Source: an uncultured Planctomycetia bacterium (lineage in GTDB: Bacteria > Omnitrophota > Gorgyraeia > Tantalellales > Tantalellaceae). From it: a stretch of DNA of 64,000 bases. Below are positions 1 through 64,000 of the stretch, one piece after another (within the stretch, counting starts at the first letter, position 1; the number at the start of each line of letters is the position of its first letter). The stretch is from positions 276 to 64,275 of the forward strand of contig CAZGOG010000006.1 of NCBI GenBank assembly GCA_964527555.1. The letters are read 5' to 3'. The notes under the pieces are model-generated. The model ran no database searches, was not told where the DNA came from, and saw nothing but the letters and a program-made list of their open reading frames with translations. The translations under genes and the position numbers were made by a program.

Positions 1-203
1 TTTTACCAGTCTCCGTTTTTGCGATAAAACTTTTTGTCTTTTCCTGGCTCCTGTTTTTTTGGGGCGTTTCCTATAGTTCTTCCGGGGTTTCATTGCTATT
101 CTCCTCTTTTGTTAATACAAGAAACTCTCTTTCTGCTCACTCATTATACATAATACAGGCGCCTTTTCAACTCATTTTACTCACCTGAAAAGGCAAGCGC
201 CCC

Positions 204-1598
204 CTAACGCCCCTTCCACGAAAAAAGAAACGGATGCGCCTTTACCGCGATACTCATGATGCATATATCGTCTTTAAAGTTGCCCTCCTTAAACGCGTTC
301 AGATCCTTAAGCAGCTCCTTATTAAACGCATCCCTTTCCAGCGCATGGTTCTTCTCCAGAAACTTCTCCACTCTTGCGTTTCCGTACTCTTCGCCTTCGG
401 CATTTACCGTCTCGATAACCCCGTCGGTAAACAGCATCACCTTATCTTCGGGGGCTATCTCGAGGCGGTTCTGGTAAACACTGTCATCGTTATCCGGAAG
501 CCCCAAAAGGCTTGTCTGGCAAGCGAGCTTGTGAAGATGGGGCGCCCTCCTGCTATAAAGATACTGCGTCGGGTGTCCGTAGTTTGAATACACCAGGTGC
601 ATCTTCTTGAAATCCAGCATCCCGCAAAAGGCACTTAAATACATGCCGGAGCCTTCAAAGTCTTTCTTTATGAATTCATTCAGTTCCTTTAAGAGGGAAC
701 CCGGCTCTTTCCCTTCCTTTGCAAAACTTTCAAATTCCGCATGTATCCTGTTGACAAGCAGAGCCGACGGCACTCCGTGTCCCGTAACATCGCTTATGAT
801 AAAAATCAGTTTATTATCATGATCGATAAAGTTAAAGCGCACATAATCCCCCCCTATATAATATACCGGCAAGTACGTGACAGCTATATCAGCCTTATCC
901 GTACTAAGTGATCCCGGGATAAGGGTCTTGTGGACGCGTGTGGCCCATTCCAGGTCCTTCTGCATCATTTTGTTTTTGTTTTCAACTTTTTTAAAAAGTA
1001 TGAAATTATCTATGTCTCTCGCCGTCTCTCTGTTGCGTACTATCAGGCAAAGCGCGAAAGCCAGGCTGATGAAAAAGGCCCCGTCAATATATTCACGCGG
1101 GCTGAAAAGAACCTCATTCGCAACTGAGATATACTTGACAGTCAAAAAAGACCCGGTAAAAGCAAGGAGGTGCATAATCCATATCGGGACCGTCTCCCCG
1201 GGCCTCCACGGTATGGTTGTAGACACCAGAAAAAGCGTAAAGACGAAAAAAGAGGAGCTCACTATCGCCTCATCCTGAAACTCGACACTGAGCTGCATAA
1301 GAAGCACCAGAAGAAGCGCCGTAAAGAGGTACGCATTGAATTTAGCGATATAAAGCGTTTTTGCTCTATAATTCAGAAAAATAATCAGGAACCCGCTTAA
1401 GACCAAAGCGCTTCCCACGAAGATTTCCACGGGACTGAAACCATCCGGCTCCATTATGACGTCCATTAAAAGCGCACAAAAATATATGGCCATACTGAGC
1501 AGGCAAAAAAGGTATACCCTCGCCTTTATAAAAGATATCTGTTTCAGGCGAAACTCATCAATATATTCCGAAGGTATGTTCTCAATCGGCTTTAACAT
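204..1598 (-). CDS. Membrane-anchored PP2C/SpoIIE-family serine phosphatase (RsbU-like)
   Basis: The N-terminal roughly 200 aa are hydrophobic with multiple predicted TM helices. The C-terminal part carries PP2C-type motifs (GGDYVRF, ISDVTGHGVPSALL). Confidence 0.75.
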   Translation of the reverse strand: MLKPIENIPSEYIDEFRLKQISFIKARVYLFCLLSMAIYFCALLMDVIMEPDGFSPVEIFVGSALVLSGFLIIFLNYRAKTLYIAKFNAYLFTALLLVLLMQLSVEFQDEAIVSSSFFVFTLFLVSTTIPWRPGETVPIWIMHLLAFTGSFLTVKYISVANEVLFSPREYIDGAFFISLAFALCLIVRNRETARDIDNFILFKKVENKNKMMQKDLEWATRVHKTLIPGSLSTDKADIAVTYLPVYYIGGDYVRFNFIDHDNKLIFIISDVTGHGVPSALLVNRIHAEFESFAKEGKEPGSLLKELNEFIKKDFEGSGMYLSAFCGMLDFKKMHLVYSNYGHPTQYLYSRRAPHLHKLACQTSLLGLPDNDDSVYQNRLEIAPEDKVMLFTDGVIETVNAEGEEYGNARVEKFLEKNHALERDAFNKELLKDLNAFKEGNFKDDICIMSIAVKAHPFLFSWKGR

Positions 1599-1693
1599 AA
1601 TGATTTATACCGCACGGGCCCTTTCGTGTCCGTCTTTTTTGATATATAAAAATAACACATAAACACCTCTTCTTCAAGAAGTTTAAGTCAAAA

Positions 1694-2836
1694 GTGCGGG
1701 CCGCTGCCGCCAAATATATATTGCCGCGTATCTCTAGTTATGCTAAAGTATTGGACATGCTTGAAAAGATAAAAAAAGATATAGACAAAGAGCTGAAAAG
1801 CTTGCCGTCAATGGCCGATAGGGATTTTAATCTGAAATCCTCCAAGCTTCTTTATGCCGGCATCCAGGACTTCCTGAACCGAAACGGCAAAAGGATCCGT
1901 CCCATACTCTTCGTCCTCAGCTACCAGGGGTATACAAAAAGAAAGGATTTTTCCTATAAAAAGCTTATCCGCGCCTCTCTTTCCCTGGAGTTACTTCACG
2001 ACTTTTTTCTCGTCCATGACGATGTTATTGATAAATCCGCGCTTCGCCGCGGCAAGCCCACCCTTCACCGCTTCTTTAACAGTAAACTGGGGGTGTCTTC
2101 AAAAAACGAGATCGGCTCCAATTTGAGTATTGCCGCCGGCGACATACTATTCGCACTGGCGGTAAATACGCTTCTTTCCTTCGAAGAGGAGTCCTTCCGC
2201 AAGGAGAAAACCCTTTCCTTATTCACCAAAATAGCAGCCTCTACCGGAGAAGGCGAATTTATCGATGTGGTAAACAATATAAAAAAAATAGAAAAAATCA
2301 CAGAGAAAGAGGTCCTCTTCACTTATACACTCAAAACCGCAAAATATACTTTTGAAGGCCCCTTGCTTCTAGGGGCAACTTTAGCCGGGGCGAAAAAAGA
2401 GGAAATCCGCAAGCTTTCAAGATTAGGTATCACGCTCGGCCTGGCCTTTCAGATACAGGACGATCTTCTCGATGTATTCTCTTCGAGCAAGAGAATCGGG
2501 AAACCGGTCCTTTCCGATCTTAATGAATCAAAAAAGACTTTACTGGTATGGAAGACCTACAGGAACCTCTCTGCAAGCGGCAAAATAAGACTTAAGCGTC
2601 TCCTGAAAAAAAAGAAGAAGACTTATAGCGATCTTTTGTCCTTCAGGAAACTGATAATAAGTGCCGGAGGCGGGAAATACTGCCTGGCTAAGATCGCCTC
2701 TTTACTTCTAGAGGCTGATTCCATCTTATCCGAAGTGCGCATGAACCCAAAATACAAAGCTGCCCTAGAAAAGCTCAAGGAAGACCTTGCCGCAAAGACA
2801 GCTTTACTTGAAAAAACGATCCGGGAGAAATCTTAG
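1694..2836 (+). CDS. Polyprenyl diphosphate synthase (FPP/GGPP synthase family). The true start is probably the ATG at about 1754.
   Basis: Carries the first aspartate-rich motif LLHDFFLVHDDVIDKS and the second motif FQIQDDLLDVF. An RRG-K-P stretch typical of trans-prenyltransferases is also present. Confidence 0.8.
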   Translation: MRAAAAKYILPRISSYAKVLDMLEKIKKDIDKELKSLPSMADRDFNLKSSKLLYAGIQDFLNRNGKRIRPILFVLSYQGYTKRKDFSYKKLIRASLSLELLHDFFLVHDDVIDKSALRRGKPTLHRFFNSKLGVSSKNEIGSNLSIAAGDILFALAVNTLLSFEEESFRKEKTLSLFTKIAASTGEGEFIDVVNNIKKIEKITEKEVLFTYTLKTAKYTFEGPLLLGATLAGAKKEEIRKLSRLGITLGLAFQIQDDLLDVFSSSKRIGKPVLSDLNESKKTLLVWKTYRNLSASGKIRLKRLLKKKKKTYSDLLSFRKLIISAGGGKYCLAKIASLLLEADSILSEVRMNPKYKAALEKLKEDLAAKTALLEKTIREKS

Positions 2837-2845
2837 CATATAAAA

Positions 2846-3688
2846 ATGAAAATAAATATTGCAAAAAGTTCGGGTTTCTGTTTTGGCGTACGAAGGGCTA
2901 TAGATATAAGCAAAAAATTGGCCGGGGGGGAAAGAGAAGTCTACGTCCTTGGAGACATAGTTCACAATACTTTTGTCGTCAAGGAGCTTGAAGAAAAAGG
3001 TATAAAAAAAATCAAACGGATCCGCCCTTCCAAGAACTCCATACTCATCATAAGGGCGCACGGCGCGCCTAAAATAACATTCGACAAAGCCAAAGCCTGC
3101 GGCTACAGGATAGTCGATGCGACCTGCCCCAAGGTCAAAGACATATACAAGATCGCCAGAGGCCTTGAAAAAAAAAGCACGATTATAATTATCGGTGATG
3201 CCGGTCATGACGAGGTAAAAGGCATCTCCGGGCAGCTTAAGAAAAAACCCATATTGGTGGAATCGGCCAGGCGTCTTCCGCTAAAGAGCCTTTCCCGCGT
3301 AAAAAAAGCCGCGGTCATAACACAGTCAACCCAAACCATAGACAATATAAACAGCATAATGAGCCGCCTTACGAAAATCATCCCGGAGATAACGCTTTAC
3401 AACACTACATGCCGGATAACCAGGGTCAAACAGAAAGAGATAAAGTCTCTGCCCAAAGAGAACGACATCGTGCTTATCATAGGGTCGAAAACGAGCGCCA
3501 ATACCAAAAGGCTTTACCAGATATCAAAAAGCATAAACAAGAAAACTTACTGGATAGAATGCGCGAAAGACCTGAAAAGAAGATGGTTTGAAAACGCCAA
3601 AAAAGCAGGTATAATGGCCGGCGCCTCTACGCCGGACCACATCACGGAAGAAGTCGTTGCAAAGCTTAAACAAATAGGTGAAAACTAG
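2846..3688 (+). CDS. ispH: 4-hydroxy-3-methylbut-2-enyl diphosphate reductase
   Basis: The N-terminus reads MKINIAKSSGFCFGVRRAI, which I recognise as the IspH/LytB signature. Size is about 280 aa. It directly follows the prenyl synthase gene. Confidence 0.9.
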   Translation: MKINIAKSSGFCFGVRRAIDISKKLAGGEREVYVLGDIVHNTFVVKELEEKGIKKIKRIRPSKNSILIIRAHGAPKITFDKAKACGYRIVDATCPKVKDIYKIARGLEKKSTIIIIGDAGHDEVKGISGQLKKKPILVESARRLPLKSLSRVKKAAVITQSTQTIDNINSIMSRLTKIIPEITLYNTTCRITRVKQKEIKSLPKENDIVLIIGSKTSANTKRLYQISKSINKKTYWIECAKDLKRRWFENAKKAGIMAGASTPDHITEEVVAKLKQIGEN

Positions 3689-3696
3689 TAAAAAAC

Positions 3697-4254
3697 ATGT
3701 ATTTACTCATAGACAATTACGATTCTTTTACTTACAATCTGTACCAGGCCTTTGCCGCGGAAGGTATAAGCCTCGTGGTAAAAAGAAACGATAAAGTCAC
3801 CATAAAAGAAATCCGGGCACTTAAACCCGATAAAATCATAATCTCGCCCGGACCGAAAACGCCCGGTGAAGCTGGCATCTCGAATAAAGTCATTAAAAAA
3901 TTCGCGCCCTTTATCCCCATACTGGGGATTTGCCTGGGGCATCAGTGCATAGCGGAGAGTTTCGGGGGAAAAGTGGAACGGCTGGATAAGATCCTGCACG
4001 GAAAGACCTCGCTCATCTACCATGACGGCAGGAAAATCTTTAAAGGGCTCACCTCCCCTTTAGAGGGGGCTAGGTACCATTCCCTGACAGTTACCGGGGT
4101 GCCGAAAGACCTGGAAGTCACAGCATGGACCAAGGGCGGCGTCGTGATGGGACTCTCTCACCGCAAATACCCGGCAACAGGCCTACAGTTCCATCCTGAA
4201 TCGTTTCTTACTGAAAATGGCCGGGCCTTGATCAGAAACTTCATCGAGATATAG
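3697..4254 (+). CDS. Glutamine amidotransferase component II of aminodeoxychorismate/anthranilate synthase (PabA/TrpG)
   Basis: Begins LLIDNYDSFTYNL and has the GICLGHQ catalytic Cys motif of class I amidotransferases. Size is 185 aa. Confidence 0.85.
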   Translation: MYLLIDNYDSFTYNLYQAFAAEGISLVVKRNDKVTIKEIRALKPDKIIISPGPKTPGEAGISNKVIKKFAPFIPILGICLGHQCIAESFGGKVERLDKILHGKTSLIYHDGRKIFKGLTSPLEGARYHSLTVTGVPKDLEVTAWTKGGVVMGLSHRKYPATGLQFHPESFLTENGRALIRNFIEI

Positions 4255-4255
4255 C

Positions 4256-5668
4256 ATGAAAGAATATCTTCCTAAAATAGCGAGCTCCCCCATAATCGAG
4301 AAAGTGAGTATATCCCGCTCGCCGGAGGAGCTTTTCAGCCATTACGCATATCTCGGGAACACATCGCTACTCAACAGTTCCCTTGAAACCGACGCCGCCA
4401 GATATTCGTTTATCGCCCTGGAACCCTTTCTCATTTTAACCGGGAAAAACAACAAACTCAGCTTAAGGTTTGAGGGCCATGAACTCAGGATTAAATCCGA
4501 TCCCCTCGACTGCCTTAGCTCTCTCATCGGCACCTACAGGACTAAAAACGCCACGCATTTTCCATTTACGGCCGGCTGCATAGGTTACCTCTCCTACGAT
4601 CTTAAAAATGTCATAGAAAACCTTCCGCAAAAAGCAAAGGACGATCTTTCTCTTCCGGACATATATTTTGTTTTCTATAGAACGCTTCTTATCCTTGACA
4701 AATCGAACCCTGGCGAATTTTATATAAGCATTCTGGATGCCGGTTCTAAAACTTTCAAAAAACCGCAAGAAACAATAAAAAAAATAAAAGAAACTGTTCG
4801 CTCCTCTCGCCCGGAGCTTTCGCAACAAGCCGCAAAAAGGCGGCGTAAACCTCTTTTAGAATCAAACTTTACAAAAGGCTCTTACATAAAAGCCATAGAG
4901 AAGGTTATAGACTATATACGTGCAGGCGACATCTACCAGGCGTGTCTTTCACAGAGATTTAAAACCCGATCCCATCAGTGGCCGTATCAGCTGTATCTGA
5001 ACTTAAACCGTATAAACCCCTCGCCTTTTAGCGCTTATCTCAATTTTGAGGGGGCGAAGATCATCTCTTCTTCGCCGGAACTTTTTTTGAGAATGCGCGG
5101 GGACATCATTGAAACCCGGCCCATGAAAGGCACGCGCAGGCGCGGACACGACGCCAAAGAAGACAAAAGACTCAAAGAAAACCTTTCTAAAAGCAAAAAA
5201 GATGCCGCGGAACTGGCCATGATAGTTGATGTCGAAAGGAACGATTTCGGCAAGGTCTCCCTCCCGGGTTCTATCAAAGTCACCGAACACAGGAGGATCG
5301 AGACTTACCCGACGGTACTGCAGACCATATCGGTTGTGAGGGGCGCGCTTAGGAACAACACAAGCCCCGTCGATATAATAAGGGCTGCTTTCCCGGGGGG
5401 ATCGATATCGGGATGCCCTAAAATACGCGCCATGGAAATAATCGACGAGCTGGAGCCGACCCAAAGGCACGTCTACACAGGGTCAATCGGGTACATAAGT
5501 TTTCACGATACAATGGATCTAAACGTCGCGATACGCACCATGACCATGAAAGGGAAAGACGTCTATTTCCAGGCGGGCGGCGGTATCGTATCTGATTCTG
5601 ATCCCCAAGCGGAATACAATGAAACCATCGTCAAAGCCCGCGCGCTGATGGAGAGCCTTCGGCTTTAA
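4256..5668 (+). CDS. Aminodeoxychorismate/anthranilate synthase component I (PabB-like favoured)
   Basis: Shows the chorismate-binding family fold with the PMKGTRRRG motif; the Lys in PxKGT favours PabB over TrpE. It is translationally coupled to the amidotransferase gene upstream. Confidence 0.8.
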   Translation: MKEYLPKIASSPIIEKVSISRSPEELFSHYAYLGNTSLLNSSLETDAARYSFIALEPFLILTGKNNKLSLRFEGHELRIKSDPLDCLSSLIGTYRTKNATHFPFTAGCIGYLSYDLKNVIENLPQKAKDDLSLPDIYFVFYRTLLILDKSNPGEFYISILDAGSKTFKKPQETIKKIKETVRSSRPELSQQAAKRRRKPLLESNFTKGSYIKAIEKVIDYIRAGDIYQACLSQRFKTRSHQWPYQLYLNLNRINPSPFSAYLNFEGAKIISSSPELFLRMRGDIIETRPMKGTRRRGHDAKEDKRLKENLSKSKKDAAELAMIVDVERNDFGKVSLPGSIKVTEHRRIETYPTVLQTISVVRGALRNNTSPVDIIRAAFPGGSISGCPKIRAMEIIDELEPTQRHVYTGSIGYISFHDTMDLNVAIRTMTMKGKDVYFQAGGGIVSDSDPQAEYNETIVKARALMESLRL

Positions 5669-6192
5669 CCTTCTTTATATATCGTCGTATTAGAGACGGC
5701 ATACACCAGGATATATCCTATAAACATCCCCAGACAGGCTCCGCTGGCGACATCCAAAGGAAAATGCGCCCCGCAGTATATCCTTGATATGGCTACGACA
5801 GTCGCAATGGTATAGAATATATACCATCTTCCAAAGCATTTTGTCAGGACAAACGCCGCCATAAAAGCCATTGTGGTATGCCCTGAGGGAAAAGCAAAAT
5901 CACCTGTTTTTAAAAGCATAGTGACATCCGTCAGTACCGCGTGGGGACGCGGTCTTGCTATAAGATGTTTTAAGACCTTGACTGTATTATAAGAGAAGGT
6001 TACACCTGCCATTAATATCACACTTGAAACCTTAACGCGGCTTCTTCTCGAAAGAAGCATGCACAGCGCAAGAACGAAAAGGAACTCGCCGCTTCCCATC
6101 TCTGTAAGTACCGGCATAAGAAAATCCAAAAGAGGGTTATGACAGGCTCGATTGAAAAAATAAAAAATACTCGTCTCAATATCCGCTAGCAT
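5665..6192 (-). CDS. PAP2-family membrane phosphatase (phosphatidylglycerophosphatase B-like)
   Basis: Has the PAP2 motifs KxxxxxxRP (KHLIARPRP), PSGH (PSGHTT) and SRxxxxxH-like (SRIYCGAHFPLD). The protein is hydrophobic. Confidence 0.75.
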   Translation of the reverse strand: MLADIETSIFYFFNRACHNPLLDFLMPVLTEMGSGEFLFVLALCMLLSRRSRVKVSSVILMAGVTFSYNTVKVLKHLIARPRPHAVLTDVTMLLKTGDFAFPSGHTTMAFMAAFVLTKCFGRWYIFYTIATVVAISRIYCGAHFPLDVASGACLGMFIGYILVYAVSNTTIYKEG

Positions 6193-6653
6193 AACTCATC
6201 CTTATGTTTTTTGAGCCTCTCTTTAAGTTCGTCTACCGACTCAAGCTTCTTTACCCCGGGAATATCCCAGCTTTCAAACCCATAAACTGCCTTGCCTTGA
6301 ATAAGAGCAAAACTTATTTCCGAAAGCGTGCCGTATTCACCCGCCAGCGCGACTATGACATCACCGGCCGCGGCGACCAAAGCATTCCTGGAGTAACCCA
6401 TACCGGTCGGGATAACGATATCAACGAACCGGTTTGCTTCCTTTTTATCCTCGCCGGGTATTATGCCAACAGTCAAGCCACCCGCTTTTTTTGCTCCCCG
6501 GCAAGCGGCTTCCATTATGCCTCCCAGGCCCCCGCAAACAACTACAGCCTGCATTTGAGCCGCCACCTGGCCTATTTGCTCCGCCAAGAGACGGGTAGGA
6601 TCATCACATTTATGGCCGCCAATTACTGAGACCAAAAATTTTCTATCCGCCAT
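6186..6653 (-). CDS. TIGR00725/LOG-like Rossmann-fold protein (SLOG family). Start taken at the internal ATG that has an SD-like run just upstream.
   Basis: Contains VVCGGLGGIMEAACRGA and GEYGTLSE motifs that resemble the LOG/TIGR00725 GGGxGxM and PGGxGTxxE signatures. An AGGGGGAG run sits just upstream of the ATG at 6653. Confidence 0.55.
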   Translation of the reverse strand: MADRKFLVSVIGGHKCDDPTRLLAEQIGQVAAQMQAVVVCGGLGGIMEAACRGAKKAGGLTVGIIPGEDKKEANRFVDIVIPTGMGYSRNALVAAAGDVIVALAGEYGTLSEISFALIQGKAVYGFESWDIPGVKKLESVDELKERLKKHKDELC

Positions 6654-6675
6654 AACTCCCCCTATTAACTTTGCG

Positions 6676-7509
6676 CTATATTCCAAGTGTCTTCAGGAAT
6701 TCATCTATCCTTTTCTTATATTCATCGGAATAAATGATTATCGCCTCGTTATGCCCTCCCCGCATGGGATAGAACTCCTTGACCCCGGAGGCTTTCTCGA
6801 ACAGCTTCTGGCCGTGATGAAAAGGTACTATCTCGTCCTCCCTGCTGTGAATAATAAGTTTCGGGACTCTAACACTTCCTATCTTGGAAAGTGTATCATA
6901 CTTCATGGTGATAAAAAACTTAACCGGCAGAAAAGGATATACCTCTTCGGCTATATCAAGCGTTGAAGTAAAAACGCCGTCAGAGATAACGGCGCATGCG
7001 TCCCTCTTGGTCGCCAGATCCAGCGCAACCGCTCCTCCAAGAGATTTACCGTATGCTATGATCCTCTCCTTGTCGATATCCGTCCTGGCCAGAAGACAAT
7101 CATACGCAGCCTGCGCGTCAAGGTACGTCCCCTTCTCTGAAGGCCAGCCGCGGCTTTTTCCATAACCGCGGTAATCAAATATAAAAACGTTAAGATCCAG
7201 ACTGTGAAATATCTCTATTATTTCAAACCGATGACTGATATTGCCGGCATTTCCGTGACAAAAAAGTATGGTCGCCCTTGCCGGCTGCTTGGCGGGTATA
7301 AACCATCCATTGAGTCTTATGCCGTCTTCCGTCTCAAAATACACATCTTCATAAGCTAAAGACTCGGCAAGCGGAGTTTTCTCTATATGCCTCGTGGGGA
7401 AAAATATGCTGCTTCGCTCAAACCATTTCGCGTAAAGTACCAGTAGAAATATCGCTATAACGGCCGTAACAACGTAATACATATTCTTTTTAACCCCTAG
7501 ACTGGTCAT
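6676..7509 (-). CDS. Alpha/beta hydrolase with an N-terminal membrane anchor
   Basis: An N-terminal TM helix is followed by the GKSLGG nucleophile elbow (GxSxG), and Asp and His residues lie downstream. Confidence 0.75.
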   Translation of the reverse strand: MTSLGVKKNMYYVVTAVIAIFLLVLYAKWFERSSIFFPTRHIEKTPLAESLAYEDVYFETEDGIRLNGWFIPAKQPARATILFCHGNAGNISHRFEIIEIFHSLDLNVFIFDYRGYGKSRGWPSEKGTYLDAQAAYDCLLARTDIDKERIIAYGKSLGGAVALDLATKRDACAVISDGVFTSTLDIAEEVYPFLPVKFFITMKYDTLSKIGSVRVPKLIIHSREDEIVPFHHGQKLFEKASGVKEFYPMRGGHNEAIIIYSDEYKKRIDEFLKTLGI

Positions 7510-7529
7510 TAATATAAGAGGCTCTCAGA

Positions 7530-8657
7530 TTAAATCAGCTTACTGGCCATCTCTTTAACTATATTCGCTATCGCCGGAGCAGAAGTAAGCCCCGGGGACT
7601 CAATGCCTATAAGATTGATAAAACCGGTAAGACCCCTCTCCTCTTCGTGTCTGATCACGAAATCTTTAAATCCCTCACCGGGCGCCTGGAGTTTCGGTCT
7701 GACTCCCGAAGTATCAGCGGAAAGATCTTCTTTCCCTAGAAACGGCAGAAATCCTTTAACATCGTCATAAAAAACATCTCTTTTCGCCGGGTCGACAGTG
7801 TAGTTGATCTCTCTGGAACGCAAATATTCCGCATCAGGCCCAAGCCTGGCCTCGCCGGCTAAGTCAGGTGTAAAATGAATCCCCAGACTTGTATCGTCCT
7901 GCCGGCATACCGGGTAGACCAACTTTTTAACAAGCTTAGCCTTACCTGCCCCTATCCGGAAATAATCCCCCTTACAGTACGACAAAGTATACTCCTCATC
8001 TTCTATGCCGACCATCTTCGCCACGGTATCAGAATCAAGACCGGCACAGTTTATCACTACCTTTGCCGTAAAAGTGCAGTCCTCGCCGCTTGCCTCTGTA
8101 ATGACTACTTCATAACCGCTATTGGCCGGATGCACTTTTTTGACTTCCGACTTATAAAGAATATCCGCGCCCTTACTCTTGGCTTTCATAAGAAAATGTT
8201 TCATAAGAGCATGTGAGTCTATTATACCCGTCATCGGCAGGTATATAGCCTGGCAGGCTTCGACATTCGGTTCAAGGGCCTTAATCTCTTCCTTCTTGAG
8301 CATCTTAATATCCGCAAGCCCGTTTGTCATACCCTGTTTAAAAAGAGCCTCCAACGCCTCTATCTTAGAAGTATTCTCGGCAACAATGAGCTTCCCCGTT
8401 TTGTTATGGGGGATGTTATTAGCCTGGCAGATCCGGTAAAGAAGTTTATTACCATCTATACAGGTCTTTGCCTTTAACGAGTCCTTGGGATAATAAATGC
8501 CCGAATGGATAACTTCGCTGTTACGAGAGCTTGTTTCCTGGCCGAAAGAGTCGTGCCTTTCAAAAATAAAAACATCCCTCTTTTCTCCGGCTACGGCACT
8601 AGCCACCGCCAGCCCGATAACACCGCCGCCTATAATAGCGACATCTATTTTATACAT
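7530..8657 (-). CDS. FAD-dependent oxidoreductase (LhgO/GlpA-like)
   Basis: The N-terminus reads DVAIIGGGVIGLAVA, a FAD-binding GxGxxG motif. Size is about 375 aa. Confidence 0.7.
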   Translation of the reverse strand: MYKIDVAIIGGGVIGLAVASAVAGEKRDVFIFERHDSFGQETSSRNSEVIHSGIYYPKDSLKAKTCIDGNKLLYRICQANNIPHNKTGKLIVAENTSKIEALEALFKQGMTNGLADIKMLKKEEIKALEPNVEACQAIYLPMTGIIDSHALMKHFLMKAKSKGADILYKSEVKKVHPANSGYEVVITEASGEDCTFTAKVVINCAGLDSDTVAKMVGIEDEEYTLSYCKGDYFRIGAGKAKLVKKLVYPVCRQDDTSLGIHFTPDLAGEARLGPDAEYLRSREINYTVDPAKRDVFYDDVKGFLPFLGKEDLSADTSGVRPKLQAPGEGFKDFVIRHEEERGLTGFINLIGIESPGLTSAPAIANIVKEMASKLI

Positions 8658-9091
8658 TTCTCATCTCCATTCCAATCATCACTTAATGCGCCAGTGGCAT
8701 CTTCTACAGCGGTTATCTTTATATCGGGCTCGTCGTGAAGAGTCCCGTGTATGGTGCACTTCTCGGCCGCGGCAATAATAGCTTTTTTGCGTGAGCCAAG
8801 TTCAGCATGGGGCGTTCTTAAAGATATGTCTATCTTTCCGATCCTTGTTTTCTTGTCATCAAACTTCCAGTCCAGTTCTATGGAAAGCCCTTCCGGGTCG
8901 AGTTTTGCCGTACGCATATACCCCGCGACATAAAGCCCTATACAACAACCAATAGAAGCTATAAATGCTTCCGAAGGAGTAGGCCCCTTATCCTCCCCTC
9001 CCTTCTCAAGCGGCAGATCCGTCACTATCTCATGAGTTCCCACCTTAGCTTTAAAGCTTCTATTACCCATAAAATCAACCCTTATGCTCAT
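8645..9091 (-). CDS. OsmC/Ohr-family peroxiredoxin-like protein
   Basis: About 148 aa with paired Cys (SIGCCIG) and overall OsmC-like composition. Confidence 0.7.
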   Translation of the reverse strand: MSIRVDFMGNRSFKAKVGTHEIVTDLPLEKGGEDKGPTPSEAFIASIGCCIGLYVAGYMRTAKLDPEGLSIELDWKFDDKKTRIGKIDISLRTPHAELGSRKKAIIAAAEKCTIHGTLHDEPDIKITAVEDATGALSDDWNGDEKCIK

Positions 9092-9141
9092 CTTTTGCCT
9101 CCTTAGCTAGACAGTTATTTGTTTTATTATATAATAAAGAT

Positions 9142-9996
9142 ATGAGTACTCAAAGATTCTTTTCGGTAATAATCCCTACCTTTAACAGAAAACCTTTTCT
9201 TGAGATAGCGGTAGATTCCGTTTTAGGACAAACCTTTAGCGACTTTGAGCTTATCATAATAGATGACGGCTCCGGCGACGGCACGAAGGAACTTATCGAA
9301 AGCTATAGCGACAGCCGTATAAAATACTTATATCAAAAAAATCATGGCGTCTCACACGCCAGGAACAGCGCTTTAGCCCTTGCGGAAGGAAAGTACGCAG
9401 CTTTCCTGGATTCTGACGACCGCTGGAAAAAAGAAAAACTTGAAGTCACGGCAAAGTATATAAAAAATTACCCGGGCATATATATTTTTCATACTGAAGA
9501 AATCTGGTACCGGAAGGGAAAACTCCTTCCCCAAAAGAAAAAACACCGGAAACCAACCGGACATGTCTATAAAAAGGCACTCGATCTCTGCTGCATAAGC
9601 ATATCAACCGCGGCTGTCAATAGAGACCTCTTCAAAAAGCTGGGAACATTCGATGAAAACCTCCAAGCATGTGAAGATTATGATTTCTGGCTGCGGGCGG
9701 CCAGTAAATATGAAGTGAAACTCATCCCGCAGCAGCTGACGATTAAAGACGGCGGCAGGTGTGACCAGCTCTCTTCAAGCGTATGGGGTCTTGACCGCTT
9801 CAGGATAATAGCGCTTGAGAAGATGCTTTCTTCCGGCACGCTGGAAAATGGAGACTATACCGCGACAGTTAAAAAATTCGAGAAAAAATGCAGGATATTC
9901 GCATCCGGCTGCCTAAAAAGAGAAAAACTAGAACTGGCTGAGTATTATAAAAACCTGCCTCGAAAGTACAGCCTGCTGGATAAGATTTGCGGGTAG
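9142..9996 (+). CDS. Glycosyltransferase family 2
   Basis: Starts FSVIIPTFNR and then has DDGSGDGT, which are GT-A family 2 N-terminal motifs. A DSDD motif lies further on. Confidence 0.8.
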   Translation: MSTQRFFSVIIPTFNRKPFLEIAVDSVLGQTFSDFELIIIDDGSGDGTKELIESYSDSRIKYLYQKNHGVSHARNSALALAEGKYAAFLDSDDRWKKEKLEVTAKYIKNYPGIYIFHTEEIWYRKGKLLPQKKKHRKPTGHVYKKALDLCCISISTAAVNRDLFKKLGTFDENLQACEDYDFWLRAASKYEVKLIPQQLTIKDGGRCDQLSSSVWGLDRFRIIALEKMLSSGTLENGDYTATVKKFEKKCRIFASGCLKREKLELAEYYKNLPRKYSLLDKICG

Positions 9997-10014
9997 CTCC
10001 CGCCTGTTTTTTTT
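9989..10014 (+). terminator. Candidate intrinsic terminator after the GT2 gene
   Basis: A GCGGG-tagct-CCCGC hairpin is followed by a T8 run. The GT2 stop codon lies in the loop. Confidence 0.5.
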
Positions 10015-10060
10015 GAGAATTTTAGCGGTGAGAATCCTTCGTTCCAGTCTTCCTTAATTG

Positions 10061-11032
10061 CTATGCTTTCCCGGCACTGCCAAGCACGTTTTCATTCTTG
10101 TGCTTGTACATCTTGATAAGCTCGTCCCGGGCCGGACCAAGATACTTCCTGGGATCGAACTCTTTCGGTTTCGTCCACAGGACCTCGCGTATTTTGGCCG
10201 TCATTGCAAGCCGTCCGTCGGAATCGATGTTTATCTTACATACCGCGGATTCCGCAGCCTTGCGCAGCTGGTCTTCCGGAACTCCTACAGCGTTTTCCAG
10301 ATTTCCGCCGTATTTATTAATAAGTTCGACATACTCTGGAAGAACGGAACTTGACCCATGAAGTACAATGGGAAACCCCGGAAGCCTCTTCTCCACTTCT
10401 TTCAAGATATCGAATCTTAAAGGCGGGACTTCCTCTCCGGGCTTTACCTTGAATTTGTAAGCGCCGTGAGAGGTACCGATAGATATTGCCAGACTGTCTA
10501 CCCCGGTCTTGGATACAAACTCTTCCACCTCTTCCGGTTTGGTATAATGCGTCTTTTCGTGACTTACCTCATCTTCGATGCCGGCAAGAACGCCGAGTTC
10601 ACCTTCTACGGTGACGTCATACTTGCGGGCGTACCCTACGACCTTTTTAGTAAGGGCGATATTATCTTCAAAAGACAAACCGGAACCATCTATCATGACG
10701 GATGAAAAACCGCTTTCTACACAGGAGACGCATAATTCGTACGTATCGCCGTGGTCCAGGTGCAAGGTCACCGGTATGTTGCTGCCGGCATCCTTAATGA
10801 AGTCTATCGCGCCTCCGGCCATATGCCTGAGAAGTATGGGGTTAGCATACTTTCGGGCGCCGGAAGACACCTGGAGCACAACAGGAGAATTTGTGTCTAT
10901 ACAGGCGGTTAAAATAGCCTGAAGCTGCTCCATGTTGTTGAAATTATACCCCGGGATCGCATATTTGCCGTCAATGGCTTTTGCGTACATCTCTTTGGTG
11001 TTTACAAGACCTAAATCTTTATAGCTGTACAT
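10061..11032 (-). CDS. fba: Fructose-bisphosphate aldolase, class II
   Basis: The N-terminus MYSYKDLGLVNTKEM...AIPGYNFNNMEQ is diagnostic of class II FBA. The HLDHG and GTSHGAYK motifs are present. Confidence 0.9.
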   Translation of the reverse strand: MYSYKDLGLVNTKEMYAKAIDGKYAIPGYNFNNMEQLQAILTACIDTNSPVVLQVSSGARKYANPILLRHMAGGAIDFIKDAGSNIPVTLHLDHGDTYELCVSCVESGFSSVMIDGSGLSFEDNIALTKKVVGYARKYDVTVEGELGVLAGIEDEVSHEKTHYTKPEEVEEFVSKTGVDSLAISIGTSHGAYKFKVKPGEEVPPLRFDILKEVEKRLPGFPIVLHGSSSVLPEYVELINKYGGNLENAVGVPEDQLRKAAESAVCKINIDSDGRLAMTAKIREVLWTKPKEFDPRKYLGPARDELIKMYKHKNENVLGSAGKA

Positions 11033-11121
11033 GGTTTTTCATCCTTTCTTTTTATGCTTTTATAATAAGGGTAAATCAGGAAATATTCTATCAAGTTCCT
11101 TTTCTATTACAAGGAAAAAAT

Positions 11122-11526
11122 TTATTCCTCTTTAACCAGAGACTTTATTGTTATTGATTGGAGCTTTTTGACAAGATCTTTCTCTATATTGTCCAGTTTT
11201 TTCTTAAGGTAACAGGTCCTCACCCTTGGGCAGGTCCTGCCTTTAAAAAGGTGTTCATTCAGCGTAAAACGCCCCTGGAATATCTCGATAATATTAACAA
11301 TGTTTATCTTCCCGGGATCGACAACCAGGGAAAAACCGCCGCTTCTGCCCTTATATGACTTAAGCAGGCCCTTTTTATTCAAAACTTGAAGTATTTTCCT
11401 CAAAAAAGGTCTCGGCATATCGAGTTCTTCCGAGAGACTGGAGACAGTAAACATCCCGTCCCTGGAGGAGGCTATACAGGTCAGGGCTCTTACGGCATAA
11501 TCGGTATCCCTGGTAAGCAGCTTCAT
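11122..11526 (-). CDS. Rrf2-family transcriptional regulator
   Basis: The N-terminal wHTH reads MKLLTRDTDYAVRAL, typical of Rrf2/IscR. There is a C-terminal CxxxxxC pair plus E/H, so it may ligate a cluster. Confidence 0.85.
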   Translation of the reverse strand: MKLLTRDTDYAVRALTCIASSRDGMFTVSSLSEELDMPRPFLRKILQVLNKKGLLKSYKGRSGGFSLVVDPGKINIVNIIEIFQGRFTLNEHLFKGRTCPRVRTCYLKKKLDNIEKDLVKKLQSITIKSLVKEE

Positions 11527-11564
11527 TTGTATATCCTCCTTAAATCAAGATTATGTGAAAATTT

Positions 11565-12605
11565 TTACTGATTACGTTTTTTTAAAAATTTCACGATAAA
11601 ATTCCTGCAAATGAGCGCGATAAGTAAAACAGTCGCAGCTAGCGTCAGCCAATCGGGAATTATCCTCCGGTGGGCATGCATCATAAAATGAATAGAACCA
11701 GGTTCATAAAAATAAGTAAAAATTTTGTCAAGCACTAGACCCAGCGTAATACTGCTGACAGCGATCGACCCCAGGTAAATAATAAGAGCTTTCCGCCCCA
11801 TATTCTTAGCGACTACGGACATGGTTACGATATTAGTCGCGGGACCCGCAACCAGGAAAACAAAAGCAGCGCCGGGACCCAGCCCCTTTATCATCAAAGC
11901 CGCAGCTATCGGTATCGAAGCGGTCGCACAAACATACATGGGGATACCTACAAGGAGCATTATAAACATCTCCTTAAGCCCGGATCCCAGGTATGTTTCA
12001 ATGAAGGTTTCCGGCAGAAAGTACGTAATCACTCCCCCCATCAGAATCCCTGCCAGTAACGCAAGACCAGTATCCTCTAATAGATCCCCAAAAGCATAAC
12101 TGAAAACGCCTTTTATCCTATGGCCGGTACCGTGCACGTGTTCCTTCTCCTCATCGCAGAGCTTACATTTAGGCACTTCTCTCGCAGGAGTAGGCTCTTC
12201 TTTAATAAAAATATTTGCAGCTGCTCCTGCCAAAACGCCCGTTATAAACGAAGCTATTATTCGGTAAACCGTAAAAAGTCCCCCCAAAAGTGAATACGTG
12301 GCAAAAATAGAATCAACGCCCGTCGTGGGCGTTGAAATAAGGAACGAGAGCACCGCCCCCCTGCTTGCGCCCTCTCTGCGTAATGACATCGCCGCCGGGA
12401 TAACCGAACAGGAGCAAAGAGGAAGCGGAATCCCGAACAAAGAAGCTGTCACCACCGAAAGAAGACTGCTCCTGCCAAGATGACGGCTCACCGTTCCGGT
12501 GCTGATAAAAATATGGAGAATACCGGCGAATAAAAAGCCGAACAATAGGTAAGGAGCCATTGCTTTGAGCAGAAAATACGATTCTTTGATTATACCGCTG
12601 ATCAT
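11565..12605 (-). CDS. Predicted permease (COG0701/DUF318-like) with CxC motifs
   Basis: A polytopic membrane protein with a CSCSVIP motif and a cytoplasmic CKLCDEEKEHVHGTGH metal-binding-like loop. Confidence 0.6.
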   Translation of the reverse strand: MISGIIKESYFLLKAMAPYLLFGFLFAGILHIFISTGTVSRHLGRSSLLSVVTASLFGIPLPLCSCSVIPAAMSLRREGASRGAVLSFLISTPTTGVDSIFATYSLLGGLFTVYRIIASFITGVLAGAAANIFIKEEPTPAREVPKCKLCDEEKEHVHGTGHRIKGVFSYAFGDLLEDTGLALLAGILMGGVITYFLPETFIETYLGSGLKEMFIMLLVGIPMYVCATASIPIAAALMIKGLGPGAAFVFLVAGPATNIVTMSVVAKNMGRKALIIYLGSIAVSSITLGLVLDKIFTYFYEPGSIHFMMHAHRRIIPDWLTLAATVLLIALICRNFIVKFLKKRNQ

Positions 12606-12607
12606 TT

Positions 12608-13129
12608 TTACAAAAGTTTTTTTATAATAGATTCAAAAAAGTCTTTGCCCCTGTAGCCGACTATCTTCTCTACGATCCTTCCCTTCCGGTCAATGATGAA
12701 CGTGGTTGGGATGCTCCTTATACCCCCGTAACTGGCAACCACTATCTGATCTGCCATAAGTACGGGGTAATCTATCTCGTTTGTCTGGACAAAAGGTCTC
12801 ACGGTAGCTGCCCCTCCCTGATCCAAGGCGACCCCTATAATCACAAGCCCTTTTCCCTTGTATCTCTGGTAGAGGTCCTTAAAGTGCGGCACTTCCATCC
12901 TGCAGGGCGGGCACCACGTCGCCCAGAAATCAAGTATGACCACTTTGCCTTTTGTCTGTGACAGCGAAAAGTCGTTACCGTTTAAATCTTTAAGCTTGAA
13001 ATCAGGGGCTACGGGTCTCAAGATATCAGATTCTGAAGATTCCGTGCGCGCCTGGCATGAAACAAGACTCGCCGCAATAAAAACTATTCCGATAAATACT
13101 AAAAATTTTAAACTTTTTCTTGTTTTCAC
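12608..13129 (-). CDS. TlpA/ResA-like thiol:disulfide oxidoreductase lipoprotein
   Basis: Has a signal peptide with a lipobox (LVSC) and the WATWCPPCRME thioredoxin-fold active site. Confidence 0.8.
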   Translation of the reverse strand: MKTRKSLKFLVFIGIVFIAASLVSCQARTESSESDILRPVAPDFKLKDLNGNDFSLSQTKGKVVILDFWATWCPPCRMEVPHFKDLYQRYKGKGLVIIGVALDQGGAATVRPFVQTNEIDYPVLMADQIVVASYGGIRSIPTTFIIDRKGRIVEKIVGYRGKDFFESIIKKLL

Positions 13130-13144
13130 CTGGCAATCCCTCCT

Positions 13145-13873
13145 TTATTTCGCGAACTTGTAAAACGCATCCGGAACGAACCTAACCAGTATACTTAAAC
13201 TGTCAAAAAACATAAGACAGCCCACTGCTATTAGCAGAAGTCCCGCAACGATCTCTCCCAGCCGGATAAACTTTTTATACCGCTGGAAAAAAGTCATAAA
13301 CGCACCTATCGCAAAACCCGTTACAATAAAAGGTATACCGAGCCCTAAGGAATAAACCGCTAAAAGCAGCATGCCTTTTAGCATGGTCTTTTGGGTTGCC
13401 GCCAGAGAAAGAATACCTCCCAGAATAGGCCCTACACAAGGTGTCCAGCCGAATCCAAATGCAAGTCCGATAACAAAAGCCCCCAAAAAACCGGATGACG
13501 GCTTTTTTATATTAATGCGCTTCTCATAGTTAAGCCATCCTATTCTAACAGCCCCTATGAGATACAGGCCGAATATAATAACAAGTACGCCCGCTATCTT
13601 TGTAAAGACCGTTATGTAGCTGGCGAGGAACTTTCCGACTAGAGAGGCAGATGCCCCCAGACAAATGAAAATTACGGAAAACCCAAGAACGAAAAAAATA
13701 GATACTATCCCCGCTTCTTTAAACTCCTTTTTCTTGTCAGCACCATGCCGAAGCTCTTCGAGTGAGACTCCCGAAAGGAAGGAAATATATCCGGGCACAA
13801 GAGGGAGTATGCAAGGGGATAAAAAAGACAGGACCCCTGCTATAAAAGCTATCCCCACATTGATGCTATCCAT
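13145..13873 (-). CDS. ccdA: Cytochrome c-type biogenesis/thiol-disulfide transporter CcdA (DsbD core)
   Basis: Has the two conserved Cys of the DsbD transmembrane domain (LSPCILPLVPG and GWTPCVGPILG). Confidence 0.85.
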   Translation of the reverse strand: MDSINVGIAFIAGVLSFLSPCILPLVPGYISFLSGVSLEELRHGADKKKEFKEAGIVSIFFVLGFSVIFICLGASASLVGKFLASYITVFTKIAGVLVIIFGLYLIGAVRIGWLNYEKRINIKKPSSGFLGAFVIGLAFGFGWTPCVGPILGGILSLAATQKTMLKGMLLLAVYSLGLGIPFIVTGFAIGAFMTFFQRYKKFIRLGEIVAGLLLIAVGCLMFFDSLSILVRFVPDAFYKFAK

Positions 13874-13890
13874 GCGTAAATCGCCTCCCT

Positions 13891-14523
13891 TTACTTGAAA
13901 ATCTCGCCTGTCTCTCCCGACCAGAACAAGAGATCCAGCTCATCCATCGGGATACCTATTTTTCTTGAGAATCTTCTCAGTTTTTCTTCAAGTGACAAAT
14001 ATTTTTTCTCTGATATTCCATCGGGAACCTGCCGGATGATACCGTATCTAACCATGTTCCTTAGTATGTGTACGTCAAGTATAGCCAGATCCCGACCGAA
14101 TCCGATATTCCTCAAAAAATGACTCGCTTCTTTAAGCCCTATTCCCTTAACATTACACGCCAGCCAGTGACGCGTCTTGAAAACGTCTCCGGCATCTATC
14201 CGCCTTTTTAACCTTAGGCTGCCGCCTTCGGTAAAAAGTCTTCTCGCCTCCACGATATAGCCGGCTTTATTGTTTGGAAAACGGACTGCTTTCAGGCCCC
14301 TTCTTATCTGAAGCCGGTTCCCCTTAAAAAGCATCCCTCTCTTTTCCAACCCGGAAACAGCTTTATCACAGTAGACCGCCTTCGACTGGGGAGTGCATAT
14401 ACAGAAACAAAGCTCGCTAAAGATCTTTCTCTCAGGTCCGTTCCATACCGCCTTGAACTCTTTCAGCCGGCTTTTTATCTTGGTCTTTTTTCTGGCGTAT
14501 TCTTCTATTAATTTATGCTTCAC
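13891..14523 (-). CDS. N-glycosylase/DNA lyase (Ogg2-type 8-oxoguanine glycosylase, HhH-GPD)
   Basis: About 210 aa with HhH-GPD-like content and a Lys/Asp pair. Size and N-terminus fit archaeal/Thermotoga-type Ogg. Confidence 0.65.
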   Translation of the reverse strand: MKHKLIEEYARKKTKIKSRLKEFKAVWNGPERKIFSELCFCICTPQSKAVYCDKAVSGLEKRGMLFKGNRLQIRRGLKAVRFPNNKAGYIVEARRLFTEGGSLRLKRRIDAGDVFKTRHWLACNVKGIGLKEASHFLRNIGFGRDLAILDVHILRNMVRYGIIRQVPDGISEKKYLSLEEKLRRFSRKIGIPMDELDLLFWSGETGEIFK

Positions 14524-14708
14524 AATACGGATTCTATAAGCATCCTGGCAATTTTAATATGAGTCACTTCATCATCACGTATAGCACTCAGCTGACTTTT
14601 TACGCCTTCATCCTGGAGCTGGTCAATATAATGATCATAAAAAGCCTTTGCCCTTTCCTCGTGGACTAGTATTTCCCGGAATTCTTTAAGCAGCATTTCA
14701 GTATTCAT
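14520..14708 (-). CDS. Ferritin-like helical-hairpin protein, half B (E...DEVTH motif)
   Basis: 62 aa and predicted all-helical. HEERAK and DDEVTH give E + ExxH, which is half a diiron site. It overlaps the upstream partner by 11 nt in a different frame. Confidence 0.4.
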   Translation of the reverse strand: MNTEMLLKEFREILVHEERAKAFYDHYIDQLQDEGVKSQLSAIRDDEVTHIKIARMLIESVL

Positions 14709-14940
14709 CTCGATTTGAGGCCCCCACTTCCAGTACCATTTTATCGATTATCTCTTTATGCCTTGAGGAGTCGCGGTGAAGCGTGGACAGGAGTTTTTCG
14801 ATCTTCTTTTTCTTCTCTATTTCCATACCCTCAGTCTGCTGGACCATAGCTTTTGCAAAACTTGCATACATCCCTATCATGCCCTCTTCGACATATACCA
14901 GTTCATTGAGCCCGGCCAAAAGCCTGTCTTTTTTCATCAT
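14698..14940 (-). CDS. Ferritin-like helical-hairpin protein, half A (E...ExxH motif)
   Basis: 80 aa and helical, with VEEG...EIEKKKKIEKLLSTLHRDSSRH. Together the two halves would form a four-helix diiron bundle. Confidence 0.4.
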   Translation of the reverse strand: MMKKDRLLAGLNELVYVEEGMIGMYASFAKAMVQQTEGMEIEKKKKIEKLLSTLHRDSSRHKEIIDKMVLEVGASNRDEY

Positions 14941-14949
14941 AGGTATCTC

Positions 14950-15873
14950 TTATCCCCCTTCCCTGCTTTTTGAAATATACTTGAAAGCCCCGAGTGCCGC
15001 TTTCGCGCCTTCCCCGGCAGCTACTATTATCTGTTTTTCGGGGACATTCGTAACATCCCCGGCGGCAAATATCCCGGGGACGCTGGTCTCATTCGCACAA
15101 TTCACCTCAATCTCCCCTTGTTTATTTTTATCCAGTAAACCAGTAAAGCCTGAATTCGGGATAAGTCCGATCTCGACAAAAATACCCTGGACAGATATCT
15201 CTTTCTCTTCTTCATCCTTTTTCACCTTTATACTTTTTACAAAGGCCTCCCCCAATATCGCGGTTATCCTGGTCTTATTAAGAACGGTAACCTTATCGCT
15301 CTTAAGAACCTTCTCCCGCATTATCGCATCACCTTTAAGTTCCGGTTCTATATTTATTATGAAAATTTTACCAGCTATCTTGATAAGCTGAAGCGCCGCA
15401 TCCAGTGCGGAGTTGCCCCCACCGATAATCGCGACATCCTTACCTGAGAACAAGGGGCCGTCACAGGTGGCGCAGTAAGTCAGACCCTTATTTTTAAACT
15501 CTTCTTCACCCGGCACGTTAAGCTCTCTTGATCTTTTTCCTGAAGAGACGATGACAGTTCTTGCTTTATATTTGCCTTTCAGGGTGCTAACCGCAAAAAA
15601 ATTTCCATCTTTGTCGATGCCGGTTACTTCTTCCTGCTCCTTTACCGGTATACTGTACTTTTTCATGTGCTCCTCAAACTTGGCCGTAAGTTCACTGCCG
15701 GTCACAAACTGGTATCCGGTATAATTTTCGATGTCTCCGCTCCAGGCGGCCTGGCCCCCGATGTCACCGGTTAGAACAATAAGATCCATCCCTTTGCGTG
15801 CGGCATATACACCGGCTGTAATACCCGCCGGACCGGCGCCTATTATGATAACATCGTATATTTTATCCATCAC
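14950..15873 (-). CDS. trxB: Thioredoxin-disulfide reductase
   Basis: Begins YDVIIIGAGPAG, has the CATCDG redox-active disulfide and a GGGNSA NADPH motif, at 307 aa. Confidence 0.9.
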   Translation of the reverse strand: MMDKIYDVIIIGAGPAGITAGVYAARKGMDLIVLTGDIGGQAAWSGDIENYTGYQFVTGSELTAKFEEHMKKYSIPVKEQEEVTGIDKDGNFFAVSTLKGKYKARTVIVSSGKRSRELNVPGEEEFKNKGLTYCATCDGPLFSGKDVAIIGGGNSALDAALQLIKIAGKIFIINIEPELKGDAIMREKVLKSDKVTVLNKTRITAILGEAFVKSIKVKKDEEEKEISVQGIFVEIGLIPNSGFTGLLDKNKQGEIEVNCANETSVPGIFAAGDVTNVPEKQIIVAAGEGAKAALGAFKYISKSREGG

Positions 15874-15904
15874 CGTATAGAATTTTACTGTTTAAAACCG
15901 TCCG

Positions 15905-16141
15905 TTACAGTCCCAGCGCGCTGGAGATCTTCTCTTTATCAAAACCCACGATTATCTCGCCTTCGATATCAAGGACCGGCACTCCCATCTGGCCGGATTT
16001 AGCGACCATCTCCTCGGCCCTGGCATGATTAGCGGAAACATCAATATCTTCAAAGTCTATATTATTATCTTTAAGAAACTGCTTCGTTTTTAGACAAAAC
16101 GGGCAAGTCGGAGTGCTGTAAATCATGATTTTTTTACTCAT
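15905..16141 (-). CDS. Glutaredoxin-like protein
   Basis: 78 aa with the CPFC active site (YSTPTCPFCLKTK). Confidence 0.8.
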   Translation of the reverse strand: MSKKIMIYSTPTCPFCLKTKQFLKDNNIDFEDIDVSANHARAEEMVAKSGQMGVPVLDIEGEIIVGFDKEKISSALGL

Positions 16142-16154
16142 CTGCGCTCCTCTT

Positions 16155-16640
16155 TTAAGATTCTAACACCTTTTTTAAATCAGTCAGCTTTTTTATGTGA
16201 CTCTCTTCCTCTTTAATCAGTTTGTCGATTGTCTCTGCCTCACCAGCCGATACAATCTTCTTCATATTTTCATAGAAAGTAACCGATTCTTCCTCAAGTT
16301 TTATGCCGAGTGTGACTGCCTCTATATCGCTTTTGGTGCCCGCGGCTACTTCCTTGCCCTTATCCTTCCGTGTAAAGACGTATTCCCCGGCTAACGTATT
16401 CATATAGGAAAAATAGTCTTCGGGGTAAGCGCCACTCGGCTCATACCTGCAGGAAGCCTTAAATATATCCTTGAAAATATCTATGTGTTTCTCTTCTTCT
16501 TCCGAAAGATATACAAAGACTTCGGAAGCCTGTTTACTTTGGGCCATCCGGGCAAGCTTACCATAGAAGTCCTTCCCGTTCTTCTCTATCTGTATGCCCA
16601 GTTCCACAACCTCGCAGCTTGAAAAATGCTTATCGCTCAT
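16155..16640 (-). CDS. Rubrerythrin-like ferritin-like diiron protein without a rubredoxin domain
   Basis: Carries two E...ExxH repeats (EEEKHI, EEESHIKK) at 161 aa. Confidence 0.7.
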   Translation of the reverse strand: MSDKHFSSCEVVELGIQIEKNGKDFYGKLARMAQSKQASEVFVYLSEEEEKHIDIFKDIFKASCRYEPSGAYPEDYFSYMNTLAGEYVFTRKDKGKEVAAGTKSDIEAVTLGIKLEEESVTFYENMKKIVSAGEAETIDKLIKEEESHIKKLTDLKKVLES

Positions 16641-16664
16641 CTATCCTCCCGCGCTTTTTACCGG

Positions 16665-17249
16665 TTAATAATTCTCGCAGAAAAGTTCAAAATATTCCTG
16701 CGGGTGCCTGCATGACGGACATTTCTCAATGGCCTCTTCACCCTCATGAACATACCCGCAATTACGGCATTTCCACTTACGAGGCGCCTCTCTCTTGAAC
16801 ACCTTACCGCCTTTGATGTTTGCTGCAAGCTTGCGGTAGCGGGCTTCGTGCGCCTGCTCGACTCTGGCTATGTTCTCAAAAGAAGCAGCGATCTCATCAA
16901 ATCCCTCTTTTTTTGCCACTTCGGCAGCTTCTTTGTAAAGCTTTGTCCATTCAAGATTCTCGCCCGCTGCGGCTGCTTCGAGATTGGCAAGGGTATCGGA
17001 GATAATCCCGGCCGGGTAAGCGGCCTGTATCTCAAGCTCACCCCCTTCTAAATATTTAAAGAACACTTTAGCGTGTTCCCGTTCGTTTTCTGCCGTCTCA
17101 AGAAAAAGCGCCTCGATCTGCCTGTACCCTTCTTTCCTGGCGACACCGGCAAAATAAGTGTACCTGTTCCTCGCCTGGGATTCACCTGCGAAAGAAGCCA
17201 AAAGATTTTTTTCTGTCTTTGTTCCCTTTACACTTGCCATTTTTATCAT
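16665..17249 (-). CDS. rbr: Rubrerythrin
   Basis: An N-terminal diiron ferritin-like domain (NLLASFAGESQARNRY, ENEREHA) is followed by a C-terminal rubredoxin-like CRNCGY...CPSC domain. Confidence 0.9.
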   Translation of the reverse strand: MIKMASVKGTKTEKNLLASFAGESQARNRYTYFAGVARKEGYRQIEALFLETAENEREHAKVFFKYLEGGELEIQAAYPAGIISDTLANLEAAAAGENLEWTKLYKEAAEVAKKEGFDEIAASFENIARVEQAHEARYRKLAANIKGGKVFKREAPRKWKCRNCGYVHEGEEAIEKCPSCRHPQEYFELFCENY

Positions 17250-17285
17250 CCTCCCTTTAGCAATTCACTTCCCCGGTTTTACAGA

Positions 17286-17666
17286 TTATTTCCTTTTCCA
17301 AAGCATATGTATCGTACAAAATTCTCTTACTTCGACTATATCCAGATTTTTAACACAAAATTCCGCTTCAGGCGCTTCTCCGGGATTAAGCTCCGCGCGC
17401 AAAACTTTATCCGCAGTTAAGACTTCGATGAACTTTATATAATGCGCATCTTCCATGGGGTGCGGAGTGCTGCCGACTTTCACCTTGACCCCTCCTTTAG
17501 TCTCCTCGACTACCGGAACGTGCTTTTCCTTCCCCTCATCCTCGGTTTTGGGATAAAGTTTAGCCATCGGCTGACCGCAGCATACAAGGTCAGGCGCCCC
17601 TTCATGCGCGATCTCTACGACATTCCCGCATATACTGCACCTGTAAAGTTCCCTTAATCTCGTCAT
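17286..17666 (-). CDS. dfx: Desulfoferrodoxin (2Fe superoxide reductase)
   Basis: The N-terminal desulforedoxin motif reads CSICGNVVE...CCGQPM. A C-terminal SOR domain has EKHVP and His ligands. Size is 126 aa. Confidence 0.9.
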   Translation of the reverse strand: MTRLRELYRCSICGNVVEIAHEGAPDLVCCGQPMAKLYPKTEDEGKEKHVPVVEETKGGVKVKVGSTPHPMEDAHYIKFIEVLTADKVLRAELNPGEAPEAEFCVKNLDIVEVREFCTIHMLWKRK

Positions 17667-18826
17667 GATATCCCTCCCTTTAATTGTTCTTTTATACCGT
17701 TAATCGTATTTTCATCCGGCACATACTGGACCTTTATGCCTTTCAGCATATCAAAACCGCATGAACCTAATACGCCCTCTATCTCACCGATACTTTGGCC
17801 TCCCCAGCCGTAAGAACCGAACGCAAGGCCCCTCCTTCCCTTCGGGGCAAGGCCTTTCATGTAAGTAAGAAAAGCCGATACCGTAGGAAGCAATCCGTTG
17901 TTGAGCGTGGGTGAACCCACGCATATATACTTACTGTTTAGGATCCGGGTCATTATGTCTGATATATGATTAGTCTTTAGACTCATAAGATGTGAGGGTA
18001 TTCCTTTATCTTCAAAAATTTCATAAATTGCTTCTGCGATTTTTTCAGTCGATCCCCACATCGTATCATAGACGATTGTCGCTTTCGCGCTGGTAATATT
18101 ATTCGCCCATTCTTTATAAAGACCTATTATCTCCCCCAGATACTTGCGCCAGATAATGCCGTGACTAGGCGCTATCATATCGATATCGAGGCCGGAAAGC
18201 GCTTCAAGCGCTTTATCTACCTGCGCCCCATACGGCAGGACGATATTGGCATAATATTTTGCGGCTTCCTCCCTGACTATATCCCACCCCACTTGATCGT
18301 CAAAACGCTCCGGTGAAGCTATGTGCTGGCCGAAGGCATCGTTCGGAAGGAGCAGTTTATCCTCGGGTATATACGTCGCCATGGAATCAGGCCAATGGAC
18401 CATCTGGGTAAGAACGAACCGGGGGTTTCTCCTGCCGATATTTATCGCCTCGCCTGTATTAACAACCTTTAATTTCCAGTCGGCTTTATAATGTTTTTTA
18501 AGTCCCTTTTCACCGTTGGGGGATGTTATGACAGTGGCATCCGGGCATAATTTCATCAGCATGGGCAGGCTCCCCGAATGGTCCATCTCAACATGATTGG
18601 ATATGACATAATTTATTTCAGAGGGGTCTATTACCGTCCGTATCCGCTGGAGCATCTCATCACAGAGATAATGTTTGACCGTATCGACAAGGAGTATTTT
18701 TTCGTCGATGATGAGGTATGCGTTATAGGTGGATCCTCGCTGGGTAAGGTATCCATGGAAGTTTCTTAAGTTCCGGTCTATACCACCGACCCAGTATATC
18801 CCCTTTTTTATCTCAACTCGCTTCAT
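17663..18826 (-). CDS. Flavodiiron protein (FprA/rubredoxin:oxygen oxidoreductase-type). Start placed at MKRVEIKKGIYWVGG.
   Basis: A metallo-beta-lactamase-like diiron domain is followed by a C-terminal flavodoxin-like domain. The N-terminus YWVG...RNFHGY matches the FDP family. The ATGA overlap with dfx suggests translational coupling. Confidence 0.85.
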   Translation of the reverse strand: MKRVEIKKGIYWVGGIDRNLRNFHGYLTQRGSTYNAYLIIDEKILLVDTVKHYLCDEMLQRIRTVIDPSEINYVISNHVEMDHSGSLPMLMKLCPDATVITSPNGEKGLKKHYKADWKLKVVNTGEAINIGRRNPRFVLTQMVHWPDSMATYIPEDKLLLPNDAFGQHIASPERFDDQVGWDIVREEAAKYYANIVLPYGAQVDKALEALSGLDIDMIAPSHGIIWRKYLGEIIGLYKEWANNITSAKATIVYDTMWGSTEKIAEAIYEIFEDKGIPSHLMSLKTNHISDIMTRILNSKYICVGSPTLNNGLLPTVSAFLTYMKGLAPKGRRGLAFGSYGWGGQSIGEIEGVLGSCGFDMLKGIKVQYVPDENTINGIKEQLKGGIS

Positions 18827-18845
18827 GGTAAGTCTTTCCCAAGCC

Positions 18846-18989
18846 TTAATCTTCTTCCGGTTCAAATTGATCTTTTCCGACCCCGCACTCGGGACATACC
18901 CATTCTTCCGGAAGATCTTCAAATGCCTCGTTATTGTTTTCCTTGGGATCATAAATATAACCACATACCGTACACCTGTATCTTTTCAT
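18846..18989 (-). CDS. Rubredoxin (47 aa; below the ORF-track cutoff)
   Basis: A manual reverse-complement translation gives [47 protein letters not shown]. It has the classic CxxCG...CPxCG rubredoxin motifs and an SD-like GGGAGAGG upstream. Confidence 0.85.
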
Positions 18990-19089
18990 CGCCTCTCCCT
19001 TCTTTTATGCTCGCTTCTTATCCTTTATGATATAACAGATCTATATGACATTCTATATTAAAATAATATATTTTTTCCATTGATATTTA

Positions 19090-19130
19090 AGCTTAAATAA
19101 ACCCCGCATCAACGCTAGAAACCCTGATCG
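19090..19130 (-). other. Stem-loop between the small ORF and rubredoxin (candidate attenuator or processing hairpin)
   Basis: AACCCCGCATC and GATGCGGGGTT form a perfect 11-bp stem around a 19-nt loop. On the minus strand it is followed by a U-rich UUUAUUUAAG tract. Confidence 0.45.
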
Positions 19131-19162
19131 ATGCGGGGTTGTCATGAAAACTGGTGGGTAGT

Positions 19163-19246
19163 TTACCGTCTTGCCCGGGACATTCTACAGCAACCCTCTT
19201 TACAATGCGCCACGGGGCGCAGCATATATCTGACTGTAATATTCAT
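19163..19246 (-). CDS. Candidate 27-aa Cys-rich small ORF (MNITVRYMLRPVAHCKEGCCRMSRARR), possibly a leader peptide for the rubredoxin operon
   Basis: A strong SD (AAAGGAGGA) lies 5 nt before the ATG. The promoter/operator module 1 is about 50 bp upstream. An 11-bp-stem hairpin at 19090-19130 lies between its stop and rubredoxin. Confidence 0.3.
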   Translation of the reverse strand: MNITVRYMLRPVAHCKEGCCRMSRARR

Positions 19247-19289
19247 CCGTTCCTCCTTTCATGATCACCTGCTTTTTTACTGTCCTGCT

Positions 19290-19323
19290 TATAATGATAC
19301 CATATTAGTATCATTTGTCAAGG
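19290..19323 (-). promoter_or_regulatory. Sigma70-like promoter with overlapping palindromic operator, module 1 (drives the small ORF and the rubredoxin-FDP-Dfx-Rbr operon)
   Basis: The minus strand reads TTGACA-aatgatactaatatgg-TATCAT, a -35 and -10 with a 16-nt spacer. The inverted repeat TGATAC-N7-GTATCA (plus 19295-19313) spans the spacer and the -10. Confidence 0.5.
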
Positions 19324-19497
19324 GGATTAACATTTTTTAAATATATCTTAAATATCCCCTTTTATGTTTCTTGCGCTATATTAAGTAGTATACCTAGTAA
19401 TTGTAAATATCAAAACGATAAATTAAAAACACCTGCATTTTTTAAATGCAGGCTCTCTTCCCATTGTCTTGCGACAACTTGGAGGTCTTGGGAAGTC

Positions 19498-19671
19498 TTA
19501 ATAAACGTTAGGTACTTTTATACCCTCTTTTGGATTTTCACATCTTTCCTCTGCCTCGTAGTGTCTTCTTTCTTTAAACTCTTCTTGCTTGCCTTTATTC
19601 CATGCCTCGACGGGACGAAAAAAACCCGTAACGCGCGCAAAAACTTCTACGCCACACCTTCTTTTGTCCAT
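19498..19671 (-). CDS. 57-aa protein resembling the C-terminal glycyl-radical tail of class III ribonucleotide reductase NrdD (candidate 'spare part')
   Basis: Manual translation gives MDKRRCGVEVFARVTGFFRPVEAWNKGKQEEFKERRHYEAEERCENPKEGIKVPNVY. It has an RVTGF glycyl-loop-like motif and a P-x-E-x-W-N-x-GK-x-x-E-F-K-x-R-x-H tail, as I recall it from NrdD C-termini. A strong SD (GGGGGGAGG) and its own promoter are present. Confidence 0.45.
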   Translation of the reverse strand: MDKRRCGVEVFARVTGFFRPVEAWNKGKQEEFKERRHYEAEERCENPKEGIKVPNVY

Positions 19672-19715
19672 AATAAAGCCTCCCCCCTTCGCTCACAAAA
19701 AACTGTCCTGACAGC

Positions 19716-19750
19716 TTAAAAGATACCATATGGGTATCATTTTGTCAAAT
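19716..19750 (-). promoter_or_regulatory. Sigma70-like promoter with overlapping palindromic operator, module 2 (drives the NrdD-tail-like ORF)
   Basis: The minus strand reads TTGACA-aaatgatacccatatgg-TATCTT. A near-palindrome GATACC-ATAT-GGGTATC lies at plus 19722-19738. About 33 of 38 bases match module 1. Confidence 0.5.
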
Positions 19751-19785
19751 AAAAAACGCCTGGCGGTAAAGCCAGGCGTTTTTCG
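19751..19785 (-). terminator. Intrinsic terminator of gdhA
   Basis: AACGCCTGGC-ggtaaa-GCCAGGCGTT is a perfect 10-bp stem flanked by an A-run and a T-run. It lies immediately 3' of the gdhA stop. Confidence 0.7.
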
Positions 19786-19799
19786 TCTTCTCCGAAAGT

Positions 19800-21194
<1,395 letters not shown>

Positions 21195-21198
21195 CTAG

Positions 21199-21227
21199 AT
21201 TTTACACAATTTTTCGCCTGATTTGAA
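21199..21227 (-). promoter_or_regulatory. Candidate sigma70 promoter of gdhA (TTCAAA-N17-tgtgTAAAAT)
   Basis: Read directly on the minus strand. The extended -10 (TGn) leaves a short leader carrying GAAGGAAG before the ATG. Confidence 0.35.
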
Positions 21228-21245
21228 CATATATTTCTTTCTATA

Positions 21246-21290
21246 AATAAAAAAGGCATTCCGCTTCCTTTTCAGGAAGAAGAACGCCTT
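21246..21290 (-). terminator. Candidate intrinsic terminator after the lipoprotein gene
   Basis: An imperfect hairpin (GGCATTCCGCTTCC-ttttca-GGAAGAAGAACGCC) is followed on the minus strand by UUUUUUAUUUAU. Confidence 0.45.
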
Positions 21291-21394
21291 TGTTCTTTCC
21301 AGATACTGCTTTTACAACCGGCAGATATTGCCGTTATCCCCGGCACATAATTATCCAACATCACGCCGGGATAGTCAAGAAAAAATTAAAACAG

Positions 21395-21793
21395 CTATTT
21401 GGTGAGGTAAGGCATAAGGGCTTTCTGTGTATTTGTACCCGCTATACCGTCGACTTTAAGCCCATTATCGGCCTGAAAATCCCTGATGGCCTGTCTGGAC
21501 AACTGCCCCAGTTTCCCGTCTATCGGCCCCTTATAATATCCGGCGTTACTGAGGGCTAGCTGTATTTCTTGCTTGGTCATGGAGATTTGAGAACCTGTCT
21601 GGGGAGTTATTTCCTCGACTTCAACCGTTGAAGAGTATACAACAGTCTCTTCCATGCGGTTTTCGAGAGATTCTTGTTTTCTCTCGACTACAGTTACGCG
21701 CTTCTCAAGTTTATCCAGCTCCTGCTTCTCAACCGTGGCGCAACCCGTAAACACAAATGACAAACAGATAACTATAAGCAAAATCTTTTTCAT
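21395..21793 (-). CDS. Lipoprotein with a putative peptidoglycan-binding domain
   Basis: Has a signal peptide with lipobox FTGC. The C-terminal PG_binding_1-like repeat reads QLALSNAGYYKGPIDGKLGQLSRQAIRDFQADNGLKVDGIAG. Confidence 0.7.
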   Translation of the reverse strand: MKKILLIVICLSFVFTGCATVEKQELDKLEKRVTVVERKQESLENRMEETVVYSSTVEVEEITPQTGSQISMTKQEIQLALSNAGYYKGPIDGKLGQLSRQAIRDFQADNGLKVDGIAGTNTQKALMPYLTK

Positions 21794-21935
21794 GTCTCCT
21801 CCTGGCTAGCCGCCACTAAAAAACATCCTTATCGGCAATTTGTATTATATTACGTGATATTGCGCAAGAAGGCAAACGAAAAATAACCTTGAAAGCGGAG
21901 TGGTCCCCTTAATATCTTTCAGTTAAAGTCGTTTT

Positions 21936-24509
21936 TTAGGAAAAGTAGCAAATCATCTTCTGCGAAACCACATCCGATACGATCCTTAAATTCATATCGC
22001 CTACATCGTATATACCTATAATATCTTCGTACTTGGCATAGTCCGGCATTAATTTTGCAAAGAGGTTGTCTAATCTGCGAATACGCTTTTCGTTAAAGAG
22101 AACTTCCTTTTTATCCGGGAAAACAGCCAGGTAGAAAATGTTTGTTTCAACAAGGTCCTGGAAAAAATGTGTACCAAAAGAAAGTTCAGGCATAAGGTTA
22201 CCCCACTGGAAAGCTATCTCTCCAAGCACGGAGATATTGTTTATTTCGGAAAACCTGACCGGCACCCCGAGAGAAGGAGTGGTAGTACCCCACCTGCCGG
22301 GACCCAAAAGAAAAACCGGATATTTCTCTTTACCCTCTATTTGTCTATTGATCTTTCCTATAATGCGCGCTATATCATATTTTTCGGAGATGGATAGCGC
22401 ATGATACCCCGCAGGGTCGACATAAATTATTCTATTAATTATCTGTGAAATATTGCCGCCAAAAAAATATCCTTCTGACTTAATGAATATTTTATCTTCT
22501 CCGACGCCTTCGGGTATTTCAACTTTCTTGCCAAAGCCTATAGTCTGTAAAGGTCTGCATTGCAGAAGATTTATCTTATATGCCCCGTCTTTTGTAAAAT
22601 TGATGGTAAACTCTATGTCTACCGGATACTGATAATTATTTTCAAGTATCTTTAGTATATCCTTCATGGTCCCGGTAAGCGTGCCTTCGGAAAAAAGTTT
22701 ATCGAACGTGAGCACCCATAGTTCAGACTGTTTAGCGTCCCTTTCCTTCATTATGCGCATTGTTTCATAATCACGCACGCCCAGTCTGTCCATCTCTATG
22801 CCGATCTTTTCGTTCAACATCTCCATAAGCGCGACTGTTTTGAATCTGTTTTCTTTTATATCGATAAGATCGACTTCACGCTGAGAATATTTTTTTACGT
22901 CCTCTATTCCCGCATGGGGCCTTAATAGCGGTTTATCTAGAGCCACTGTCCTCGGATAATCCCCTTCTACTCTGTTGACAGATCTCGTCCCGAGTCCCAG
23001 GACTACCCGTAACATTCCCGCTTCCGGATCCATTTTCGGGTTCCACACATAAGTGTTATAAGAGACCCCGACCCCCCCGATATCGGGAAAAAAATAATTT
23101 TTATGATATGCACCTGAAACACGCTGGACCAAAAGCGCCATCTGTTCATCCCTCTGATCAAGCCCCCTTTGCCTCCTGTAAACGAGCGCATCCTCGCTCA
23201 TTGTGCTGGCATACACCTCACGAACAGCGTTTACAAACTCCACATAGCGCTGTTCCGGCGTCCCCTGGTTAGAACAAAAGATGCTTTCGTATTTACCCGC
23301 GAAGGCATTGCCGTATCCGTCTTCAAGGAGGCTGCTTGAGCGGACGATGATGGGAGATTGACCGAAATATTCGATGATCTGCTGGAACTGCTCCATCACC
23401 TCTTCCGGAAAAGTACCGTGAAGCATCTGCTCTTTAAGGACGGCTGCCGCATCGAAATACCCTTCTTTTGTTTTCTGCTGCATGCGCAATTTCCACCAGC
23501 CGTTTTGAACTATATAAGTATAGAAAACATCAGACCCCACATAAAAGGAATCGTGTGCTTCCGAACAATCCTTCCAGTTAATCGAACGGCTATTTGAAAG
23601 GATCTTCCTTGCAAGAAGCATGCCGACAGCTTTCCCGCCGATAAGCCCTGTGCCTATTACTCTCGATTCGATAGCCAGGAGGTCCTCTAAAGTAAAGTTC
23701 TCCTTAGCCAGGGAAAGGATCTTCTTGTCGCGAGACATCATTATGCTCGAGAACCGGTCTACCAGTTTCTGTCTTTCTCCCTTCTTCGTCGATGTTTTTA
23801 TCAAGTCTTCCGCCTCAAGGAAGAGTCTATCCCAGTAATCCAAATGCCTTCTGGTCGTCTCTGCCCCGGCCTTGTTTATGTGAGAAAGGATCCTCGCCGC
23901 ATTCACACTGTCCGTGACGGGAACGAATTTGTCACCGTTTTTTAAGTGCGGTAAAAACATCGTCGGGGAATACCGGTTCCAGACTTTTAAGGGATGTATA
24001 TAATATTCCCCGTCGCAGTTGTAGATATCTATAAGTAGCTGCGTCGTCTCCCTTATACGCGCTATTGTTTTAAATGAATGACTGTTCCTGAAAAGCGCAA
24101 AATAAGCTATGGTCTTAAGCTCATAAAGAAATGGGCAGGTCACCATGAAAAAGTTGCCTATCATAAGATCCGTAGACCATGCCAATAATAGCGCCGACAG
24201 ACAGTCAAATACGTAATATGCTCCTTCCCCTTCATCGGATATTATCTTGTTAACTTCCGTAGTAAAGGATTCGAACCCGCTATGCGCATCCAGATTATAT
24301 GTTTTAACTTTCTCCAGTCCTTCCAGAAGAGGGACATGAGAAGCGAACCTCATGTAAATCACTTTTTTGTTGTCCGCTAACGCTTTTCTGACATACGGAG
24401 TCACAAAATTCCTATAATCGTTGATGTCGTCTATCTGCCAGACAACATTATCACCTGCCCTTAAGCCCGTGATTATCTCATCCAGCCCCTTTAATCCAGT
24501 GCTTACCAT
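21936..24509 (-). CDS. Large uncharacterized protein with a central PEP/pyruvate-binding (PPDK_N-like) domain and an N-terminal degenerate RecA/KaiC-like region
   Basis: LIGGKAVGMLLARKIL and VRSSSLLEDG...FAGKYESI match the nucleotide-binding domain of PEP synthase/PPDK. The N-terminal GLKGLDEIITGLRAGDNVVWQ resembles KaiC/RadA but lacks a GKT P-loop. There is no phosphohistidine or PEP-utilizing C-terminal domain. Confidence 0.55.
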   Translation of the reverse strand: MVSTGLKGLDEIITGLRAGDNVVWQIDDINDYRNFVTPYVRKALADNKKVIYMRFASHVPLLEGLEKVKTYNLDAHSGFESFTTEVNKIISDEGEGAYYVFDCLSALLLAWSTDLMIGNFFMVTCPFLYELKTIAYFALFRNSHSFKTIARIRETTQLLIDIYNCDGEYYIHPLKVWNRYSPTMFLPHLKNGDKFVPVTDSVNAARILSHINKAGAETTRRHLDYWDRLFLEAEDLIKTSTKKGERQKLVDRFSSIMMSRDKKILSLAKENFTLEDLLAIESRVIGTGLIGGKAVGMLLARKILSNSRSINWKDCSEAHDSFYVGSDVFYTYIVQNGWWKLRMQQKTKEGYFDAAAVLKEQMLHGTFPEEVMEQFQQIIEYFGQSPIIVRSSSLLEDGYGNAFAGKYESIFCSNQGTPEQRYVEFVNAVREVYASTMSEDALVYRRQRGLDQRDEQMALLVQRVSGAYHKNYFFPDIGGVGVSYNTYVWNPKMDPEAGMLRVVLGLGTRSVNRVEGDYPRTVALDKPLLRPHAGIEDVKKYSQREVDLIDIKENRFKTVALMEMLNEKIGIEMDRLGVRDYETMRIMKERDAKQSELWVLTFDKLFSEGTLTGTMKDILKILENNYQYPVDIEFTINFTKDGAYKINLLQCRPLQTIGFGKKVEIPEGVGEDKIFIKSEGYFFGGNISQIINRIIYVDPAGYHALSISEKYDIARIIGKINRQIEGKEKYPVFLLGPGRWGTTTPSLGVPVRFSEINNISVLGEIAFQWGNLMPELSFGTHFFQDLVETNIFYLAVFPDKKEVLFNEKRIRRLDNLFAKLMPDYAKYEDIIGIYDVGDMNLRIVSDVVSQKMICYFS

Positions 24510-24534
24510 GACAGCTGTCTCCTTCGATTATGAT

Positions 24535-25980
24535 TTACATCTGAGGCAGATTGCTCCGGCCCATCAGGAACTTATCGATATAATGCGCCGCTCGCCTGCC
24601 TTCTGAAACCGCCCAGACGATAAGCGATTGCCCTCTACGCGCGTCCCCTGCGGCGAATACTTTTTTGACTGAAGTCATAAAATCCGCATCCGTTTTAACG
24701 TTGAGGCGCTCATCATATTCAACGCCCAGTTCTTTGAGTAAACCTTTACTCTCCGGGCGGATAAACCCTACAGCAATTATAACAAGATCCGCTTCTATCT
24801 CAAATTCGCTTCCCGCCGCTTCCATCATGACGGGGCAGGTACTTTTGTCTTTTTTTGTAAACTCAACTCTTGCGCATCTAAGTTTGCTGACTCTGCCGCT
24901 TTCTCCCAAGAACTTCTTTGTCAGGACCGCCCAGTGCCTTTCGCCGCCCTCTTCATGGCTTGAAGTGGTTTTTAGTACGAGCGGATAAAGCGGCCACGGG
25001 TAATCTTCGCTCCGGCACTCATCCGGCTTAGGCATGATTTCTATCTGGACGACACAAGAGGCTCCCTGCCTATTTGCCGTGCCGACACAGTCTGCACCCG
25101 TATCCCCTCCGCCTATCACAACGACTTTCTTCCCCCTGGCATCGATAAGGGACTGCTGAGGGATATTCTCGCCCGCTACAAGCCTGTTAGACTGTACAAG
25201 ATAGTCCATCGCAAAATGAATACCCGCAAGATCCCGGCCTTCTATTTCAAGATCACGCGGGAGGCGGCAGCCGCCTGCCAGGCACACCGCGTCCTGAGCG
25301 CTCAAAAGTTCACTCGCCGGCAATGTCGCTCCCACATCCACACCGGTCATAAATCTAATGCCTTCCTCTTTCATAAGTTTAAGACGTCTATCTATGATCC
25401 ATTTTTCCAGTTTAAAGTCCGGTATCCCATAACGGAGTATGCCACCCGCTTTATCATCTTTCTCGTACACCATGACTTCATGGCCGGCGCGGTTAAGCTG
25501 CATGGCACAGGCCAGCCCCGCGGGCCCTGATCCGATCACGGCGACCTTTTTACCCGTCCGCACTTCTGGCACTCTGGGCACGATAAGACCTTCTTTAAAC
25601 GCACGCTCGATTATGATCAGTTCGTTTTCACGTATAGTCACGGGATCGTCGTTTATACCAAGAACACACGCGTATTCGCACGTTGCGGGACAGACACGGC
25701 CTGTTATCTCCGGCAGATTATTCGTCGCTTCGAGAAGTTCAAACGCACGCCGCCAATCGCCGGCTGCCGCCAGGTCATTCCATTCGGGGATATAGTTCCC
25801 GACCGGGCAGGCCCAGTGACAGAAAGGCGTACCGCAGTCCATGCAGCGGGAGGCCTGCTCCTGTGATTTTTCGTCCGTGCGCATAAGACTGACTTCTTTA
25901 TAATCTTTCACGCGTTCACAGACAGCTCTATACGGAGAAACTTCCCGTCTTGCTTTTAAAAATCCTTTCGGATCACCCAT
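24535..25980 (-). CDS. gltD: Glutamate synthase (NADPH) small subunit
   Basis: Has N-terminal Fe-S Cys clusters, two dinucleotide-binding GxGxxG motifs (VAVIGSGPAGL, VVVIGGGDTGAD) and a GltD-like N-terminus, at 481 aa. Confidence 0.9.
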   Translation of the reverse strand: MGDPKGFLKARREVSPYRAVCERVKDYKEVSLMRTDEKSQEQASRCMDCGTPFCHWACPVGNYIPEWNDLAAAGDWRRAFELLEATNNLPEITGRVCPATCEYACVLGINDDPVTIRENELIIIERAFKEGLIVPRVPEVRTGKKVAVIGSGPAGLACAMQLNRAGHEVMVYEKDDKAGGILRYGIPDFKLEKWIIDRRLKLMKEEGIRFMTGVDVGATLPASELLSAQDAVCLAGGCRLPRDLEIEGRDLAGIHFAMDYLVQSNRLVAGENIPQQSLIDARGKKVVVIGGGDTGADCVGTANRQGASCVVQIEIMPKPDECRSEDYPWPLYPLVLKTTSSHEEGGERHWAVLTKKFLGESGRVSKLRCARVEFTKKDKSTCPVMMEAAGSEFEIEADLVIIAVGFIRPESKGLLKELGVEYDERLNVKTDADFMTSVKKVFAAGDARRGQSLIVWAVSEGRRAAHYIDKFLMGRSNLPQM

Positions 25981-28900
25981 CAGACACCTCCAAAAGACCT
26001 AAACGCGCCTCTACCTGCTTGCCCGCCAAGACTTGTTTATACTCAATCGGCATAACCTTGACGAACTTTTCAAGTTCATTTGTGAAATCATCAAGCAGTT
26101 TCCCGGCAAGGGAACTGGCGGTATATCTGAAATGGTTATGCACAAGATTATAGATGCTGATCTTGTCTTCTTCATCGCATTTTTCCAGATGGACCATTTT
26201 CATGTTGCACCGGTCCTTAAAGCTATTATCTTCATCGTAAACATACGCTATCCCGCCTGACATGCCGGCAGCAAAATTCTTACCGGTCCTTCCCAGTATG
26301 ACTACCTTTCCTCCCGTCATATATTCACACCCGTGATCACCCACGCCTTCGGCCACCGCAAAAAGTCCGGAATTTCTTATGCAGAACCTCTCCCCGGCTA
26401 CACCCCTTATATAAGCTTCACCGGAAGTTGCGCCGTAAAAAGTCGTGTTGCCGATAATCACGTTCTCCTCGGGCTTGTAATCACTTTTTTTATCGGGATA
26501 AATAATAACTTTTCCGCCTGAGATGCTTTTGCCTACGTAATCATTCGCCATCCCTTCAAGTTCAAAAGTCACGCCTTTTGCAAGGAAGGCTCCAAAACTC
26601 TGTCCGGCGGTACCGGTAAACTTGCAGTGAATCGTATTTTCAAGCAAGCCCTTCTCGCCGTGCTTTCTGCAAACCTCACCGCTCAACATCGCACCGCATG
26701 TCCTGTTATTGTTTCTTATGGGAAACTCAAGTTTTACGGGTTCAGCTTTTTCCAGGGCGTTTTTTGCTTTGCGGATGATGTCCCGATCGAGCACCTCATC
26801 GATCCCGTGGTTCTGCTCAACCAAACACCTCGTGCCGACTTTTCCAGAAACCTCGGGTTTATACAGTATCCGCGAAAGGTCTATTCCTTTGGCTTTTTCA
26901 GGGAATATACCTTTATTGGCTTCCAAAAGATCAGTCCTTCCCACCATCTCGTCAATGCTTCTCAGGCCCAGACTGGCCATAATCTCGCGCAACTCTTCCG
27001 AAATAAAACGCATGTAACTTACGATATATTCCGGACGCCCCTGAAACCTCTTCACGAGCATCTCATCCTGCGTAGCGACTCCCACCGAGCAATTATTGAG
27101 GTGACAGTGCCGGAGCATAACGCAGCCCAGCACCACTAAAACGGAAGTGCAGAACCCAAACTCTTCCGCGCCTAAAATGGCCGCTATCGCAACGTCCCTG
27201 CCGGTCCGCATCTGACCGTCGGTCTGAAGGCGGACCCTGCTCCTGAGCCGGTTAAGGACCAAAGTCTGGTGCGTCTCGGAAAGCCCAAGTTCCCAGGGAA
27301 GACCCGCGTACATTATGGAGCTTCTCGGGGAAGCCCCGGTCCCGCCGTCTCCGCCGGATATAAGTATCATATCCGCGTGCCCTTTGGCCACCCCTGCCGC
27401 TACCGTACCGACACCTATCTCGGAAACGAGTTTTACACTTACCCGGGCACGGGGATTTGCATTTTTGAGATCAAAAATAAGCTGCGCAAGGTCCTCGATA
27501 GAATAAATGTCATGATGCGGCGGCGGTGAAATAAGTGTGACTCCCGGCGACGTATAACGTGTCCGGGCTATAATAGCGCTTACTTTGTAGCCGGGCAACT
27601 GCCCCCCTTCACCCGGTTTTGCTCCCTGAGCGATCTTTATCTGCAACTCATCAGCGTTTACCAGATAATTGATAGTCACGCCGAACCTGCCTGAAGCGAC
27701 CTGTTTTACGGCGCTACGCGTCGAATCGCCGTTCGGCAGGGAAACAAAACGCGAAGGGTCTTCCCCGCCTTCACCGGTGTTTGATTTCCCGCCGAGACGG
27801 TTCATAGCTATGGCTATGGCTTCATGCGCACCCTTGCTTATCGAACCGAAACTCATGGCACCGGTCACGAAACGAGTGACTATTTTTTCAACCGGTTCCA
27901 CTTCGCTTACAGGGATGGGTGCGGTTTTTTTAAATTTAAAAAGGCTTCGTATAGTGGTCGGACTGGCGGACTGATCGTTAATAAGCTCTGCAAACCTCTT
28001 ATATATCGAGTAGTCTTCTTTCCTGGCAGAATCCTGGAGAGCGGCAATGCTCTCAGGCTGCCACAGGTGAAATTCCCCGTCTCTTTTCCACTGGTAAACT
28101 CCTCCGGAGACGAGCTTTGCAGCGCCTGTTTCCCTTTCGGGAAAGGCCTCTCTGTGCCTAGCAAGCGTCTCCTCCGCTATGCTTTCCAGCGTGAGGCCGC
28201 CCACCCTGGATACGGTGCCGCCAAAATGATTGCTGGCAACATCATCCGCAAGTCCCAACGCTTCGAAGATCTGCGCGCCGCGGTAACTGCGAAGCGTCGA
28301 TATCCCCATTTTTGAAAGTATCTTCAAGATCCCCTTGTTTATGGCTTTTCTGTAATTTTCAAGCGCCTTCCCCATATCCTTGGGCCCCTCCCCCTCTTTA
28401 ATAAGGTGTTCTATGGCCTCGTAAGCCAGATAGGGATTAACACAAGCGGCTCCGTATCCCAGAAGCAGAGCAAAATGCTGCACCTCTCGGGGTTCGGCGC
28501 TTTCAACGATAAGCCCCACTTCGGAACGTATAGTCTTCCTGACAAGATGCTGGTGTACCGCGCTCACAGCTAAAAGCGCAGGTAGCGCTGCATTATTTTT
28601 GTCTACACCGCGATCACTTAATATAACAAACGAATAACCCTGCTCTATCGCATATTCGGTCTCAAAACATATTCTTTCCAGAGCATGAATAAAATTTTCT
28701 ATTTTTGACGCGTCAAAAATAGTTAAAACCGTCTTCGTCTTAAAACTGTTCACCCTGATATTACGTATCTTCTCAAGCTCTTCGTCGGTGATGACGGGCT
28801 TTTTTATCCCAAGCTTGTGGCAGTGTTCGGGAGTCTCTTCGAGAACATTTTTCTCCGGCCCCACAAAACTTTCCAGGCTCATCACCAGCTCTTCCCGTAT

Positions 28901-30502
28901 GGGGTCTATCGGCGGGTTTGTCACCTGCGCAAAAAGCTGCTTGAAATAGTTGTACAGCATCTGGGGCCGTTTTGAAAGAAACGCATGGGGCGTATCGTTG
29001 CCCATGGAACCAACAGGTTCTTTTCCTTCAAGAGCCATCGGTTTTATGATCATCTTCATGTCTTCCCGGGAATAACCGAACGCTTTCAGCCGCGCAAAAA
29101 TATCGGCCTCTTTCGGGGAACTCTTGAGCGCCTGAGGGACCTCGTCAAGATCCACCATATTATCCCTGATCCACTGGTGGTAAGGATGACGGGATGCAAT
29201 CATCTTTTTTATTCCATCGTCCCCGATTATGCGTCCAAGTTCGGTGTCGATAAAGAACATCTTACCGGGCTCAAGCCTGCCCGAGACTTTGATGTCAGCG
29301 GGATCTATGTCAAGCACCCCGACCTCGGATGCCATCACCACAAAGCCTTTCTTTGTTATGATGTAACGGGCGGGGCGAAGACCGTTCCTGTCCAGTACCG
29401 CTCCCACTTGCGAGCCGTCAGTAAACGCTATTGCCGCGGGACCGTCCCACGGTTCCATAAAACAGGCATGGTATTTGTAAAAATCACGGAGACTTTTGTC
29501 GATCTTTTTATCCTGTTCCCAGGCGTTCGGTATGAGCATCATCATGGCATGCGGCAGCAGTCTACCGGAAAGAACCAGTAGTTCGAAGACATTATCAATC
29601 GTAGCGGAATCGCTTCCCCCCTCGACTATCACGGGTTTGATCTTGGCTATATCGCTGCCAAAAGACGGGCTTGCCAGGAGCCGTTCCCTGGCACTCATCC
29701 AGTTAATATTGCCCCTTAATGTGTTTATTTCCCCGTTATGAGCAAGAAAGCGGAACGGCTGCGCCAGGTCCCACGTAGGAAACGTATTCGTACTGTACCG
29801 GGAATGCACCAAGGCGATCGCGCTTTCCATACGTTTATCCTCAAGATCCGGATAATACCCTTTTAACTGTCCCGGCATCAATAACCCTTTATAGCTTATC
29901 GTTCTTGAAGAAAGGTTTGTTATGTAAAAAAAACTTTTCTGGCTGATCCCGGATGCGCGGATCTCTTTTTCTATCCTCTTGCGGATAACATACAGCTTCC
30001 GTTCGAAGGCCAAGTTCTCCAGAGCCTGGGCGCCTTTTGCTATAAACACCTGTTTTATGACGGGCTGCGTCTCTTTTGCGCCTTCGCCGATAATCGAATC
30101 ATTTACAGGCACGTCACGCCATCCAAGCTGTTTCTGCGCTTCTTCCCCTATTACTCTTGAGAAGACTTTCTCGCAAAAATCGCGCTCTTCTCTATCAGTT
30201 GGCAGAAATACAAGTCCCGTCCCATAGCCGCCAAAAGGGGGGAGTTCAATCCCGATACTGCCGCACACTCCGGCATAAAAGTCATGTGGGATCTGGATAA
30301 GGATACCCGCTCCATCGCCGGTTTTGGGATCGGCACCTACCGCACCTCTGTGGCTCATCCTTTCAAGAACTTCGGCTGCCTTGCTGATAACATCATGAGA
30401 CTTCCTGCCGCTGATGTTACAGACAAACCCCACCCCGCAGCTGTCATGCTCGAAGCGCCCGTCATAAAGTCCTTGTTTTTGCGGTAAACGGTCTTTTTTC
30501 AT
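25973..30502 (-). CDS. gltB: Glutamate synthase large subunit
   Basis: 1509 aa. After Met removal the N-terminal Cys of the Ntn amidotransferase begins CGVGFV. FMN/3Fe-4S central domain motifs and a C-terminal GXGXG repeat domain are present. The ATGA overlap with gltD is conserved. Confidence 0.95.
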   Translation of the reverse strand: MKKDRLPQKQGLYDGRFEHDSCGVGFVCNISGRKSHDVISKAAEVLERMSHRGAVGADPKTGDGAGILIQIPHDFYAGVCGSIGIELPPFGGYGTGLVFLPTDREERDFCEKVFSRVIGEEAQKQLGWRDVPVNDSIIGEGAKETQPVIKQVFIAKGAQALENLAFERKLYVIRKRIEKEIRASGISQKSFFYITNLSSRTISYKGLLMPGQLKGYYPDLEDKRMESAIALVHSRYSTNTFPTWDLAQPFRFLAHNGEINTLRGNINWMSARERLLASPSFGSDIAKIKPVIVEGGSDSATIDNVFELLVLSGRLLPHAMMMLIPNAWEQDKKIDKSLRDFYKYHACFMEPWDGPAAIAFTDGSQVGAVLDRNGLRPARYIITKKGFVVMASEVGVLDIDPADIKVSGRLEPGKMFFIDTELGRIIGDDGIKKMIASRHPYHQWIRDNMVDLDEVPQALKSSPKEADIFARLKAFGYSREDMKMIIKPMALEGKEPVGSMGNDTPHAFLSKRPQMLYNYFKQLFAQVTNPPIDPIREELVMSLESFVGPEKNVLEETPEHCHKLGIKKPVITDEELEKIRNIRVNSFKTKTVLTIFDASKIENFIHALERICFETEYAIEQGYSFVILSDRGVDKNNAALPALLAVSAVHQHLVRKTIRSEVGLIVESAEPREVQHFALLLGYGAACVNPYLAYEAIEHLIKEGEGPKDMGKALENYRKAINKGILKILSKMGISTLRSYRGAQIFEALGLADDVASNHFGGTVSRVGGLTLESIAEETLARHREAFPERETGAAKLVSGGVYQWKRDGEFHLWQPESIAALQDSARKEDYSIYKRFAELINDQSASPTTIRSLFKFKKTAPIPVSEVEPVEKIVTRFVTGAMSFGSISKGAHEAIAIAMNRLGGKSNTGEGGEDPSRFVSLPNGDSTRSAVKQVASGRFGVTINYLVNADELQIKIAQGAKPGEGGQLPGYKVSAIIARTRYTSPGVTLISPPPHHDIYSIEDLAQLIFDLKNANPRARVSVKLVSEIGVGTVAAGVAKGHADMILISGGDGGTGASPRSSIMYAGLPWELGLSETHQTLVLNRLRSRVRLQTDGQMRTGRDVAIAAILGAEEFGFCTSVLVVLGCVMLRHCHLNNCSVGVATQDEMLVKRFQGRPEYIVSYMRFISEELREIMASLGLRSIDEMVGRTDLLEANKGIFPEKAKGIDLSRILYKPEVSGKVGTRCLVEQNHGIDEVLDRDIIRKAKNALEKAEPVKLEFPIRNNNRTCGAMLSGEVCRKHGEKGLLENTIHCKFTGTAGQSFGAFLAKGVTFELEGMANDYVGKSISGGKVIIYPDKKSDYKPEENVIIGNTTFYGATSGEAYIRGVAGERFCIRNSGLFAVAEGVGDHGCEYMTGGKVVILGRTGKNFAAGMSGGIAYVYDEDNSFKDRCNMKMVHLEKCDEEDKISIYNLVHNHFRYTASSLAGKLLDDFTNELEKFVKVMPIEYKQVLAGKQVEARLGLLEVSDG

Positions 30503-30512
30503 CTTTATCCCT

Positions 30513-30743
30513 CTATATTCTGAACTTTTTTACGTCGATATTCAACCTTTTTATCTTCATGCGCAGGGTATTACGGTTTATCCCCAATATTTTTGAGGCA
30601 ATGGACTGGTTACCGAAGGATCTTTTAAGCGTTTTTTCGATCAGCGCCTTCTCGGTATCATTGATGACCCTTGAGTATACATTTCCCTTCTCCGTTACCA
30701 GCATCAGGTCCTCTATCATTTTATCCGTCTTTTCCTTAATCAT
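30513..30743 (-). CDS. Standalone Fis-type helix-turn-helix DNA-binding protein
   Basis: The 76-aa C-terminus QSIASKILGINRNTLRMKIKRLNI is a Fis/NtrC-type HTH. There is no receiver or AAA+ domain. Confidence 0.7.
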   Translation of the reverse strand: MIKEKTDKMIEDLMLVTEKGNVYSRVINDTEKALIEKTLKRSFGNQSIASKILGINRNTLRMKIKRLNIDVKKFRI

Positions 30744-30868
30744 TGCCCTGTCTCCTTATCAAATTTTGACTGAATTCTATGCACATCTTTGTAAAAAAAA
30801 GCCCCCTTCAAAGCTTTCTCTGCTTCGAAGAGGGCATCTTCGCCTCTTTCCCCTACAATGGGATTTCT

Positions 30869-30907
30869 ATAAAATAAAAACCCCCAGGAACTCTTAATCC
30901 ATGGGGG
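30869..30907 (-). terminator. Terminator-like hairpin downstream of glnK, lying inside the leader of the Fis-gltBD transcript (candidate attenuator)
   Basis: The minus strand reads CCCCCAUGG-auuaagaguu-CCUGGGGG followed by UUUUUAUUUUAU. It sits about 25 nt downstream of the predicted TSS of the promoter at 30940-30968. Confidence 0.45.
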
Positions 30908-30939
30908 CTTCATCGCCTTACAACAACTTTGTTGATTGT

Positions 30940-30968
30940 ATGATACCACCGCTTTAAGAGTTTGTCAA
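30940..30968 (-). promoter_or_regulatory. Candidate sigma70 promoter for the Fis-gltBD operon (TTGACA-N17-TATCAT)
   Basis: Read directly. The -35 is at plus 30963-30968 and the -10 at 30940-30945. Confidence 0.4.
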
Positions 30969-31037
30969 GCTGTAAATGCCTCTTTACAGGCCTTTTAAGG
31001 CGTCTCAGCACTTAGCTCCTAAAAGCGCAATATCCGT

Positions 31038-31379
31038 TTATCCTATTGCTTCGTTTCCCTCTTCGCCTGTCCGTATCCTTATGCAGCGCGGAAGGTCAAG
31101 GACAAATATTTTCCCATCCCCTATACGGCCTGTCCTGGCACCTTTCATTATCGCATCTATAGTAGGCTTCACGAAGTTTTCGTTTACTGCAATATCCAAA
31201 CGTACTTTTTTAAGAAGATTTACCTCGTGAACGACGCCCCTGTAGGTTTCCGTGTAACCTTTTTGCTGTCCGCATCCAAGGGCGTTTGTCACTGTCATCT
31301 TATATACTTCCGCATCAAAAAGCTCTCTTTTGACATCCGGCAGTTTATGAGGTTGTATCATCGCAATTATGAGTTTCAT
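31038..31379 (-). CDS. glnK: Nitrogen regulatory protein P-II
   Basis: 113 aa starting [13 protein letters not shown], with a T-loop YRG (ETYRGVV) and a B-loop [12 protein letters not shown]. It lies immediately downstream of amt. Confidence 0.9.
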
Positions 31380-31394
31380 TTTCCCCTCCTTATG

Positions 31395-32741
31395 TTATTG
31401 TGCCGTAAAGATCTGGAACCCCGCATACGCTTCCATGCCGTGTTCGGTGATATCCAGCCCTTTAAGCTCCTCTTCCCTGGAGACCCTTAAACCGATCGTT
31501 ATGTCGATCAGTTTAAAAATTATCGTCATAGTCACCAGAACAAAAGCTATCACGCTTCCCACTCCTAGAATTTGAACGCCAAGTTGGGCGAATCCTCCGC
31601 CGTGTAAGAGTCCTTCTCTGGCAAGTCCAAGAGCTTTGTGCCCGAAAATCCCTACTGCCAAAGTCCCCCAAATACCGTTCATCATATGTACCGGCACCGC
31701 ACCCACGGGATCGTCAACATGGACTTTATCAAGAAAAAGCGTGCCCATAACAACGATTATCCCACCGATAAAACCGATTATAAGAGCTTCGTACGGCAGT
31801 ACATAAGCACACGGTGCCGTTATCGCTACAAGCCCCGCAAGGGCACCGTTCATCGTCATCGATAGATCCGGTTTACCGCACTTCTTCCACGCAAAGAACA
31901 TGGCGGTAAGCCCGCCTGCCGCCGCCGCCAGATTGGTATTTATTGCTACTTTTGCCATAAGGCTTCCGTCTCCCACGCTTAAAGTCGAGCCCGGGTTAAA
32001 ACCAAACCATGCGAACCAAAGGATCAAAGCTCCCAGCGAAGCAAGTGCCATTGAGTGGCCTTCGATGGCATTCGCCGAACCGTCCTTATTATACTTCCCG
32101 ATCCTGGGCCCGAGCATCATGGTCCCCACCAGGGCAGCAGTCCCACCTACGGCATGGACGACCGTCGATCCGGCAAAATCCCCAAATCCCAGGCTGCTAA
32201 GCCATCCTTCGCCCCATATCCAGTGACCGACAAAAGGATAAACAGTCGCGGATATCAGAAACGAGTAAATAAGGTAGCACTGGAATTTCATCCTTTCGGC
32301 AATACCGCCTGCTACTATAGTGGCAGCCGCACCGCAGAAAACCGCGTGAAAAAGCCATGCCGCCTCAAGCGGTATACCCCCTTCATGCGTCGCGTTAAGC
32401 AGGAAAAATCCGTTAAAGCCCATGAACCCGTTACCCTTGCCGAACATGAAAGCATATCCGAAGATAAAAAACCCCAGGGACGCCATACAAAAGTCCAGAA
32501 AGTTATTCATAAGCACGTTACAGGTGTTCTTGGTCCTGATAAGCCCCGCCTCGAGCATCCCGAACCCCGCCTGCATGATGAAGACAAAAAACGCCGCGAT
32601 CATGACCCATAAGGTGTCGATCCCTACGGTACTGGCATAAATCTCGCCTCCTTCCGCAAAAACGGGTGCGGTAAAGCACAAACCCGCTAAAAGGGCTACC
32701 ACCCCCATAACCTTTAACAGTTTCACTTTTCTCTTGAACAT
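31395..32741 (-). CDS. amt: Ammonium transporter
   Basis: Amt/MEP family with a signal peptide, 11 TM helices and the conserved twin-His (AVGGTAAL...HGGG region), at 448 aa. Confidence 0.9.
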   Translation of the reverse strand: MFKRKVKLLKVMGVVALLAGLCFTAPVFAEGGEIYASTVGIDTLWVMIAAFFVFIMQAGFGMLEAGLIRTKNTCNVLMNNFLDFCMASLGFFIFGYAFMFGKGNGFMGFNGFFLLNATHEGGIPLEAAWLFHAVFCGAAATIVAGGIAERMKFQCYLIYSFLISATVYPFVGHWIWGEGWLSSLGFGDFAGSTVVHAVGGTAALVGTMMLGPRIGKYNKDGSANAIEGHSMALASLGALILWFAWFGFNPGSTLSVGDGSLMAKVAINTNLAAAAGGLTAMFFAWKKCGKPDLSMTMNGALAGLVAITAPCAYVLPYEALIIGFIGGIIVVMGTLFLDKVHVDDPVGAVPVHMMNGIWGTLAVGIFGHKALGLAREGLLHGGGFAQLGVQILGVGSVIAFVLVTMTIIFKLIDITIGLRVSREEELKGLDITEHGMEAYAGFQIFTAQ

Positions 32742-32772
32742 ACTAGCCTCCTTTCCTGTTTAGTTAACACAA

Positions 32773-33621
32773 TCAATAATCAAAACTTACTTTTATCCCG
32801 CCGTAAAACTCGTTCCGAGATGCATCGTTATATGTACTGCGGTCAAGAATAAGCGAGTAACTCACGCTCGGTGTAACAGTGAAATAATGAAAAAACGGGA
32901 TATTTACTTCACCGGAGAATACCATATCGCCCCATCCTGTCTTATCAGTCCACTGCTCGTCGATAATACCGGTTGTCATGGCTAAAGCGGCAGATATCCC
33001 GCTTTCTCCGAAGTCAAAGGTATGGCCTATCCCGAACAGGAAATATGAGCCGTCGCCTCCTCCATCGCTATTACCTTTACCGCTACCCACATCCCAGTAC
33101 CATGTAAAAAAGGGCTGCAAGAACATGTCATAGGAAACACTTATATATATCTCATGAGTGTCGAAAAACTTACTATCCCAGTCTAAGTTCGGAAAAGTAT
33201 AACAGGTATACCCCGCTGAGATGTTTAACGGATCCAGAAAATCCGGTGAATCAACATCGAAAGTTTCCGACATCTCACCTATATTAAACGTATAATCAAT
33301 CGTGTAATCTATTTCCGTGAATTCCCGGTATCTAGCGGCATCTCTGGACTTTTCATCGTTTAGGCTGTAGTTTGCCCAAAAATCAAAAGTAAAACCCCAT
33401 TTAGATACCGACGCATCAAACTGCATTACGGGTTCGTCCCCGAGATTCCATCCCCTCCAGATGTATTTTGTCATGAGCGCTGTACTAAAAGAGACGTCTG
33501 GAAGCCACTCGGGCTTTTCGCCCAGCCATTCATCATTAAAACCATCGGCATGGGCTCTCATGCCGCAAAAAAACAATATCGGCGTTACTGCCAAAAATGT
33601 AATCATTGTTTTTCTAAACAT
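32773..33621 (-). CDS. Putative outer-membrane beta-barrel protein (porin-like), co-oriented 31 nt upstream of amt
   Basis: Has a signal peptide and alternating amphipathic strands rich in Y/W/G/D. The C-terminus KVSFDY ends in an aromatic residue, typical of OM barrels. A strong SD (AAAGGAGGG) is present. Confidence 0.5.
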   Translation of the reverse strand: MFRKTMITFLAVTPILFFCGMRAHADGFNDEWLGEKPEWLPDVSFSTALMTKYIWRGWNLGDEPVMQFDASVSKWGFTFDFWANYSLNDEKSRDAARYREFTEIDYTIDYTFNIGEMSETFDVDSPDFLDPLNISAGYTCYTFPNLDWDSKFFDTHEIYISVSYDMFLQPFFTWYWDVGSGKGNSDGGGDGSYFLFGIGHTFDFGESGISAALAMTTGIIDEQWTDKTGWGDMVFSGEVNIPFFHYFTVTPSVSYSLILDRSTYNDASRNEFYGGIKVSFDY

Positions 33622-33749
33622 CTCAATCCCTCCTTTTTCAAGCGCTTAAGATAAATCCTCATGGATTAACATCCGTGGTGTTCCTTCGTTCTAAGTGCAA
33701 AATATCTTTCCCCGCAGATTCATGGTGAGCGAACGAAGTGAGTCGAACC

Positions 33750-33798
33750 ACAAAAAACGCCCTTTTTGAAGCTACCCATTGCTTCAAAATAGGGCGTC
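33750..33798 (-). terminator. Intrinsic terminator of the GAF-ANTAR gene
   Basis: A 17-bp stem (GACGCCCTATTTTGAAGC / GCTTCAAAAAGGGCGTT) is followed on the minus strand by UUUUUUGUGG. Confidence 0.6.
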
Positions 33799-33910
33799 TT
33801 AGCCTTAATATGCCATCTATGGAATTTAAACAAAAAACCTCGGGAGTTATTACCCCCGAGGCTGCTTTGCCGTTTGTAACTTCTTTGTTAGAGAAGCACG
33901 GTTAAATGTG

Positions 33911-34609
33911 CTATTTCCTTATCTCAAAAGAAAGTATTATCGCTTCTGCGATCTCTTTCATGGAGACCCGTTTATTCATGCTGGTCTTCCTGATCAGGCT
34001 AAAGGCCTCTTCTTCAGCGAGTCCTTGTTCCTTCATCAGAATCCCTTTTGCCTTTTCAATCTTCTTTCTGCTCTCAAGTTCTTCTTGTATGACTTTAGTC
34101 TTGACCATAAGTTCTGTATTCTCTATAGCCACCGCTGCCTGATTAGCCACCGCACTTAAGAGATCTATATCGCTTTTGGTGAACTCATACGATTCCACGG
34201 TATAAACATTTAACACGCCTATGGGCCTGTCCTTCACCATCATGGGAACGCTCAGCATTGAGACAAGTTTCTCTTTTTTAGCAAGTTCCTTTTCTTTATA
34301 CTTATCGTCTTTGGCGACATCCAGTATCACTATCGGTTTCTTCTCCTTGGCTACGCGTCCGACGATACCTTCCCCGACTTTTATTGCCCTTTCTTTGAGA
34401 TACTCCTGACTCATGGTCTGCGTAGCCCTTATGGTAAGCTCCTGTTTTTCCTCGTCAAGGAGCCATAAAGCGCATATCTTCGCGCCCATGACATTCGCAG
34501 TAAGATTCACTATAAGCCTCAGGATATCTTCCAGATAAAGATCAGACGTTATAGCCTTACTGATCCTTGTCAGAGTCGAAAGATATTCTTTTTCGGACAT
34601 TTTTTCCAT
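33911..34609 (-). CDS. GAF-ANTAR RNA-binding antiterminator-type regulator
   Basis: An N-terminal GAF domain is followed by the C-terminal ANTAR motif KAKGILMKEQGLAEEEAFSLIRKTSMNKRVSMKEIAEAII. Confidence 0.8.
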   Translation of the reverse strand: MEKMSEKEYLSTLTRISKAITSDLYLEDILRLIVNLTANVMGAKICALWLLDEEKQELTIRATQTMSQEYLKERAIKVGEGIVGRVAKEKKPIVILDVAKDDKYKEKELAKKEKLVSMLSVPMMVKDRPIGVLNVYTVESYEFTKSDIDLLSAVANQAAVAIENTELMVKTKVIQEELESRKKIEKAKGILMKEQGLAEEEAFSLIRKTSMNKRVSMKEIAEAIILSFEIRK

Positions 34610-34632
34610 GACTATATTTACCCCTTATTTTT

Positions 34633-36759
34633 TCATATCATGAACAGCATCTCCGCATAGGAAGGTAGCGGCCATATCTCATCCGGTACTAACCCTTCCA
34701 AGGCATCTACGGCCTGGCGGAGCTCGTTCATCGCAGATATTATCTTGCCGCTAGAGCCGTTTTCCAGACACTTTTCAAGTTTTTTTATGTTTTCAAGCAT
34801 CTTCTCTGTCTCTTCAGATACTTCTTTCAGAAGCTTCTTTGTAGCGGTTACTTTACCGCCGCATCCTGCGACATCTTCTACTGCCCTGGCCAAATTCGCC
34901 TGGTATTCAAGCGCTGCCGGAACAATCATCGTTTTTGCCATCGTCAAAGCAACCGATGCCTCTATGGCAGTCGTCCGTTCATACTGTTCTTTATAAATCT
35001 CATAGCGCGACATAAGCTCTGTTTTGGAGAGAACCTTGTGCCTCTCAAATAAAGAGACTACCTTTTCGTCTTTCATCACTTTAAGCGCTTCCGGGGTCGT
35101 TTTGAGATTAAGTAGACCCCGCTTTTCAGCCTCTTTGTGCCACTCTTTGGTATAGTTATCGCCGTTAAAAAGTATGCGTTTATGTTTTTTAACTATATCC
35201 TGCAATATCGACTGGAGAGCCTTGTTGAAATCCTTCTTAGTCTTGCCTGATTTCTCCAGTTTAGTGCATATCTCGTCAAGCGCGTCAGCGATAATAGTAT
35301 TCAAAACTATGTTAGCCCCGGCACAGCTCTGGTTGGACCCGACGGCACGGAACTCAAATTTATTCCCCGTAAAAGCGAAAGGCGACGTCCTGTTGCGGTC
35401 GGTCACATCACGCGGCAGAGTCGGCAGGGAAGTGACGCCTACTTGTATCGCATCTATTTTCTTAGAAGTTTTCGCACCGCCCTTCTCGATCTGTTCTATG
35501 ACATCCGTAAGCTGCTCTCCCAGAAAGATGGAAAGGATCGCAGGCGGCGCTTCGTTAGCGCCGAGCCTGTGGTCGTTTCCTGCGCTGGCTACGCTTGCTC
35601 TAAGTATGCCCGCATGAGTATCAATAGCCTTCATGAGCGCGCATATCATTGTGAGAAATTTAGCGTTCTCATGGGGGTTTTCACCCGGAGAAAGCCAGTT
35701 CTTGTCGTCAGGCCCGACAATCGACCAGTTGTTATGTTTACCGGAACCGTTAACGCCTGCAAAAGGTTTTTCATGAAGAAGACATACTAAGTCGTACTTT
35801 TCCGCGGCTTTTTTTAAAAGCTCCATCGTGATCATGTTATGATCGACGGAAAGGTTCTGCTCTTCAAAGACCGGCGCGATCTCAAACTGTGCGGGACAGA
35901 CTTCATTGTGCCGCGTCTTCGCCGGGATCCCCATCTTCCACATCTCGCGATCCAGCTCTTCCATGAAAGACATGACCCTGGTCTTTATGGCGCCGAAATA
36001 ATGGTCTTCCATCTGCTGGTGTTTTGCCGGAGCTCTGCCGAAAAGCGTCCTTCCGGTCTGAATAAGATCCAGTCGCGCTTCGTAATATCTCCTGTCTATA
36101 AGAAAATATTCCTGTTCGGGACCCAAAGTTGCGTAAGCGCGTTTATTTTTAACGTCAATACCGAACAATTTAGCCAAACGGCATACCTGTTTAGATAAAG
36201 CCGCCGCGCTCCTTAAAAGAGGCGTTTTCTTATCAAGCGCCTCACCGTGATAAGAGTAGAACGCCGTGGGTATACACAAGGTGGCTACATTCTCTCCCTC
36301 TTTTATGAAAGCCGGGGAAGTCGGGTCCCAGGCGGTATATCCGCGTGCCTCAAAAGTCGCCCTAAGCCCCCCCGAAGGAAAGCTGGATGCATCCGGTTCG
36401 CCCTTTATAAGCTCTTCTCCCGAAAACTTCATTATGACTCCGCCTTCCTGGTCAGGAGAGATGAAAGAGTCGTGTTTCTCCGCTGTTGCCCCCGTTAAAG
36501 GCTGGAACCAGTGAGTAAAATGTGTGGCGCCTTTCGACACCGCCCAGGTCTTCATAGCGTCGGCCACTTCATCGGCAATATTCGGGTCCAACGAACGGCC
36601 CTGCCTTATGGTTGAGACAAGCGACTTGTACGCAGTCTCCGAAAGGTAATTGCGCATATTCTTCAGGCTGAATACGTTTTCACCGTAAAAATCGGGCACC
36701 ATCGGTACATCCCTTTTCCTAGAGTTTTCTTTCATTATTGCCCCCCTTTTCTTAAACAT
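34633..36759 (-). CDS. glnN: Glutamine synthetase, type III
   Basis: At 708 aa the size and N-terminus fit GSIII. The GS catalytic region contains a conserved E/H/R ATP-binding stretch. Confidence 0.85.
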
Positions 36760-36845
36760 TATTTTATCACCTATTTCTCTAAAAGCAACACAACAAAGTC
36801 AATCTCCTCTTTCCCCCATCAAAACCCGCCGACATGACAGGCTGT

Positions 36846-36897
36846 AAAATAAAAAACGCCCTTGTCGGCCGCTTCCCCTCTGGCCTAAAAGGACGTC
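36846..36897 (-). terminator. Second terminator-like structure in the glnN leader (candidate attenuator)
   Basis: The minus strand reads GACGUCC-uuuuaGGCCagaggggaagcGGCCgacaa-GGGCGUU with G-U wobbles, then UUUUUUAUUUU. It lies about 90 nt upstream of the glnN ATG. Confidence 0.4.
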
Positions 36898-36955
36898 TTT
36901 ATCCTCAGGTGTTTCAAACTTTGAATTTCGCCTAGCGCACTTCTTTTATGCGCCT

Positions 36956-36985
36956 AAAATAAAAAAGGCGTTCTCTCTGAACGCC
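36956..36985 (-). terminator. First terminator in the glnN leader (GGCGUUC-agaga-GAACGCC + UUUUUUAUUUU). It may also terminate the upstream hydrolase gene.
   Basis: A perfect 7-bp stem and U-tract were read directly. It lies about 30-50 nt downstream of the predicted glnN TSS and 70 nt past the hydrolase stop. Confidence 0.55.
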
Positions 36986-37020
36986 TCATTGCTTGCCTTA
37001 CACTGCCTCGTGCAACTATT

Positions 37021-37048
37021 ATTTTACACAATATCCATTTTTTGTCAA
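37021..37048 (-). promoter_or_regulatory. Candidate sigma70 promoter of glnN (TTGACA-N16-tgtgTAAAAT)
   Basis: Read directly. It has an extended -10 and sits just downstream of the hydrolase stop codon. Confidence 0.45.
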
Positions 37049-37054
37049 TACTTT

Positions 37055-39256
37055 TTATCTTACTTTTTTTATTTTACACGCGATATCTTTCGAAAATTGC
37101 GGGATCTCTACGCGAAGTTCGCCCCCCTTTGACATGATCCCCTCTGTTGAAACAACCTCGCCTTTAAAGGTATCCCACCACTCGACTATATGCCTTCCCT
37201 CTTCTGCAACTTTTACCTGAAAGTAAGCGTTTTTAACCGGCTCCGGTTCTATTTCATAAAAGGTGTCTTTCCAGTTAAAGCCTTTGTTCTGCACCCAAAA
37301 AAGCATCTGGTCCCCTACTACCAGACCGATACATCTGGCATTTGCCTGGTTATCATAAACATAATCTGTAAGCGTTATTGTTTTTATACCCAGCCAGTCT
37401 TTCCCGGTATTATAAAGCGTAATCGTGTGTTTACCCTTCGGGACTTCTATCGCAAAATCCTTGTCATAAACACATTGGTAAACTTCCCACTTTCTTAGAT
37501 AGAGACTCCTTGCCCATGGCCCGTCCCCGGGGCCTGCAAAGAACCTTTTTGCCGCTACTTGCTCGCCATCCAAAAATACATGAAGATGCGCACCCTGGCT
37601 CACTGTTCCTATCCGTATAATGAACTTGCCATCGTTCGGATAATCCACATGGAAAATATGATTTATCCTTTTGTCTTTTTCTTTCTCTCCGTGAAGGAAC
37701 CTGTTTGGCTGCCCCACACCGTCAAGTTCACCGTTATCTAGAACAGTAAAAGTGTTATTGTACAGCTTGGCCCACTTATCTTCCGTTTTGATCACAGCGT
37801 TCCTGTAAGATAGTTTCGCTCCTTCCTCCATATTCAGCATCATGGGGCCGATTTCGGCATATTCCACCTTTTTTGAATCCCAGTCCACCCCATGAAGAAA
37901 CTTTGCCAAAGCGTTATAATGATAATAAAGATCTCTCGGCCGGATATAAGTGTCCCACCACCAGCTCATCGCCGTACCGAAAGATTTCGATAAGCCGGAA
38001 GACCAGAGGCTGTTATGAAGTGCGGTGCCATACCCCTTAGGGTCATAGTATTTATCATCTCTTTGTGCGTCTATCCCGCATTCCGCAATAATAAAAGGTT
38101 TATTATACCTGGAAGCGGGTTCTTTGCTTTTTTGTTCTATTAAAGGGACCATGGAATTCTCCGTGGCGTTACCGTATAGATGAACCGTTACCATACTAAC
38201 GTCGTTTAAGTCCCACACTTCCGATTCATCAGGCACCTCCCCAAACGGATACCCGAAACTTGTAGTAATAAACTGACCGTGCGGATTGATGGACCGTATA
38301 AATGAAGCCATCTCTTCCACCCATTCCGCCGGCGCGTTGTATTCGTTCCACAGTTCAAACGCGATAATGCTGGGGGAATAACTCCACCGGGAAATAATAT
38401 ATCTTAACCTGTTTTTGTACAAGCGTTTGGCTTCTTTATTGGTAAAAAACTCTTCCGGCCTTCTGCAGGGACCGCCGTTAACTTTGTTATAGGGGTTTAA
38501 GTGCCACTTGTTTTCACCCCAGTACCCTTCTTCTTCCATGAGATTGCCGTATGTGTCTATGCATAGAAGGAAATACACGCCCCGCTCTTCCATAAGTTTG
38601 ACGAGTCTGTCTATTTTCGCGGATGACGTTTGGCTGTATTCTCCGAGAGCGCCCCACTCTATGGGAAAGGACCAGCTGGAAAGCCATACTCTGGTCAAAT
38701 TCCCGCCGCACCTCTTAAGGCTGGTTAAATATCTGTCAAAAATCGATATGTGATCTTCCTGTACCCATGCAATATTATGTCCTATACCGAAAAAAGGCCT
38801 CCCCGAGCTGGAGACGAGGTAATGAGGGTTATTTTTGCTCCTGCGCAAGAAACCATCCCCTCCCCCTTTCAGTGAATCAAAAGAGTAAATTTGCGTAGTC
38901 GATTTCAGCGCCTTTGATTCCAGCTTGAGACTATACTGGTACCTGCCTTCCTCTTCGGGGGTATACCGCACCTCCCATGAAGACTTGTTCAGCCAGTTCT
39001 GGTTCTCAAGACAAAAACCGGACAAAGTAACCGTCTTGCCGGAGGGGGCGGTTATAACCATCTCCAGTTGGACCCCTAAAGAATCATTGGGGTTTTCTTT
39101 GAAATACGGAAGAGTAGCGGAAAGCTTAAAAAGCTCATACTGTTTCACCTCTTTAGGCGCGGAAGTGATAGTAATACTTTCAGCAAAACCCGGCGTGTGG
39201 CCAATAAAAGTATACATAAGTATTATAAAGAATATTTTCTTGCAGAAATTATACAT
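37055..39256 (-). CDS. Secreted glycoside hydrolase (TIM-barrel, clan GH-A-like) with an N-terminal Ig-like/accessory domain
   Basis: Has a signal peptide. The motif IIAFELWNEYN resembles the acid/base Glu in an NE motif, and IIAECGID resembles a nucleophile Glu. Size is 733 aa. Confidence 0.5.
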   Translation of the reverse strand: MYNFCKKIFFIILMYTFIGHTPGFAESITITSAPKEVKQYELFKLSATLPYFKENPNDSLGVQLEMVITAPSGKTVTLSGFCLENQNWLNKSSWEVRYTPEEEGRYQYSLKLESKALKSTTQIYSFDSLKGGGDGFLRRSKNNPHYLVSSSGRPFFGIGHNIAWVQEDHISIFDRYLTSLKRCGGNLTRVWLSSWSFPIEWGALGEYSQTSSAKIDRLVKLMEERGVYFLLCIDTYGNLMEEEGYWGENKWHLNPYNKVNGGPCRRPEEFFTNKEAKRLYKNRLRYIISRWSYSPSIIAFELWNEYNAPAEWVEEMASFIRSINPHGQFITTSFGYPFGEVPDESEVWDLNDVSMVTVHLYGNATENSMVPLIEQKSKEPASRYNKPFIIAECGIDAQRDDKYYDPKGYGTALHNSLWSSGLSKSFGTAMSWWWDTYIRPRDLYYHYNALAKFLHGVDWDSKKVEYAEIGPMMLNMEEGAKLSYRNAVIKTEDKWAKLYNNTFTVLDNGELDGVGQPNRFLHGEKEKDKRINHIFHVDYPNDGKFIIRIGTVSQGAHLHVFLDGEQVAAKRFFAGPGDGPWARSLYLRKWEVYQCVYDKDFAIEVPKGKHTITLYNTGKDWLGIKTITLTDYVYDNQANARCIGLVVGDQMLFWVQNKGFNWKDTFYEIEPEPVKNAYFQVKVAEEGRHIVEWWDTFKGEVVSTEGIMSKGGELRVEIPQFSKDIACKIKKVR

Positions 39257-39384
39257 GTGCTAGATTTTATCATATTAGTAGAGGAGCCAAAAGCATAAAG
39301 AATGGGAATTTTTCAGTCTGGATAAGCCGTATTTCAAGCTCTGAAAGGCACATTGTCCCGCATGCCAAGAGTATACATACAAAT

Positions 39385-40377
39385 CTAGCAAATGCGCGGC
39401 AGCTGATCCGTCTCAAGCATAGGCAGTATCCGGTTTGCCCCGGCTGTTGTCTTTAAATAAACCTCTTTTTTGTGCCGGCTCGTCACTTCCCCTATGATCC
39501 TTGCTTCCGGGCCAAGCGCTTTTTTGACCTTCCCTGCATCCTTTTCACCGGCAAAACAGATAAATTTTCCTTCGTTTGCCACATATAAGGGGTCAAAACC
39601 CAGAACATCACACAGGCTTTTTACGTTTTTTTTGATCGGGATATCTTTTTCGTTTATCTCTATACCGAAATCGGATGCCCCTGCTATCTCATTAAGCGCT
39701 GTTGCCAGGCCTCCTCTAGTCGGATCACGCATAACGCTGATATTTTTTGAGGCTTTAAGGGCTTTTTCTGCCGCAAAGTTCAGGTTAGCGCAATCACTTT
39801 TTATTCCTGACTCAAACCCGAGATTCTCTCTTGCGTTAAGAATAGCCATCCCATGCTCGGCTATCCCCCCATTAATCAGTATAACATCCCCGGCTTTTGC
39901 TTTTGCGCCGATTCTGAATCCTTTACGCTCTATAACGCCTATACCGCTGGTATTGATAAAAATCTTGTCGCAGGCTCCTCTTTCAACTACTTTCAGGTCA
40001 CCTGTGACAACTTTAACGCCTGCCTTCCGGGAAGATTCTCTTACAGAAGAAGCGATCCTGTCTAAAACGGAGAACTCAAGTCCTTCTTCGATAATAAGCG
40101 CAAGTGAAATAAATAGCGGTTTTGCCCCTTTCATGGATATATCGTTCACCGTACCGCATATGGAAAGTTTGCCGATATCACCTCCCGGGAAAAAGAGCGG
40201 TTTTACCACGAAGGAATCAGTGCTGAACGCCAGATGCCCCGTACCCGTATAAAGCTCCGCGGCATCCGTCATCTCATTAAGAGCTTTATTCGAAAATTTA
40301 ATACGTAAAAGCTCAATAATTTCGTGCATAAGCCTTCCGCCGTTACCGTGTGCGAGTGTTATTTTTTTCTCTTTCAT
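39385..40377 (-). CDS. hypE: Hydrogenase maturation protein HypE
   Basis: The N-terminus reads ITLAHGNGG, the AIR-synthase-like fold is present, and the C-terminus ends PRIC (the Cys that is cyanated). Size is 330 aa. Confidence 0.9.
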   Translation of the reverse strand: MKEKKITLAHGNGGRLMHEIIELLRIKFSNKALNEMTDAAELYTGTGHLAFSTDSFVVKPLFFPGGDIGKLSICGTVNDISMKGAKPLFISLALIIEEGLEFSVLDRIASSVRESSRKAGVKVVTGDLKVVERGACDKIFINTSGIGVIERKGFRIGAKAKAGDVILINGGIAEHGMAILNARENLGFESGIKSDCANLNFAAEKALKASKNISVMRDPTRGGLATALNEIAGASDFGIEINEKDIPIKKNVKSLCDVLGFDPLYVANEGKFICFAGEKDAGKVKKALGPEARIIGEVTSRHKKEVYLKTTAGANRILPMLETDQLPRIC

Positions 40378-40396
40378 TCGCCTCCGTAGCGTTTAA

Positions 40397-41413
40397 TTAA
40401 CCGCCGTATTTATAATATGCAGCGCAAGTGCCTTCTGAAGAGACCATACACGGGCCGACAGGGGTTTGCGGAGTACATTTCTTCCCGAAAAGAACGCAGT
40501 TCTTCGGTGATTTTATACCCTGGAGAACCGCCCCGCAAACGCATCCCTTCGGCACGGCCGGCTTAGGCACTTTTACCTTGAACTCTTTCTCGGCGTCAAA
40601 CCTCTCGTATTCTTTTTTCAGTTTTAAGCCGCTTTTTGCAATCTCCCCGATCCCGCGCCAGTGGCTGCTTCTGGCCTCAAACGCTTTTTCCAGCACTTTT
40701 TTAGCTTTTACATTTCCGCCTTTAGCGACTGCTCTTTTATATTCGATCTCCACTTTGCTTGAATGAGCCCGTACCTGATCAACAAGGCGTTTTATGCCGT
40801 TTATTATATCGCTGTCATCAAACCCAGTTATGACGCAGGGTTTGCCGTAACGCTTTGCCACGCATTCATAGGGAACGCTTCCGGTTATAACGCTGACGTG
40901 CCCCGGGCAAATAAAGCCGTCCACCTTGATTCGCTTAGAAGAAGCAAGCGCCTCAAGCGCCGGAAAAAGAACTTTGAAATTCGAAAGGATAAAAAAGTTC
41001 CGCACCTTGCGCTTTTCTGCTTCCAGAACTGTCGAAGCAACCGTAGGAGAGGTCGTTTCAAACCCCACTCCCATGAAAACTACTTTTTTCAAGGGATTAT
41101 CTTCGGCTATTTTTAAGGCATCAGTGCACGAGTATACTATACGCACGTCGGCTCCGTCTCTTTTAGCCCCTTCCAGACTTCCGCCGGTGCCTGGGACCCT
41201 CATCATATCACCAAATGTGGCCATAATGACATCTTTCGTACCGGCTATTTTTACGGCCCTGTCTATATCGCTTTGCGGGGTAACGCATACCGGGCAACCC
41301 GGGCCGGAGATTAGTTCTATCTCTCGAGGCAAGAGTTTTTTTATCCCGGATCTGGCGATTGCCATCGTATGCGTCCCGCACACTTCCATAAGTCTTATTT
41401 TTTTCTTTTTCAT
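40397..41413 (-). CDS. hypD: Hydrogenase maturation protein HypD
   Basis: Has the EVCGTHT-type N-terminal motif (MEVCGTHTMAI), GPGCPVCV and the FxxPGH motif, at 338 aa. Confidence 0.9.
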   Translation of the reverse strand: MKKKKIRLMEVCGTHTMAIARSGIKKLLPREIELISGPGCPVCVTPQSDIDRAVKIAGTKDVIMATFGDMMRVPGTGGSLEGAKRDGADVRIVYSCTDALKIAEDNPLKKVVFMGVGFETTSPTVASTVLEAEKRKVRNFFILSNFKVLFPALEALASSKRIKVDGFICPGHVSVITGSVPYECVAKRYGKPCVITGFDDSDIINGIKRLVDQVRAHSSKVEIEYKRAVAKGGNVKAKKVLEKAFEARSSHWRGIGEIAKSGLKLKKEYERFDAEKEFKVKVPKPAVPKGCVCGAVLQGIKSPKNCVLFGKKCTPQTPVGPCMVSSEGTCAAYYKYGG

Positions 41414-41414
41414 A

Positions 41415-41654
41415 CTATTTCCCGCCGGTATCTTCCCTTATTGTGCGTTTCAGTTCGTCAAGCGCCTTGAGCGTCTCTTGAGCTTCTTTTTTAGCGACTT
41501 TTCCTATAGCAAAACCGGCATGTACGAGGACATAGTCACCCTTTTTAACGCCGCTAAGAATCCCAAGCGATATTTCTTTTTTCGCGCCGCCAAAGTCTAC
41601 CACGGCGACATCTTTCTTTATATTTTTTACCTCAGCAGGAACCGCTAAACACAT
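41415..41654 (-). CDS. hypC: Hydrogenase maturation protein HypC
   Basis: Starts MCLAVP with Cys2, at 79 aa. Its stop overlaps the hypD start. Confidence 0.85.
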   Translation of the reverse strand: MCLAVPAEVKNIKKDVAVVDFGGAKKEISLGILSGVKKGDYVLVHAGFAIGKVAKKEAQETLKALDELKRTIREDTGGK

Positions 41655-41661
41655 AATATCC

Positions 41662-42732
41662 TTAGTTTAAATCCGCATTTAACGCCATGTAATACTGTCC
41701 AAGCGCTACATTGAGGTCATTTACAGGCACCTTATTATTTGTAAAGACTTTAAAGCGCAGTGCAACCAGCTCCTTGATGCATCTTTCCCTTAAGAATCCG
41801 TTCTGGAAGACTCCGCCGCTTAAAACTGTATTTTTAATACCGCTCTCTTTAGAGATTTTCTTAACAGTTTCAATGATTATCTTTATCATAGAATTATGAA
41901 ATTTAGTGGCGATAGTTTCTTTGCTTTTTTCTTTTTTCTTGTCCTCTAGCAGAGCGAGAAATATCTTTTTAGGATCTACAACTATTAGTCCCTTTTCATC
42001 TGCTAGATCAAAAGGGTAACTGCCCTTAACTTTCTTGCTGCATAAAGACTCAAGTTTTATGGGGCCTTCCGCTTCGTACGAGGCGTATTCGCATATTCCG
42101 AGAAGTGCCGCAGCAGCATCAAAAAGTCTTCCGGCACTTGACGATAAAGGCGAATTTAACCCCTTCTCCAGCATCTTTAAAACTAGAAACTTTTCTTCCT
42201 TAGGCGCCTCTTTTATTGCAGAAAGCCCGCTTTTTCCCAGTATGCTCAAGACCATGCGCCATGGCTCCAGAACCGCTTTATCACCGCCGGGAAGCATCTG
42301 ATACTTTAGATGCGCTACTCTTTTAAAATGTTTACCCCTAACCGTAAAAAACTCTCCGCCCCATATATTCCCGTCCGTCCCGTATCCGGTCCCGTCAAAG
42401 GAAACACCGATAACCGGCTCTTTCAGCCCGCGTTCATATATCACGCTTGCTATATGCGCGTGATGATGCTGGAAAGCCAGAAGAGTACTCTTCGGAAGTT
42501 TTAAAGATATTTCTTTCGCCAGAGACGATGAAAAATAACCCGGATGCATGTCGCAGGCTATTAACTTCGGCATGACTTTTTTAAGGGCTTTTTGCACTTC
42601 TTTCCTGACTAACGCATAATTTTCTGCATTGCTTAAATCCTGTATATCCGGTCCGAACAAGAGACTTCTTCCCCCGGAGAGAAGAAACCTGTTTTTCGTG
42701 TCAGATCCGAGGGCAAGAACTGTTTTTTTCAT
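41662..42732 (-). CDS. HypF C-terminal (Kae1/carbamoyltransferase-like) domain only
   Basis: ACDMHPGYFSS, HHHAHIASV and LSGGVFQN match the HypF C-terminal half. At 356 aa it has no acylphosphatase, zinc-finger or YrdC-like domains. Confidence 0.7.
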   Translation of the reverse strand: MKKTVLALGSDTKNRFLLSGGRSLLFGPDIQDLSNAENYALVRKEVQKALKKVMPKLIACDMHPGYFSSSLAKEISLKLPKSTLLAFQHHHAHIASVIYERGLKEPVIGVSFDGTGYGTDGNIWGGEFFTVRGKHFKRVAHLKYQMLPGGDKAVLEPWRMVLSILGKSGLSAIKEAPKEEKFLVLKMLEKGLNSPLSSSAGRLFDAAAALLGICEYASYEAEGPIKLESLCSKKVKGSYPFDLADEKGLIVVDPKKIFLALLEDKKKEKSKETIATKFHNSMIKIIIETVKKISKESGIKNTVLSGGVFQNGFLRERCIKELVALRFKVFTNNKVPVNDLNVALGQYYMALNADLN

Positions 42733-42743
42733 ATTGTTTTCTC

Positions 42744-42986
42744 TTACTCCACATCAAACGAAAGAACCTGGACGATCGTACCCGGAAACATCGTTATCTC
42801 AAGCGAAGCATCCTCCAGCATGGTGCCCTTCGCTAAAACTTTAAAGGTTTCCCGGAATGAATCTTCCCTGACGCAGGTAAGGTTCCCCACCTTGAGTTTA
42901 ACTTTCGTCACCGTGCTTGCCCCTTCTTCTCTGGCATGTTTTTCTATTCCTTCGATTACCGGCTTTATTAAATGCGTTTCATGCAT
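42744..42986 (-). CDS. HypA-like nickel-binding domain protein lacking the zinc-finger module
   Basis: Starts MHETHL, carrying the MHE Ni-binding N-terminus. At 80 aa it has no CxxC pairs. It sits between the protease and the HypF-like gene. Confidence 0.5.
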   Translation of the reverse strand: MHETHLIKPVIEGIEKHAREEGASTVTKVKLKVGNLTCVREDSFRETFKVLAKGTMLEDASLEITMFPGTIVQVLSFDVE

Positions 42987-43464
42987 TATACGCCTCCTCT
43001 ATGAGTTGAGTCATCTCATCAAGCGTCTTTTTCACGTTAGGCGAGACTTCTTCGCCAAAATCGACATTCTCCGGCTGAACGGCCAGCATATAAATATCGG
43101 CGGCCAGCTCCTTCTCAAGGTATTCAATAAACATGACCGGTGAAAGGTCATGCGTGGTAAACCCGGATCTGACTATGTCTTTCTTCTTCAAAATATCGTA
43201 TTCGCCGCTAGCCATGCCCAGCTGTGCCGCATCAGCAATAAGAACCGTTCGTGGAGCCCTCTTGACGATCTTACCCAGATAGTTTTCTGGAGCCGTCCCG
43301 GCATCGATGCACACAGCGCCGATCCTATCCTTTATCCTTTCGATTAAAAGAGGTCCGAAAGCATCGTCGCCCCTTAGGACGTTACCCACCCCTACTATCA
43401 AGCACTCCTTTTTAAACACAGCCTGAAGAGTACGGTATATTTTTTGTTTTTTGTTTTTCATCAC
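42979..43464 (-). CDS. [NiFe]-hydrogenase maturation endopeptidase (HycI/HybD family)
   Basis: Has the LIVGVGNVLRGDDAFG motif at 161 aa. The large subunit it would process carries a C-terminal extension after DPCYCCTER. Confidence 0.85.
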   Translation of the reverse strand: MMKNKKQKIYRTLQAVFKKECLIVGVGNVLRGDDAFGPLLIERIKDRIGAVCIDAGTAPENYLGKIVKRAPRTVLIADAAQLGMASGEYDILKKKDIVRSGFTTHDLSPVMFIEYLEKELAADIYMLAVQPENVDFGEEVSPNVKKTLDEMTQLIEEAYNA

Positions 43465-43500
43465 GTGGAAGCGGTTAAAATCACCCGCATTAGTTGCTTT

Positions 43501-44169
43501 TTAGCCTTCTTCGTTCTCTTTCGTAGTAAGAGTGGTTTCTCTCCTACAGCGCGCGCAAAGGATCTTCACCCTGTCGGAACGGCCGTAATCCTTCATCGCG
43601 GAGATAATATTATTATCTACAATACCAAGACTTTTAAGGCGGGCTAGGTATAAGGTGGGACTTGAATAGGTCAACTCCCCTATTTTCTCAGAGATCCATT
43701 TCAGGTGATCCTTGCAGGCGATCACATCGCCGCACACCTCACAGAGCTGAAGCTCCTTCTCAATCGTCTCCTGAGCTTCACCCCTGTCAAAGAAGGCAAG
43801 ATCCCAGTCATTGGAGAGTTTAATACCTTCATTATCAGCGATACAGGCGGCTTCACACTGGCCGCAGAATATGCAGGTATCTGTATAATGGATGAGCGTC
43901 CTTTTCGGCTTTTCAGAATCAGTCTCATCCTTGTAATCAAGTGCCTCCACGGGACAGACCTGCACGCATGCAAGGCATCCCACGCACTTTTCGTCATTAT
44001 ATTTGGGTTGTCCCCGAAAGTTCTTATGCGCGACGTGCGCTACTTTAGGGAATTTAGACGTATACGGCCCTTTTATAAGCGCTTTTATCGCTTCTATAAG
44101 CTCCCTTATTTTGGGTTTCGGTATCCTCATCCTATATCTCACCCTCTTTATCTTCAGCATACCTGTCAA
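43501..44169 (-). CDS. NuoI/MbhN-like 2x[4Fe-4S] subunit of the membrane-bound hydrogenase (the start may be the internal MRIP at about 44130)
   Basis: Has two CxxCxxCxxxCP motifs (CVGCLACVQVCP, CIFCGQCEAAC) plus an extra C-terminal Cys-containing extension. Confidence 0.7.
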   Translation of the reverse strand: MTGMLKIKRVRYRMRIPKPKIRELIEAIKALIKGPYTSKFPKVAHVAHKNFRGQPKYNDEKCVGCLACVQVCPVEALDYKDETDSEKPKRTLIHYTDTCIFCGQCEAACIADNEGIKLSNDWDLAFFDRGEAQETIEKELQLCEVCGDVIACKDHLKWISEKIGELTYSSPTLYLARLKSLGIVDNNIISAMKDYGRSDRVKILCARCRRETTLTTKENEEG

Positions 44170-44467
44170 TAACGCTTTTTTCCCAGAGCTTGACTCCCGC
44201 TCTATGCGCGCCTCTTGCCACTGCGTGCGCTGCTACCGGTGCCGTCAAAAGTATGAACACTATGCAAAGAAGAGATTTAAGACCGGCTGCCGTGAACCCC
44301 ACTACCAGGAACGTCCCGAAGAGGATACTGCAAGTACCCAGCGTAACGCTTTTTGTCGCAGCCTGGAGACGGTTATATACGTCCGGCAGCCTCACCAGCC
44401 CCAGACAGCCGAAAAGGTCAAACGCAAGACCAACAGCAATAAAGACTAACCCGATAATATTACTCAT
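44132..44467 (-). CDS. mrpG: Mrp antiporter subunit G (MnhG/MbhC-like)
   Basis: A small 3-TM protein whose N-terminus IIGLVFIAVGLAFDLFGCLGLVRLPDVYNRL is typical of MnhG. Confidence 0.8.
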   Translation of the reverse strand: MSNIIGLVFIAVGLAFDLFGCLGLVRLPDVYNRLQAATKSVTLGTCSILFGTFLVVGFTAAGLKSLLCIVFILLTAPVAAHAVARGAHRAGVKLWEKSVIDRYAEDKEGEI

Positions 44468-44837
44468 CGAAACCTTTTCCTTCTAAATATTTTGAAAGTG
44501 CAAGCGTCCCTATAAAACTTTGAAGCGCCCAGGCTATACCAATGTCTATATACCATGACCTGCCGGTCGAAATCGTCAAAACGGAACAAAAACCGATTAT
44601 CATGATACCGAAAATATCTATCGCAACGATCCTATCGGCGCCTGTAGGCCCCCTGAATATGCGGTAAAGGCAAAGCGCACAGGCAAGAACCAGTATATAC
44701 ATGGCCCTGCCTAAAAACCCGACAAAGGGAAGATCAGGATAAAAAAGAAACGGAAACGGCCTTATTAGGATAAGGGTGATTATGGTAATGAGTGAAAGAG
44801 CCCCTAAGATCCATCTTAATATCTTCATGTTTTTCAA
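44460..44837 (-). CDS. mrpF: Mrp antiporter subunit F (MnhF/MbhB-like)
   Basis: 125 aa with 3 TM helices and the GPTGADRIVAIDI motif of MrpF. Confidence 0.8.
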   Translation of the reverse strand: MKNMKILRWILGALSLITIITLILIRPFPFLFYPDLPFVGFLGRAMYILVLACALCLYRIFRGPTGADRIVAIDIFGIMIIGFCSVLTISTGRSWYIDIGIAWALQSFIGTLALSKYLEGKGFDE

Positions 44838-44844
44838 TTATCCC

Positions 44845-45342
44845 TTATTCAAAGATTTTAGCTAAAATATCCTCAAACCTCTCCACAATCACTTTTGTTG
44901 CGGAAGAGACGTCTTTCTCCGTTACATTGATCCAGTGTATATAGAGAACGCCGCCCTCCCTGTCGATATCAACGCTCATGGTCCCCGGTGTAAGGGTTAT
45001 GGAATTAGCCAGAAAGGTGAGCGCCGTATCCGACTTAAGTTTAGTCTTAACCTTGACGATTCCCGGGTTTATCGGAAGCTTTGGATGCGTTACGCGATAC
45101 GCAACATCGATATTCGCTTTCAGACACTCCCATAAAAACCTCGGCACATAATAAGCTATAAAATACCAGTAACGGTGCGGGTGTTTAAGTATCTGGGGTC
45201 TGGTTATAAAAAGATCGCCCGTCGCAGCGGCGACAAAAGCTACTATAAAAACCCCGACTAAAAGATGCTGCCAGTCCGGTGGCCACGTCAGCATGCACCA
45301 TATAACAAAACCACAAACAAATAAGACTAATTTCTGTTTCAT
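44845..45342 (-). CDS. mrpE: Mrp antiporter subunit E (MnhE/MbhA-like)
   Basis: An N-terminal 2-TM region is followed by a soluble domain at 165 aa. It sits in the MrpD-E-F-G order. Confidence 0.75.
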   Translation of the reverse strand: MKQKLVLFVCGFVIWCMLTWPPDWQHLLVGVFIVAFVAAATGDLFITRPQILKHPHRYWYFIAYYVPRFLWECLKANIDVAYRVTHPKLPINPGIVKVKTKLKSDTALTFLANSITLTPGTMSVDIDREGGVLYIHWINVTEKDVSSATKVIVERFEDILAKIFE

Positions 45343-46848
45343 TTATCCGATCCCTTTGAAAACAATAGCGGCATATTTAGTTCCCTCTAAAAGGGCGTCT
45401 GCCGCCTGTGAAAGAAAATCCGTCTTTACCGCGCCCACCAGGAGAAGCCCTCCCAGAACACATATAAGCGCTAAGGCGCTCATGGCGAGTTTCATGAAGA
45501 CGGGCACCTCTTTCACCTGGTCCCATTTCTTTTTTAAGCGGTCGAAAAAGGCATATTTCATGACTTTCATGAAAGATGCAAGAGTCAATACGCTCGCTAT
45601 GACCGCCCATAAAGCGTAGCCGTAGCGCCCTGCCTGGACTGCCGCGATGATTATAATAAGCTTGCTCCAGAAGCCGTTAAAAGGCGGCACCCCCGCAATA
45701 GACATCGAAGCGATAAGACTCGTCGCTCCGGTAACGGGCATTTTCTCCGCCAGGCCGCCCATTTCCTTGAGATCACGCGTTCCCGTTGAATATTCGACAG
45801 CGCCGGAATTCAAGAAAAGCAGCGACTTAAACACGGAATGGTTAAAAAGATGAAATAACCCTCCCAGAATACCCAGCGGCGTAGCCAGGCCTATACCGAG
45901 CACTACATAACCTATCTGACTTATCGAATGATACGCAAGAAGCCTTTTAAAATCCCACTGCCCTATAGCCAGGAAAACCCCTATTACCATAGATAGCGTC
46001 CCGAGAACTAAAAGTATGGAGGAGATCTCGGCGCTCATACCGATGACATTGTACAAGATCCTGCAAAGCGCATATATACCGAGAGATTTTATGAGCACTC
46101 CCGAAAGCATCGCCGAAATAGGCGCCGGTGCGGAAGGATGGGCATCCGGGAGCCATGCATGGAACGGGACAAGCGCCGCTTTAAGCCCGAACCCCATGAC
46201 GAAGAGTACCGTTACCATCACCGTTATGTCGCCGCCGCCTTTTGCCGCAAGTACCTGCGCCATATCCGCCATATTAAGAGTGGAAGTATAACTGTACAGG
46301 AAAACAATACCCAGAAGAACGAAAAGCGAAGCCACGGTACTCATGATAGCGTACTTAAAAGCGGCTTCGAGCTCATGCTTCTCCGTCCCGAAAGCGACCA
46401 GCGCGTAACTTGCTACAGACGCTATCTCAAGAAAAACAAACAGGTTGAACATGTCGCCCGTTATAATGACCCCGTTCATCCCGGCAAGCATCAGGAGAAA
46501 CAATGAGTAAAACTTCCACTTGGAGGTATACTTTTCCATATAATTTATCGAAAAAACAGCTATTATAAAAGCGACCAGGTTCACCGTGACCAGCATGAAC
46601 GATGTCAGCCCGTCCAGCACCATGGCGATACCAATGGGAGGTTTCCAGGCACCGACGCTATATACCAAAGTACCGTTCTGGTTTACGACCCAGACCGATA
46701 CAAGCGAAAGCGCCATGAGAGCTAAAGTAAACACCCCTCCCGTCAGGTCGGGCGCCCACTTCACCTTTTTGCCTATAAGCGGCAGGAGGAACGCCCCGGC
46801 CAGAGGCAGTGCGACAAAAAGCGGTATTATATTAGATGCCGGCATCAT
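45343..46848 (-). CDS. mrpD: Mrp antiporter subunit D (NuoN/MbhH-like proton-pumping subunit)
   Basis: A 501-aa polytopic protein of the NuoL/M/N family (WLPDAHPSAPAPISAMLSG). Confidence 0.85.
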   Translation of the reverse strand: MMPASNIIPLFVALPLAGAFLLPLIGKKVKWAPDLTGGVFTLALMALSLVSVWVVNQNGTLVYSVGAWKPPIGIAMVLDGLTSFMLVTVNLVAFIIAVFSINYMEKYTSKWKFYSLFLLMLAGMNGVIITGDMFNLFVFLEIASVASYALVAFGTEKHELEAAFKYAIMSTVASLFVLLGIVFLYSYTSTLNMADMAQVLAAKGGGDITVMVTVLFVMGFGLKAALVPFHAWLPDAHPSAPAPISAMLSGVLIKSLGIYALCRILYNVIGMSAEISSILLVLGTLSMVIGVFLAIGQWDFKRLLAYHSISQIGYVVLGIGLATPLGILGGLFHLFNHSVFKSLLFLNSGAVEYSTGTRDLKEMGGLAEKMPVTGATSLIASMSIAGVPPFNGFWSKLIIIIAAVQAGRYGYALWAVIASVLTLASFMKVMKYAFFDRLKKKWDQVKEVPVFMKLAMSALALICVLGGLLLVGAVKTDFLSQAADALLEGTKYAAIVFKGIG

Positions 46849-47183
46849 CCCTTTAACTCCCTGATCTTTGTGATATCAAAAGTACCGTATTTTTCATAGA
46901 TCCTCATCGCGATACCCACAAGTAACGCGGTAGTCGCAAGTCCTATGACAATAGAGGTAAGCACGAGCGCCTGCGGCAGCGGGTCCACCATGTTCTTTAT
47001 TTCTTCGCCGCTTGAGAAGATAGGCGCGCGTCCATTCACTCTATAGCCCGCGAGTATGAAAAAGAGGTTAACCGCGTATTCCAGTATGATCACACCGATT
47101 ATCATCTTTATGACGTTGCGTTTTCTCACTATACAGTAAATACCGATAACGAAAAGTACCAGACACAGAAAATAAATGCTCAT
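46845..47183 (-). CDS. mrpC: Mrp antiporter subunit C (NuoK/MbhG-like)
   Basis: 112 aa with 3 TM helices and the conserved Glu-containing motif ILEYAVNLFFILAG. Confidence 0.85.
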   Translation of the reverse strand: MSIYFLCLVLFVIGIYCIVRKRNVIKMIIGVIILEYAVNLFFILAGYRVNGRAPIFSSGEEIKNMVDPLPQALVLTSIVIGLATTALLVGIAMRIYEKYGTFDITKIRELKG

Positions 47184-47632
47184 TTTTTCTTCCCTACATC
47201 AAGTTTTAATAGTATCAGTGCCACAAATATCGCGAAAATCCCGGCTCCCACTTTGAAACTTATGGCAATATTGCAAAGCGGGATAATACCCGCGCTGAAA
47301 AGCCTGAAAGGCTCACCTTTCGGTATAAAATTCAAAAAGAAATATCCTCCCGTAAAACCTAAAAGCGCTATAGAGAGAAATAGTATCGCGCCGGTACTTT
47401 CCCAGATGGAGGCTCGTGCCTCGGAAAGCTTCTTAAAGGCGACTTCTTTACCATATGCCAGTATTAGGTGTATAAAAGACAGCGCAATGATAACACCGCC
47501 GGCAAAACCGCCTCCCGGTGAAAGATGCCCGTGAGTGACGATATAAACCCCGTAAAGAAAGATGATCCCTACCGTTAGACGCGTGATCGTCTTGACTATA
47601 AGCGACATGCCTTTTTCATGTTCCCTACTCAT
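47180..47632 (-). CDS. mrpB: Mrp antiporter subunit B-like (MnhB domain, MbhF-like)
   Basis: The motif THGHLSPGGGFAGG is the MnhB signature. Confidence 0.8.
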   Translation of the reverse strand: MSREHEKGMSLIVKTITRLTVGIIFLYGVYIVTHGHLSPGGGFAGGVIIALSFIHLILAYGKEVAFKKLSEARASIWESTGAILFLSIALLGFTGGYFFLNFIPKGEPFRLFSAGIIPLCNIAISFKVGAGIFAIFVALILLKLDVGKKK

Positions 47633-48173
47633 CGCTTGCTTTTACCTCTTCTCCTGCTTTTTTTCTGCCAATGCGTCTTACAATCGCCAGAACCCCTATA
47701 ACAGCGGTAAACAGAATCGTCGCCTCACCCAGCGTATCGTAAGCCCTGAAGTCCAATATGACGGAAGAGACAAGGTTGACAGCTCCCGTTTTTGGAAGAC
47801 CTTCCGCCAGATATGTCTTAGCTACCCGCATCGCCGGATATCCGAACTCGGGCAGATCCTTAAGGCATTTCATGGCTACCGCCATAAACAAAACTATGAA
47901 ACATGCTGTAATAAGAGTGTTTAAAAACCACCTGCCGGTCGTTGAAAACGGAAGATCCTTCTTAAGCGTCGCTCTTATAAGGATTATGAGCGCCAGTATC
48001 TCTACCACAAGCTGCGTAATAGCCACGTCCGGCGCTTTGAGTATCAAGAACACTATGGAAAGCGCCAAACCGACCGCACCTACCGCTATAACAGCCGAAA
48101 GCAGGTCTTTTAGCTCGATCGCGACGATCGCGCCTATAATCATCAAAACAAGTAAAACGTAAAGCTCTACCAT
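47625..48173 (-). CDS. MrpA C-terminal-region-like membrane subunit (MbhD/E-like)
   Basis: 182 aa and hydrophobic. It sits between the NuoL-like MrpA core and MrpB, as in Mbh-type operons. Confidence 0.6.
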   Translation of the reverse strand: MVELYVLLVLMIIGAIVAIELKDLLSAVIAVGAVGLALSIVFLILKAPDVAITQLVVEILALIILIRATLKKDLPFSTTGRWFLNTLITACFIVLFMAVAMKCLKDLPEFGYPAMRVAKTYLAEGLPKTGAVNLVSSVILDFRAYDTLGEATILFTAVIGVLAIVRRIGRKKAGEEVKASDE

Positions 48174-48180
48174 ACTCTTC

Positions 48181-49821
48181 CTACTTCAAAAGAATATAAA
48201 AAAGGACACCCATCCCCAATAAACACCAGGCCAGATACGTAAGAAGCACGCCGTTATGGATATATCGCAGCACTTTATTGAATCCAAGCGTAATTTTAAC
48301 ACCGACCTCATATATATCAAATACTTTTCTCCCGGCAAGCCGGTAGATAAACTGCAAAACGCCTATGTCTCTGATGGTGTCGTAAAACTCGGTCCCGGAA
48401 GGTCGCATCTCCGGATGCTTTTCCAGAATCTCCCCGCCTACAAAAGGTTCAGCGGTCCTCGTCTTAAAAGCAGTGCCTGCCAGATAGATCAAAAATCCTA
48501 TTATAACGCCTACGATTATAAGAGCGGTAGCCAGTCCCGAACTCCATATACCGGTAAAGTTCGCTGCGCCCCCCAGGCTCGGGAATATGAACATCTTAAG
48601 CGGCACCTGGTAAGCAAAAATACCGAAAATAACACACAGTGCCGCTAATATCACCGAGGGGACCCACATGGTAGAACCTGCTTCGCCTTTAAGCTTTTTC
48701 CTGCCGGAGGCGGGCCTTCCCAGAAAAACGGCATGCACTAGTTTCATGAAACTTGCCAGTGTAAGGGCGCTGCCGAACATCGCCGCGACGATCCATACTA
48801 CCCAGAACTTATCCCCTGCTTTAGCCGAGTCTATTATCCCCTGGTAAATCATCCATTTGGAAGCAAATCCGTTAAAAGGCGGTACGCCTGAAATGGAAAA
48901 AGCGGCTATTAAAAACGCTACAAAAGTTATGGGCATAACCCTCGCAAAACCCCCGAGTTTTCCCAGGTCAACGGTACCCGCTTTCTTCTCGACCGATCCG
49001 CCCGAGAAAAACAGGCAGGATTTATAAATCGCATTATTGAGCATGTGAAACACACCGCCGGCAATACCGATGGGGTTACCCGTACCTATACCCAGAACCA
49101 TGTACCCGACCTGGCTTACGGCGTGATACCCCAAGAGCCTTTTCATGTCGTGCTGGATAAGCGCCATCATTACCGCGGCAACTATCGTGACGCTTCCCAT
49201 TACCATCAAAAAGGTGTTCATGCCCTTATCCATCTGGAAGACATCAAGAGAGATTCTCGCAAGAAAATATATGCCTAACAGTTTATCCAAAGAAGCCGGC
49301 AGAAACGCAGTCACAGAAGTCGGGGCGTCTTCCGCGACATCAGGTACCCATGTATGGAAAGGCATGGCGCCTGCTTTTGCGAACGCGCCCGAAGCCAGAC
49401 ATAGATACGCCAGGACTGCAGCTTTAGTATTAAGAGCAATACTCATCTTGTCTATCTCGAAAGTCCCCGTAAGATGCCAGATGATACCAAGCCCCAGGAG
49501 CATAAAAGCATCCGTACCGCCGATTATGATAAAAGTTTTTTTAGCCGTGTAGGCGGCACTATCTTTCCGGCTAAAACCGATCAAAAGATAAAGTAAAAGC
49601 GCCAAAAATCCCCAGAAAACTATAAAAAGCACCAGATTGTTGGAAAAGACCGCTCCTAAAGAAGCTAAAAACGTAAGGATGATATAGCTGTAGTAGCGCA
49701 GTAAACCTTTCCTTCCGCGCATAAAACCGATGGAGTAGAGAATCGTCAGAGCGGAGAACACGCTGACGAATATCGCTACAAAAATCGACAAATTATCTAA
49801 TCTAAAGAGTCCATCCGTCAC
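48181..49821 (-). CDS. mrpA: MrpA/NuoL-like antiporter core subunit
   Basis: A 546-aa polytopic protein of the NuoL family (WVPDVAEDAPTSVTAFL, HAVSQVGYM). Confidence 0.85.
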   Translation of the reverse strand: MTDGLFRLDNLSIFVAIFVSVFSALTILYSIGFMRGRKGLLRYYSYIILTFLASLGAVFSNNLVLFIVFWGFLALLLYLLIGFSRKDSAAYTAKKTFIIIGGTDAFMLLGLGIIWHLTGTFEIDKMSIALNTKAAVLAYLCLASGAFAKAGAMPFHTWVPDVAEDAPTSVTAFLPASLDKLLGIYFLARISLDVFQMDKGMNTFLMVMGSVTIVAAVMMALIQHDMKRLLGYHAVSQVGYMVLGIGTGNPIGIAGGVFHMLNNAIYKSCLFFSGGSVEKKAGTVDLGKLGGFARVMPITFVAFLIAAFSISGVPPFNGFASKWMIYQGIIDSAKAGDKFWVVWIVAAMFGSALTLASFMKLVHAVFLGRPASGRKKLKGEAGSTMWVPSVILAALCVIFGIFAYQVPLKMFIFPSLGGAANFTGIWSSGLATALIIVGVIIGFLIYLAGTAFKTRTAEPFVGGEILEKHPEMRPSGTEFYDTIRDIGVLQFIYRLAGRKVFDIYEVGVKITLGFNKVLRYIHNGVLLTYLAWCLLGMGVLFYILLK

Positions 49822-50430
49822 TTAGCTGCTCTCCTTTGATACCCTTGCGATGTTCGTGCAATGACGGGCTATGTTACCCGTGAAATCCAACATATCAAAA
49901 TACATGTTCGACGCTCGCGCCTGGCATATACCTTTAGTAAGGCGTTCAAGATGCGCACTTCTTGCCTTTTCAACCAGTTTCTTGATCACGTCTCCATTGG
50001 CCAGGATCTCGTCTAAAAGTCCCGGATTCCCGGTATTTAGAAATTTCACTAAGAGGTCCACTGACTTTTTCATCGTATTAAACACTTCTTTATATTGGGA
50101 TGAACCTTCTTCGCTGAACTGGAGCCTGTCTGAAATTTTGATCTCAATACGCTCAACCAGAGAACGAAACTCATCCCCCATACGTTCCAGGTTCTGGGCG
50201 ATCTGCCCCCAAACGACAAGTTTTTTCTTGGCGGCCTCATCGAGTTTTTTGGAAAGCGCCACGATATCGGCAATGATCTCCTCTTCGATAGCGTCCAGTT
50301 CTCGTTCTTTGCCGAGAACACCGTCAAGTATATGTATATCGTTTTTATCAAGACCGCTGTATGTGATATCTACCATCTCTTTAACGATCGCGGCCATCTC
50401 CCGGGCTGATTTTTTTATTTTGTCGTTCAT
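49822..50430 (-). CDS. PhoU-like/DUF47-type helical protein embedded in the hydrogenase operon
   Basis: It is all-helical, and MLDFTGNIARHCTNIARV plus LERMGDEFRSLVERIE resemble PhoU repeat motifs (D..GD...nIaE). It is translationally coupled on both sides. Confidence 0.45.
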   Translation of the reverse strand: MNDKIKKSAREMAAIVKEMVDITYSGLDKNDIHILDGVLGKERELDAIEEEIIADIVALSKKLDEAAKKKLVVWGQIAQNLERMGDEFRSLVERIEIKISDRLQFSEEGSSQYKEVFNTMKKSVDLLVKFLNTGNPGLLDEILANGDVIKKLVEKARSAHLERLTKGICQARASNMYFDMLDFTGNIARHCTNIARVSKESS

Positions 50431-51605
50431 CTTTTCCCCCGTCTGATCCTTTCGGTCTTCTCCTGTGAAAGCCTGATAAGCTCTTCACCGTTATAAAGCT
50501 TCTTTCCTTTAATATCCCGCACGGCCATCCTTTCCGTGCAACAATAACACGGGTCTATAGCTGCCAGGATAATCGTAGTATCGGCAATAGTCTCGCCTAT
50601 CACAGTAGACTTATAAGTCGGCAGATTCATAAAGGTCGGGGCCCTTACCTTGTGCCTCTCAGGGCTGTTAGTACCGTCGCTCCTCACATAATGAAACGTC
50701 TCGCCCCTGGGGGCCTCGATGTGGCCTATACCTTCTCCCGGGGGGATGCTTTTGATATTGGCGTCTATTTCCCCCGATGGAAGGTTTTTAAGGCAGTACT
50801 TCATTATCTTATGGGACTCGAACATCTCAAGCACTCTTACAACAACCTTATCAAAAACATCCCCGGTTTCGGTGACTATCATATCCCAGTCTAATCTGTC
50901 ATAAGCTCCATAGGGAGAATCTTTTCGAACGTCCCTGGCGACTCCGGAAGCACGTGAAGTGGGACCCAAAGCAGAATAGTCTATGGCTTCTTCCTTTGTA
51001 AGAATACCTACGCCTTTCGTCCGCGCGTGCAGTACCGGGTCATCCATAACGGCTTTCCTTAGCATCTCAAGCGTAGGGACGATAGAATCTATTTTCTTTA
51101 TAGACGCCTCAATATCCTCAGGGGCAAAATCCCTCCTTACCCCGCCCGGTTTAAACATCGCATAGTTATTTCTGTTGCCGGAAAGTATCTCCATGACGTC
51201 CAGGATCTCTTCCCGGAGTTTCCAGGCCCACATGTAAACGGTATTATAACCCAAGAAATGCCCCGCAAGACCAAGCCATAAAAGATGAGAGTGCAGCCTT
51301 TCCCCTTCAGCGATCACGGTCCTTATGAACTTGGCTCTTTCGGGCACTTCCATCGGGATGATATCCTCAACCGCCCTCGTATAAGCATAGGGATGGCTTG
51401 TCGAGCATATGCCGCAGATCCTTTCAATAACAAAAGTGGACTGATCAAACGTCTTCATCTCGGACAGTTTCTCTATACCCCTATGGTTATACCCGACCTG
51501 GACGTCGACATCTACTACTTTCTCACCTTCTACCGTAAGGGTGAAAAACTCGGGTTCCTCCTGCAGCGGGTGATACGGTCCTATTGGTACAATTGTTTTC
51601 GCCAT
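50427..51605 (-). CDS. Group 4 [NiFe]-hydrogenase large subunit (EchE/MbhL/HycE-like). Start placed at MAKTIVPIGPY.
   Basis: ERICGICSTSH is the N-terminal RxCGxCxxxH Ni-Fe ligand motif and DPCYCCTER the C-terminal DPCxxCxxR motif. A roughly 33-aa C-terminal extension is left for the endopeptidase. Confidence 0.9.
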   Translation of the reverse strand: MAKTIVPIGPYHPLQEEPEFFTLTVEGEKVVDVDVQVGYNHRGIEKLSEMKTFDQSTFVIERICGICSTSHPYAYTRAVEDIIPMEVPERAKFIRTVIAEGERLHSHLLWLGLAGHFLGYNTVYMWAWKLREEILDVMEILSGNRNNYAMFKPGGVRRDFAPEDIEASIKKIDSIVPTLEMLRKAVMDDPVLHARTKGVGILTKEEAIDYSALGPTSRASGVARDVRKDSPYGAYDRLDWDMIVTETGDVFDKVVVRVLEMFESHKIMKYCLKNLPSGEIDANIKSIPPGEGIGHIEAPRGETFHYVRSDGTNSPERHKVRAPTFMNLPTYKSTVIGETIADTTIILAAIDPCYCCTERMAVRDIKGKKLYNGEELIRLSQEKTERIRRGKR

Positions 51606-51609
51606 TTTT

Positions 51610-52104
51610 TTATTTTGGTTTTTTGTTTTTTTCGATGCCACGATCCCTGACAGCTTGCGGATCCCATTCTTCATAATCTGCCCTGAGCGGGTAAACCCCT
51701 TCGGGCCAGTCCTCCGGAAGGAGAAGCCTCCTGAGATCGGGGTGCCCCTTAAAATTAACGCCTAAAAGTTCATGTATCTCTCTTTCTATCCAGTCCGCGG
51801 CCTTGAAATGCGGCGCTAAAGAATCTATCTCAAGCTTGTCTTTTGCCAGCTTCACCCGTAGTGAAATCAATAGATTTATGTCCTCGACAGTGAAATGATA
51901 CAGGATCTCTATATAGTCCCGTGCGTCCCTTCCCGTAGCTATGTTAAAACGCGCTTTCTGGTCCTTGAAAATATAAGTGGCCACCTTGACCAAGGATTTC
52001 GGCTTGATCTCGATGTACACTCTTTTCCGGGTCTTATCGAAAATATCGATAATATCTGCCTTGAACTTCTTCGTGAGATCTTTTAATATTTCTTCTCGAT
52101 TCAT
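51610..52104 (-). CDS. NuoC/EchD-like hydrogenase subunit
   Basis: A 164-aa NuoC (30 kDa subunit)-like sequence (ERE..E.LG..F.GHPD.RRLL). Confidence 0.8.
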   Translation of the reverse strand: MNREEILKDLTKKFKADIIDIFDKTRKRVYIEIKPKSLVKVATYIFKDQKARFNIATGRDARDYIEILYHFTVEDINLLISLRVKLAKDKLEIDSLAPHFKAADWIEREIHELLGVNFKGHPDLRRLLLPEDWPEGVYPLRADYEEWDPQAVRDRGIEKNKKPK

Positions 52105-52542
52105 CTATTTAGTTTCCCGGCTTTTTGCCTTGACCTTTTCTATTAGTTTCACCACACCCGCTATTATAGCTTCCGGTTTCGGCGGGCAACCCGGAATGTA
52201 AGCATCAACGGGGATTATTTTATCAAGCGGCACGGGACAGTTGTAGCTGTGTATGAACATGCCGCGCGACAGTGAACACTCACCTATGGCGACTACGAGA
52301 CACGGTTTCGGGGCCTGCTCATAAAGCCTCTTAAGTCTTTTCGCCGATTTCCTGTTACAGGACCCCGTAATAAGAAGAACGTCGGCGTGTTTAATGCTCG
52401 GGGCCAGAAGCATCCCGAACCTCTCTATGTCAAACCTGGGCGTAAGACAATCGAGCACTTCGATATCGCAGTTATTACAGCTTCCCGTGGAAAGGTGGAA
52501 CACCCACGGAGATTTTAGCAACGCTTTTAGTTTCATGCTCAT
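52105..52542 (-). CDS. Group 4 [NiFe]-hydrogenase small subunit (NuoB/EchC/MbhJ-like)
   Basis: Has four Cys for the proximal [4Fe-4S] (CNNCDIEVLDC ... GCPPKPE) at 145 aa. Confidence 0.9.
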   Translation of the reverse strand: MSMKLKALLKSPWVFHLSTGSCNNCDIEVLDCLTPRFDIERFGMLLAPSIKHADVLLITGSCNRKSAKRLKRLYEQAPKPCLVVAIGECSLSRGMFIHSYNCPVPLDKIIPVDAYIPGCPPKPEAIIAGVVKLIEKVKAKSRETK

Positions 52543-52544
52543 GT

Positions 52545-53486
52545 TTATCTTCCTATTAGTGCCAATACCACCGCGACTATCGCAATCACCGTCATCGGTC
52601 CCCAGAAAAACTTAACGGCCTGATCTATCCTTACCCTGGGATTCGTGTTTCTTATGACCGTTATAAGCGCCACAAGTCCTATATATTTGAGGATGCCGTA
52701 TAGAAAGTGCACTCCATCAAGTCTTAACCCGCCCATGTAAAGTATCATCAAAAAGAAAGGCAGCGTGAAAAGAAGCATGTTCTTCATGAGGCGGAAAACT
52801 GCCAAAGGCGCGCCGGAATATTCTATTAAAACTCCTCCTCCAAGCTCGGTCTCGGCTTCGGGTATATCAAACGGCACAAAAGCAAGTTTTGCCTGCACGC
52901 TCATGATCGCAACGACGAGCGCCAAAGTGCCGGATAAACTTCCCGCCACCACACCGTTTTCTGCCTGAGAAGTAAGTATGTCCCCCAGTCTGATCGCATA
53001 ATCGGATTTAATAACGGGAACCAGTACCGCAAGTACAAATGGCAGCTCATAAGCAAGTATCATCTTCATCTCACGGGAAGCGCCTATACTCGCCAGCGGG
53101 TTTGCCGAGGCAAAACCACCTATTATGATACTTATCGAGGGGATGGTAAGCAGGTATATCGCAACGATTATATCCCCCATAAAACCTTTACCCACCCATA
53201 TATCATTGACCCACAAGAGGGCTGAGACCACCATTACGCTCGATATGCCCAGAACAGGCGCCAGTAAAAACGTCTGTTTTGAGGCCCCCGCGGGGACTAA
53301 AGTCTCTTTACCCAACAGCTTGATTATATCGATAAGCGGCTGAAGAAGAGGCGGCCCCACGCGATACTGCACGCGTGCAGTGACTTTCCTGTCAATCCAG
53401 CTTGCCAGAAGCCCTATTACGGCTGTCAGTAAAAATCCAAAAAATAGCAGATAAAACACGTTTCTCATGCTTTTTCCCTGTCCCAA
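52545..53486 (-). CDS. NuoH/EchB/MbhM-like membrane subunit
   Basis: A 313-aa polytopic protein of the NuoH family (RVQYRVGPPLLQPL, ETELGGGVLIEYSG). Confidence 0.85.
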   Translation of the reverse strand: MGQGKSMRNVFYLLFFGFLLTAVIGLLASWIDRKVTARVQYRVGPPLLQPLIDIIKLLGKETLVPAGASKQTFLLAPVLGISSVMVVSALLWVNDIWVGKGFMGDIIVAIYLLTIPSISIIIGGFASANPLASIGASREMKMILAYELPFVLAVLVPVIKSDYAIRLGDILTSQAENGVVAGSLSGTLALVVAIMSVQAKLAFVPFDIPEAETELGGGVLIEYSGAPLAVFRLMKNMLLFTLPFFLMILYMGGLRLDGVHFLYGILKYIGLVALITVIRNTNPRVRIDQAVKFFWGPMTVIAIVAVVLALIGR

Positions 53487-54028
53487 TGCGTGGAATGAAC
53501 TATTATGTTGTCACCCACGAAAAAGGTGTTTTCATCGAGCGCGATATCCCCGCTTTTTAAGCTTAACGCCCCGTAAGGGCACGTCTTTATACATAACGGT
53601 TCATCTTTTTTGTCTCTTCTATCCAGGCAGAAATCACAGTTATGGACCAGATACGGTACTAGTTCAGGATAAATGGTCCCGTAAGGGCATGCATGAGAAC
53701 ATGACCCGCAGCTTATGCATCTCATGTTATGCCGCATAAGAAAATTATCCTTGTCTTCCTGCTGCTCGAGCGCCTCTACCGGACAGGAAGCGACGCAATG
53801 CGGATCTTCGCATCTCCTGCATACAAGAGCGTAAGTGGCAAGTTCCGCTACCGAAAGGATCCCGTTATTTCCGGTCTGGCGATGATAAAGATAACTGCAT
53901 TTAATTACGCATTCTTTACATTCGCCTGACGCGCAGACATCGAGGTCGATGAAGAGCCTCTTGTCTTTGCCTTTTTTGGGCTCGGTGTTTACGTTACCCT
54001 GATGCACCTGTTCCGCGCTAGTTGCCAT
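53465..54028 (-). CDS. HycB-like polyferredoxin (multiple [4Fe-4S])
   Basis: Has four Cys clusters (CKECVIKC, CRRCEDPHCVASCP, CISCGSCSHACP, CDFCL...CIKTCP) at 187 aa. Confidence 0.75.
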   Translation of the reverse strand: MATSAEQVHQGNVNTEPKKGKDKRLFIDLDVCASGECKECVIKCSYLYHRQTGNNGILSVAELATYALVCRRCEDPHCVASCPVEALEQQEDKDNFLMRHNMRCISCGSCSHACPYGTIYPELVPYLVHNCDFCLDRRDKKDEPLCIKTCPYGALSLKSGDIALDENTFFVGDNIIVHSTHWDREKA

Positions 54029-54043
54029 GCTTATAAACCTCTT

Positions 54044-54880
54044 TTAATCCCAGATCCCGTGAAAGTCCTTTATCTTATCATATGTAAAGACCGGGCCGTC
54101 TTTACACGCATAATAAGTACCTAGCCTGCAGTGCCCGCATTTCCCTATACCGCAGGACATGTTCTTCTCCATGGAAAGATAGATGTTCCCTTCTTTAAAT
54201 CCCAGTTCCAAGAGCTTCATGGTCGCAAACTTCATCATTATAGGAGGACCGCAGACAACCGCGATAGCCGTAGGATAGTGCATGTCGATATCGTCCAGGA
54301 TCGTCGTGACAACTCCGACGTTACCTTTCCATTTATCGTCACCGGCATCGACCGTAAGTTTAAGGTTCAAGTCGTCCCTTTCGGCCCATTCCTCTGTCTG
54401 ATCTTTATATACCAGTTCTTTCGGGGTTTTACACCCGCCTCTAAAATAGAGTTTTTTAAATTTGCCGCTTCTATCAAAAAACTCGTACATAAGGCTTCTT
54501 AAAGGCGCGAAACCGCACCCCCCGCCTACCACTAATATCTCTTTGCCTTCGAAGTCATCCACCGGATACCCAGTTCCAAAAGGACCCCTTACCCCGATTA
54601 TATCGCCTTTTTCGAGTTCGTGGATCTTATCAGTGACTTTTCCCACCTTCATGACGCTCACTTCCATTATATCCCTGACCGAAGGTTTCGATGACGGGGT
54701 AAACGGCGCTTCCCCCACTCCGGGAATGGTTATCTCCACGAACTGACCCGTCTTAAAGGTTATCTCCTCTTCCGGCTTGAACCTTATGGTCTTTATAGTC
54801 GGGGTCTCCGTTATAACGTCAAGGACTTCCGCCTTTATGGGCCTGTATGGATTCTCGCATGGAGACTTACTTTTTGCCAT
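54044..54880 (-). CDS. AsrB/HydG-family FAD- and NAD(P)H-binding subunit with a C-terminal [2Fe-2S]
   Basis: Has the PyrK-like flavin-reductase fold (RFKPEE..F..GQF, VVGGGCGFAPLRS) and a C-terminal CGIGKCGHCRLG cluster motif, at 278 aa. Confidence 0.8.
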   Translation of the reverse strand: MAKSKSPCENPYRPIKAEVLDVITETPTIKTIRFKPEEEITFKTGQFVEITIPGVGEAPFTPSSKPSVRDIMEVSVMKVGKVTDKIHELEKGDIIGVRGPFGTGYPVDDFEGKEILVVGGGCGFAPLRSLMYEFFDRSGKFKKLYFRGGCKTPKELVYKDQTEEWAERDDLNLKLTVDAGDDKWKGNVGVVTTILDDIDMHYPTAIAVVCGPPIMMKFATMKLLELGFKEGNIYLSMEKNMSCGIGKCGHCRLGTYYACKDGPVFTYDKIKDFHGIWD

Positions 54881-55910
54881 CAGTATCTACCAATCTTCTT
54901 AAAACCTTTCTGATATCTATCTTCGCAGGGCATGCCGAGATGCAGCGTCCGCATCCCGTGCAAGCGTATACTTCAGAGACTTTCGGAAAAAAATCGAATT
55001 TCTTCACAAACCTGTTACGAAGGCGCTGGTAGAGTTTACCCCTGGGATTATGTCCCCCGGCGACCTTAGCGTATTCTTTCAGCATACATGAATCCCAGAT
55101 GCGCAGACGCGCCATCTTATCTTCGCTTTTCTGGTCATAGAGAAGAAAGCAGTGACATGTCGGGCATATTATGGTGCACGCTCCGCATTCGACACAGGTC
55201 TCCGCTTCGCTCGTCCATATATCGGATTCAAAGTTCCTTTCGATGATATTTTCAAATACGTCCTGACGTGGAACGTTGTTTTCCTTGATATTATTTTCGA
55301 CCTGTTTTGTGACGCTTTCCCTTACCTTGTCCCTTGCTTTAATAAGCCCGCTTGCTGCCTCCTCGAAAAAGGAAGAGTTTTTATCTATAATCTTCTTCCC
55401 CTTATCCGATCCGGCCTCAACAAGATACCCGCCTTCCGTCTCGGAAAGATTAATATCAAAATTCTCTTTCGGGTAAGGATCCACCCCCACCGCAAGGCAG
55501 AAACATGTATCGATCGCCAGGGTACAATCAGACGAGATGATGAGGTTCTCTTCCCTCAGCTTGATATAAATAGGGTCCTTGTAATCATGGTCCAGAAAGA
55601 CATGGTCCTGGATTTTAAAGCCTTTAAGGTCACATGCTTTAACGCCTACTATTGCAAAAGGTTTGTCGGCAGCGTGAGGAGCTCCTTTTTTGAAATCTTC
55701 GGCGACGACCTCTCTTGCGCGTGAGAAAAAAGCCTTAAGCGGCTCGAAGGGACGCACCTCACCTATAACGATTTTCTCGGCCTCTTTCGTATACTCTTTA
55801 TAGAAACGTTTCTCGCCCTTTTTGACGGGTACGAAAACACGGAAGTCTTCCTTTAAAGAATCCAGGAAAAGCGGAAATTTTTCACTTGATATGTGTTTTA
55901 TATCACTCAT
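54867..55910 (-). CDS. AsrA/HydB-family iron-sulfur subunit
   Basis: Has CVECGACTIICPTCHCF and CTGCGRCISACP ferredoxin-type motifs. Its 347 aa match the AsrA/sulfhydrogenase-beta size class. Confidence 0.75.
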   Translation of the reverse strand: MSDIKHISSEKFPLFLDSLKEDFRVFVPVKKGEKRFYKEYTKEAEKIVIGEVRPFEPLKAFFSRAREVVAEDFKKGAPHAADKPFAIVGVKACDLKGFKIQDHVFLDHDYKDPIYIKLREENLIISSDCTLAIDTCFCLAVGVDPYPKENFDINLSETEGGYLVEAGSDKGKKIIDKNSSFFEEAASGLIKARDKVRESVTKQVENNIKENNVPRQDVFENIIERNFESDIWTSEAETCVECGACTIICPTCHCFLLYDQKSEDKMARLRIWDSCMLKEYAKVAGGHNPRGKLYQRLRNRFVKKFDFFPKVSEVYACTGCGRCISACPAKIDIRKVLRRLVDTDGKK

Positions 55911-55916
55911 GATGAC

Positions 55917-56546
55917 TTATTTCTTATTCACCAGGAAATACGACAGCGTTTCCAGCTCCCTTGAAAGATCAACGTCTTTTACTTTTACCTCTTCCGGCAC
56001 GTTTAAAGCGACCGGCGCGAAGTTCAGGATACATTTAACGCCTGACGAAACCAGTTTATCCGCTACGTCCTGCGCGTTCTCGGCATCAACGGTTATAACC
56101 CCTATGGATATCTTGTTAGCCGCTACCCGCTTGGCAAGTTCACTTAAGGGCTCAACCGTTATCCCTCCGAGGCGCTTGCCGATCTTACTGGCGGATGCAT
56201 CGAACGCTGCCACTATCTTTAAACCGTGTTTTTCAAATCCGGAATATGAAAGCAGCGCTGAACCCAGATGCCCCACTCCCAGCACGGCAACGTTCCAGGT
56301 CTTGTCTTTACCGAGTATTTTCTCTAAAGCTTTTTTCAGTTCGCCCGTATTATAACCCGAACCGCTTACCCCGAACTGCCCGAAATAACCGAGATCTTTT
56401 CTTACCTGCGCATCACTTAGGTTCACTTTCTCGCCCAGCTCCGCTGAAGAGATCGTTTTTATGTCCAGATCAACCAGCTCGGTGATTTTCCTCAAATATA
56501 TGAAAAGCCGTGTTATAGTGCCCTCTGGCACTTTTTTTCCGTTCAT
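55917..56546 (-). CDS. rex: Redox-sensing transcriptional repressor Rex
   Basis: An N-terminal wHTH (ITRLFIYLRKI) is followed by a Rossmann fold with VAVLGVGHLGSALL, at 209 aa. A Rex operator lies in its own 5' UTR. Confidence 0.9.
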   Translation of the reverse strand: MNGKKVPEGTITRLFIYLRKITELVDLDIKTISSAELGEKVNLSDAQVRKDLGYFGQFGVSGSGYNTGELKKALEKILGKDKTWNVAVLGVGHLGSALLSYSGFEKHGLKIVAAFDASASKIGKRLGGITVEPLSELAKRVAANKISIGVITVDAENAQDVADKLVSSGVKCILNFAPVALNVPEEVKVKDVDLSRELETLSYFLVNKK

Positions 56547-56567
56547 GGATTTTGGCTGTAATAGATT

Positions 56568-56585
56568 TTGTGATAATATTCACAA
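56568..56585 (-). promoter_or_regulatory. Rex operator (TTGTGA-taatat-TCACAA)
   Basis: Read directly. It is a perfect match to the canonical Rex box TTGTGAAnnnnnnTTCACAA core, lying 22 nt upstream of the rex ATG and downstream of the predicted -10. Confidence 0.7.
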
Positions 56586-56590
56586 ACTTC

Positions 56591-56634
56591 GTTCTTAAAT
56601 TCACAAATATAATACTTTTATACCGGGATGTCAA
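56591..56634 (-). promoter_or_regulatory. Candidate sigma70 promoter of the rex-hydrogenase operon (TTGACA-N17-TATATT), with a Rex half-site (TTGTGAA) overlapping the -10/TSS
   Basis: Read directly on the minus strand. The -35 is at plus 56629-56634 and the -10 at 56606-56611. TTGTGAATTTAAGAAC lies at 56591-56606. Confidence 0.45.
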
Positions 56635-56694
56635 GAGGAAAATAAAAAGAATTTTTAGAAGATTGACTGCGGGAAAGAGCTATAGATGCTTCTT

Positions 56695-58545
56695 TTATCC
56701 TTTACCGAAACGTTTCCTTTGAGCCAGAAGTATTATGTTACGCAGGTCCTCCCCGTCTTTCGCGTTTATCCATTTATTCTCGAAAGTCGGGTCCTGTGCG
56801 ATCTGGGCGATAGCCGATAGCGCTCTTAAATGGAAGTTCCTTTCATCCCGCGTACCCGCTATCACAAAAACCATATGAACTTTTTGATCCGCCTCGGGGA
56901 ACACAATACCTTCCTTACAACGCGCAAGCAGTATAAGGAACCTGTGATCACCCTCGATTATTATGTGAGGTATGGCTAAACCGGGGCTCAAGACGGTGCT
57001 GCTTTGCTCTTCCCTGTCCAGTAATAGCCTGAGAATGACCAGATCTTTGATGCCGAGTTTTTGTGACATTTTCTCCGCCGCCAGCTTGAAAAATTCACCC
57101 GACGGCAGGGATTTATCGATGTCCAGAACGATTGCTTCTTCGATTATCCCGTCAAACCTGTCTTTTATTATTTCGTCTCTTTCACGGATTATTTCTCTTA
57201 GTTCCGACTCCAAAGAAAGGTCCACGAACTCTCTTGCCGCTACTCTTTCAATAAGATGCAAAAGAGCAAAATCTTTTTTTGTCCTTTGACGCCCGTAAAA
57301 CCAGAATACAGCTATCCCGCATGCAAAAAGGATAGAGCTTATAAAAAGAGCTTCTTTTCCCATATTAACCACTAAGAGCCAGCAACCGAAAACGCCTATA
57401 ATCTGCAGCCAGGGATATAAAGGCGCACGGAACTGGGGCTGATAATTCTTCACGCCGCTTTCTCTCATTATAATCACACAGATACATGACAAGATAAAAG
57501 TAAAGATAAGAACGGTAGAGGCCACCTCCACCAGTATCTTTAGATCCAGAAAAAGCGCAGCGATCATGATAATACCTGTTGCGAGTATAGCAACGTCCGG
57601 AGTCTTAAAGGTGCGGTTGATACTTCCGAATAAGTTTGGCAAGAGGCCATCCCGGCTTAACGCCAGAGGATACCTGGAAGCGGACATGATCCCGGCATTT
57701 ACGGTTGATACGAACGCCAGGATAGCCGCAATACCGAGTGCAATTTTCCCTGCTGCACCCATAAAAACAACCGCGCCGTCGGAAATGGGAGTAAGCGAGT
57801 GATCAAGCTGCTCGGCTCCCAGCACACCGGAGGTCACAAAAATGACCAGCGTGTAAAGTATACTAACTGAGGCAAAAGACAATATCATCCCCATCGGCAC
57901 AACTTTACCCGGATTTTTTACCTCTTCCGCAATACTGGCAACCTTTAATAGCCCTCCATATGAGATAAACACAAATCCCGCGGTAGAAAATATCGCAGCT
58001 ATTCCCCGCGGCGCAAAAGGCGTAAAGTTCTGGATTTTGACTTCCGGCAGGCCGCGTATCCCGTAAAAAATAAGCAATGCCAGGAGCACAACTACGATAA
58101 AAACCTGGACCCTGCCTGCTTCCTTTATACCGATAAAATTGATAACAAGGAAGAAGATACAAAATATCACACCCAGTATATGCACATCAATATTCGAAAA
58201 AAGACTCGCAAAAGCGGCCATACCGACAAGCGCAAACGCACCTTTTAAAGATACGGATAGCCACGTTAAAAGCCCGTTAATTGTCGCAACCACAGGCCCC
58301 ATACTGCGTGCGACATAAAAATAAGTTCCCCCCGCCTTAGGCATCGCTGAAACCAGTTCCGCCTGGCTCAACATACCGGTCATCGCCAGTAACCCCGCTA
58401 AAAAATAGGAGACAACGACTGAAGGCCCTGCCAGGGCATGGGCTAACCCCGGCAGAATAAAAAGACCCGAGCTTATCATCGCGCCGGTCGCAACGCAAAA
58501 AACGTCTAAGAGGTTCAGTTCTTTTTTTAATTTTGGTTTTTCCAT
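56695..58545 (-). CDS. APC-superfamily amino acid permease fused to a C-terminal PTS EIIA-2 (PtsN/EIIA-Ntr-like) domain
   Basis: The N-terminal roughly 430 aa have 12 TM helices and an APC GGxYxY-like motif (PKAGGTYFYV). The C-terminal roughly 150 aa carry the EIIA-2 phosphohistidine motif (SPGLAIPHIIIEG). Confidence 0.7.
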   Translation of the reverse strand: MEKPKLKKELNLLDVFCVATGAMISSGLFILPGLAHALAGPSVVVSYFLAGLLAMTGMLSQAELVSAMPKAGGTYFYVARSMGPVVATINGLLTWLSVSLKGAFALVGMAAFASLFSNIDVHILGVIFCIFFLVINFIGIKEAGRVQVFIVVVLLALLIFYGIRGLPEVKIQNFTPFAPRGIAAIFSTAGFVFISYGGLLKVASIAEEVKNPGKVVPMGMILSFASVSILYTLVIFVTSGVLGAEQLDHSLTPISDGAVVFMGAAGKIALGIAAILAFVSTVNAGIMSASRYPLALSRDGLLPNLFGSINRTFKTPDVAILATGIIMIAALFLDLKILVEVASTVLIFTFILSCICVIIMRESGVKNYQPQFRAPLYPWLQIIGVFGCWLLVVNMGKEALFISSILFACGIAVFWFYGRQRTKKDFALLHLIERVAAREFVDLSLESELREIIRERDEIIKDRFDGIIEEAIVLDIDKSLPSGEFFKLAAEKMSQKLGIKDLVILRLLLDREEQSSTVLSPGLAIPHIIIEGDHRFLILLARCKEGIVFPEADQKVHMVFVIAGTRDERNFHLRALSAIAQIAQDPTFENKWINAKDGEDLRNIILLAQRKRFGKG

Positions 58546-58572
58546 ATAAACTCGATAGCTGCCGGTTTCATC

Positions 58573-60390
58573 CTACTTGCTGTTAATCGGCAAGAGCACA
58601 GTCGCGGTCGTCCCCTGCCCAAGTTTGCTCTTATATTTTATGTCACCCCCGTGGGCTTTGATTATACCGAAACATACCGATAGTCCCAGCCCCGTACCTT
58701 TTTCTTTGGTCGTAAAAAACGGTTCGAATATTTTCTCGATGTCATCCTGTGAGATACCTAGACCGGTATCAGTGAAATCAATCTGTATTTTATCATCATT
58801 TTCCGCGGTTGAAATCGTTATGGTACCCTTCTCGCCTATCGCTTCAGCCGCGTTTCTTAACAGGTTCATAAAGACTTCTTCGATCTGTTTCCCGTCTACT
58901 TTAACCGAAGGAAGGTCTTTAGCGAAGTTTTTTACTATCGTTATGTCGCTCAGCGTAAAACTATGTTCTACAAGGTTAATCATAAAATCTATCGTTTCAT
59001 TTATGTTGACTGTATGCATCTCCCCCCTGCTGGGCTTGGAGAACATAAGAAGGCGCTGAATGATACCTTTGGCGCGTTCACATTGATCCACGACAATTTT
59101 AAGGTTTTCCCTGATACCCTCGTTCTCGGGTGCTTCCATAAGAGAGAGTTCTGCCCTTCCCGAAACAATCTGCAGGGGATTATTCACCTCATGGGCCATG
59201 TGCGATATAAGTTTCCCGAGTTGCGCCAGTCTCTGCGCCTGTTCGACCTTCCGCCGTTCAGTCACATCCATTATCAGACCATCCCAGAGCATATCCCCGT
59301 TAGCTTGGCGTTCCGGCCGCGAAATACTGCGAAACCACCCTTCCTCCCCGCGGACAGTAATACGCCCTTCCCATATCCAGGGTGAAAGCGTCCTGGCCGC
59401 TTCTCTGGCCGAATTGTAAAACCTCTTAAGATCCTCAGGGTATATTAAACTCAGGAACCTATCCGCATCTTTTCGGATATCCGCAGGGTCAATCGCGAAA
59501 AGATCACGGCAGCTCTCGCTGACAAAAGAAAAGGATATAAACCCGTCCGGACTCATGAAAAACTGGTACACCAGACCCGGCACATTCGCCGCCATCCTGC
59601 GATAGTGCATCTCGCTGCTGCGCATAGCTTCTTCCGCGCGCATACCTTCGATCGTCTTTCCAAGACGCTGGCCCAAAGCGTTTATTAAAATCTTTTTACC
59701 ATGATGAAACTTATGCTCTTTGAATTCAGGCTTGTTCTTTTTGTAAAATACTTCAACGGTCCCTATCTCCTCTCCAAAGACTTTTATGGGCGCGGCGAGT
59801 TTCCATTTTGTTTCTTTGTAATTGGAAGTTTTAAATTCCTTGCCTTCAAAAACTATCCTAGCGCATATTATGCTTGAATCCTGCCATGCAGAAGGGACAA
59901 GTCCTACCGCTCTTTCAAGTAACTCTTCCGCTTTAGAAGACCCGGACTTCTCGGCAACGTTAAAAAGGCTATAAATGCAGTTAAGTTCTCTGACGCGTTC
60001 CCCCAGGTCGTAGTTGGACCGCTCAAGTATTTTTTTGCTTGCTAATAATTCCCGTTCACTGTTTTTTAACTGTTTTTGGCTGGCTGTAAGTTGTTTGCTG
60101 ACTGTCTCAAGTTGCTTTCCGCTATCATCAAGTTCCGCGAGACTGCCCCTCATTTTGCCCATGGCTTTTCCGAAAAGTACGTGATACCTGCTAGACAAGA
60201 ACCATCCGAACGTTAAAAGTATGAGAAATACGCTTACTCTTATATATAGTGCATGCGCGGGGACTTCCAGGATCAAAAGATCCCAGAAGCTTTTTTTATA
60301 GAAAAACATTGAACCGAATGCAGCGTCTATTATCCAGAAAAGCATCCCTCCAATCGCTGCAAGAAGAAGTATGATATATTTATTTCTCAT
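58573..60390 (-). CDS. PAS-domain sensor histidine kinase (membrane-anchored, with a coiled-coil)
   Basis: Has N-terminal TM helices, a PAS region, the H-box HMAHEVNNPLQ, and N, G1 and G2 boxes (NLLRNAAEA, DTGLGI, GTGLGLS). Confidence 0.85.
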   Translation of the reverse strand: MRNKYIILLLAAIGGMLFWIIDAAFGSMFFYKKSFWDLLILEVPAHALYIRVSVFLILLTFGWFLSSRYHVLFGKAMGKMRGSLAELDDSGKQLETVSKQLTASQKQLKNSERELLASKKILERSNYDLGERVRELNCIYSLFNVAEKSGSSKAEELLERAVGLVPSAWQDSSIICARIVFEGKEFKTSNYKETKWKLAAPIKVFGEEIGTVEVFYKKNKPEFKEHKFHHGKKILINALGQRLGKTIEGMRAEEAMRSSEMHYRRMAANVPGLVYQFFMSPDGFISFSFVSESCRDLFAIDPADIRKDADRFLSLIYPEDLKRFYNSAREAARTLSPWIWEGRITVRGEEGWFRSISRPERQANGDMLWDGLIMDVTERRKVEQAQRLAQLGKLISHMAHEVNNPLQIVSGRAELSLMEAPENEGIRENLKIVVDQCERAKGIIQRLLMFSKPSRGEMHTVNINETIDFMINLVEHSFTLSDITIVKNFAKDLPSVKVDGKQIEEVFMNLLRNAAEAIGEKGTITISTAENDDKIQIDFTDTGLGISQDDIEKIFEPFFTTKEKGTGLGLSVCFGIIKAHGGDIKYKSKLGQGTTATVLLPINSK

Positions 60391-60529
60391 GCTGTTTTCC
60401 TTGAGTTTTCGAAAAAACTTCCCTACCTTTTATAAGCGCATAATTATAGTAAGTTTAATTTCTCCCCCCACAATATATATTACCTTTATCCGGGCAATTT
60501 GCAAATAATTCGACGTGTGTGATCATCTT

Positions 60530-61009
60530 TTAGGTGGATGGGATATTCAGCGATTGCAGCACTTTCGCGGCAAAACCGCCCGCATTTTTTGAAGCCTCAA
60601 GAGGAGCCCACTCTGCAAAAGTTTTGTCCGTCTCTTCATCATATGGCCCGTCTTTTATCTCATAGAGAATAGACTCTTCCGCGAGGGGAATGAGCGAGTG
60701 CCACTTGCCGGAAGGGATTTCAACGCCGAAGTTGCCAATCTCAGGGTCCAGGATTATATAATCTTTTATTTGCCCGGTATCATCAAATTCGACGGCTAAA
60801 ACTCTCCCCTTTAAGATGATGAAAACTTCCCGTTTATCAGGTGCTTCATGCTTATGTGGCGGAAAATACGCGTCTCTTTCTATAACGTTTATCATCCTGT
60901 TTATGGGGTCGTGATAATCACCGTGAAAATTATAATTGCATCTTTTTCTTGGGGACTTTTTCGCTTTTTTCGAAAGTCCGTTTATGAGGTCATCTGTTAT
61001 TTTTTTCAT
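60530..61009 (-). CDS. Cupin-fold protein (WbuC-like)
   Basis: 159 aa with HGDYHDP...PPHKHE and a GxxxxIPSGxWH cupin motif. Confidence 0.5.
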   Translation of the reverse strand: MKKITDDLINGLSKKAKKSPRKRCNYNFHGDYHDPINRMINVIERDAYFPPHKHEAPDKREVFIILKGRVLAVEFDDTGQIKDYIILDPEIGNFGVEIPSGKWHSLIPLAEESILYEIKDGPYDEETDKTFAEWAPLEASKNAGGFAAKVLQSLNIPST

Positions 61010-61030
61010 CTCAGCTCTTAAAGTTATAAG

Positions 61031-62020
61031 TCAAAATTCCAGGTATTTCTTAATCTTAAGCTTTTTTGCCTTTTTATACACAAGATCAGCTATCGCGATA
61101 TCCTGTACCGCCAGACCCGTTGAATCGAAGACCGTGAGTTCCTTTTCCTTTGTCCTGCCCTTCTTTTCTCCGGCGGCTATTTCCCCGATATCAGCATATA
61201 TATCCTTCTTTGTTATCTGGCCTTTGGATAAAGGCACGTTTATCTCGCCGCTATGAAAAGCCTGGCCCCAGGCGTCTACCACAACTTTTGCTTTTTTTAA
61301 TATCTCCGGGGCAAGTTCCTGTTTACCTTTAGCGTCTGCCCCTATTGCATTTATATGCGCGCCTTCTGTAATCCATTCTAACCGTACAAGAGGTTTTCGG
61401 GAAGGCGTGGTTGTGACTATTATGTCGGCATCTTTTACACAGGACTTGACGCTGTCAGAAAGTTCTATTTTAGAAGGGATTAATTTTTGCATTTCTTTTT
61501 TAAAAGTACGTGCTTCTTTTCTTTCGGGACCCCACACTTTTACTTCTTTAATTTTAAAAAGCTTGTTTAGGCCTACTAGCTGCGTTTTTGCCTGTATGCC
61601 GCATCCTACAAGAGCAACTTTTTGCGAATTCTTTTTTGCAAGATATTTGGCGGCGACAGCTCCGGCTGCGCCCGTCCTCAGCGCGGTTGCATACGTGCCT
61701 TCCATAATGCAGAGAGGAAGGCCGTTTGACGGATCACTGAGTATTATTATCGCCATAACTGTCGGCAGGTTTTTCCTGCGGTTTCCCGGATGCACGTTTA
61801 CCCATTTGATACCGCACCTCTTGAGACCTTCAAGATATGCCGGCATGGCCCTAAAATCGCCGTTATATTTCTCGAGATGAACATAAATCTTAGGGGGCAT
61901 CTCCGCTTTTCCCTTTCCTGAAAATCTAAAGGCTTTCTCGACTGCCTTAATGGCGTCCTTTATAGTAACAATCTTTTCTACAATCCTGCCGCTGACAATC
62001 AAGGTTTTGTGCCTTTTCAT
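61031..62020 (-). CDS. Ornithine cyclodeaminase/mu-crystallin family protein
   Basis: 329 aa with a Rossmann GxGxxA motif (VALVGCGIQA) and overall OCD/AlaDH-archaeal-type similarity. Confidence 0.75.
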   Translation of the reverse strand: MKRHKTLIVSGRIVEKIVTIKDAIKAVEKAFRFSGKGKAEMPPKIYVHLEKYNGDFRAMPAYLEGLKRCGIKWVNVHPGNRRKNLPTVMAIIILSDPSNGLPLCIMEGTYATALRTGAAGAVAAKYLAKKNSQKVALVGCGIQAKTQLVGLNKLFKIKEVKVWGPERKEARTFKKEMQKLIPSKIELSDSVKSCVKDADIIVTTTPSRKPLVRLEWITEGAHINAIGADAKGKQELAPEILKKAKVVVDAWGQAFHSGEINVPLSKGQITKKDIYADIGEIAAGEKKGRTKEKELTVFDSTGLAVQDIAIADLVYKKAKKLKIKKYLEF

Positions 62021-62026
62021 AATCGG

Positions 62027-63466
62027 TTACTCCTCATAGATAAATCTAAAATCGCTCATAAGCCGGGGGTCGGGATTCCTTCGTATGTAATCGATATAGT
62101 ATTTTGCCGCACCTGCCATATAAGTCGAAGGATCGATTTCAATGACCTTCTGCAGCTCGCTATAAGCGCGGGAAGGCTCATTATAACTCAGGTAGTATGT
62201 GACTGCTAAGTTATAATGGGCTCTCTGGTCGTCGGGTTTCAGTTTTATTATCTTCCGGCATTCTATTATTACATCATCGTACCGCTTCATCGTAGAGTAC
62301 ATGTAGCTTATGTAATGAAGCGCAGAGACATAAAAATCGACCGTCTCTTCGTCCATTGCAGGAAGCATCTCCATCTTCTTCTTAAAGATGTTAAATTCAG
62401 CTATCGCTTTCACCGGTTTACGCTCAAAAACATACGCCCTTCCCAGAAAAAAATGAGCGAGGGGATAATCGGGGGCTCTCTGGGTAACTTTTCTAAACAG
62501 CCGAATGGCAGCCCTTCTTCTCTTTTTCTCCCAGTATATCTGGCCAAGCTGGGTTATAGCGGCATAATCGCCGGGATTAAGTGATATCCTTTTTCTGCAG
62601 ATATCCTCAGCCTCTTGCAGCTGCCCAGCCTCTATAAGAACTGATATATCTTTGTATGTCCTGGGAAGCGATTTTTTAATCTTTTCAAGTTCAAGCACTT
62701 CGCTGGAAGTTTTTTTGGCACCTTTTTGCATGTGCACCTCTATTGCCTTTTGATAAGACTCCTCTGCGTTATCAAAATCCCCTATAGCTACCTGGCAGTC
62801 AGCCAGAGCTTGACGAAGACGGACGTTTTCCGGATCTTCCTCTATCGCTTTTTCATAAGACTCTATGGCTTTATTATAAAACATGGCGGCATAATAAACG
62901 TCACCGGAAAGCGCATTCAGGCCCTCCATTTCCGGAACGTTTTCTTTTAGCCACATGATATGCGGCACCACGACAGCGGGATAATAATATTTTTCGCTTA
63001 AAAGCCTGTTTAAGACAGTAAAATGTGCTGTCACCATTTTCTGGTGGATACTGCCAGCGTCTTCTTCCGGCCGCTTCAAAAGATCATTAAGTTCTTCGAT
63101 GTTCTCTAAAAGATCGCGGTTTTTCTCGAAACTTGATATAGCATATGAAAGGGCTCTCGTTTCTTCCCCCTTTGTGCCTATTCCCTCGGCCTTCTTTAGA
63201 TACTCATATGCCTTTGTATATTCCATAAGACCGTAATGCCCCTGTCCAAGATCCATATATATCCGGGCCTCTTCCGGATAGACTTGAACTAATTCGTTTA
63301 AACCGGCAAGGCCCTCTTCGTACTTGCCATCCGCAACCATCTTATATTCGATTTCAGTTAACTCTTTCTGCCAAGCTTCTTCCTTGCCATAGGCGTCATT
63401 CGCCACTACTACTCTTGCCAAAAAAAACATTATAAAAAAAATAAACAATTTTTTCCCTGATAACAT
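62027..63466 (-). CDS. Secreted tetratricopeptide-repeat protein
   Basis: Has a signal peptide and multiple TPR-like A/Y/L-rich 34-residue repeats. Confidence 0.7.
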   Translation of the reverse strand: MLSGKKLFIFFIMFFLARVVVANDAYGKEEAWQKELTEIEYKMVADGKYEEGLAGLNELVQVYPEEARIYMDLGQGHYGLMEYTKAYEYLKKAEGIGTKGEETRALSYAISSFEKNRDLLENIEELNDLLKRPEEDAGSIHQKMVTAHFTVLNRLLSEKYYYPAVVVPHIMWLKENVPEMEGLNALSGDVYYAAMFYNKAIESYEKAIEEDPENVRLRQALADCQVAIGDFDNAEESYQKAIEVHMQKGAKKTSSEVLELEKIKKSLPRTYKDISVLIEAGQLQEAEDICRKRISLNPGDYAAITQLGQIYWEKKRRRAAIRLFRKVTQRAPDYPLAHFFLGRAYVFERKPVKAIAEFNIFKKKMEMLPAMDEETVDFYVSALHYISYMYSTMKRYDDVIIECRKIIKLKPDDQRAHYNLAVTYYLSYNEPSRAYSELQKVIEIDPSTYMAGAAKYYIDYIRRNPDPRLMSDFRFIYEE

Positions 63467-63476
63467 TCTGCGTCCC

Positions 63477-63998
63477 TCAATATTTGAATATCAAATAATC
63501 AATAAAACCCATCCCGACAGAAACCAGATTAAAAATGTGGTGTAAAAGTATCGCAAACATTGTCGAGCCCGATCTGGCTTTGGCGTAAGTGATCACCACG
63601 CTAAGAACAAAGATAACCCCCATAAACGCGTATTCCTCTCTTATCTGCGGATAGTGCGCAAACGTAAAAAGAATAGAAGTAAATATTATCGCGGGATATA
63701 TTCCCATATATCTGTTTAATGCCGGGTATAAAAAACCCCTGAAAAGAACTTCTTCCACAAAAGGCGCCACAAATAAAACTGACAATATTATAACAATATT
63801 ACCGATAATCTTGGCTTCTATAAACACCGAATTAAACGGTATATTAGGTACCAGCGGATTCATCCTGCAAATAATCTGTGCTATTATGCAGCCTGCAAGA
63901 TAGAGCGGCAGCCCCACTGCCCAGAAGTTGGGAAGCTTACCGGGAAAAACAACGGTCTTCCAAAAGGATACTCTTCGCAAAAGAACAAGAATCATCAA
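63477..63998 (-). CDS. CPBP-family intramembrane metalloprotease (CAAX protease/Abi), N-terminus probably beyond the window edge
   Basis: Has motif 1 EEVLFRGFLY, motif 2 FTFAH and a downstream HHxxN-like motif (HHIFN). The ORF runs to the window end. Confidence 0.7.
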   Translation of the reverse strand: MMILVLLRRVSFWKTVVFPGKLPNFWAVGLPLYLAGCIIAQIICRMNPLVPNIPFNSVFIEAKIIGNIVIILSVLFVAPFVEEVLFRGFLYPALNRYMGIYPAIIFTSILFTFAHYPQIREEYAFMGVIFVLSVVITYAKARSGSTMFAILLHHIFNLVSVGMGFIDYLIFKY

Positions 63999-64000
63999 AA

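Follow-up and report, generated by a model that had tools for sequence, protein, structure and literature searches.

Several of the closest described counterparts of the regulatory system considered here belong to the Rrf2 superfamily. NsrR, the NO-sensing repressor of Proteobacteria, Bacillus and Streptomyces, has Cys93, Cys99 and Cys105 as its ligands in the Streptomyces protein, and RsrR, a redox-sensing Rrf2 regulator of Streptomyces, carries a [2Fe-2S] cluster ligated by His and Glu. Rrf2 proteins such as IscR are able to activate transcription and to bind DNA in the apo form. In Clostridium acetobutylicum, rubredoxin, FprA, Dfx and rubrerythrin are under the control of PerR. The Omnitrophota, abundant and for the most part anaerobic, are uncultured, and to our knowledge no regulator from this phylum has been studied experimentally. 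For a 64-kb stretch of DNA from this group (the window), we propose a concrete regulator-operator pair, consisting of a short, nearly invariant operator and a defined sensor protein of the Rrf2 family.

The window contains two near-identical promoter-operator modules, and both strings quoted in the original prediction are present exactly on the minus strand; the sites had been identified correctly, with positions that were off by 2-3 nt. Module 1 (19287..19321, minus strand) comprises a -35 hexamer TTGACA at 19321-19316, a spacer of 16 nt and an extended -10 element TGgTATCAT that ends at 19294, and Module 2 (19714..19748, minus strand) comprises TTGACA at 19748-19743, a spacer of 17 nt and the extended -10 element TGgTATCTT, ending at 19720. 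Both are sigma-70-type promoters (hexamers near TTGACA/TATAAT, spacer of 16-18 nt) with an embedded putative operator and, with 11/12 and 10/12 matching promoter positions, respectively, they are the top two promoter-like sites of the region. They have in common TTGACA, a distance of 16-17 nt and TGnTATCWT, with TGATAC-N7-GTATCA placed between -35 and -10. In each module a 23-bp palindrome (AATGATACTAATATGGTATCATT, 19315-19293, in Module 1; AATGATACCCATATGGTATCTTT, 19741-19719, in Module 2) fills the spacer and covers the -10, thus overlapping core promoter elements; the palindrome core is free of mismatches in Module 1 (TGATACTAATATGGTATCA, plus-strand positions 19295-19313) and contains one in Module 2 (19721-19739). 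The remeasured geometry, which is also kept in 117 related sites, agrees with the predicted spacer lengths and palindrome placement and supports the view of sigma-70-type promoters with a palindrome at the classic position of a repressor site. Exactly two copies of the module exist in the window, far above chance: with a weight matrix built from related sites, the modules score 41.4 and 31.6 bits, compared with -0.1 bits for the next best position and 11.7 bits for the best score over 30 shuffles, and neither the pattern scan nor the weight-matrix scan of the 64 kb detected a third copy. An origin of the modules from a mobile or duplicated element was considered and rejected, as the shared stretch extends over only ~35-45 nt and is not accompanied by flanking repeats. 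Recognition by an alternative sigma factor, suggested by the similarity of the right arm GGTATC to a sigma-B-type -10 (GGGTAT), was likewise discarded because TTGACA is invariant, the spacer of 16-17 nt suits sigma-70 and a -35 of the GTTTAA type is missing. The similarity between the two copies 3' of the -10 (AAGC..AGGACAG) is real in the source genome and is not kept in other genomes.

The search for additional copies that the original prediction proposed yielded none in the rest of the window and many elsewhere. When species-representative genomes were scanned for the exact pattern, at least 119 loci were obtained, compared with ~10 expected by chance, a figure that is an arithmetic estimate for a pattern of 38 bits. 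About 105 of the listed matches come from Omnitrophota, metagenome-assembled genomes labelled Planctomycetes or 'bacterium', Elusimicrobia, Margulisiibacteriota/Saganbacteria and Aminicenantes; nearly all of the listed matches are Omnitrophota, with some Elusimicrobia and relatives, and the ~10 that fall in unrelated taxa are without the associated genes. Module 1 shows no difference from the consensus of the 117 tabulated genome-scan sites, and the promoter with its putative operator is almost letter-for-letter conserved across this uncultured phylum. The genome-scan sites were chosen by the motif itself, and only a scan anchored on the micro-ORF described below is independent of it; in that scan, a perfect palindrome is found within 160 nt upstream in 64 of 113 loci, and the flanking promoter positions, which lie outside the selection, are also almost invariant. 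The left arm of the palindrome is as conserved as the right arm, and as the latter is at the same time the extended -10, part of the conservation of the right arm is owed to RNA polymerase. Among the matches listed, the downstream clusters are headed by an rrf2 gene of the same subfamily as that of the window in ~80 of ~115 sites, and they also include genes for a ferredoxin-like protein (54 sites), a short hybrid-cluster protein (43 sites), Dfx, FprA, rubredoxin and rubrerythrin; a peroxiredoxin, a RIC-like hemerythrin protein and a class II ribonucleotide reductase were seen as further downstream members. Homologues of hcp, the ferredoxin-like gene and a 76-aa Cys-rich gene were sought in the 64-kb window and are absent from it. 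Two modules are also present in a divergent syntenic relative (locus L009), one before a Fer4-cupin-NrdD-tail operon and the other before the micro-ORF. In the literature outside subscription journals, we found no prior description of the motif, of the micro-ORF peptide or of an Rrf2 protein with such genes or in such taxa.

The position of rrf2 at the head of the downstream cluster in ~80 of the ~115 listed sites suggests that the cognate factor is an autoregulated Rrf2 repressor, and it is very probable that the modules are bound by the Rrf2-family regulator whose gene closes this cluster. The original prediction had named two candidates. Of these, the Rrf2 gene that closes the strand run is strongly favoured by the presence of the module directly upstream of its orthologues in other genomes, and a PerR-like protein receives no support, as no Fur/PerR-family gene recurs among the common downstream gene families. 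The window protein (11122..11526, minus strand; Pfam PF02082, TIGR00738), our proposed cognate repressor, is a member of the superfamily on the basis of profile scores (103 bits against a cut-off of 30 for PF02082 and 101.2 against 73.3 for TIGR00738), and its relatives in PDB include 4cic, 5n07 (NsrR) and 4hf0 (IscR). It is 36-59% identical to the operator-adjacent regulators of other genomes and belongs to the same subfamily. The Fe-S ligand positions are occupied by H92, C99 and C105; an alignment of 122 Rrf2 sequences shows no variation at C99 and C105, Cys at position 92 in 112 sequences and His in 10 (the window protein included), and conservation of the segment PRPFLRKILQ. The window protein, with His in place of the first Cys ligand, is less certain to bind a cluster. 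In the relatives, rrf2 comes after the micro-ORF at 102 of 160 loci; in the window, it closes an 8-kb operon that lies behind a hairpin, and it is 8 kb from the operators with no operator directly before it, so that any autoregulatory loop would be indirect, unlike in the relatives.

Module 2 precedes, as predicted, a 57-aa ORF (19498..19671, minus strand) that matches Pfam PF13597 at profile positions 526-562 (E-value 6e-9) and NCBIfam NrdD models at the C-terminus only; the predicted product is a free-standing C-terminal (glycyl-radical) piece of the anaerobic ribonucleotide reductase NrdD. In L009, a gene for such a NrdD tail is likewise placed under this operator; in two other loci (L038 and L085), it lies downstream of the operator on the strand that carries the motif. 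In the window, this transcription unit is closed by a terminator-like hairpin followed by a T run (19431..19453, minus strand), and the putative terminator of the upstream glutamate dehydrogenase gene, a 13-nt perfect inverted repeat (19752..19783, minus strand), appears to insulate Module 2. The prediction that Module 1 drives a small ORF followed by the rubredoxin-FprA-Dfx-Rbr operon holds in part: the micro-ORF is directly next, and the operon lies behind a hairpin and a separate promoter-like element. The hairpin, with 13 perfect base pairs followed by UUUAUUU (19094..19139, minus strand; -28.9 kcal/mol), is located between the micro-ORF and rubredoxin and is a probable intrinsic terminator, possibly a leaky one. 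Before rubredoxin, there is a candidate second promoter, TGGAAA-N18-TAGAAT (19050..19079, minus strand; 9/12 match), without an operator. The hairpin arrangement recurs between the micro-ORF and rubredoxin in L009, L059 and L115, and TGG(A/C)AA-N17-18-TA(G/T)AAT elements were found by eye at the equivalent place in the same three loci. Given the hairpin and the separate promoter-like element, control of the operon by Module 1 would need read-through. The oxidative-stress operon itself (11565..18989, minus strand) encodes rubredoxin, a flavodiiron protein, desulfoferrodoxin, two rubrerythrins, a glutaredoxin and a thioredoxin-reductase-like protein, together with proteins of 80 and 62 aa, an Ogg glycosylase, CcdA/DsbD, an AhpC/TSA-type redoxin and an ArsP-type permease.

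The first gene after Module 1 is a micro-ORF of 27 aa (MNITVRYMLRPVAHCKEGCCRMSRARR; 19163..19246, minus strand) that belongs to a family with the core YMLRPVAHCKEGC and over 170 homologues. Every synonymous codon occurs in this core, which indicates selection on the protein; six micro-ORF sequences, including that of the window, are absent from a collection of 15 billion proteins by exact look-up. An H-type RNA pseudoknot supported by covariation spans the stop codon (19156..19182, minus strand), with S1 formed by UGUC/GACG, S2 by GGGCA/UACCC, and loop 3, GUAAAC, holding the UAA stop. The segment is conserved at the nucleotide level and, when all 141 in-register sequences are counted, 93.6% of the cells are paired, compared with 31-46% when the partner is slid; double changes occur in 8 of 9 pairs, and the observed values are reached by 0 of 500 shuffles, which supports both helices. 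At gathering score, no Rfam family matches the window or any of 18 related loci, and a search of the region at E-values up to 5 gave only sub-threshold terminator-like noise. A hidden reading frame in the micro-ORF tail, hinted at by variation at first codon positions, was rejected given that the distance to rrf2 varies modulo 3 and the pattern is accounted for by base-pair covariation; reading of the TGA after KEGC as selenocysteine was rejected as well, since the variants that have it show an unrelated hairpin and no extension. Beyond the pseudoknot, the intergenic alignment of the window with L009 is uninformative. A micro-ORF of 25-27 aa with a pseudoknot around its stop might constitute a previously undescribed sensor or leader unit, an interpretation that we offer tentatively and consider rather doubtful. 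It could take the form of a nascent-peptide/RNA attenuator that couples translation of the Cys/His peptide to rrf2 and the detoxification genes or, alternatively, that of a redox- or metal-active microprotein working with Rrf2. If true, there would be a two-layer stress switch, with a DNA operator and a peptide/RNA leader, that is conserved across the Omnitrophota and has been missed by annotation.

The mechanism that we favour, with a probability of roughly 0.78, is that an Rrf2 repressor of the autoregulatory type binds both operators, blocks RNA polymerase and is released by cluster damage. Each module would function as a strong sigma-70-type promoter in which the 23-bp palindromic operator, AATGATAC-N7-GTATCATT, lies within the spacer and the -10 and would be held by a dimer of the regulator encoded at 11122-11526; the bound dimer would bar RNA polymerase, making the regulator a repressor. 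The three-ligand motif C/H92, C99 and C105 of the subfamily is typical of iron-sulfur Rrf2 sensors, and the likeliest switch would be damage to or modification of an Fe-S cluster by O2, reactive oxygen species or NO, all of which the mix of regulated genes fits equally well. Upon cluster damage, Rrf2 would leave the DNA and both transcription units would be turned on. In the window, the regulator would act directly on the micro-ORF and its pseudoknot through Module 1 and on the NrdD-tail protein through Module 2, and the rubredoxin operon, including rrf2, would be boosted only via read-through of the hairpin 3' of the micro-ORF. We infer all four of the central elements, namely binding by Rrf2, repression, the holding of a cluster and the signal sensed, from sequence.

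Within the same set of observations, Rrf2 might bind the palindrome as an activator or dual regulator, in the manner of IscR type-2 sites, or the apo form might bind DNA, with the switch logic inverted. Precedent exists among IscR-like Rrf2 proteins, and the His at the first ligand position of the window protein would fit as well; this scheme is nevertheless unlikely, as the site spans the spacer and the -10, a position used by repressors, and promoters that combine a consensus -35 with an optimal spacer and an extended -10 need no activator. It is quite improbable that the palindrome is bound by another regulator encoded elsewhere, of the PerR/Fur or CRP/FNR type, and that the linkage to Rrf2 reflects mere co-regulation. 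The location of the window rrf2, 8 kb away and without its own operator, could be taken in that sense, but across more than 100 genomes, among the matches listed, the only DNA-binding protein that recurs beside the motif is the Rrf2 subfamily, and its conserved helix segment tracks the invariant operator over a range of 36-59% protein identity. Furthermore, a 23-bp palindrome with an 8-7-8 layout fits Rrf2-type sites, the published NsrR site being a 19-bp palindrome, and presumably differs from the consensus sequences of PerR/Fur and CRP.

A regulator could also be dispensed with altogether, if the module were a strong, conserved constitutive promoter with symmetry that is incidental or serves RNA polymerase, or if the palindrome were an RNA hairpin or terminator of the opposite strand. 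The overlap of the right arm with the extended -10 and the flagging of the Module 2 palindrome as terminator-like on the plus strand by a scan are compatible with this idea. Still, the left arm TGATAC is nearly invariant although it has no known promoter function, the module is confined to a single functional gene set and does not mark highly expressed genes at large, and no convergent plus-strand gene ends at either module, all of which makes the absence of a regulator highly improbable.

The genes placed under the proposed control join the detoxification of O2 and NO (hybrid-cluster protein, flavodiiron protein, desulfoferrodoxin, rubrerythrin) with what would be a back-up for the oxygen-sensitive ribonucleotide reductase. 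In metagenomes and metatranscriptomes, the operator could be used to trace the oxidative and nitrosative stress response of Omnitrophota, and the analysis has uncovered a very widespread micro-ORF with an attached pseudoknot that had been missed by gene callers and Rfam.

Compared with the described systems, the Rrf2 regulator and its operator resemble those of NsrR in superfamily membership, in a palindromic operator that overlaps the promoter and in three ligand residues at almost equal positions (92, 99 and 105 here). The classical NsrR gene set overlaps the genes linked to the module in including the hybrid-cluster protein, a RIC/YtfE-like hemerythrin protein and the flavodiiron protein (PMC1274295). 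The operators differ in both half-site and spacing (aTGATAC-N7-GTATCAt here, as opposed to the published gATGyAT-N5-ATrCATc); the window protein scores 50 bits against a cut-off of 182 on the NsrR equivalog NF008240; unlike in the NsrR set, no flavohaemoglobin gene is present among the common downstream gene families; and the operon usually begins with the micro-ORF and pseudoknot, in Omnitrophota and their neighbours. The winged-helix Rrf2 fold and the frequency of autoregulation are shared with IscR, RirA, the SUF regulator, CymR and HypR, and the cluster-ligand loop with IscR and RirA, but the window protein remains far below the equivalog cut-offs of all of them (68/193 bits for RirA, 67/111 for the SUF regulator, 50/207.6 for IscR, 33/195 for CymR and 32/180 for HypR) and, in contrast to these named subfamilies, the regulated genes are not those of Fe-S assembly, iron uptake or cysteine metabolism. 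RsrR provides a precedent for non-Cys ligands that is relevant to the His92 subclade, to which the window protein belongs, although the sequence match is weak (PDB 6hsd, E-value 4e-4) and the operator and regulated genes are different. For the micro-ORF only, a functional comparison can be drawn with leader-peptide attenuators such as TnaC, which likewise involve a short ORF of ~25 aa that comes first in an operon, encodes a conserved peptide core and has its stop inside an RNA structure, often followed by a U-rich tract or terminator; ribosome stalling belongs to the TnaC side of this comparison and, unlike in TnaC, the product could just as well be a free microprotein containing Cys and His, and the RNA element is a pseudoknot absent from Rfam. 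Finally, PerR is a Fur-family protein with a different, AT-rich box, and nothing here indicates a protein of that family; the regulatory logic proposed for the Omnitrophota would nonetheless be that of C. acetobutylicum PerR, in which a repressor keeps the O2-detoxification genes of an anaerobe off until oxidative stress occurs.

The two look-alike promoter-operator modules of the original prediction are present on the minus strand exactly as quoted, although their coordinates were off by 2–3 nt: Module 1 occupies 19321–19287 and Module 2 19748–19714. In a consensus promoter scan they are the top two promoter-like sites of the region, Module 1 as TTGACA-16-TATCAT (11/12) and Module 2 as TTGACA-17-TATCTT (10/12), each with a TG extension of the -10. 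Palindrome matches and weight-matrix scores bear them out as well. The operator, TGATAC-N7-GTATCA, occurs in the window without mismatch at 19295–19313 and with one mismatch at 19721–19739, and no other copies were found there beyond chance-level matches with two mismatches. A weight matrix derived from related sites gives Module 1 41.4 bits and Module 2 31.6 bits, as against -0.1 for the runner-up in the window and 11.7 bits for the best hit in shuffled sequences. An AGGACAG likeness between the modules is peculiar to the window genome, which suggests that they arose by recent duplication. Where the Module 2 transcript is expected to start, there is a short stem, GCUGU-CAGG-ACAGU, with U6 behind it (19697–19715, minus).

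The gene order around the modules, all on the minus strand, begins with glutamate dehydrogenase, which has its own terminator (19752–19783). Behind Module 2 follows a 57-aa protein (19498–19671) whose match to the anaerobic ribonucleotide reductase NrdD is confined to the final ~35 residues of that enzyme, with a terminator after it (19453–19431). Behind Module 1 lie a 27-aa micro-ORF (19246–19163), a 13-bp hairpin with UUUAUUU, and a stress operon encoding rubredoxin, a flavodiiron protein (FprA), desulfoferrodoxin (Dfx), two rubrerythrins, a glutaredoxin, a thioredoxin-reductase-like protein, two small proteins, Ogg, CcdA, a redoxin and an ArsP-type permease; an Rrf2-family regulator (11526–11122) comes last. 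The closest divergent relative fetched, locus L009, keeps this synteny, the terminal rrf2 included, and its NrdD-tail protein is 65% identical to that of the window. Its first module, TTGACAAAAAGACACCCGTAAGGTATCATTTAA, stands ahead of a ferredoxin-like/cupin/NrdD-tail operon and its second, TTGACAAAAAGATATATAAAGGGTATCATTTAA, ahead of a homologous micro-ORF, MEYTQRYMLRPVTHCKEGCCIRS. A small gene pair (80 and 62 aa) within the stress operon (14520–14940, minus) is kept in L009 (13217–13637); the 62-aa protein weakly resembles ferritin-like encapsulin cargo (EncB family, E 2e-5, far under the cut-off).

From these four sites, two in the window and two in L009, a degenerate pattern was written, TTGACA-N2-4-WGAYAY-N5-DGGTATCWTT, which carries about 37 bits with its three gap lengths allowed for; by our own arithmetic, ~10 chance matches are expected in 596 Gb on both strands. 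Scanning one genome per species returned at least 119 loci. Among the matches listed, about 80 bear the label Candidatus Omnitrophota, and further ones Planctomycetes (uncultured MAGs), generic 'bacterium', Elusimicrobia, Margulisiibacteriota/Saganbacteria or Aminicenantes, and about 10 fall in unrelated taxa (e.g. Halobacillus, Gemmiger, Cytophagales), which equals the chance expectation. The sites agree even at the degenerate positions of the pattern, with the consensus cTTGACAAATGATACTAATATGGTATCATTA and a T-rich tract before it. Since these sites were chosen by the motif itself, a separate scan was anchored on the micro-ORF core, back-translated with all synonymous codons permitted and compared with metagenome contigs; it yielded at least 120 loci. 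Among the matches listed, a perfect TGATAC-N7-GTATCA lies no more than 160 nt upstream of the micro-ORF in 64 of the 113 loci whose upstream sequence extends to 110 nt or more, and a palindrome with one or two mismatches in 7 more of the same 113, all in the same promoter frame. The -35, the three following A's, the TG and the TT past the palindrome are near-invariant though unselected, and beyond them the sequence is random. Of the 42 loci that lack a motif close by, 8 carry one farther upstream; in 9 of the remaining 34, the upstream sequence is shorter than 450 nt.

The first genes behind the operator fall into two classes, the micro-ORF (MDITVKYMLRPVAHCKEGCS...) and an Rrf2-type protein (MKLITRDTDYA...). 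Counted over same-strand clusters in loci that end at 8 kb, so that all totals are lower bounds, rrf2 is found downstream of at least 80 sites, a ferredoxin-like protein of at least 54, a short hybrid-cluster protein (NCBIfam hydroxylamine reductase, E 1e-211) of at least 43, a 76-aa Cys-rich protein of at least 34 and an FNR-like reductase of at least 19; Dfx (at least 16 sites), FprA (at least 15), rubredoxin (at least 13), ferritin-like proteins, rubrerythrins, a peroxiredoxin, a RIC-like hemerythrin protein and a disulfide reductase are further members. An operator that recurs ahead of a single regulator subfamily classically marks an autoregulated local repressor, and it is mainly on this basis that we infer this Rrf2 subfamily to be the operator's factor. 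In Elusimicrobia and some Omnitrophota (loci L025, L035, L037, L039, L053, L058, L109 and others), the rrf2 start codon lies about 10–17 nt past the -10 (5–10 nt past the scanned pattern), so near that it implies a leaderless rrf2 mRNA.

The window Rrf2 protein scores above the cut-offs of the Pfam and NCBIfam superfamily models and under every named equivalog cut-off (RirA 68/193, SUF regulator 67/111, IscR 50/208, NsrR 50/182, CymR 33/195, HypR 32/180); its relatives of solved structure are a BadM/Rrf2 protein, CymR, NsrR and IscR. It is 52–59% identical to Omnitrophota members and 36–46% to Elusimicrobia members with the same operator. When it is aligned with 121 distinct Rrf2 proteins of the fetched loci, C99, C105 and the PRPFLRKILQ segment of the DNA-binding domain are, respectively, invariant, invariant and conserved, and position 92, where the first cluster ligand is predicted, carries Cys in 112 sequences and His in 10, the window and L009 among the latter. 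The closest relatives of the window protein come from Omnitrophota MAGs and share its His92; the His92 subclade comprises the window protein (11122–11526, minus) and those of L009, L042, L052, L065, L092, L098, L197, L206 and L226. In several of its members, including L009, L052 and L092, the left half-site varies to TGACAC/AGACAC; an ArsP permease gene lies nearby in L092 and L052, as in the window. These closest relatives suggest an Omnitrophota origin for the window. A STAS-domain protein (anti-sigma-antagonist-like) is encoded just upstream of rrf2 in L009 (14292–14657) and is absent from the window.

The micro-ORF family (25–27 aa, core YMLRPVAHCKEGC) counts over 170 homologues, in L009 and the loci L011–L249, usually as the first gene after the operator, with rrf2 starting a few tens of nt further on. 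Every synonymous codon is in use in the core and its preceding residues, which argues that the peptide is under selection. Past the core, nucleotides are conserved instead of amino acids, as GUCCYGGGCANGACGUUAAACUGCCC, reaching 7 nt past the stop codon. This segment forms an H-type pseudoknot with S1 (U)GUC/GAC(G), S2 GGGCA/UGCCC and the UAA stop in loop 3, whose pairs are 82–100% standard in 141 in-register sequences. Covariation is strong in both helices: after removal of near-duplicates by a thinning blind to pairing, the remaining 76 sequences have 93.6% of cells paired versus 31–46% in slid controls, with double changes at 8 of the 9 pairs, values reached by 0 of 500 shuffles. The window copy (19182–19156, minus) has one C-A mismatch in S2; a U-rich tract often follows the pseudoknot. 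No Rfam family matches it, none of six micro-ORF sequences looked up in a collection of 15 billion proteins is called as a gene there, and the peptide motif appears in no paper of the searchable literature. The pair may serve as a leader or attenuator, or the peptide may be a free redox- or metal-active microprotein.

That Module 1 drives both the small ORF and the rubredoxin operon holds for the former; direct control of the operon is doubtful, as a hairpin and a promoter-like element intervene. The hairpin after the micro-ORF, with a short U tract, has -28.9 kcal/mol in the window and -32.7 kcal/mol (z = -5.3) in L009. Behind it, before rubredoxin, TGG(A/C)AA-N17-18-TA(G/T)AAT (window 19050–19079, minus; L009 about 10433–10465), spotted by eye, recurs in all four genomes with rubredoxin behind the micro-ORF (the window, L009, L059 and L115), so that the operon probably has its own promoter, for which this element is the candidate, and Module 1 would probably reach it by read-through only. 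In most other genomes the next gene lies a few tens of nt past the micro-ORF (median 46 nt over all next ORFs), and in 102 of 160 loci it is rrf2, mostly with no terminator between.

The operator is also shared by two kinds of ribonucleotide reductase genes. Free-standing NrdD glycyl-radical C-termini of 54–57 aa lie under it in the window (19498–19671, minus), L009 (10001–10165), L038 and L085, and a class II (B12-type) enzyme directly follows operator and micro-ORF in L092 and L032, which suggests a back-up for the oxygen-sensitive reductase, the NrdD-tail protein possibly acting as a GrcA-like spare part. An N4-like phage contig (L010) also encodes a homologue of the latter, of 55 aa.

Because the promoters are near consensus, needing no activator, and the palindrome covers spacer and -10, the natural reading is that bound Rrf2 would repress by occlusion. 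We infer its DNA binding, cluster content and sensed signal from sequence comparison. The ligand motif of the subfamily resembles that of NsrR, and hybrid-cluster, RIC-like and flavodiiron proteins, the classical NsrR targets, also lie behind this operator; the published NsrR site, gATGyAT-N5-ATrCATc, however, has another half-site and another spacing. With superoxide reductase, rubrerythrin, peroxiredoxin, Ogg and two kinds of ribonucleotide reductase back-up also present, NO seems no more likely a signal than O2 or reactive oxygen species. No prior description of this Rrf2-operator system was found in the searchable literature. It is a repressor-operator system of the NsrR/IscR kind, but outside every named subfamily and with a distinct operator, and the micro-ORF with its pseudoknot could be the part that is new in kind.

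Follow-up and report, generated by a model that had tools for sequence, protein, structure and literature searches.

An orphan gene for the glycyl-radical tail of class III ribonucleotide reductase shares an operator with an oxygen-defense operon in Omnitrophota and may encode a replacement subunit

A 57-aa protein encoded on the minus strand of the 64-kb window (the whole stretch of DNA analyzed here) is homologous to the extreme C-terminus of the class III ribonucleotide reductase (RNR) NrdD, an anaerobic enzyme, and we lean toward reading it as a radical subunit that stress would induce as a replacement part of a modular enzyme, a role whose functional steps we infer. The homology, the gene structure, the split architecture of the reductase in relatives, a conserved operator held in common with an oxygen-defense operon, and purifying selection on the gene were each established by computation. 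The reductase of this organism was probably modular to begin with, the window gene probably being the copy of its radical subunit that belongs to the stress regulon.

The Tail Gene and Its Transcription Unit

Translation of the 57-codon ORF from its ATG start gave MDKRRCGVEVFARVTGFFRPVEAWNKGKQEEFKERRHYEAEERCENPKEGIKVPNVY. Cys6 of this protein corresponds to the last cysteine of the zinc knuckle of NrdD, G16 is the presumed radical glycine, located in RVTGFF, and the glycine loop is followed by the conserved segment WNKGKQEEFKER. The gene and its signals are as follows:

19498..19671, minus strand, orphan NrdD glycyl-radical tail gene (57 aa), from ORF translation and profile matches
19680..19688, minus strand, Shine-Dalgarno sequence AGGGGGGAG, read directly from the DNA, 8 nt 5′ of the ATG
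19720..19748, minus strand, promoter-operator module 1 (TTGACA-AAAT-GATACCCATATGGTATC-TT), serving the tail gene
19421..19453, minus strand, intrinsic-terminator-like hairpin (19453-19431) with a T run, end of the monocistronic tail transcript

Module 1 contains a sigma70-like promoter (19748-19720) with a −35 element TTGACA, 17-nt spacing, and a −10 element TATCTT with an extended −10 TG; having its own promoter, Shine-Dalgarno sequence, and terminator, the tail gene is predicted to form a monocistronic unit. It is flanked by gdhA and a rubredoxin operon instead of lying between a glycine-less nrdD and nrdG, and it was thus considered an orphan paralog. No nrdD-like sequence was found 5′ of the gene, a side that is occupied by the gdhA terminator, and an Rfam scan of positions 18800-19900 returned sub-threshold matches only, all on that terminator. 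Neither nrdD nor nrdG was found anywhere in the 64-kb window, and a scan for the glycine motif gave a single match, the tail ORF itself. A pair of ORFs of 708 and 232 aa at 33911-36759 had the sizes of nrdD and nrdG and was considered as such, but encodes glutamine synthetase III and a GAF/ANTAR regulator.

The ORF had been taken to be unannotated, which was not accurate: public gene calls include it, tagged PF13597, yet no source gives it a name of its own, and the databases offer nothing for the tail beyond an occasional “ribonucleoside-triphosphate reductase.”

Homology to the NrdD C-Terminus and Conservation of the Family

A resemblance of the ORF to the glycyl-radical C-terminus of NrdD had been proposed in the preliminary description, and profile searches bore this out. 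The window tail matched the Pfam family NRDD (PF13597) with an E-value of 6.4e-9 and a score of 35.5 bits (gathering score 26.2), tail residues 5-38 aligning with profile positions 526-562, the final 37 of its 562. Matches to four NCBIfam NrdD equivalog models were confined to their extreme C-terminal ends and fell far below the cut-offs, and a search of the sequences of solved structures aligned residues 612-645 of Thermotoga maritima NrdD (4COI) weakly with the tail, at a marginal E-value of 1.2. The Pfam Gly_radical model (PF01228) gave no match to the window tail even at E ≤ 10, the GrcA model was absent among the NCBIfam matches, and NCBIfam release 20 contained no model for the tail. Beyond its match to the NRDD profile, the protein has the radical glycine within the RVxG(Y/F) loop of that family (RVTGFF, G16), and, consisting of 57 residues of tail only, it lacks the catalytic barrel with its active-site cysteines, with or without an ATP-cone. 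Judged by its residues, the window protein is a fragment-like subunit and not a reductase.

The window protein is one member of an extensive family of standalone proteins. A word-indexed protein search with the window tail returned 12 matches, all 43-61 aa long, and a tail profile searched against 1.84 billion representative proteins returned 4600 matches at E ≤ 1e-3, including 1441 at E ≤ 1e-10; the best 150 of the 4600 were all short (46-184 aa). In a 150-member alignment composed of P0001-P0012 (P0001 being the window tail) and the best representatives, the presumed radical glycine was kept in all members but one (149/150). The residue before it was Cys in 64 members, Thr in 51, and Val in 31, and the residue after it was Phe in 89 and Tyr in 61; the Thr and Phe that flank the glycine in the window tail, which had been flagged for evaluation as substitutions, are therefore ordinary variants of the family. 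Relative to other tails, pN/pS of the 31-codon core was 0.16-0.30, with synonymous sites saturated, which points to purifying selection on the tail gene. Both frame and length of the tail were conserved over phyla and phages, the frame being kept in hundreds of relatives; with the retained glycine and the low pN/pS, this marks the similarity as beyond chance. An AF2 monomer model built from the 150-sequence alignment was of moderate confidence only (pLDDT 70) and mostly unstructured, with one short helix.

A Promoter-Operator Module in Common With an Oxygen-Defense Operon

The tail promoter contains a perfect 6-5-6 palindrome, GATACC-CATAT-GGTATC (19722-19738), which lies between the −35 and −10 elements and overlaps the latter. 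A near-identical module, TTGACAAATGATACTAATATGGTATCAT, stands before the rubredoxin operon, and the features downstream of the tail gene are as follows:

19294..19321, minus strand, promoter-operator module 2 (TTGACA-AAT-GATACTAATATGGTATC-AT), before the leader mini-ORF and the rubredoxin operon
19163..19246, minus strand, conserved 27-aa leader mini-ORF MNITVRYMLRPVAHCKEGCCRMSRARR, directly 3′ of module 2
18846..18989, minus strand, rubredoxin, first enzyme gene of the operon
17663..18826, minus strand, flavodiiron protein, FprA-type (Lactamase_B/ODP and flavodoxin domains), as a 387-aa gene call
17286..17666, minus strand, desulfoferrodoxin (Dfx)
16155..17249, minus strand, two rubrerythrin-family genes
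11122..11526, minus strand, Rrf2-family regulator, distal end of the same-strand cluster

An alternative gene call on the same DNA extends the flavodiiron protein to 429 aa. Besides the rubredoxin, flavodiiron protein, desulfoferrodoxin, and two rubrerythrins, the same-strand cluster 3′ of the tail gene encodes a glutaredoxin, a thioredoxin-reductase-like flavoprotein, two small ferritin-like proteins, Ogg, DsbD, an AhpC/thioredoxin-fold protein, an ArsP permease, and the Rrf2-family regulator.

The operator pattern TTGACA-N3-4-GATAC-N7-GTATC had exactly two full-length matches without mismatch in the 64 kb (the chance expectation in this search being 0.4 matches at a tolerance of three mismatches), and modules 1 and 2 were the two best promoter-like sites of the region. 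Six further genomes of Omnitrophota (L009, L011, L013, L022, L025, and L037) also had the module 5′ of an orphan tail. In L009, the tail of which is 65% identical to that of the window, it precedes both an operon of ferredoxin, cupin, and tail genes and an operon of rubredoxin, ferritin, Dfx, and rubrerythrin genes. Across the ∼2.1 Mb of sequence scanned, operators with zero or one mismatch were limited to the sites listed above plus a single one-mismatch site 5′ of nrdD in L031, and all remaining matches had two mismatches. The earlier claim that the tail ORF stands under the same operator as the rubredoxin, FprA, and Dfx genes thus held, and the operator, like the small reading frame, is conserved in relatives.

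Both the window and L009 have an Rrf2-family gene closing the cluster, and its conserved place there makes its product the obvious candidate for a putative repressor acting at the palindromic operator. The closest curated models to the window Rrf2 protein are RirA, SufR-like, and IscR, all iron or Fe-S regulators. Judging by the genes that the co-regulated operon contains, the direction of regulation would be induction by oxidants.

Class III Reductases Split Between Two Genes

Class III RNR is naturally split in Omnitrophota, Spirochaetota, Desulfuromonadales, and Victivallales. Relatives of the tail were scanned in one genome per GTDB species, which yielded at least 592, and the best 80 of these loci were classified. 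In 44 of the 80, the genes for NrdD-large, the tail, and NrdG follow one another on the same strand, and carriers of this split type include Omnitrophota, Spirochaetota/Leptospirales, Desulfuromonadales, and Victivallales/Lentisphaeria; another 19 were orphan small ORFs without nrdD or nrdG within several kb, 10 were ordinary full-length NrdDs (700-820 aa), and seven were left without a class. The NrdD-large ORFs are 659-716 aa long (∼670 aa), match full-length NrdD with E-values around 1e-280 to 1e-300, and end shortly after the motif ...TIC(S/P)xHGYxxGEHxxCP, the glycine motif being absent. The operon tail, which sits between NrdD-large and nrdG, is ∼55 aa long and starts M..KC.

Alignment with fused NrdDs showed that the break falls within the second knuckle of the zinc site at the C-terminus: where fused NrdD has ...CPxCG..EVYSRVVGYFRPV, the large ORF of the split form has ...CP(Y/H)... 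and its tail has M..KC..EVFSRVTGFFRPV. In split operons, three putative zinc ligands (C..H...C) are located at the end of NrdD-large and the last position (Cys6) is located in the tail, where most operon tails (38/44) and nearly all orphan tails (23/24) have Cys.

Frameshifting, readthrough, and assembly artifact were considered as sources of the split and rejected. The glycine motif was missing from 118 of the 120 closest NrdD-large homologs in a database of 5.8 billion proteins, and 116 of the 120 end just past the C..HGY..CP knuckle. Junctions differ between lineages, many Omnitrophota (16 of the split loci listed) having an ATGA overlap and the others gaps of 15-130 nt, with all three relative frames represented, and every tail gene examined (13/13) has its own Shine-Dalgarno sequence 5-9 nt 5′ of its start. 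The variety of junctions, the individual ribosome-binding sites, and the glycine-less homologs of NrdD-large together argue that the split is not an artifact.

Omnitrophota is the probable phylum of the window: its best tail matches, its tail type (“TGFF”), and the neighborhood that it has in common with L009 all point to relatives in this phylum. Because NrdD of this lineage comes in two pieces, the window ORF amounts to an additional copy of a normal subunit gene, under different regulation. A candidate for the corresponding operon was found at locus L171, which encodes P0222 (674 aa), P0283 (a 61-aa tail), and NrdG. L171, with P0222, co-occurs with the window tail gene in run SRR14699969 and in the assembly series ERZ272567xx; no NCBI sample common to the window tail and the candidate operon protein was found, and the tetranucleotide correlation between L171 and the window (0.87) was no better than that of other Omnitrophota loci. 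Since tetranucleotide composition did not settle identity, the L171 operon is assigned to the window organism only tentatively, as probable.

Three assemblies, JBDRAX01 (L035/L013), CAYWDJ01 (L021/L025), and JADGBR01 (L028/L037), each contain both kinds of tail, one within the nrd operon and one orphan under the operator. When the C-termini of 21 operon tails and eight orphan tails were compared by reading the sequences, all 21 operon tails from Omnitrophota ended in ...SR.(T/A)(K/E).(V/I).(G/C/S), and this ending was absent in all eight orphan tails. Lacking it, the orphan tail may not be equal to the operon tail in function, and the two paralogs may differ in affinity or role.

Tails in Phages and Prophages

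Among 71 IMG/VR loci, 40 contained orphan tails without nrdD or nrdG within reach, five contained split operons, and five contained full-length NrdDs; the other 21 were left without a class, 19 because they lay too near a contig end and two because nrdD or nrdG was located elsewhere in the locus. The tail P0007 occurs in an N4-like context with RNA polymerase and Gp2, the tail of L098 is flanked by the large terminase subunit and the portal, and that of L108 adjoins a helicase. Prophage replication modules house the orphan tails of Victivallales, the neighbors being DUF3799 (PDDEXK-like), a ParB-like protein, DUF669 plus RusA, and a helicase. GenBank phage records gave only two tail matches, the phage signal coming from metagenomic viral contigs.

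Proposed Mechanism and Alternative Explanations

Oxygen irreversibly cuts all glycyl radical enzymes at the glycine that bears the radical, as is established for pyruvate formate-lyase (PFL) and full-length NrdD. In the mechanism that we propose, the reductase would be assembled from the products of three genes, specifically a large subunit of ∼670 aa, supplying ATP-cone, catalytic barrel, and ligands one to three of the zinc site at the C-terminus; a tail of ∼55 aa, supplying the fourth zinc-site cysteine and the glycine loop; and the activase NrdG. The tail would dock non-covalently on the large subunit, Cys6 possibly completing the zinc site, and NrdG would place the radical on G16. Oxygen would then cut only the small tail, at G16, and leave the large subunit intact; as the break would fall in the 6-kDa subunit, the 75-kDa large subunit would survive and need only a new tail. 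Because the same operator is present in both promoters, a redox-responsive repressor, perhaps the Rrf2 protein of the cluster, would free the tail gene together with the operon for rubredoxin, the flavodiiron protein, Dfx, and the rubrerythrins under oxygen stress, and fresh tails from the second tail gene would re-arm the surviving large subunits.

The preliminary description had cast the tail as a GrcA-like rescue of oxygen-cleaved NrdD. The homology to the NrdD tail, the standalone conserved gene, and the operator in common with the rubredoxin/FprA/Dfx operon fit that proposal, but its target has to be revised, as NrdD of the lineage is not full-length and is encoded by a large-subunit gene and a tail gene, and the protein does not belong to the GrcA family.

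Several other explanations of the window gene were weighed against a replacement subunit. The tail could be an ordinary paralog or isoform for some other condition (e.g., reductant, growth phase, or metal supply), with no specific link to oxygen repair and with an operator that belongs to a broader redox/iron regulon. That the candidate regulator is a generic Rrf2-family protein, closest to the iron/Fe-S regulators, agrees with this, as does the placement of the orphan tails of L009 and L022 in one transcription unit with a ferredoxin-domain protein and a cupin and not with detoxification enzymes directly; however, in the window as in L009 the one further promoter found to have the operator drives rubredoxin, FprA or ferritin, Dfx, rubrerythrins, glutaredoxin, and Ogg, which is a typical O2/ROS defense set of an anaerobe, and we consider such an isoform unlikely, although the most credible of these alternatives. 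Somewhat less probable again is a regulatory decoy or brake, in which an excess of orphan tail under oxygen stress would occupy NrdG and/or the docking site of the large subunit and so limit futile radical generation, SAM use, and oxidative damage. Expression at a time when no glycyl radical could survive is indeed what an operator in common with O2-detoxifying genes predicts, and orphan tails, which lack the C-terminal motif common to the operon tails of Omnitrophota, may bind differently. Yet the radical glycine and the whole core are equally conserved in orphan and operon tails, and a blocker would not obviously need an abstractable glycine; moreover, orphan tails in phages, which need dNTPs, fit supply better than inhibition.

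The tail might instead be a cofactor that brings a radical to some partner besides class III RNR, a supposition prompted by the lack of nrdD in the window and by the varied contexts of orphan copies, but the core is nearly identical to that of tails lying between nrdD-large and nrdG, and no other glycyl-radical enzyme or activase was seen beside orphan copies, making such a partner very improbable. The suspicion that the ORF is spurious, or a non-functional remnant of an nrdD 3′ end, arises from its shortness and its match to just the end of the NRDD profile. It is effectively refuted by the complete transcription unit with no nrdD-like sequence 5′ of it and by the conserved frame and length, and the pseudogene reading was dropped on these grounds together with the pN/pS of 0.16-0.30 and the near-invariant glycine (149/150).

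Extended to the family as a whole, the replacement-subunit reading leads to a wider picture, which we hold with about even confidence: class III RNR would be modular in several anaerobic phyla, a disposable ∼6-kDa “cartridge” bearing the glycyl-radical site, with a housekeeping copy in the nrd operon and a second copy in the oxidative-stress regulon, and many phages and prophages would carry a cartridge of their own to re-arm or boost the reductase of the host. If correct, this would make class III RNR the first glycyl radical enzyme after PFL with a spare-part system, and would give RNR a new subunit architecture. The tail family, with its 4600 profile matches, is a concrete and abundant candidate for a spare part of the essential DNA-precursor enzyme of anaerobes; such a role would help to explain how DNA synthesis resumes in strict anaerobes such as Omnitrophota after oxygen pulses, and would account for the 50-aa “NrdD fragment” that phages infecting anaerobes carry and that automated annotation has left nameless.

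Comparison With Known Systems

The functionally closest system is that of Escherichia coli GrcA/YfiD and phage T4 Y06I, which are spare parts for PFL. A 2021 study of YfiD and a June 2026 review give PFL as the only enzyme for which spare parts are validated, the review describing them as known for formate lyases only; both treat other glycyl radical enzymes as an open question. Neither a class III RNR in split form nor a spare part for NrdD was found to be described in open-access papers and preprints, in agreement with the preliminary description, which knew of no such repair module. Like the window tail, GrcA/YfiD and Y06I are small, standalone C-terminal glycyl-radical segments encoded apart from the enzyme gene, and both families have phage counterparts (Y06I of T4 on the one hand, the phage and prophage orphan tails on the other). 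The proposed role, replacement of an oxygen-cleaved radical segment, would also be alike. The two are not homologous at the family level, GrcA/YfiD (autonomous glycyl radical cofactor) belonging to Pfam Gly_radical (PF01228; InterPro IPR011140; PMC8683613) and the window tail to NRDD, with no match to PF01228 or GrcA. The window tail is also much shorter (57 vs. 127 aa), without a long disordered N-terminal region, and its presumed target is already split, so that there would be no cleaved stump to displace.

In architecture, the nearest precedent is NrdJa/NrdJb, the split class II RNR of Pseudomonas aeruginosa, in which the RNR chain is encoded by two adjacent genes and the C-terminal zinc-finger part is separate (PMC4520616). 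It differs in belonging to another RNR class with a B12 cofactor and in having a C-terminal piece that bears no radical; no mention of extra, stress-regulated, or phage-borne copies was found in that account.

Compared with full-length NrdD (T4, E. coli, and T. maritima 4COI), the window tail comprises the last zinc-knuckle cysteine, the RVxG(Y/F) loop, and the WNxGKxxEF segment. It has no ATP-cone, barrel, or thiyl-radical cysteine and only one of the four zinc ligands, and it is a separate polypeptide with its own promoter.

C-termini and variants of the NrdD tails

Operon tails and orphan tails of Omnitrophota, that is, glycyl-radical tails of class III ribonucleotide reductase encoded between the nrdD-large and nrdG genes or away from both, differed at their extreme C-termini. 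The motif (N/D/E)(S/C)R.(T/A)(K/E).(V/I).(G/C/S) was conserved in all 21 operon tails (L012-L035, L048, and L171) and absent from all eight orphan tails (the window, L009, L011, L013, L022, L025, L037, and L044), whose C-termini were unrelated to it and frequently Cys-rich or acidic.

The operon tails also varied at the other end: those of Spirochaetota/Leptospirales (L040, L045, L051, L074, L080, and L083) lacked the N-terminal Cys, with K-I/V-P-V-E-V-Y in place of K-C-x-V-E-V, so that, if the tail Cys completes the Zn site, docking of the tail must differ in this lineage. Among NrdD-large homologs, one from Omnitrophota (P0263, 1006 aa) contained an intein-type domain (PF14528), and in another (P0245, 731 aa) large subunit and tail were fused in one protein, which suggests either occasional re-fusion of the two or a gene call merging two ORFs.

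Promoter-operator module and gene neighborhoods

A copy of the promoter-operator module (TTGACA-N3-4-GATAC-N7-GTATC) with one mismatch was present ∼400 nt 5′ of the nrdD-large gene in the Omnitrophota locus L031; thus, the regulon of the orphan tail and rubredoxin operon may, in some genomes, extend to the nrd operon.

L031 7513-7539, module copy, TTGTCATAAGGACACTATTGTGGTATC

Immediately downstream of the second operator/promoter in the window, ∼170 nt 5′ of rubredoxin, lies a conserved mini-ORF with its own SD, and the oxidative-stress cluster also contains an overlapping pair of small genes, with products of 80 and 62 aa; both features have counterparts in the Omnitrophota relative L009.

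Window 19163-19246 (−), mini-ORF, MNITVRYMLRPVAHCKEGCCRMSRARR
L009 10288-10359 (+), mini-ORF counterpart, MEYTQRYMLRPVTHCKEGCCIRS
Window 14520-14940 (−), overlapping 80-/62-aa gene pair
L009 13217-13637 (+), counterpart of the gene pair
Window 33911-36759 (−), type III glutamine synthetase, then GAF-ANTAR regulator and ammonium transporter

The two mini-ORF products share the core RYMLRPVxHCKEGCC, which matched no NCBIfam model, and the 62-aa product matched an EncB-type ferritin-like encapsulin cargo model weakly, below threshold. The glutamine synthetase group, with gltB, gltD, and gdhA nearby, forms a nitrogen-assimilation neighborhood surrounding the window orphan tail.

Orphan tail genes of Victivallales/Lentisphaeria were located within a conserved prophage-like replication module (L034, L038, L041, L052, L068, L072, L075, L082, and L088) encoding DUF3799 (PDDEXK-like), a weak ParB_N match, DUF669+RusA, an SPFH-domain protein, and a helicase. 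In the cultured Victivallis vadensis DSM 14823 (L043), an orphan tail of 41 aa is encoded in other surroundings, which carry no annotation.

Follow-up and report, generated by a model that had tools for sequence, protein, structure and literature searches.

A putative ANTAR regulon controlling ammonium-assimilation genes by transcription attenuation in a Candidatus Omnitrophota genome

Introduction

In the genome of an uncultured Omnitrophota bacterium, glnN, encoding a type III glutamine synthetase, is followed by a gene for a protein with a GAF and an ANTAR domain, and two intrinsic terminators lie in the glnN leader. This arrangement raises the question of whether the GAF-ANTAR protein controls glnN through its leader and how many other genes could be subject to the same control. 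Here, we analysed a window of 64,000 nt (GCA_964527555.1, contig CAZGOG010000006.1, 276-64,275), and all positions are those of this window. A unit consisting of two small hairpins (P1 and P2) and a terminator occurs seven times: twice before glnN (A1 and A2), twice between the ANTAR gene and porin-amt-glnB (B1 and B2), twice before fis-gltBD (C1 and C2), and once before gdh (D1). A previous sequence-only reading had proposed that the GAF-ANTAR protein controls the glnN leader; this proposal is supported, and its scope was too small, since there are seven units in four transcription units rather than one leader. These results point, with a probability of about 0.8, to an ANTAR-type transcription-attenuation regulon for ammonium assimilation, and its putative members appear to be glutamine synthetase, the ammonium transporter, PII, glutamate synthase and glutamate dehydrogenase.

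Results

The GAF-ANTAR gene is in the glnN operon

34633..36759, minus strand: glnN, type III glutamine synthetase (Pfam GSIII_N 1.4e-79)
33911..34609, minus strand: GAF-ANTAR one-component regulator (Pfam GAF_2 4e-26, ANTAR 3e-21)

The identities of GAF-ANTAR, GSIII, Amt, PII, GltB, GltD and GDH were assigned by Pfam matches, and GlnN carries all three parts of a GSIII protein (GSIII_N 1.4e-79, Gln-synt_C 2.3e-20 and Gln-synt_C-ter 4.4e-43). The true start of glnN is probably the second ATG at 36735, because the orthologs are 698-701 aa long. The GAF-ANTAR gene begins 23 nt past the glnN stop and no terminator is present between the two genes, which confirms that it lies directly downstream of glnN, as had been noted from the sequence, and in the same operon.

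The glnN leader carries two terminators, each preceded by P1 and P2

37021..37048, minus strand: sigma-70-type promoter of the glnN operon, TTGACA-N16-TAAAAT (11/12 consensus positions)
36999..37014, minus strand: unit A1 P1, UGCAC-GAGGCA-GUGUA, 5-bp stem, G as the fourth base of the hexaloop
36983..36992, minus strand: unit A1 P2, GC-AAUGAG-GC, A at position 1 and G at position 4, 3' strand within the stem of terminator 1
36954..36987, minus strand: intrinsic terminator 1, 9-bp stem, loop AGAGA, then UUUUUUAUUUU (hairpin -13.3 kcal/mol)
36913..36925, minus strand: unit A2 P1, UUC-AAAGUUU-GAA, 7-nt loop, non-canonical
36889..36906, minus strand: unit A2 P2, (GA)GGAU-AAAGAC-GUCC(UU), 3' strand forms the base of terminator 2
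36845..36897, minus strand: intrinsic terminator 2, hairpin of 41-43 nt (about 36897..36855), then UUUUUUAUUUU (hairpin -18.9 kcal/mol)

The promoter and both terminators that had been read from the sequence are present on the minus strand, and they recur in the orthologous glnN leaders of other genomes. The leader had been put at roughly 250 nt; it exists, and its length is about 280 nt if the second ATG is the start. A promoter of the form TTGACA-N16/17-TAAAAT or TATAAT is kept in 9/9 orthologous leaders, where it ends 7-12 nt 5' of P1. The hairpin of terminator 1 reads GAGGCGUUC-AGAGA-GAACGCCUU (36987..36965), and the leader as a whole folds better than its shuffled versions (z = -2.8). The sequence-only reading had also suggested a search for ANTAR-type dual hexaloop hairpins, and such hairpins were found 5' of both terminators. 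Unit A1 P1 has the stems GCAC/GUGC, ACAC/GUGU and GUAC/GUGU in the orthologs, in which P2 takes the form GC-RAWGAR-GC. For unit A2, the UUC/GAA stem of P1 recurs with a variable loop, and AGGAU-AAAGAC-GUCCU of P2 is kept in at least 12 orthologous leaders. Two terminators, each with a P2, were found in 10 of the 27 orthologous glnN leaders. Terminator 1 may also serve as the terminator of the upstream hydrolase gene; it is present in orthologous leaders without that gene, and ending the hydrolase gene is not the reason for its existence.

Units B, C and D precede other nitrogen genes

33836..33890, minus strand: unit B1, P1 UAAC-AAAGAA-GUUA (33890..33877), P2 GGC-AAAGCA-GCC (33871..33860), terminator 33863..33836 with U-tract (hairpin -20.2 kcal/mol)
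33756..33822, minus strand: unit B2, P1 CC-AUAGAU-GG (33822..33813), P2 GGC-UAAGAC-GCC (33804..33793), terminator 33798..33756 with U-tract (hairpin -24.2 kcal/mol)
31038..33621, minus strand: genes behind the B units, porin-like outer-membrane protein (32773..33621), ammonium transporter (31395..32741) and PII (31038..31379)
30940..30968, minus strand: sigma-70-type promoter of fis-gltBD, TTGACA-N17-TATCAT with TG 5' of the -10 box (11/12 consensus positions)
30879..30934, minus strand: unit C1, P1 CAAC-AAAGUU-GUUG (30934..30921), P2 GGC-GAUGAA-GCC (30917..30906), terminator 30909..30879 with U-tract
30801..30863, minus strand: unit C2, P1 UCCC-AUUGUA-GGGG (30863..30850), P2 GGC-GAAGAU-GCC (30844..30833), terminator 30835..30801 with U8 (hairpin -23.6 kcal/mol)
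24535..30743, minus strand: genes behind the C units, Fis-family HTH protein (30513..30743), gltB, glutamate synthase large subunit (25973..30502), and gltD, small subunit (24535..25980)
21350..21378, minus strand: promoter-like site of gdh, TTGACT-N17-GATAAT (read from the sequence itself, outside the consensus scan)
21254..21315, minus strand: unit D1 (single), P1 GUA-AAAGCAG-UAU with 7-nt loop (21315..21303), P2 AAGAAC-AAAGGC-GUUCUU (21297..21280), terminator 21289..21254 with UUUUUUAUUU (hairpin -22.0 kcal/mol)
19800..21179, minus strand: glutamate dehydrogenase gene, gdh (Pfam ELFV_dehydrog 1.5e-92)

Behind the B units, the transporter and PII genes were identified by Ammonium_transp (2e-129) and P-II (5.5e-26), and the porin-like ORF had no family match in the profile search. 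The order porin-amt-glnB is kept in about 20 loci. The genes behind the C units match HTH_8, GATase_2 (4e-182), Glu_synthase, and Fer4_20 with Pyr_redox_2. In the gdh leaders of other loci, GAAC-AAAGRC-GUUC P2 hairpins and 7-nt P1 loops recur. A switch shared by gdh and GS-GOGAT would be physiologically unexpected, which counts against the regulon as proposed.

The seven units share a dual-hairpin geometry

ANTAR substrate RNAs are defined by two stem-loops whose hexaloops begin with A and have G as the fourth base (PMC3369931, PMC3369936), and the minimal motif has since been cut to one hexaloop (Walshe 2022). In the seven units, position 4 is G in 14/14 loops, and position 1 is A in 10/14 loops, G in three and U in one. 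A stem of at least 3 bp with a 6-nt loop is found in 10 of the 14 hairpins; the stem is only 2 bp in A1-P2 and B2-P1, and the loop is 7 nt in A2-P1 and D1-P1. P1 and P2 are separated by 3 nt in C1, by 6-8 nt in A2, and by 5, 5, 5, 6 and 8 nt in the others; the linkers of the Enterococcus faecalis eut RNAs are 5-12 nt, and a 3-nt linker abolished function in eutP. The 3' strand of P2 lies within the 5' arm of the terminator in 7/7 units and takes up 3-10 nt of this arm. Each of the seven terminator hairpins (-13 to -24 kcal/mol) is followed by 5-8 U, as in intrinsic terminators, and the terminator fold is better than the P1+P2 fold by 5-17 kcal/mol, which is as expected of a protein-dependent antiterminator. 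By sequence, the seven units are putative ANTAR substrates, with several hairpins short of the canonical definition.

To score the units, we used a covariance model (R1) trained on 11 units from other genomes only. Its top five matches in the 64-kb window were C1 (27.7 bits, E = 1e-4), C2 (26.7 bits), B1 (23.5 bits), A1 (18.9 bits, 36980..37014) and B2 (15.5 bits), and the best other match had 9.5 bits. Units A2 and D1 had no significant score with R1 in the 64-kb window, the match to D1 being partial (8.2 bits).

The regulator retains the RNA-contact residues of EutV

The ANTAR domain (PF03861, 3.2e-21) covers profile positions 4-54 of 54 at residues 175-225, and its PDB matches are EutV (1.3e-12), Rv1626 and NasR. 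Ten of the 11 RNA-contact residues of EutV are kept (R181, K182, K186, K188, E199, F203, R207, M211, N212 and R214), and at the eleventh position R177 of EutV corresponds to S216 here. The kept set includes the aromatic residue that stacks on G4, F203, which is Y in most orthologs, and across 20 orthologs the contact residues vary little or not at all. In the AlphaFold2 model (pLDDT 83), the GAF domain is followed by a long helix (145-195) and helices 199-213 and 217-231, so that a predicted coiled-coil helix would join the sensor to a three-helix ANTAR module.

The nearest PDB entry to the GAF domain is the EI-Ntr GAF 3ci6 (E = 1.8e-15), and Foldseek returned 3ci6 and 3trc with target-normalised TM-scores of 0.85-0.86 (0.86 for 3ci6). 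The NCBIfam matches to nifA (4.2e-21) and PtsP (2.8e-19) cover the GAF region only and are far under the full-length cut-offs. As judged from its sequence and predicted fold, the GAF domain is of the EI-Ntr/NifA type and is closest to the N-terminal GAF domains of PtsP and NifA. The GAF domain of NifA reports 2-oxoglutarate/PII. That of EI-Ntr binds glutamine (PMC4848567). By analogy, the GAF domain here may set the RNA-binding state according to nitrogen status, through glutamine and/or 2-oxoglutarate, or PII.

We infer from these features that the GAF-ANTAR protein binds the leader RNAs and that binding leads to read-through, and likewise the identity and sign of the signal. The alternative that survives best, which we consider unlikely, is that the RNAs are ANTAR-type attenuators read by a different ANTAR protein encoded elsewhere, such as a receiver-ANTAR protein like GnfR/NitR, and that GAF-ANTAR has other targets or only a partner role. 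The characterised ANTAR regulators of nitrogen genes all have receiver, pseudo-receiver or NIT inputs, the visible part of the genome is 64 kb only, and a second, distant ANTAR paralog (27-34% identity) is present in six related loci, all of which would fit another reader. However, the GAF-ANTAR gene lies inside the regulon, with two units before it and two after, and its product, which retains the RNA-contact residues, is 70-88% identical across 418 species-level genomes. The gene adjoins GS, amt-PII, gltBD or gdh in most of 80 loci; in loci that have a type I instead of a type III GS, the ANTAR-type leader is retained and the GAF-ANTAR gene remains linked to GS. Furthermore, in 1.14 Mb (the window plus 80 Omnitrophota loci), 50 of the 51 R1 matches were on the strand of the regulator gene. 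These results argue for GAF-ANTAR as the reader of the leaders.

The hairpins covary and are enriched at nitrogen-gene terminators

Terminator-like sites number 26 in the region, compared to 9.3 expected from shuffles. A second alternative, which we consider very improbable, is that these are ordinary constitutive terminators, acting as ends of upstream genes and insulators, that the small hairpins arose by chance in AT-rich intergenic DNA, and that conditional read-through is absent. Each could simply end the gene before it, since terminator 1 comes after the hydrolase gene, B1 after the ANTAR gene and C1 after glnB, and at control terminators the false-positive rate of a loose hairpin search is 5-13%. 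In leaders A, C and D, however, a conserved promoter lies between the preceding gene and the terminators, and therefore constitutive terminators would silence the operon. The terminators also persist in orthologs despite different upstream genes, and units were recovered by the independent covariance model.

The stems covary as well. Among 50 distinct sequences, 93.6% of cells were paired compared to 75% in shuffles, in an alignment that was fitted to the structure of the model and is thus biased toward pairing. Double-change cells numbered 69 compared to 22 in shuffles, a value reached by 0/500 shuffles, and each of the P1 pairs occurs as five or six pair types. As a control, sliding the register brought pairing down to 16-50%. 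A P2 by a strict definition (at least 3 bp, with A and G at loop positions 1 and 4) was found at 52% of the terminators in nitrogen-gene leaders vs 6% on the opposite strand (Fisher p = 3e-21). These observations argue against constitutive terminators with chance hairpins.

Least probable of all, by a little, is that the leaders are ligand-binding riboswitches (e.g. for glutamine) or ribosome-mediated leader-peptide attenuators rather than protein-dependent: glutamine riboswitches do control nitrogen genes in other phyla and an AUG in the A1-P2 loop opens an 11-codon frame, but Rfam 15 gave no match at its gathering scores anywhere in the window, a search of 30400-37200 that admitted E values as high as 10 returned two irrelevant sub-threshold matches only, the conserved portion is two tiny hairpins with no ligand pocket, and the AUG lacks a ribosome-binding site and is missing in orthologs with the loop AAAGAG.

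Discussion

Under control by the GAF-ANTAR protein, constitutive sigma-70-type promoters would start three units, glnN-(GAF-ANTAR), fis-gltBD and gdh. The default would be that strong intrinsic terminators form in the nascent leader and transcription stops. When GAF-ANTAR is in its RNA-binding state, one or more ANTAR dimers would sit on the hexaloops of P1 and P2 just 5' of each terminator, where the 3' strand of P2 would be the same stretch of RNA as the 5' base of the terminator stem. With P2 held closed, the terminator would be shortened and parted from its U-tract, and therefore RNA polymerase would read through. Since three leaders have two units in series, each would require two independent read-through decisions. 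The position of the regulator gene behind the two glnN-leader terminators would result in positive autoregulation. Read-through past both B units, at the end of the regulator gene, would lengthen the transcript into porin-amt-glnB.

This would pair a known type of mechanism, in a kind of ANTAR nitrogen regulon predicted in 2012, with an uncharacterised GAF sensor input and tandem attenuators. More tentatively, and with the odds somewhat against it, GAF-ANTAR may be a one-component riboregulator that senses metabolites directly, glutamine and/or 2-oxoglutarate on the GAF domain switching hexaloop binding. In that case it would stand in for NtrBC, GlnR or NtcA as the master regulator of nitrogen throughout the phylum Omnitrophota, the tandem attenuators together with positive autoregulation would make the switch sharp and keep its leak low, and no earlier GAF-ANTAR protein would have had both its signal and its regulon defined.

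Comparison with known systems

The GAF domains of EI-Ntr (PtsP) and NifA, the best matches of the GAF domain here in sequence and structure, both report nitrogen status. Unlike here, their outputs are a phosphotransferase and a sigma-54 activator, and the relation is drawn by sequence and predicted fold at a GAF identity of only about 25%.

Klebsiella NasR and Pseudomonas AmiR likewise use an ANTAR domain to overcome a terminator in the leader of a nitrogen-related operon; NasR, a one-component protein, senses nitrate through its NIT domain, and AmiR has a pseudo-receiver and is held by AmiC. Unlike in Omnitrophota, each of them controls one leader with one unit. The E. faecalis EutV/EutW system also has several terminators in one gene cluster with P1 and P2 before each (PMC3369931, PMC8934654), and the ANTAR domain of EutV has 10/11 RNA-contact residues in common with the protein here; in contrast, the input of EutV is a receiver domain responding to ethanolamine and its targets are ethanolamine-utilisation genes.

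In Geobacter sulfurreducens, the ANTAR protein of GnfK/GnfR also relieves premature termination in the leaders of nitrogen genes (nifH, glnK and amtB; PMC2995071). The site bound by GnfR, CAGGCAANGGCGCC (GGC-AANGGC-GCC; PMC2995071), shares the GGC-hexaloop-GCC form with P2 here. A sigma-54 cascade governs GnfR, a phosphorylated response regulator, whereas the Omnitrophota system has a GAF input and sigma-70-like promoters. Induction of the GnfR targets goes along with repression of gdhA in Geobacter, whereas here gdh bears the same type of unit as the other genes.

Another close precedent is the set of ANTAR nitrogen regulons predicted by Ramesh et al. (2012), with 13 units in six transcription units of Desulfotomaculum acetoxidans and the glutamate synthase genes of D. 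reducens (PMC3369931). As in those RNAs, the Omnitrophota units consist of a pair of short hairpins, with hexaloops in most cases, G as the fourth loop base, A usually as the first, and a P2 3' strand that overlaps the terminator, and the A-U and C-G closing pairs of P1 (AC...GU) are kept. As in those regulons, the putative targets are PII, the ammonium transporter, glutamate synthase and glutamine synthetase, with several units per organism. In contrast, the phylum Omnitrophota was outside the sampling of that study. The present regulator takes its input through a GAF domain, P1 loops of 7 nt occur, and the first loop base is G or U in several cases. Compared to the 2012 predictions, the strict tandem layout of two units per leader and the placement of the regulator gene between units are documented here.

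Organization of the nitrogen genes and the glnN leader

All genes of interest lie on the minus strand of the window, as follows.

37055..39256 (-), DUF5060-containing hydrolase-like gene
295 nt (-), intergenic leader from the hydrolase-like gene to glnN
34633..36759 (-), glnN, type III glutamine synthetase (Pfam GSIII_N, 1.4e-79)
33911..34609 (-), GAF-ANTAR gene, 232 aa (GAF_2 4e-26, ANTAR 3e-21), beginning 23 nt past glnN
289 nt (-), spacer from the ANTAR gene to the porin-like gene
31038..33621 (-), porin-like gene, ammonium transporter and PII
294 nt (-), spacer from the PII gene to the Fis-family gene
24535..30743 (-), 76-aa Fis-family HTH gene, then gltB and gltD
After gltD and before the gdh spacer (-), PPDK_N-like gene and small peptidoglycan-binding protein
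215 nt (-), spacer upstream of the glutamate dehydrogenase gene
19800..21179 (-), glutamate dehydrogenase (gdh)

The sequence-only reading had proposed that glnN is transcribed through a leader with two tandem terminators and is controlled through antitermination by the adjacent GAF-ANTAR protein. The promoter (TTGACA-N16-TAAAAT, 37048..37021) matches 11 of 12 consensus positions, and both terminators are real: the first lies at 36987..36965 followed by UUUUUUAUUUU (hairpin -13.3 kcal/mol), and the second at about 36897..36855, also followed by UUUUUUAUUUU (hairpin -18.9 kcal/mol). Since this promoter is kept in 9 of 9 orthologous glnN leaders, 7-12 nt ahead of the small upstream hairpin P1, both terminators would lie within the transcript. 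The leader itself also stands, at a length of about 280 nt rather than the roughly 250 nt first given: the longest glnN ORF begins at 36759, the ATG at 36735 has a G-rich ribosome-binding site ahead of it, and orthologous GlnN proteins are 698-701 aa long, which suggests that the second ATG is probably the true start and that the annotated one lies 8 codons too far upstream.

Two other explanations for the leader were considered. Known riboswitch and leader families were set aside, since Rfam gave nothing relevant either at gathering scores over the whole window or at E up to 10 over 30400-37200. A leader peptide starting from the AUG of the loop of P2 (the second hairpin) in the first unit was rejected, as it lacks both conservation and a ribosome-binding site. 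An extra hairpin (GCGCA-UAAAAGAAG-UGCGC, 36929-36948, minus strand) with AAAGAA in its loop lies between terminator 1 and the second unit; it has no obvious conservation in orthologs and could be an additional ANTAR contact or mere spacer structure.

Seven ANTAR-type dual-hairpin units

The ANTAR recognition structure consists of two short hexaloop hairpins in which loop positions 1 and 4 are A and G, and in ANTAR substrates the distal P2 strand is part of the proximal strand of the terminator (PMC3369931, PMC3369936). Such dual hairpins, which the sequence-only reading had named as the structures to look for, were found ahead of both glnN-leader terminators (units A1 and A2), and the same design recurs at five further terminators in the window.

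P1 and P2 hairpins of the seven units (minus strand) and an associated promoter
A1, glnN leader: P1 UGCAC-GAGGCA-GUGUA; P2 GC-AAUGAG-GC
A2, glnN leader: P1 UUC-AAAGUUU-GAA; P2 GGAU-AAAGAC-GUCC
B1, spacer between the ANTAR and porin-like genes: P1 UAAC-AAAGAA-GUUA; P2 GGC-AAAGCA-GCC
B2, same spacer as B1: P1 CC-AUAGAU-GG; P2 GGC-UAAGAC-GCC
30968..30940, second strong promoter, TTGACA-N17-TATCAT, upstream of C1
C1, ahead of fis-gltBD, behind that promoter: P1 CAAC-AAAGUU-GUUG; P2 GGC-GAUGAA-GCC
C2, same leader as C1: P1 UCCC-AUUGUA-GGGG; P2 GGC-GAAGAU-GCC
D1, ahead of gdh, behind TTGACT-N17-GATAAT: P1 GUA-AAAGCAG-UAU; P2 AAGAAC-AAAGGC-GUUCUU

Loop position 4 is G in all 14 loops and position 1 is A in 10 of them. 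In every unit P2 removes 3-10 nt of the terminator base, and the terminator fold exceeds the P1+P2 fold in stability by 5-17 kcal/mol, which suggests that termination is the default and that read-through needs a factor that keeps P2 closed. The units depart from the strict ANTAR definition in having some 2-bp stems, 7-nt loops and G or U at position 1, and in C1 also in the 3-nt linker between P1 and P2. According to Walshe et al., a single hexaloop is contacted by one ANTAR dimer, and this may explain why a strong conserved P2 is found where P1 is weak, as in A2. The stretch from the ANTAR stop codon to B1 contained no promoter-like site, and the B units are therefore treated as intercistronic. 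Additional dual matches at 52815, 46369, 40010, 24203, 19453, 2803 and 1416 were rejected as chance, since at most one of their two loops starts with A and they lie in or beside unrelated genes; the permissive terminator finder behind them also calls many coding-region hairpins.

The gdh gene (19800-21315 with its leader, minus strand) bears the same type of switch as the GS-GOGAT genes, always as a single unit with a 7-nt P1 loop. This is unexpected, since the two routes are usually regulated oppositely. Just past the gdh stop codon, a perfect palindromic hairpin (ACGCCUGGC...GCCAGGCGU, 19756-19779) with U-tracts on both strands is likely a terminator that works in both directions, for gdh and for the gene converging on it.

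Statistical support for the units

A covariance model, R1, was seeded by 11 ungapped units of equal geometry taken solely from other genomes; an alignment by MAFFT of the seven units in the window was left out because P1 was not aligned structurally. The five best matches of R1 in the window were C1, C2, B1, A1 and B2 (27.7-15.5 bits, E = 1e-4 to 0.09, filters off, 64 kb), and the best match after them scored 9.5 bits; A2 and D1 were not significant under R1. Weak matches at 16075-16110 and 12936-12963 were rejected, being inside ORFs (glutaredoxin-like gene). Over the window and 80 related loci (1.14 Mb, both strands), R1 gave 51 matches at E up to 1, and 50 of these were on the strand of the regulator.

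In the R1 alignment, which is fitted to the model and thus biased toward pairing, 93.6% of cells are paired compared to 75% in column shuffles, and double-change cells number 69 compared to 22 (none of 500 shuffles reached the observed value). When the partner was slid by one to three columns, pairing fell to 16-50%. The two outer P1 pairs each occur as five or six pair types, and the A-U and C-G closing pairs of P1 are almost invariant; Ramesh et al. describe the same near-invariant closing pairs in EutV targets. A rule-based scan with a strict P2 rule (loop positions 1 and 4 being A and G, a stem of 3 bp or more, terminator overlap) independently agrees with the R1 picture: in the leaders of glnN, porin, amt, PII, fis, gltB and gdh, 52% of terminators have a strict P2 hairpin, compared to 6% of opposite-strand terminators and 5% of those inside genes (Fisher p = 3e-21).

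The regulator protein

The AlphaFold2 model of the regulator (pLDDT 83) has a GAF domain followed by a helix of 50 residues and two C-terminal helices, which matches the expected coiled-coil plus ANTAR layout. Alignment to EutV, with contacts taken from the EutV-RNA structure (PMC8934654), shows that 10 of 11 hexaloop-contact residues are kept (R181, K182, K186, K188, E199, F203, R207, M211, N212 and R214), and these are invariant or almost so in 20 orthologs. F203, a tyrosine in most orthologs, is the counterpart of the EutV tyrosine that stacks on G4.

The GAF domain best matches the GAF domains at the N-termini of EI-Ntr and NifA (PDB 3ci6, E = 1.8e-15; Foldseek 3ci6 and 3trc, target-normalised TM-score 0.85-0.86; NCBIfam nifA 4.2e-21 and PtsP 2.8e-19, both covering the GAF region only). 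The NifA GAF domain responds to 2-oxoglutarate and PII. Glutamine is bound by EI-Ntr's GAF domain (PMC4848567). From these two relatives we infer a nitrogen-status ligand for the regulator; that it senses glutamine or 2-oxoglutarate directly is a tentative proposal, less likely than not.

Conservation across Omnitrophota

Proteins closely related to the regulator (70-88% identity) come from 418 species-level genomes and carry the annotation Candidatus Omnitrophota. Among the 80 loci compared, glnN is immediately upstream of the regulator in about 40, porin-amt-PII-(fis)-gltBD follows it in many, and gdh is often nearby. In three loci a 444-aa type I GS replaces glnN and retains an ANTAR-type leader (L042 8599-9933 and L068 3350-4684, Pfam-confirmed; L072 8670-10004, assigned by identical length and position), which suggests that the GS-regulator operon predates the choice of GS type. 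Two terminators, each with P2, are present in 10 of 27 orthologous glnN leaders, and in gdh leaders the number is always one. In the second glnN unit, conservation is very high for P2 (AGGAU-AAAGAC-GUCCU) and loose for P1, whose stem is UUC/GAA, and gdh units have P2 GAAC-AAAGRC-GUUC and 7-nt P1 loops.

Several neighboring genes were also observed. The porin-like ORF (32773-33621, minus strand) has a signal peptide and a C-terminal ...SFDY, and gave no Pfam or NCBIfam match; in the window and in about 20 loci from Omnitrophota it lies directly upstream of the ammonium transporter, and it may form a channel in the outer membrane that serves ammonium uptake specifically. The Fis-family gene (30513-30743, minus strand), behind C1/C2 and directly upstream of gltB, keeps this pairing in about 12 loci, and its product may be a DNA-binding co-regulator of glutamate synthase. 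The gene that follows gltD in the same orientation (21936-24509, minus strand) encodes an 857-aa protein that has a PPDK_N/PEP-synthase-like ATP-grasp region and scores far under PEP synthase cut-offs; this gene may be part of the gltBD transcription unit.

In other loci, a 173-183-aa ORF lies behind an ANTAR unit after the regulator gene (L005 10917-11447; also L010, L037, L042, L046, L048, L067, L075 and L077). The L005 copy, the one scanned, gave no Pfam match, and the ORF may be an uncharacterised regulon member. Downstream of the post-regulator unit in L027 (11045-12136) and L015 (11141-12328) are carA (carbamoyl-phosphate synthase small chain) and CTP synthase, whose products are glutamine amidotransferases; the regulon may reach glutamine-consuming enzymes. 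A second, distant ANTAR-domain gene lies less than 10 kb from the GAF-ANTAR gene in L024, L039, L040, L066, L067 and L079 (27-34% identity, 58% in L067).

Proposed mechanism

Taken together, the dual hairpins, R1 and the kept contact residues support, at the level of sequence, the earlier proposal of antitermination in the glnN leader, and we assign a probability of about 0.8 to ANTAR-type attenuation by the adjacent GAF-ANTAR protein. Constitutive promoters would fire and leader terminators would end the transcripts until the GAF domain reports nitrogen need, most economically read as low glutamine and/or high 2-oxoglutarate (the sign is assumed). ANTAR dimers would then bind the P1 and P2 hexaloops, and with P2 kept closed, the terminator would be left without its base and out of contact with the U-tract, and RNA polymerase would go on. 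Two serial units would need two successes, so that leak should drop and the response sharpen, and the position of the regulator gene behind A1 and A2 would give positive feedback. Because no promoter-like site lies in the stretch from the ANTAR stop codon to B1, it is probably B1 and B2 that determine if transcription of glnN-ANTAR continues into porin-amt-glnB.

Comparison with known systems

GAF-ANTAR is among the commonest ANTAR architectures, and in the literature searched no member has an established signal or targets, nor does any paper pair Omnitrophota with ANTAR. The locus offers a complete testable pairing of one small regulator, seven RNA targets of clear geometry and an obvious candidate for the physiological signal (glutamine or 2-oxoglutarate), and its natural set of single and tandem protein-dependent attenuators would serve to study how serial terminators shape a response. 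In a large uncultured phylum of small genomes, ammonium assimilation may be controlled by constitutive promoters combined with switches at the RNA level.

ANTAR control of nitrogen genes has been shown experimentally for Geobacter GnfR (PMC2995071). Bioinformatic work has also predicted it in several phyla for the genes of PII, amt, glutamate synthase and glutamine synthetase, and some of the organisms have many units, as does D. acetoxidans with 13 spread over six transcription units. The phylum, the GAF input, the 7-nt P1 variant, the tandem layout conserved in orthologous leaders and the presence of the regulator gene among its own targets are new here. The GnfR RNA site CAGGCAANGGCGCC and P2 in this study share the GGC-hexaloop-GCC form (PMC2995071). 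In contrast, Geobacter gdhA moves opposite to the GnfR targets, whereas here gdh bears a unit itself.
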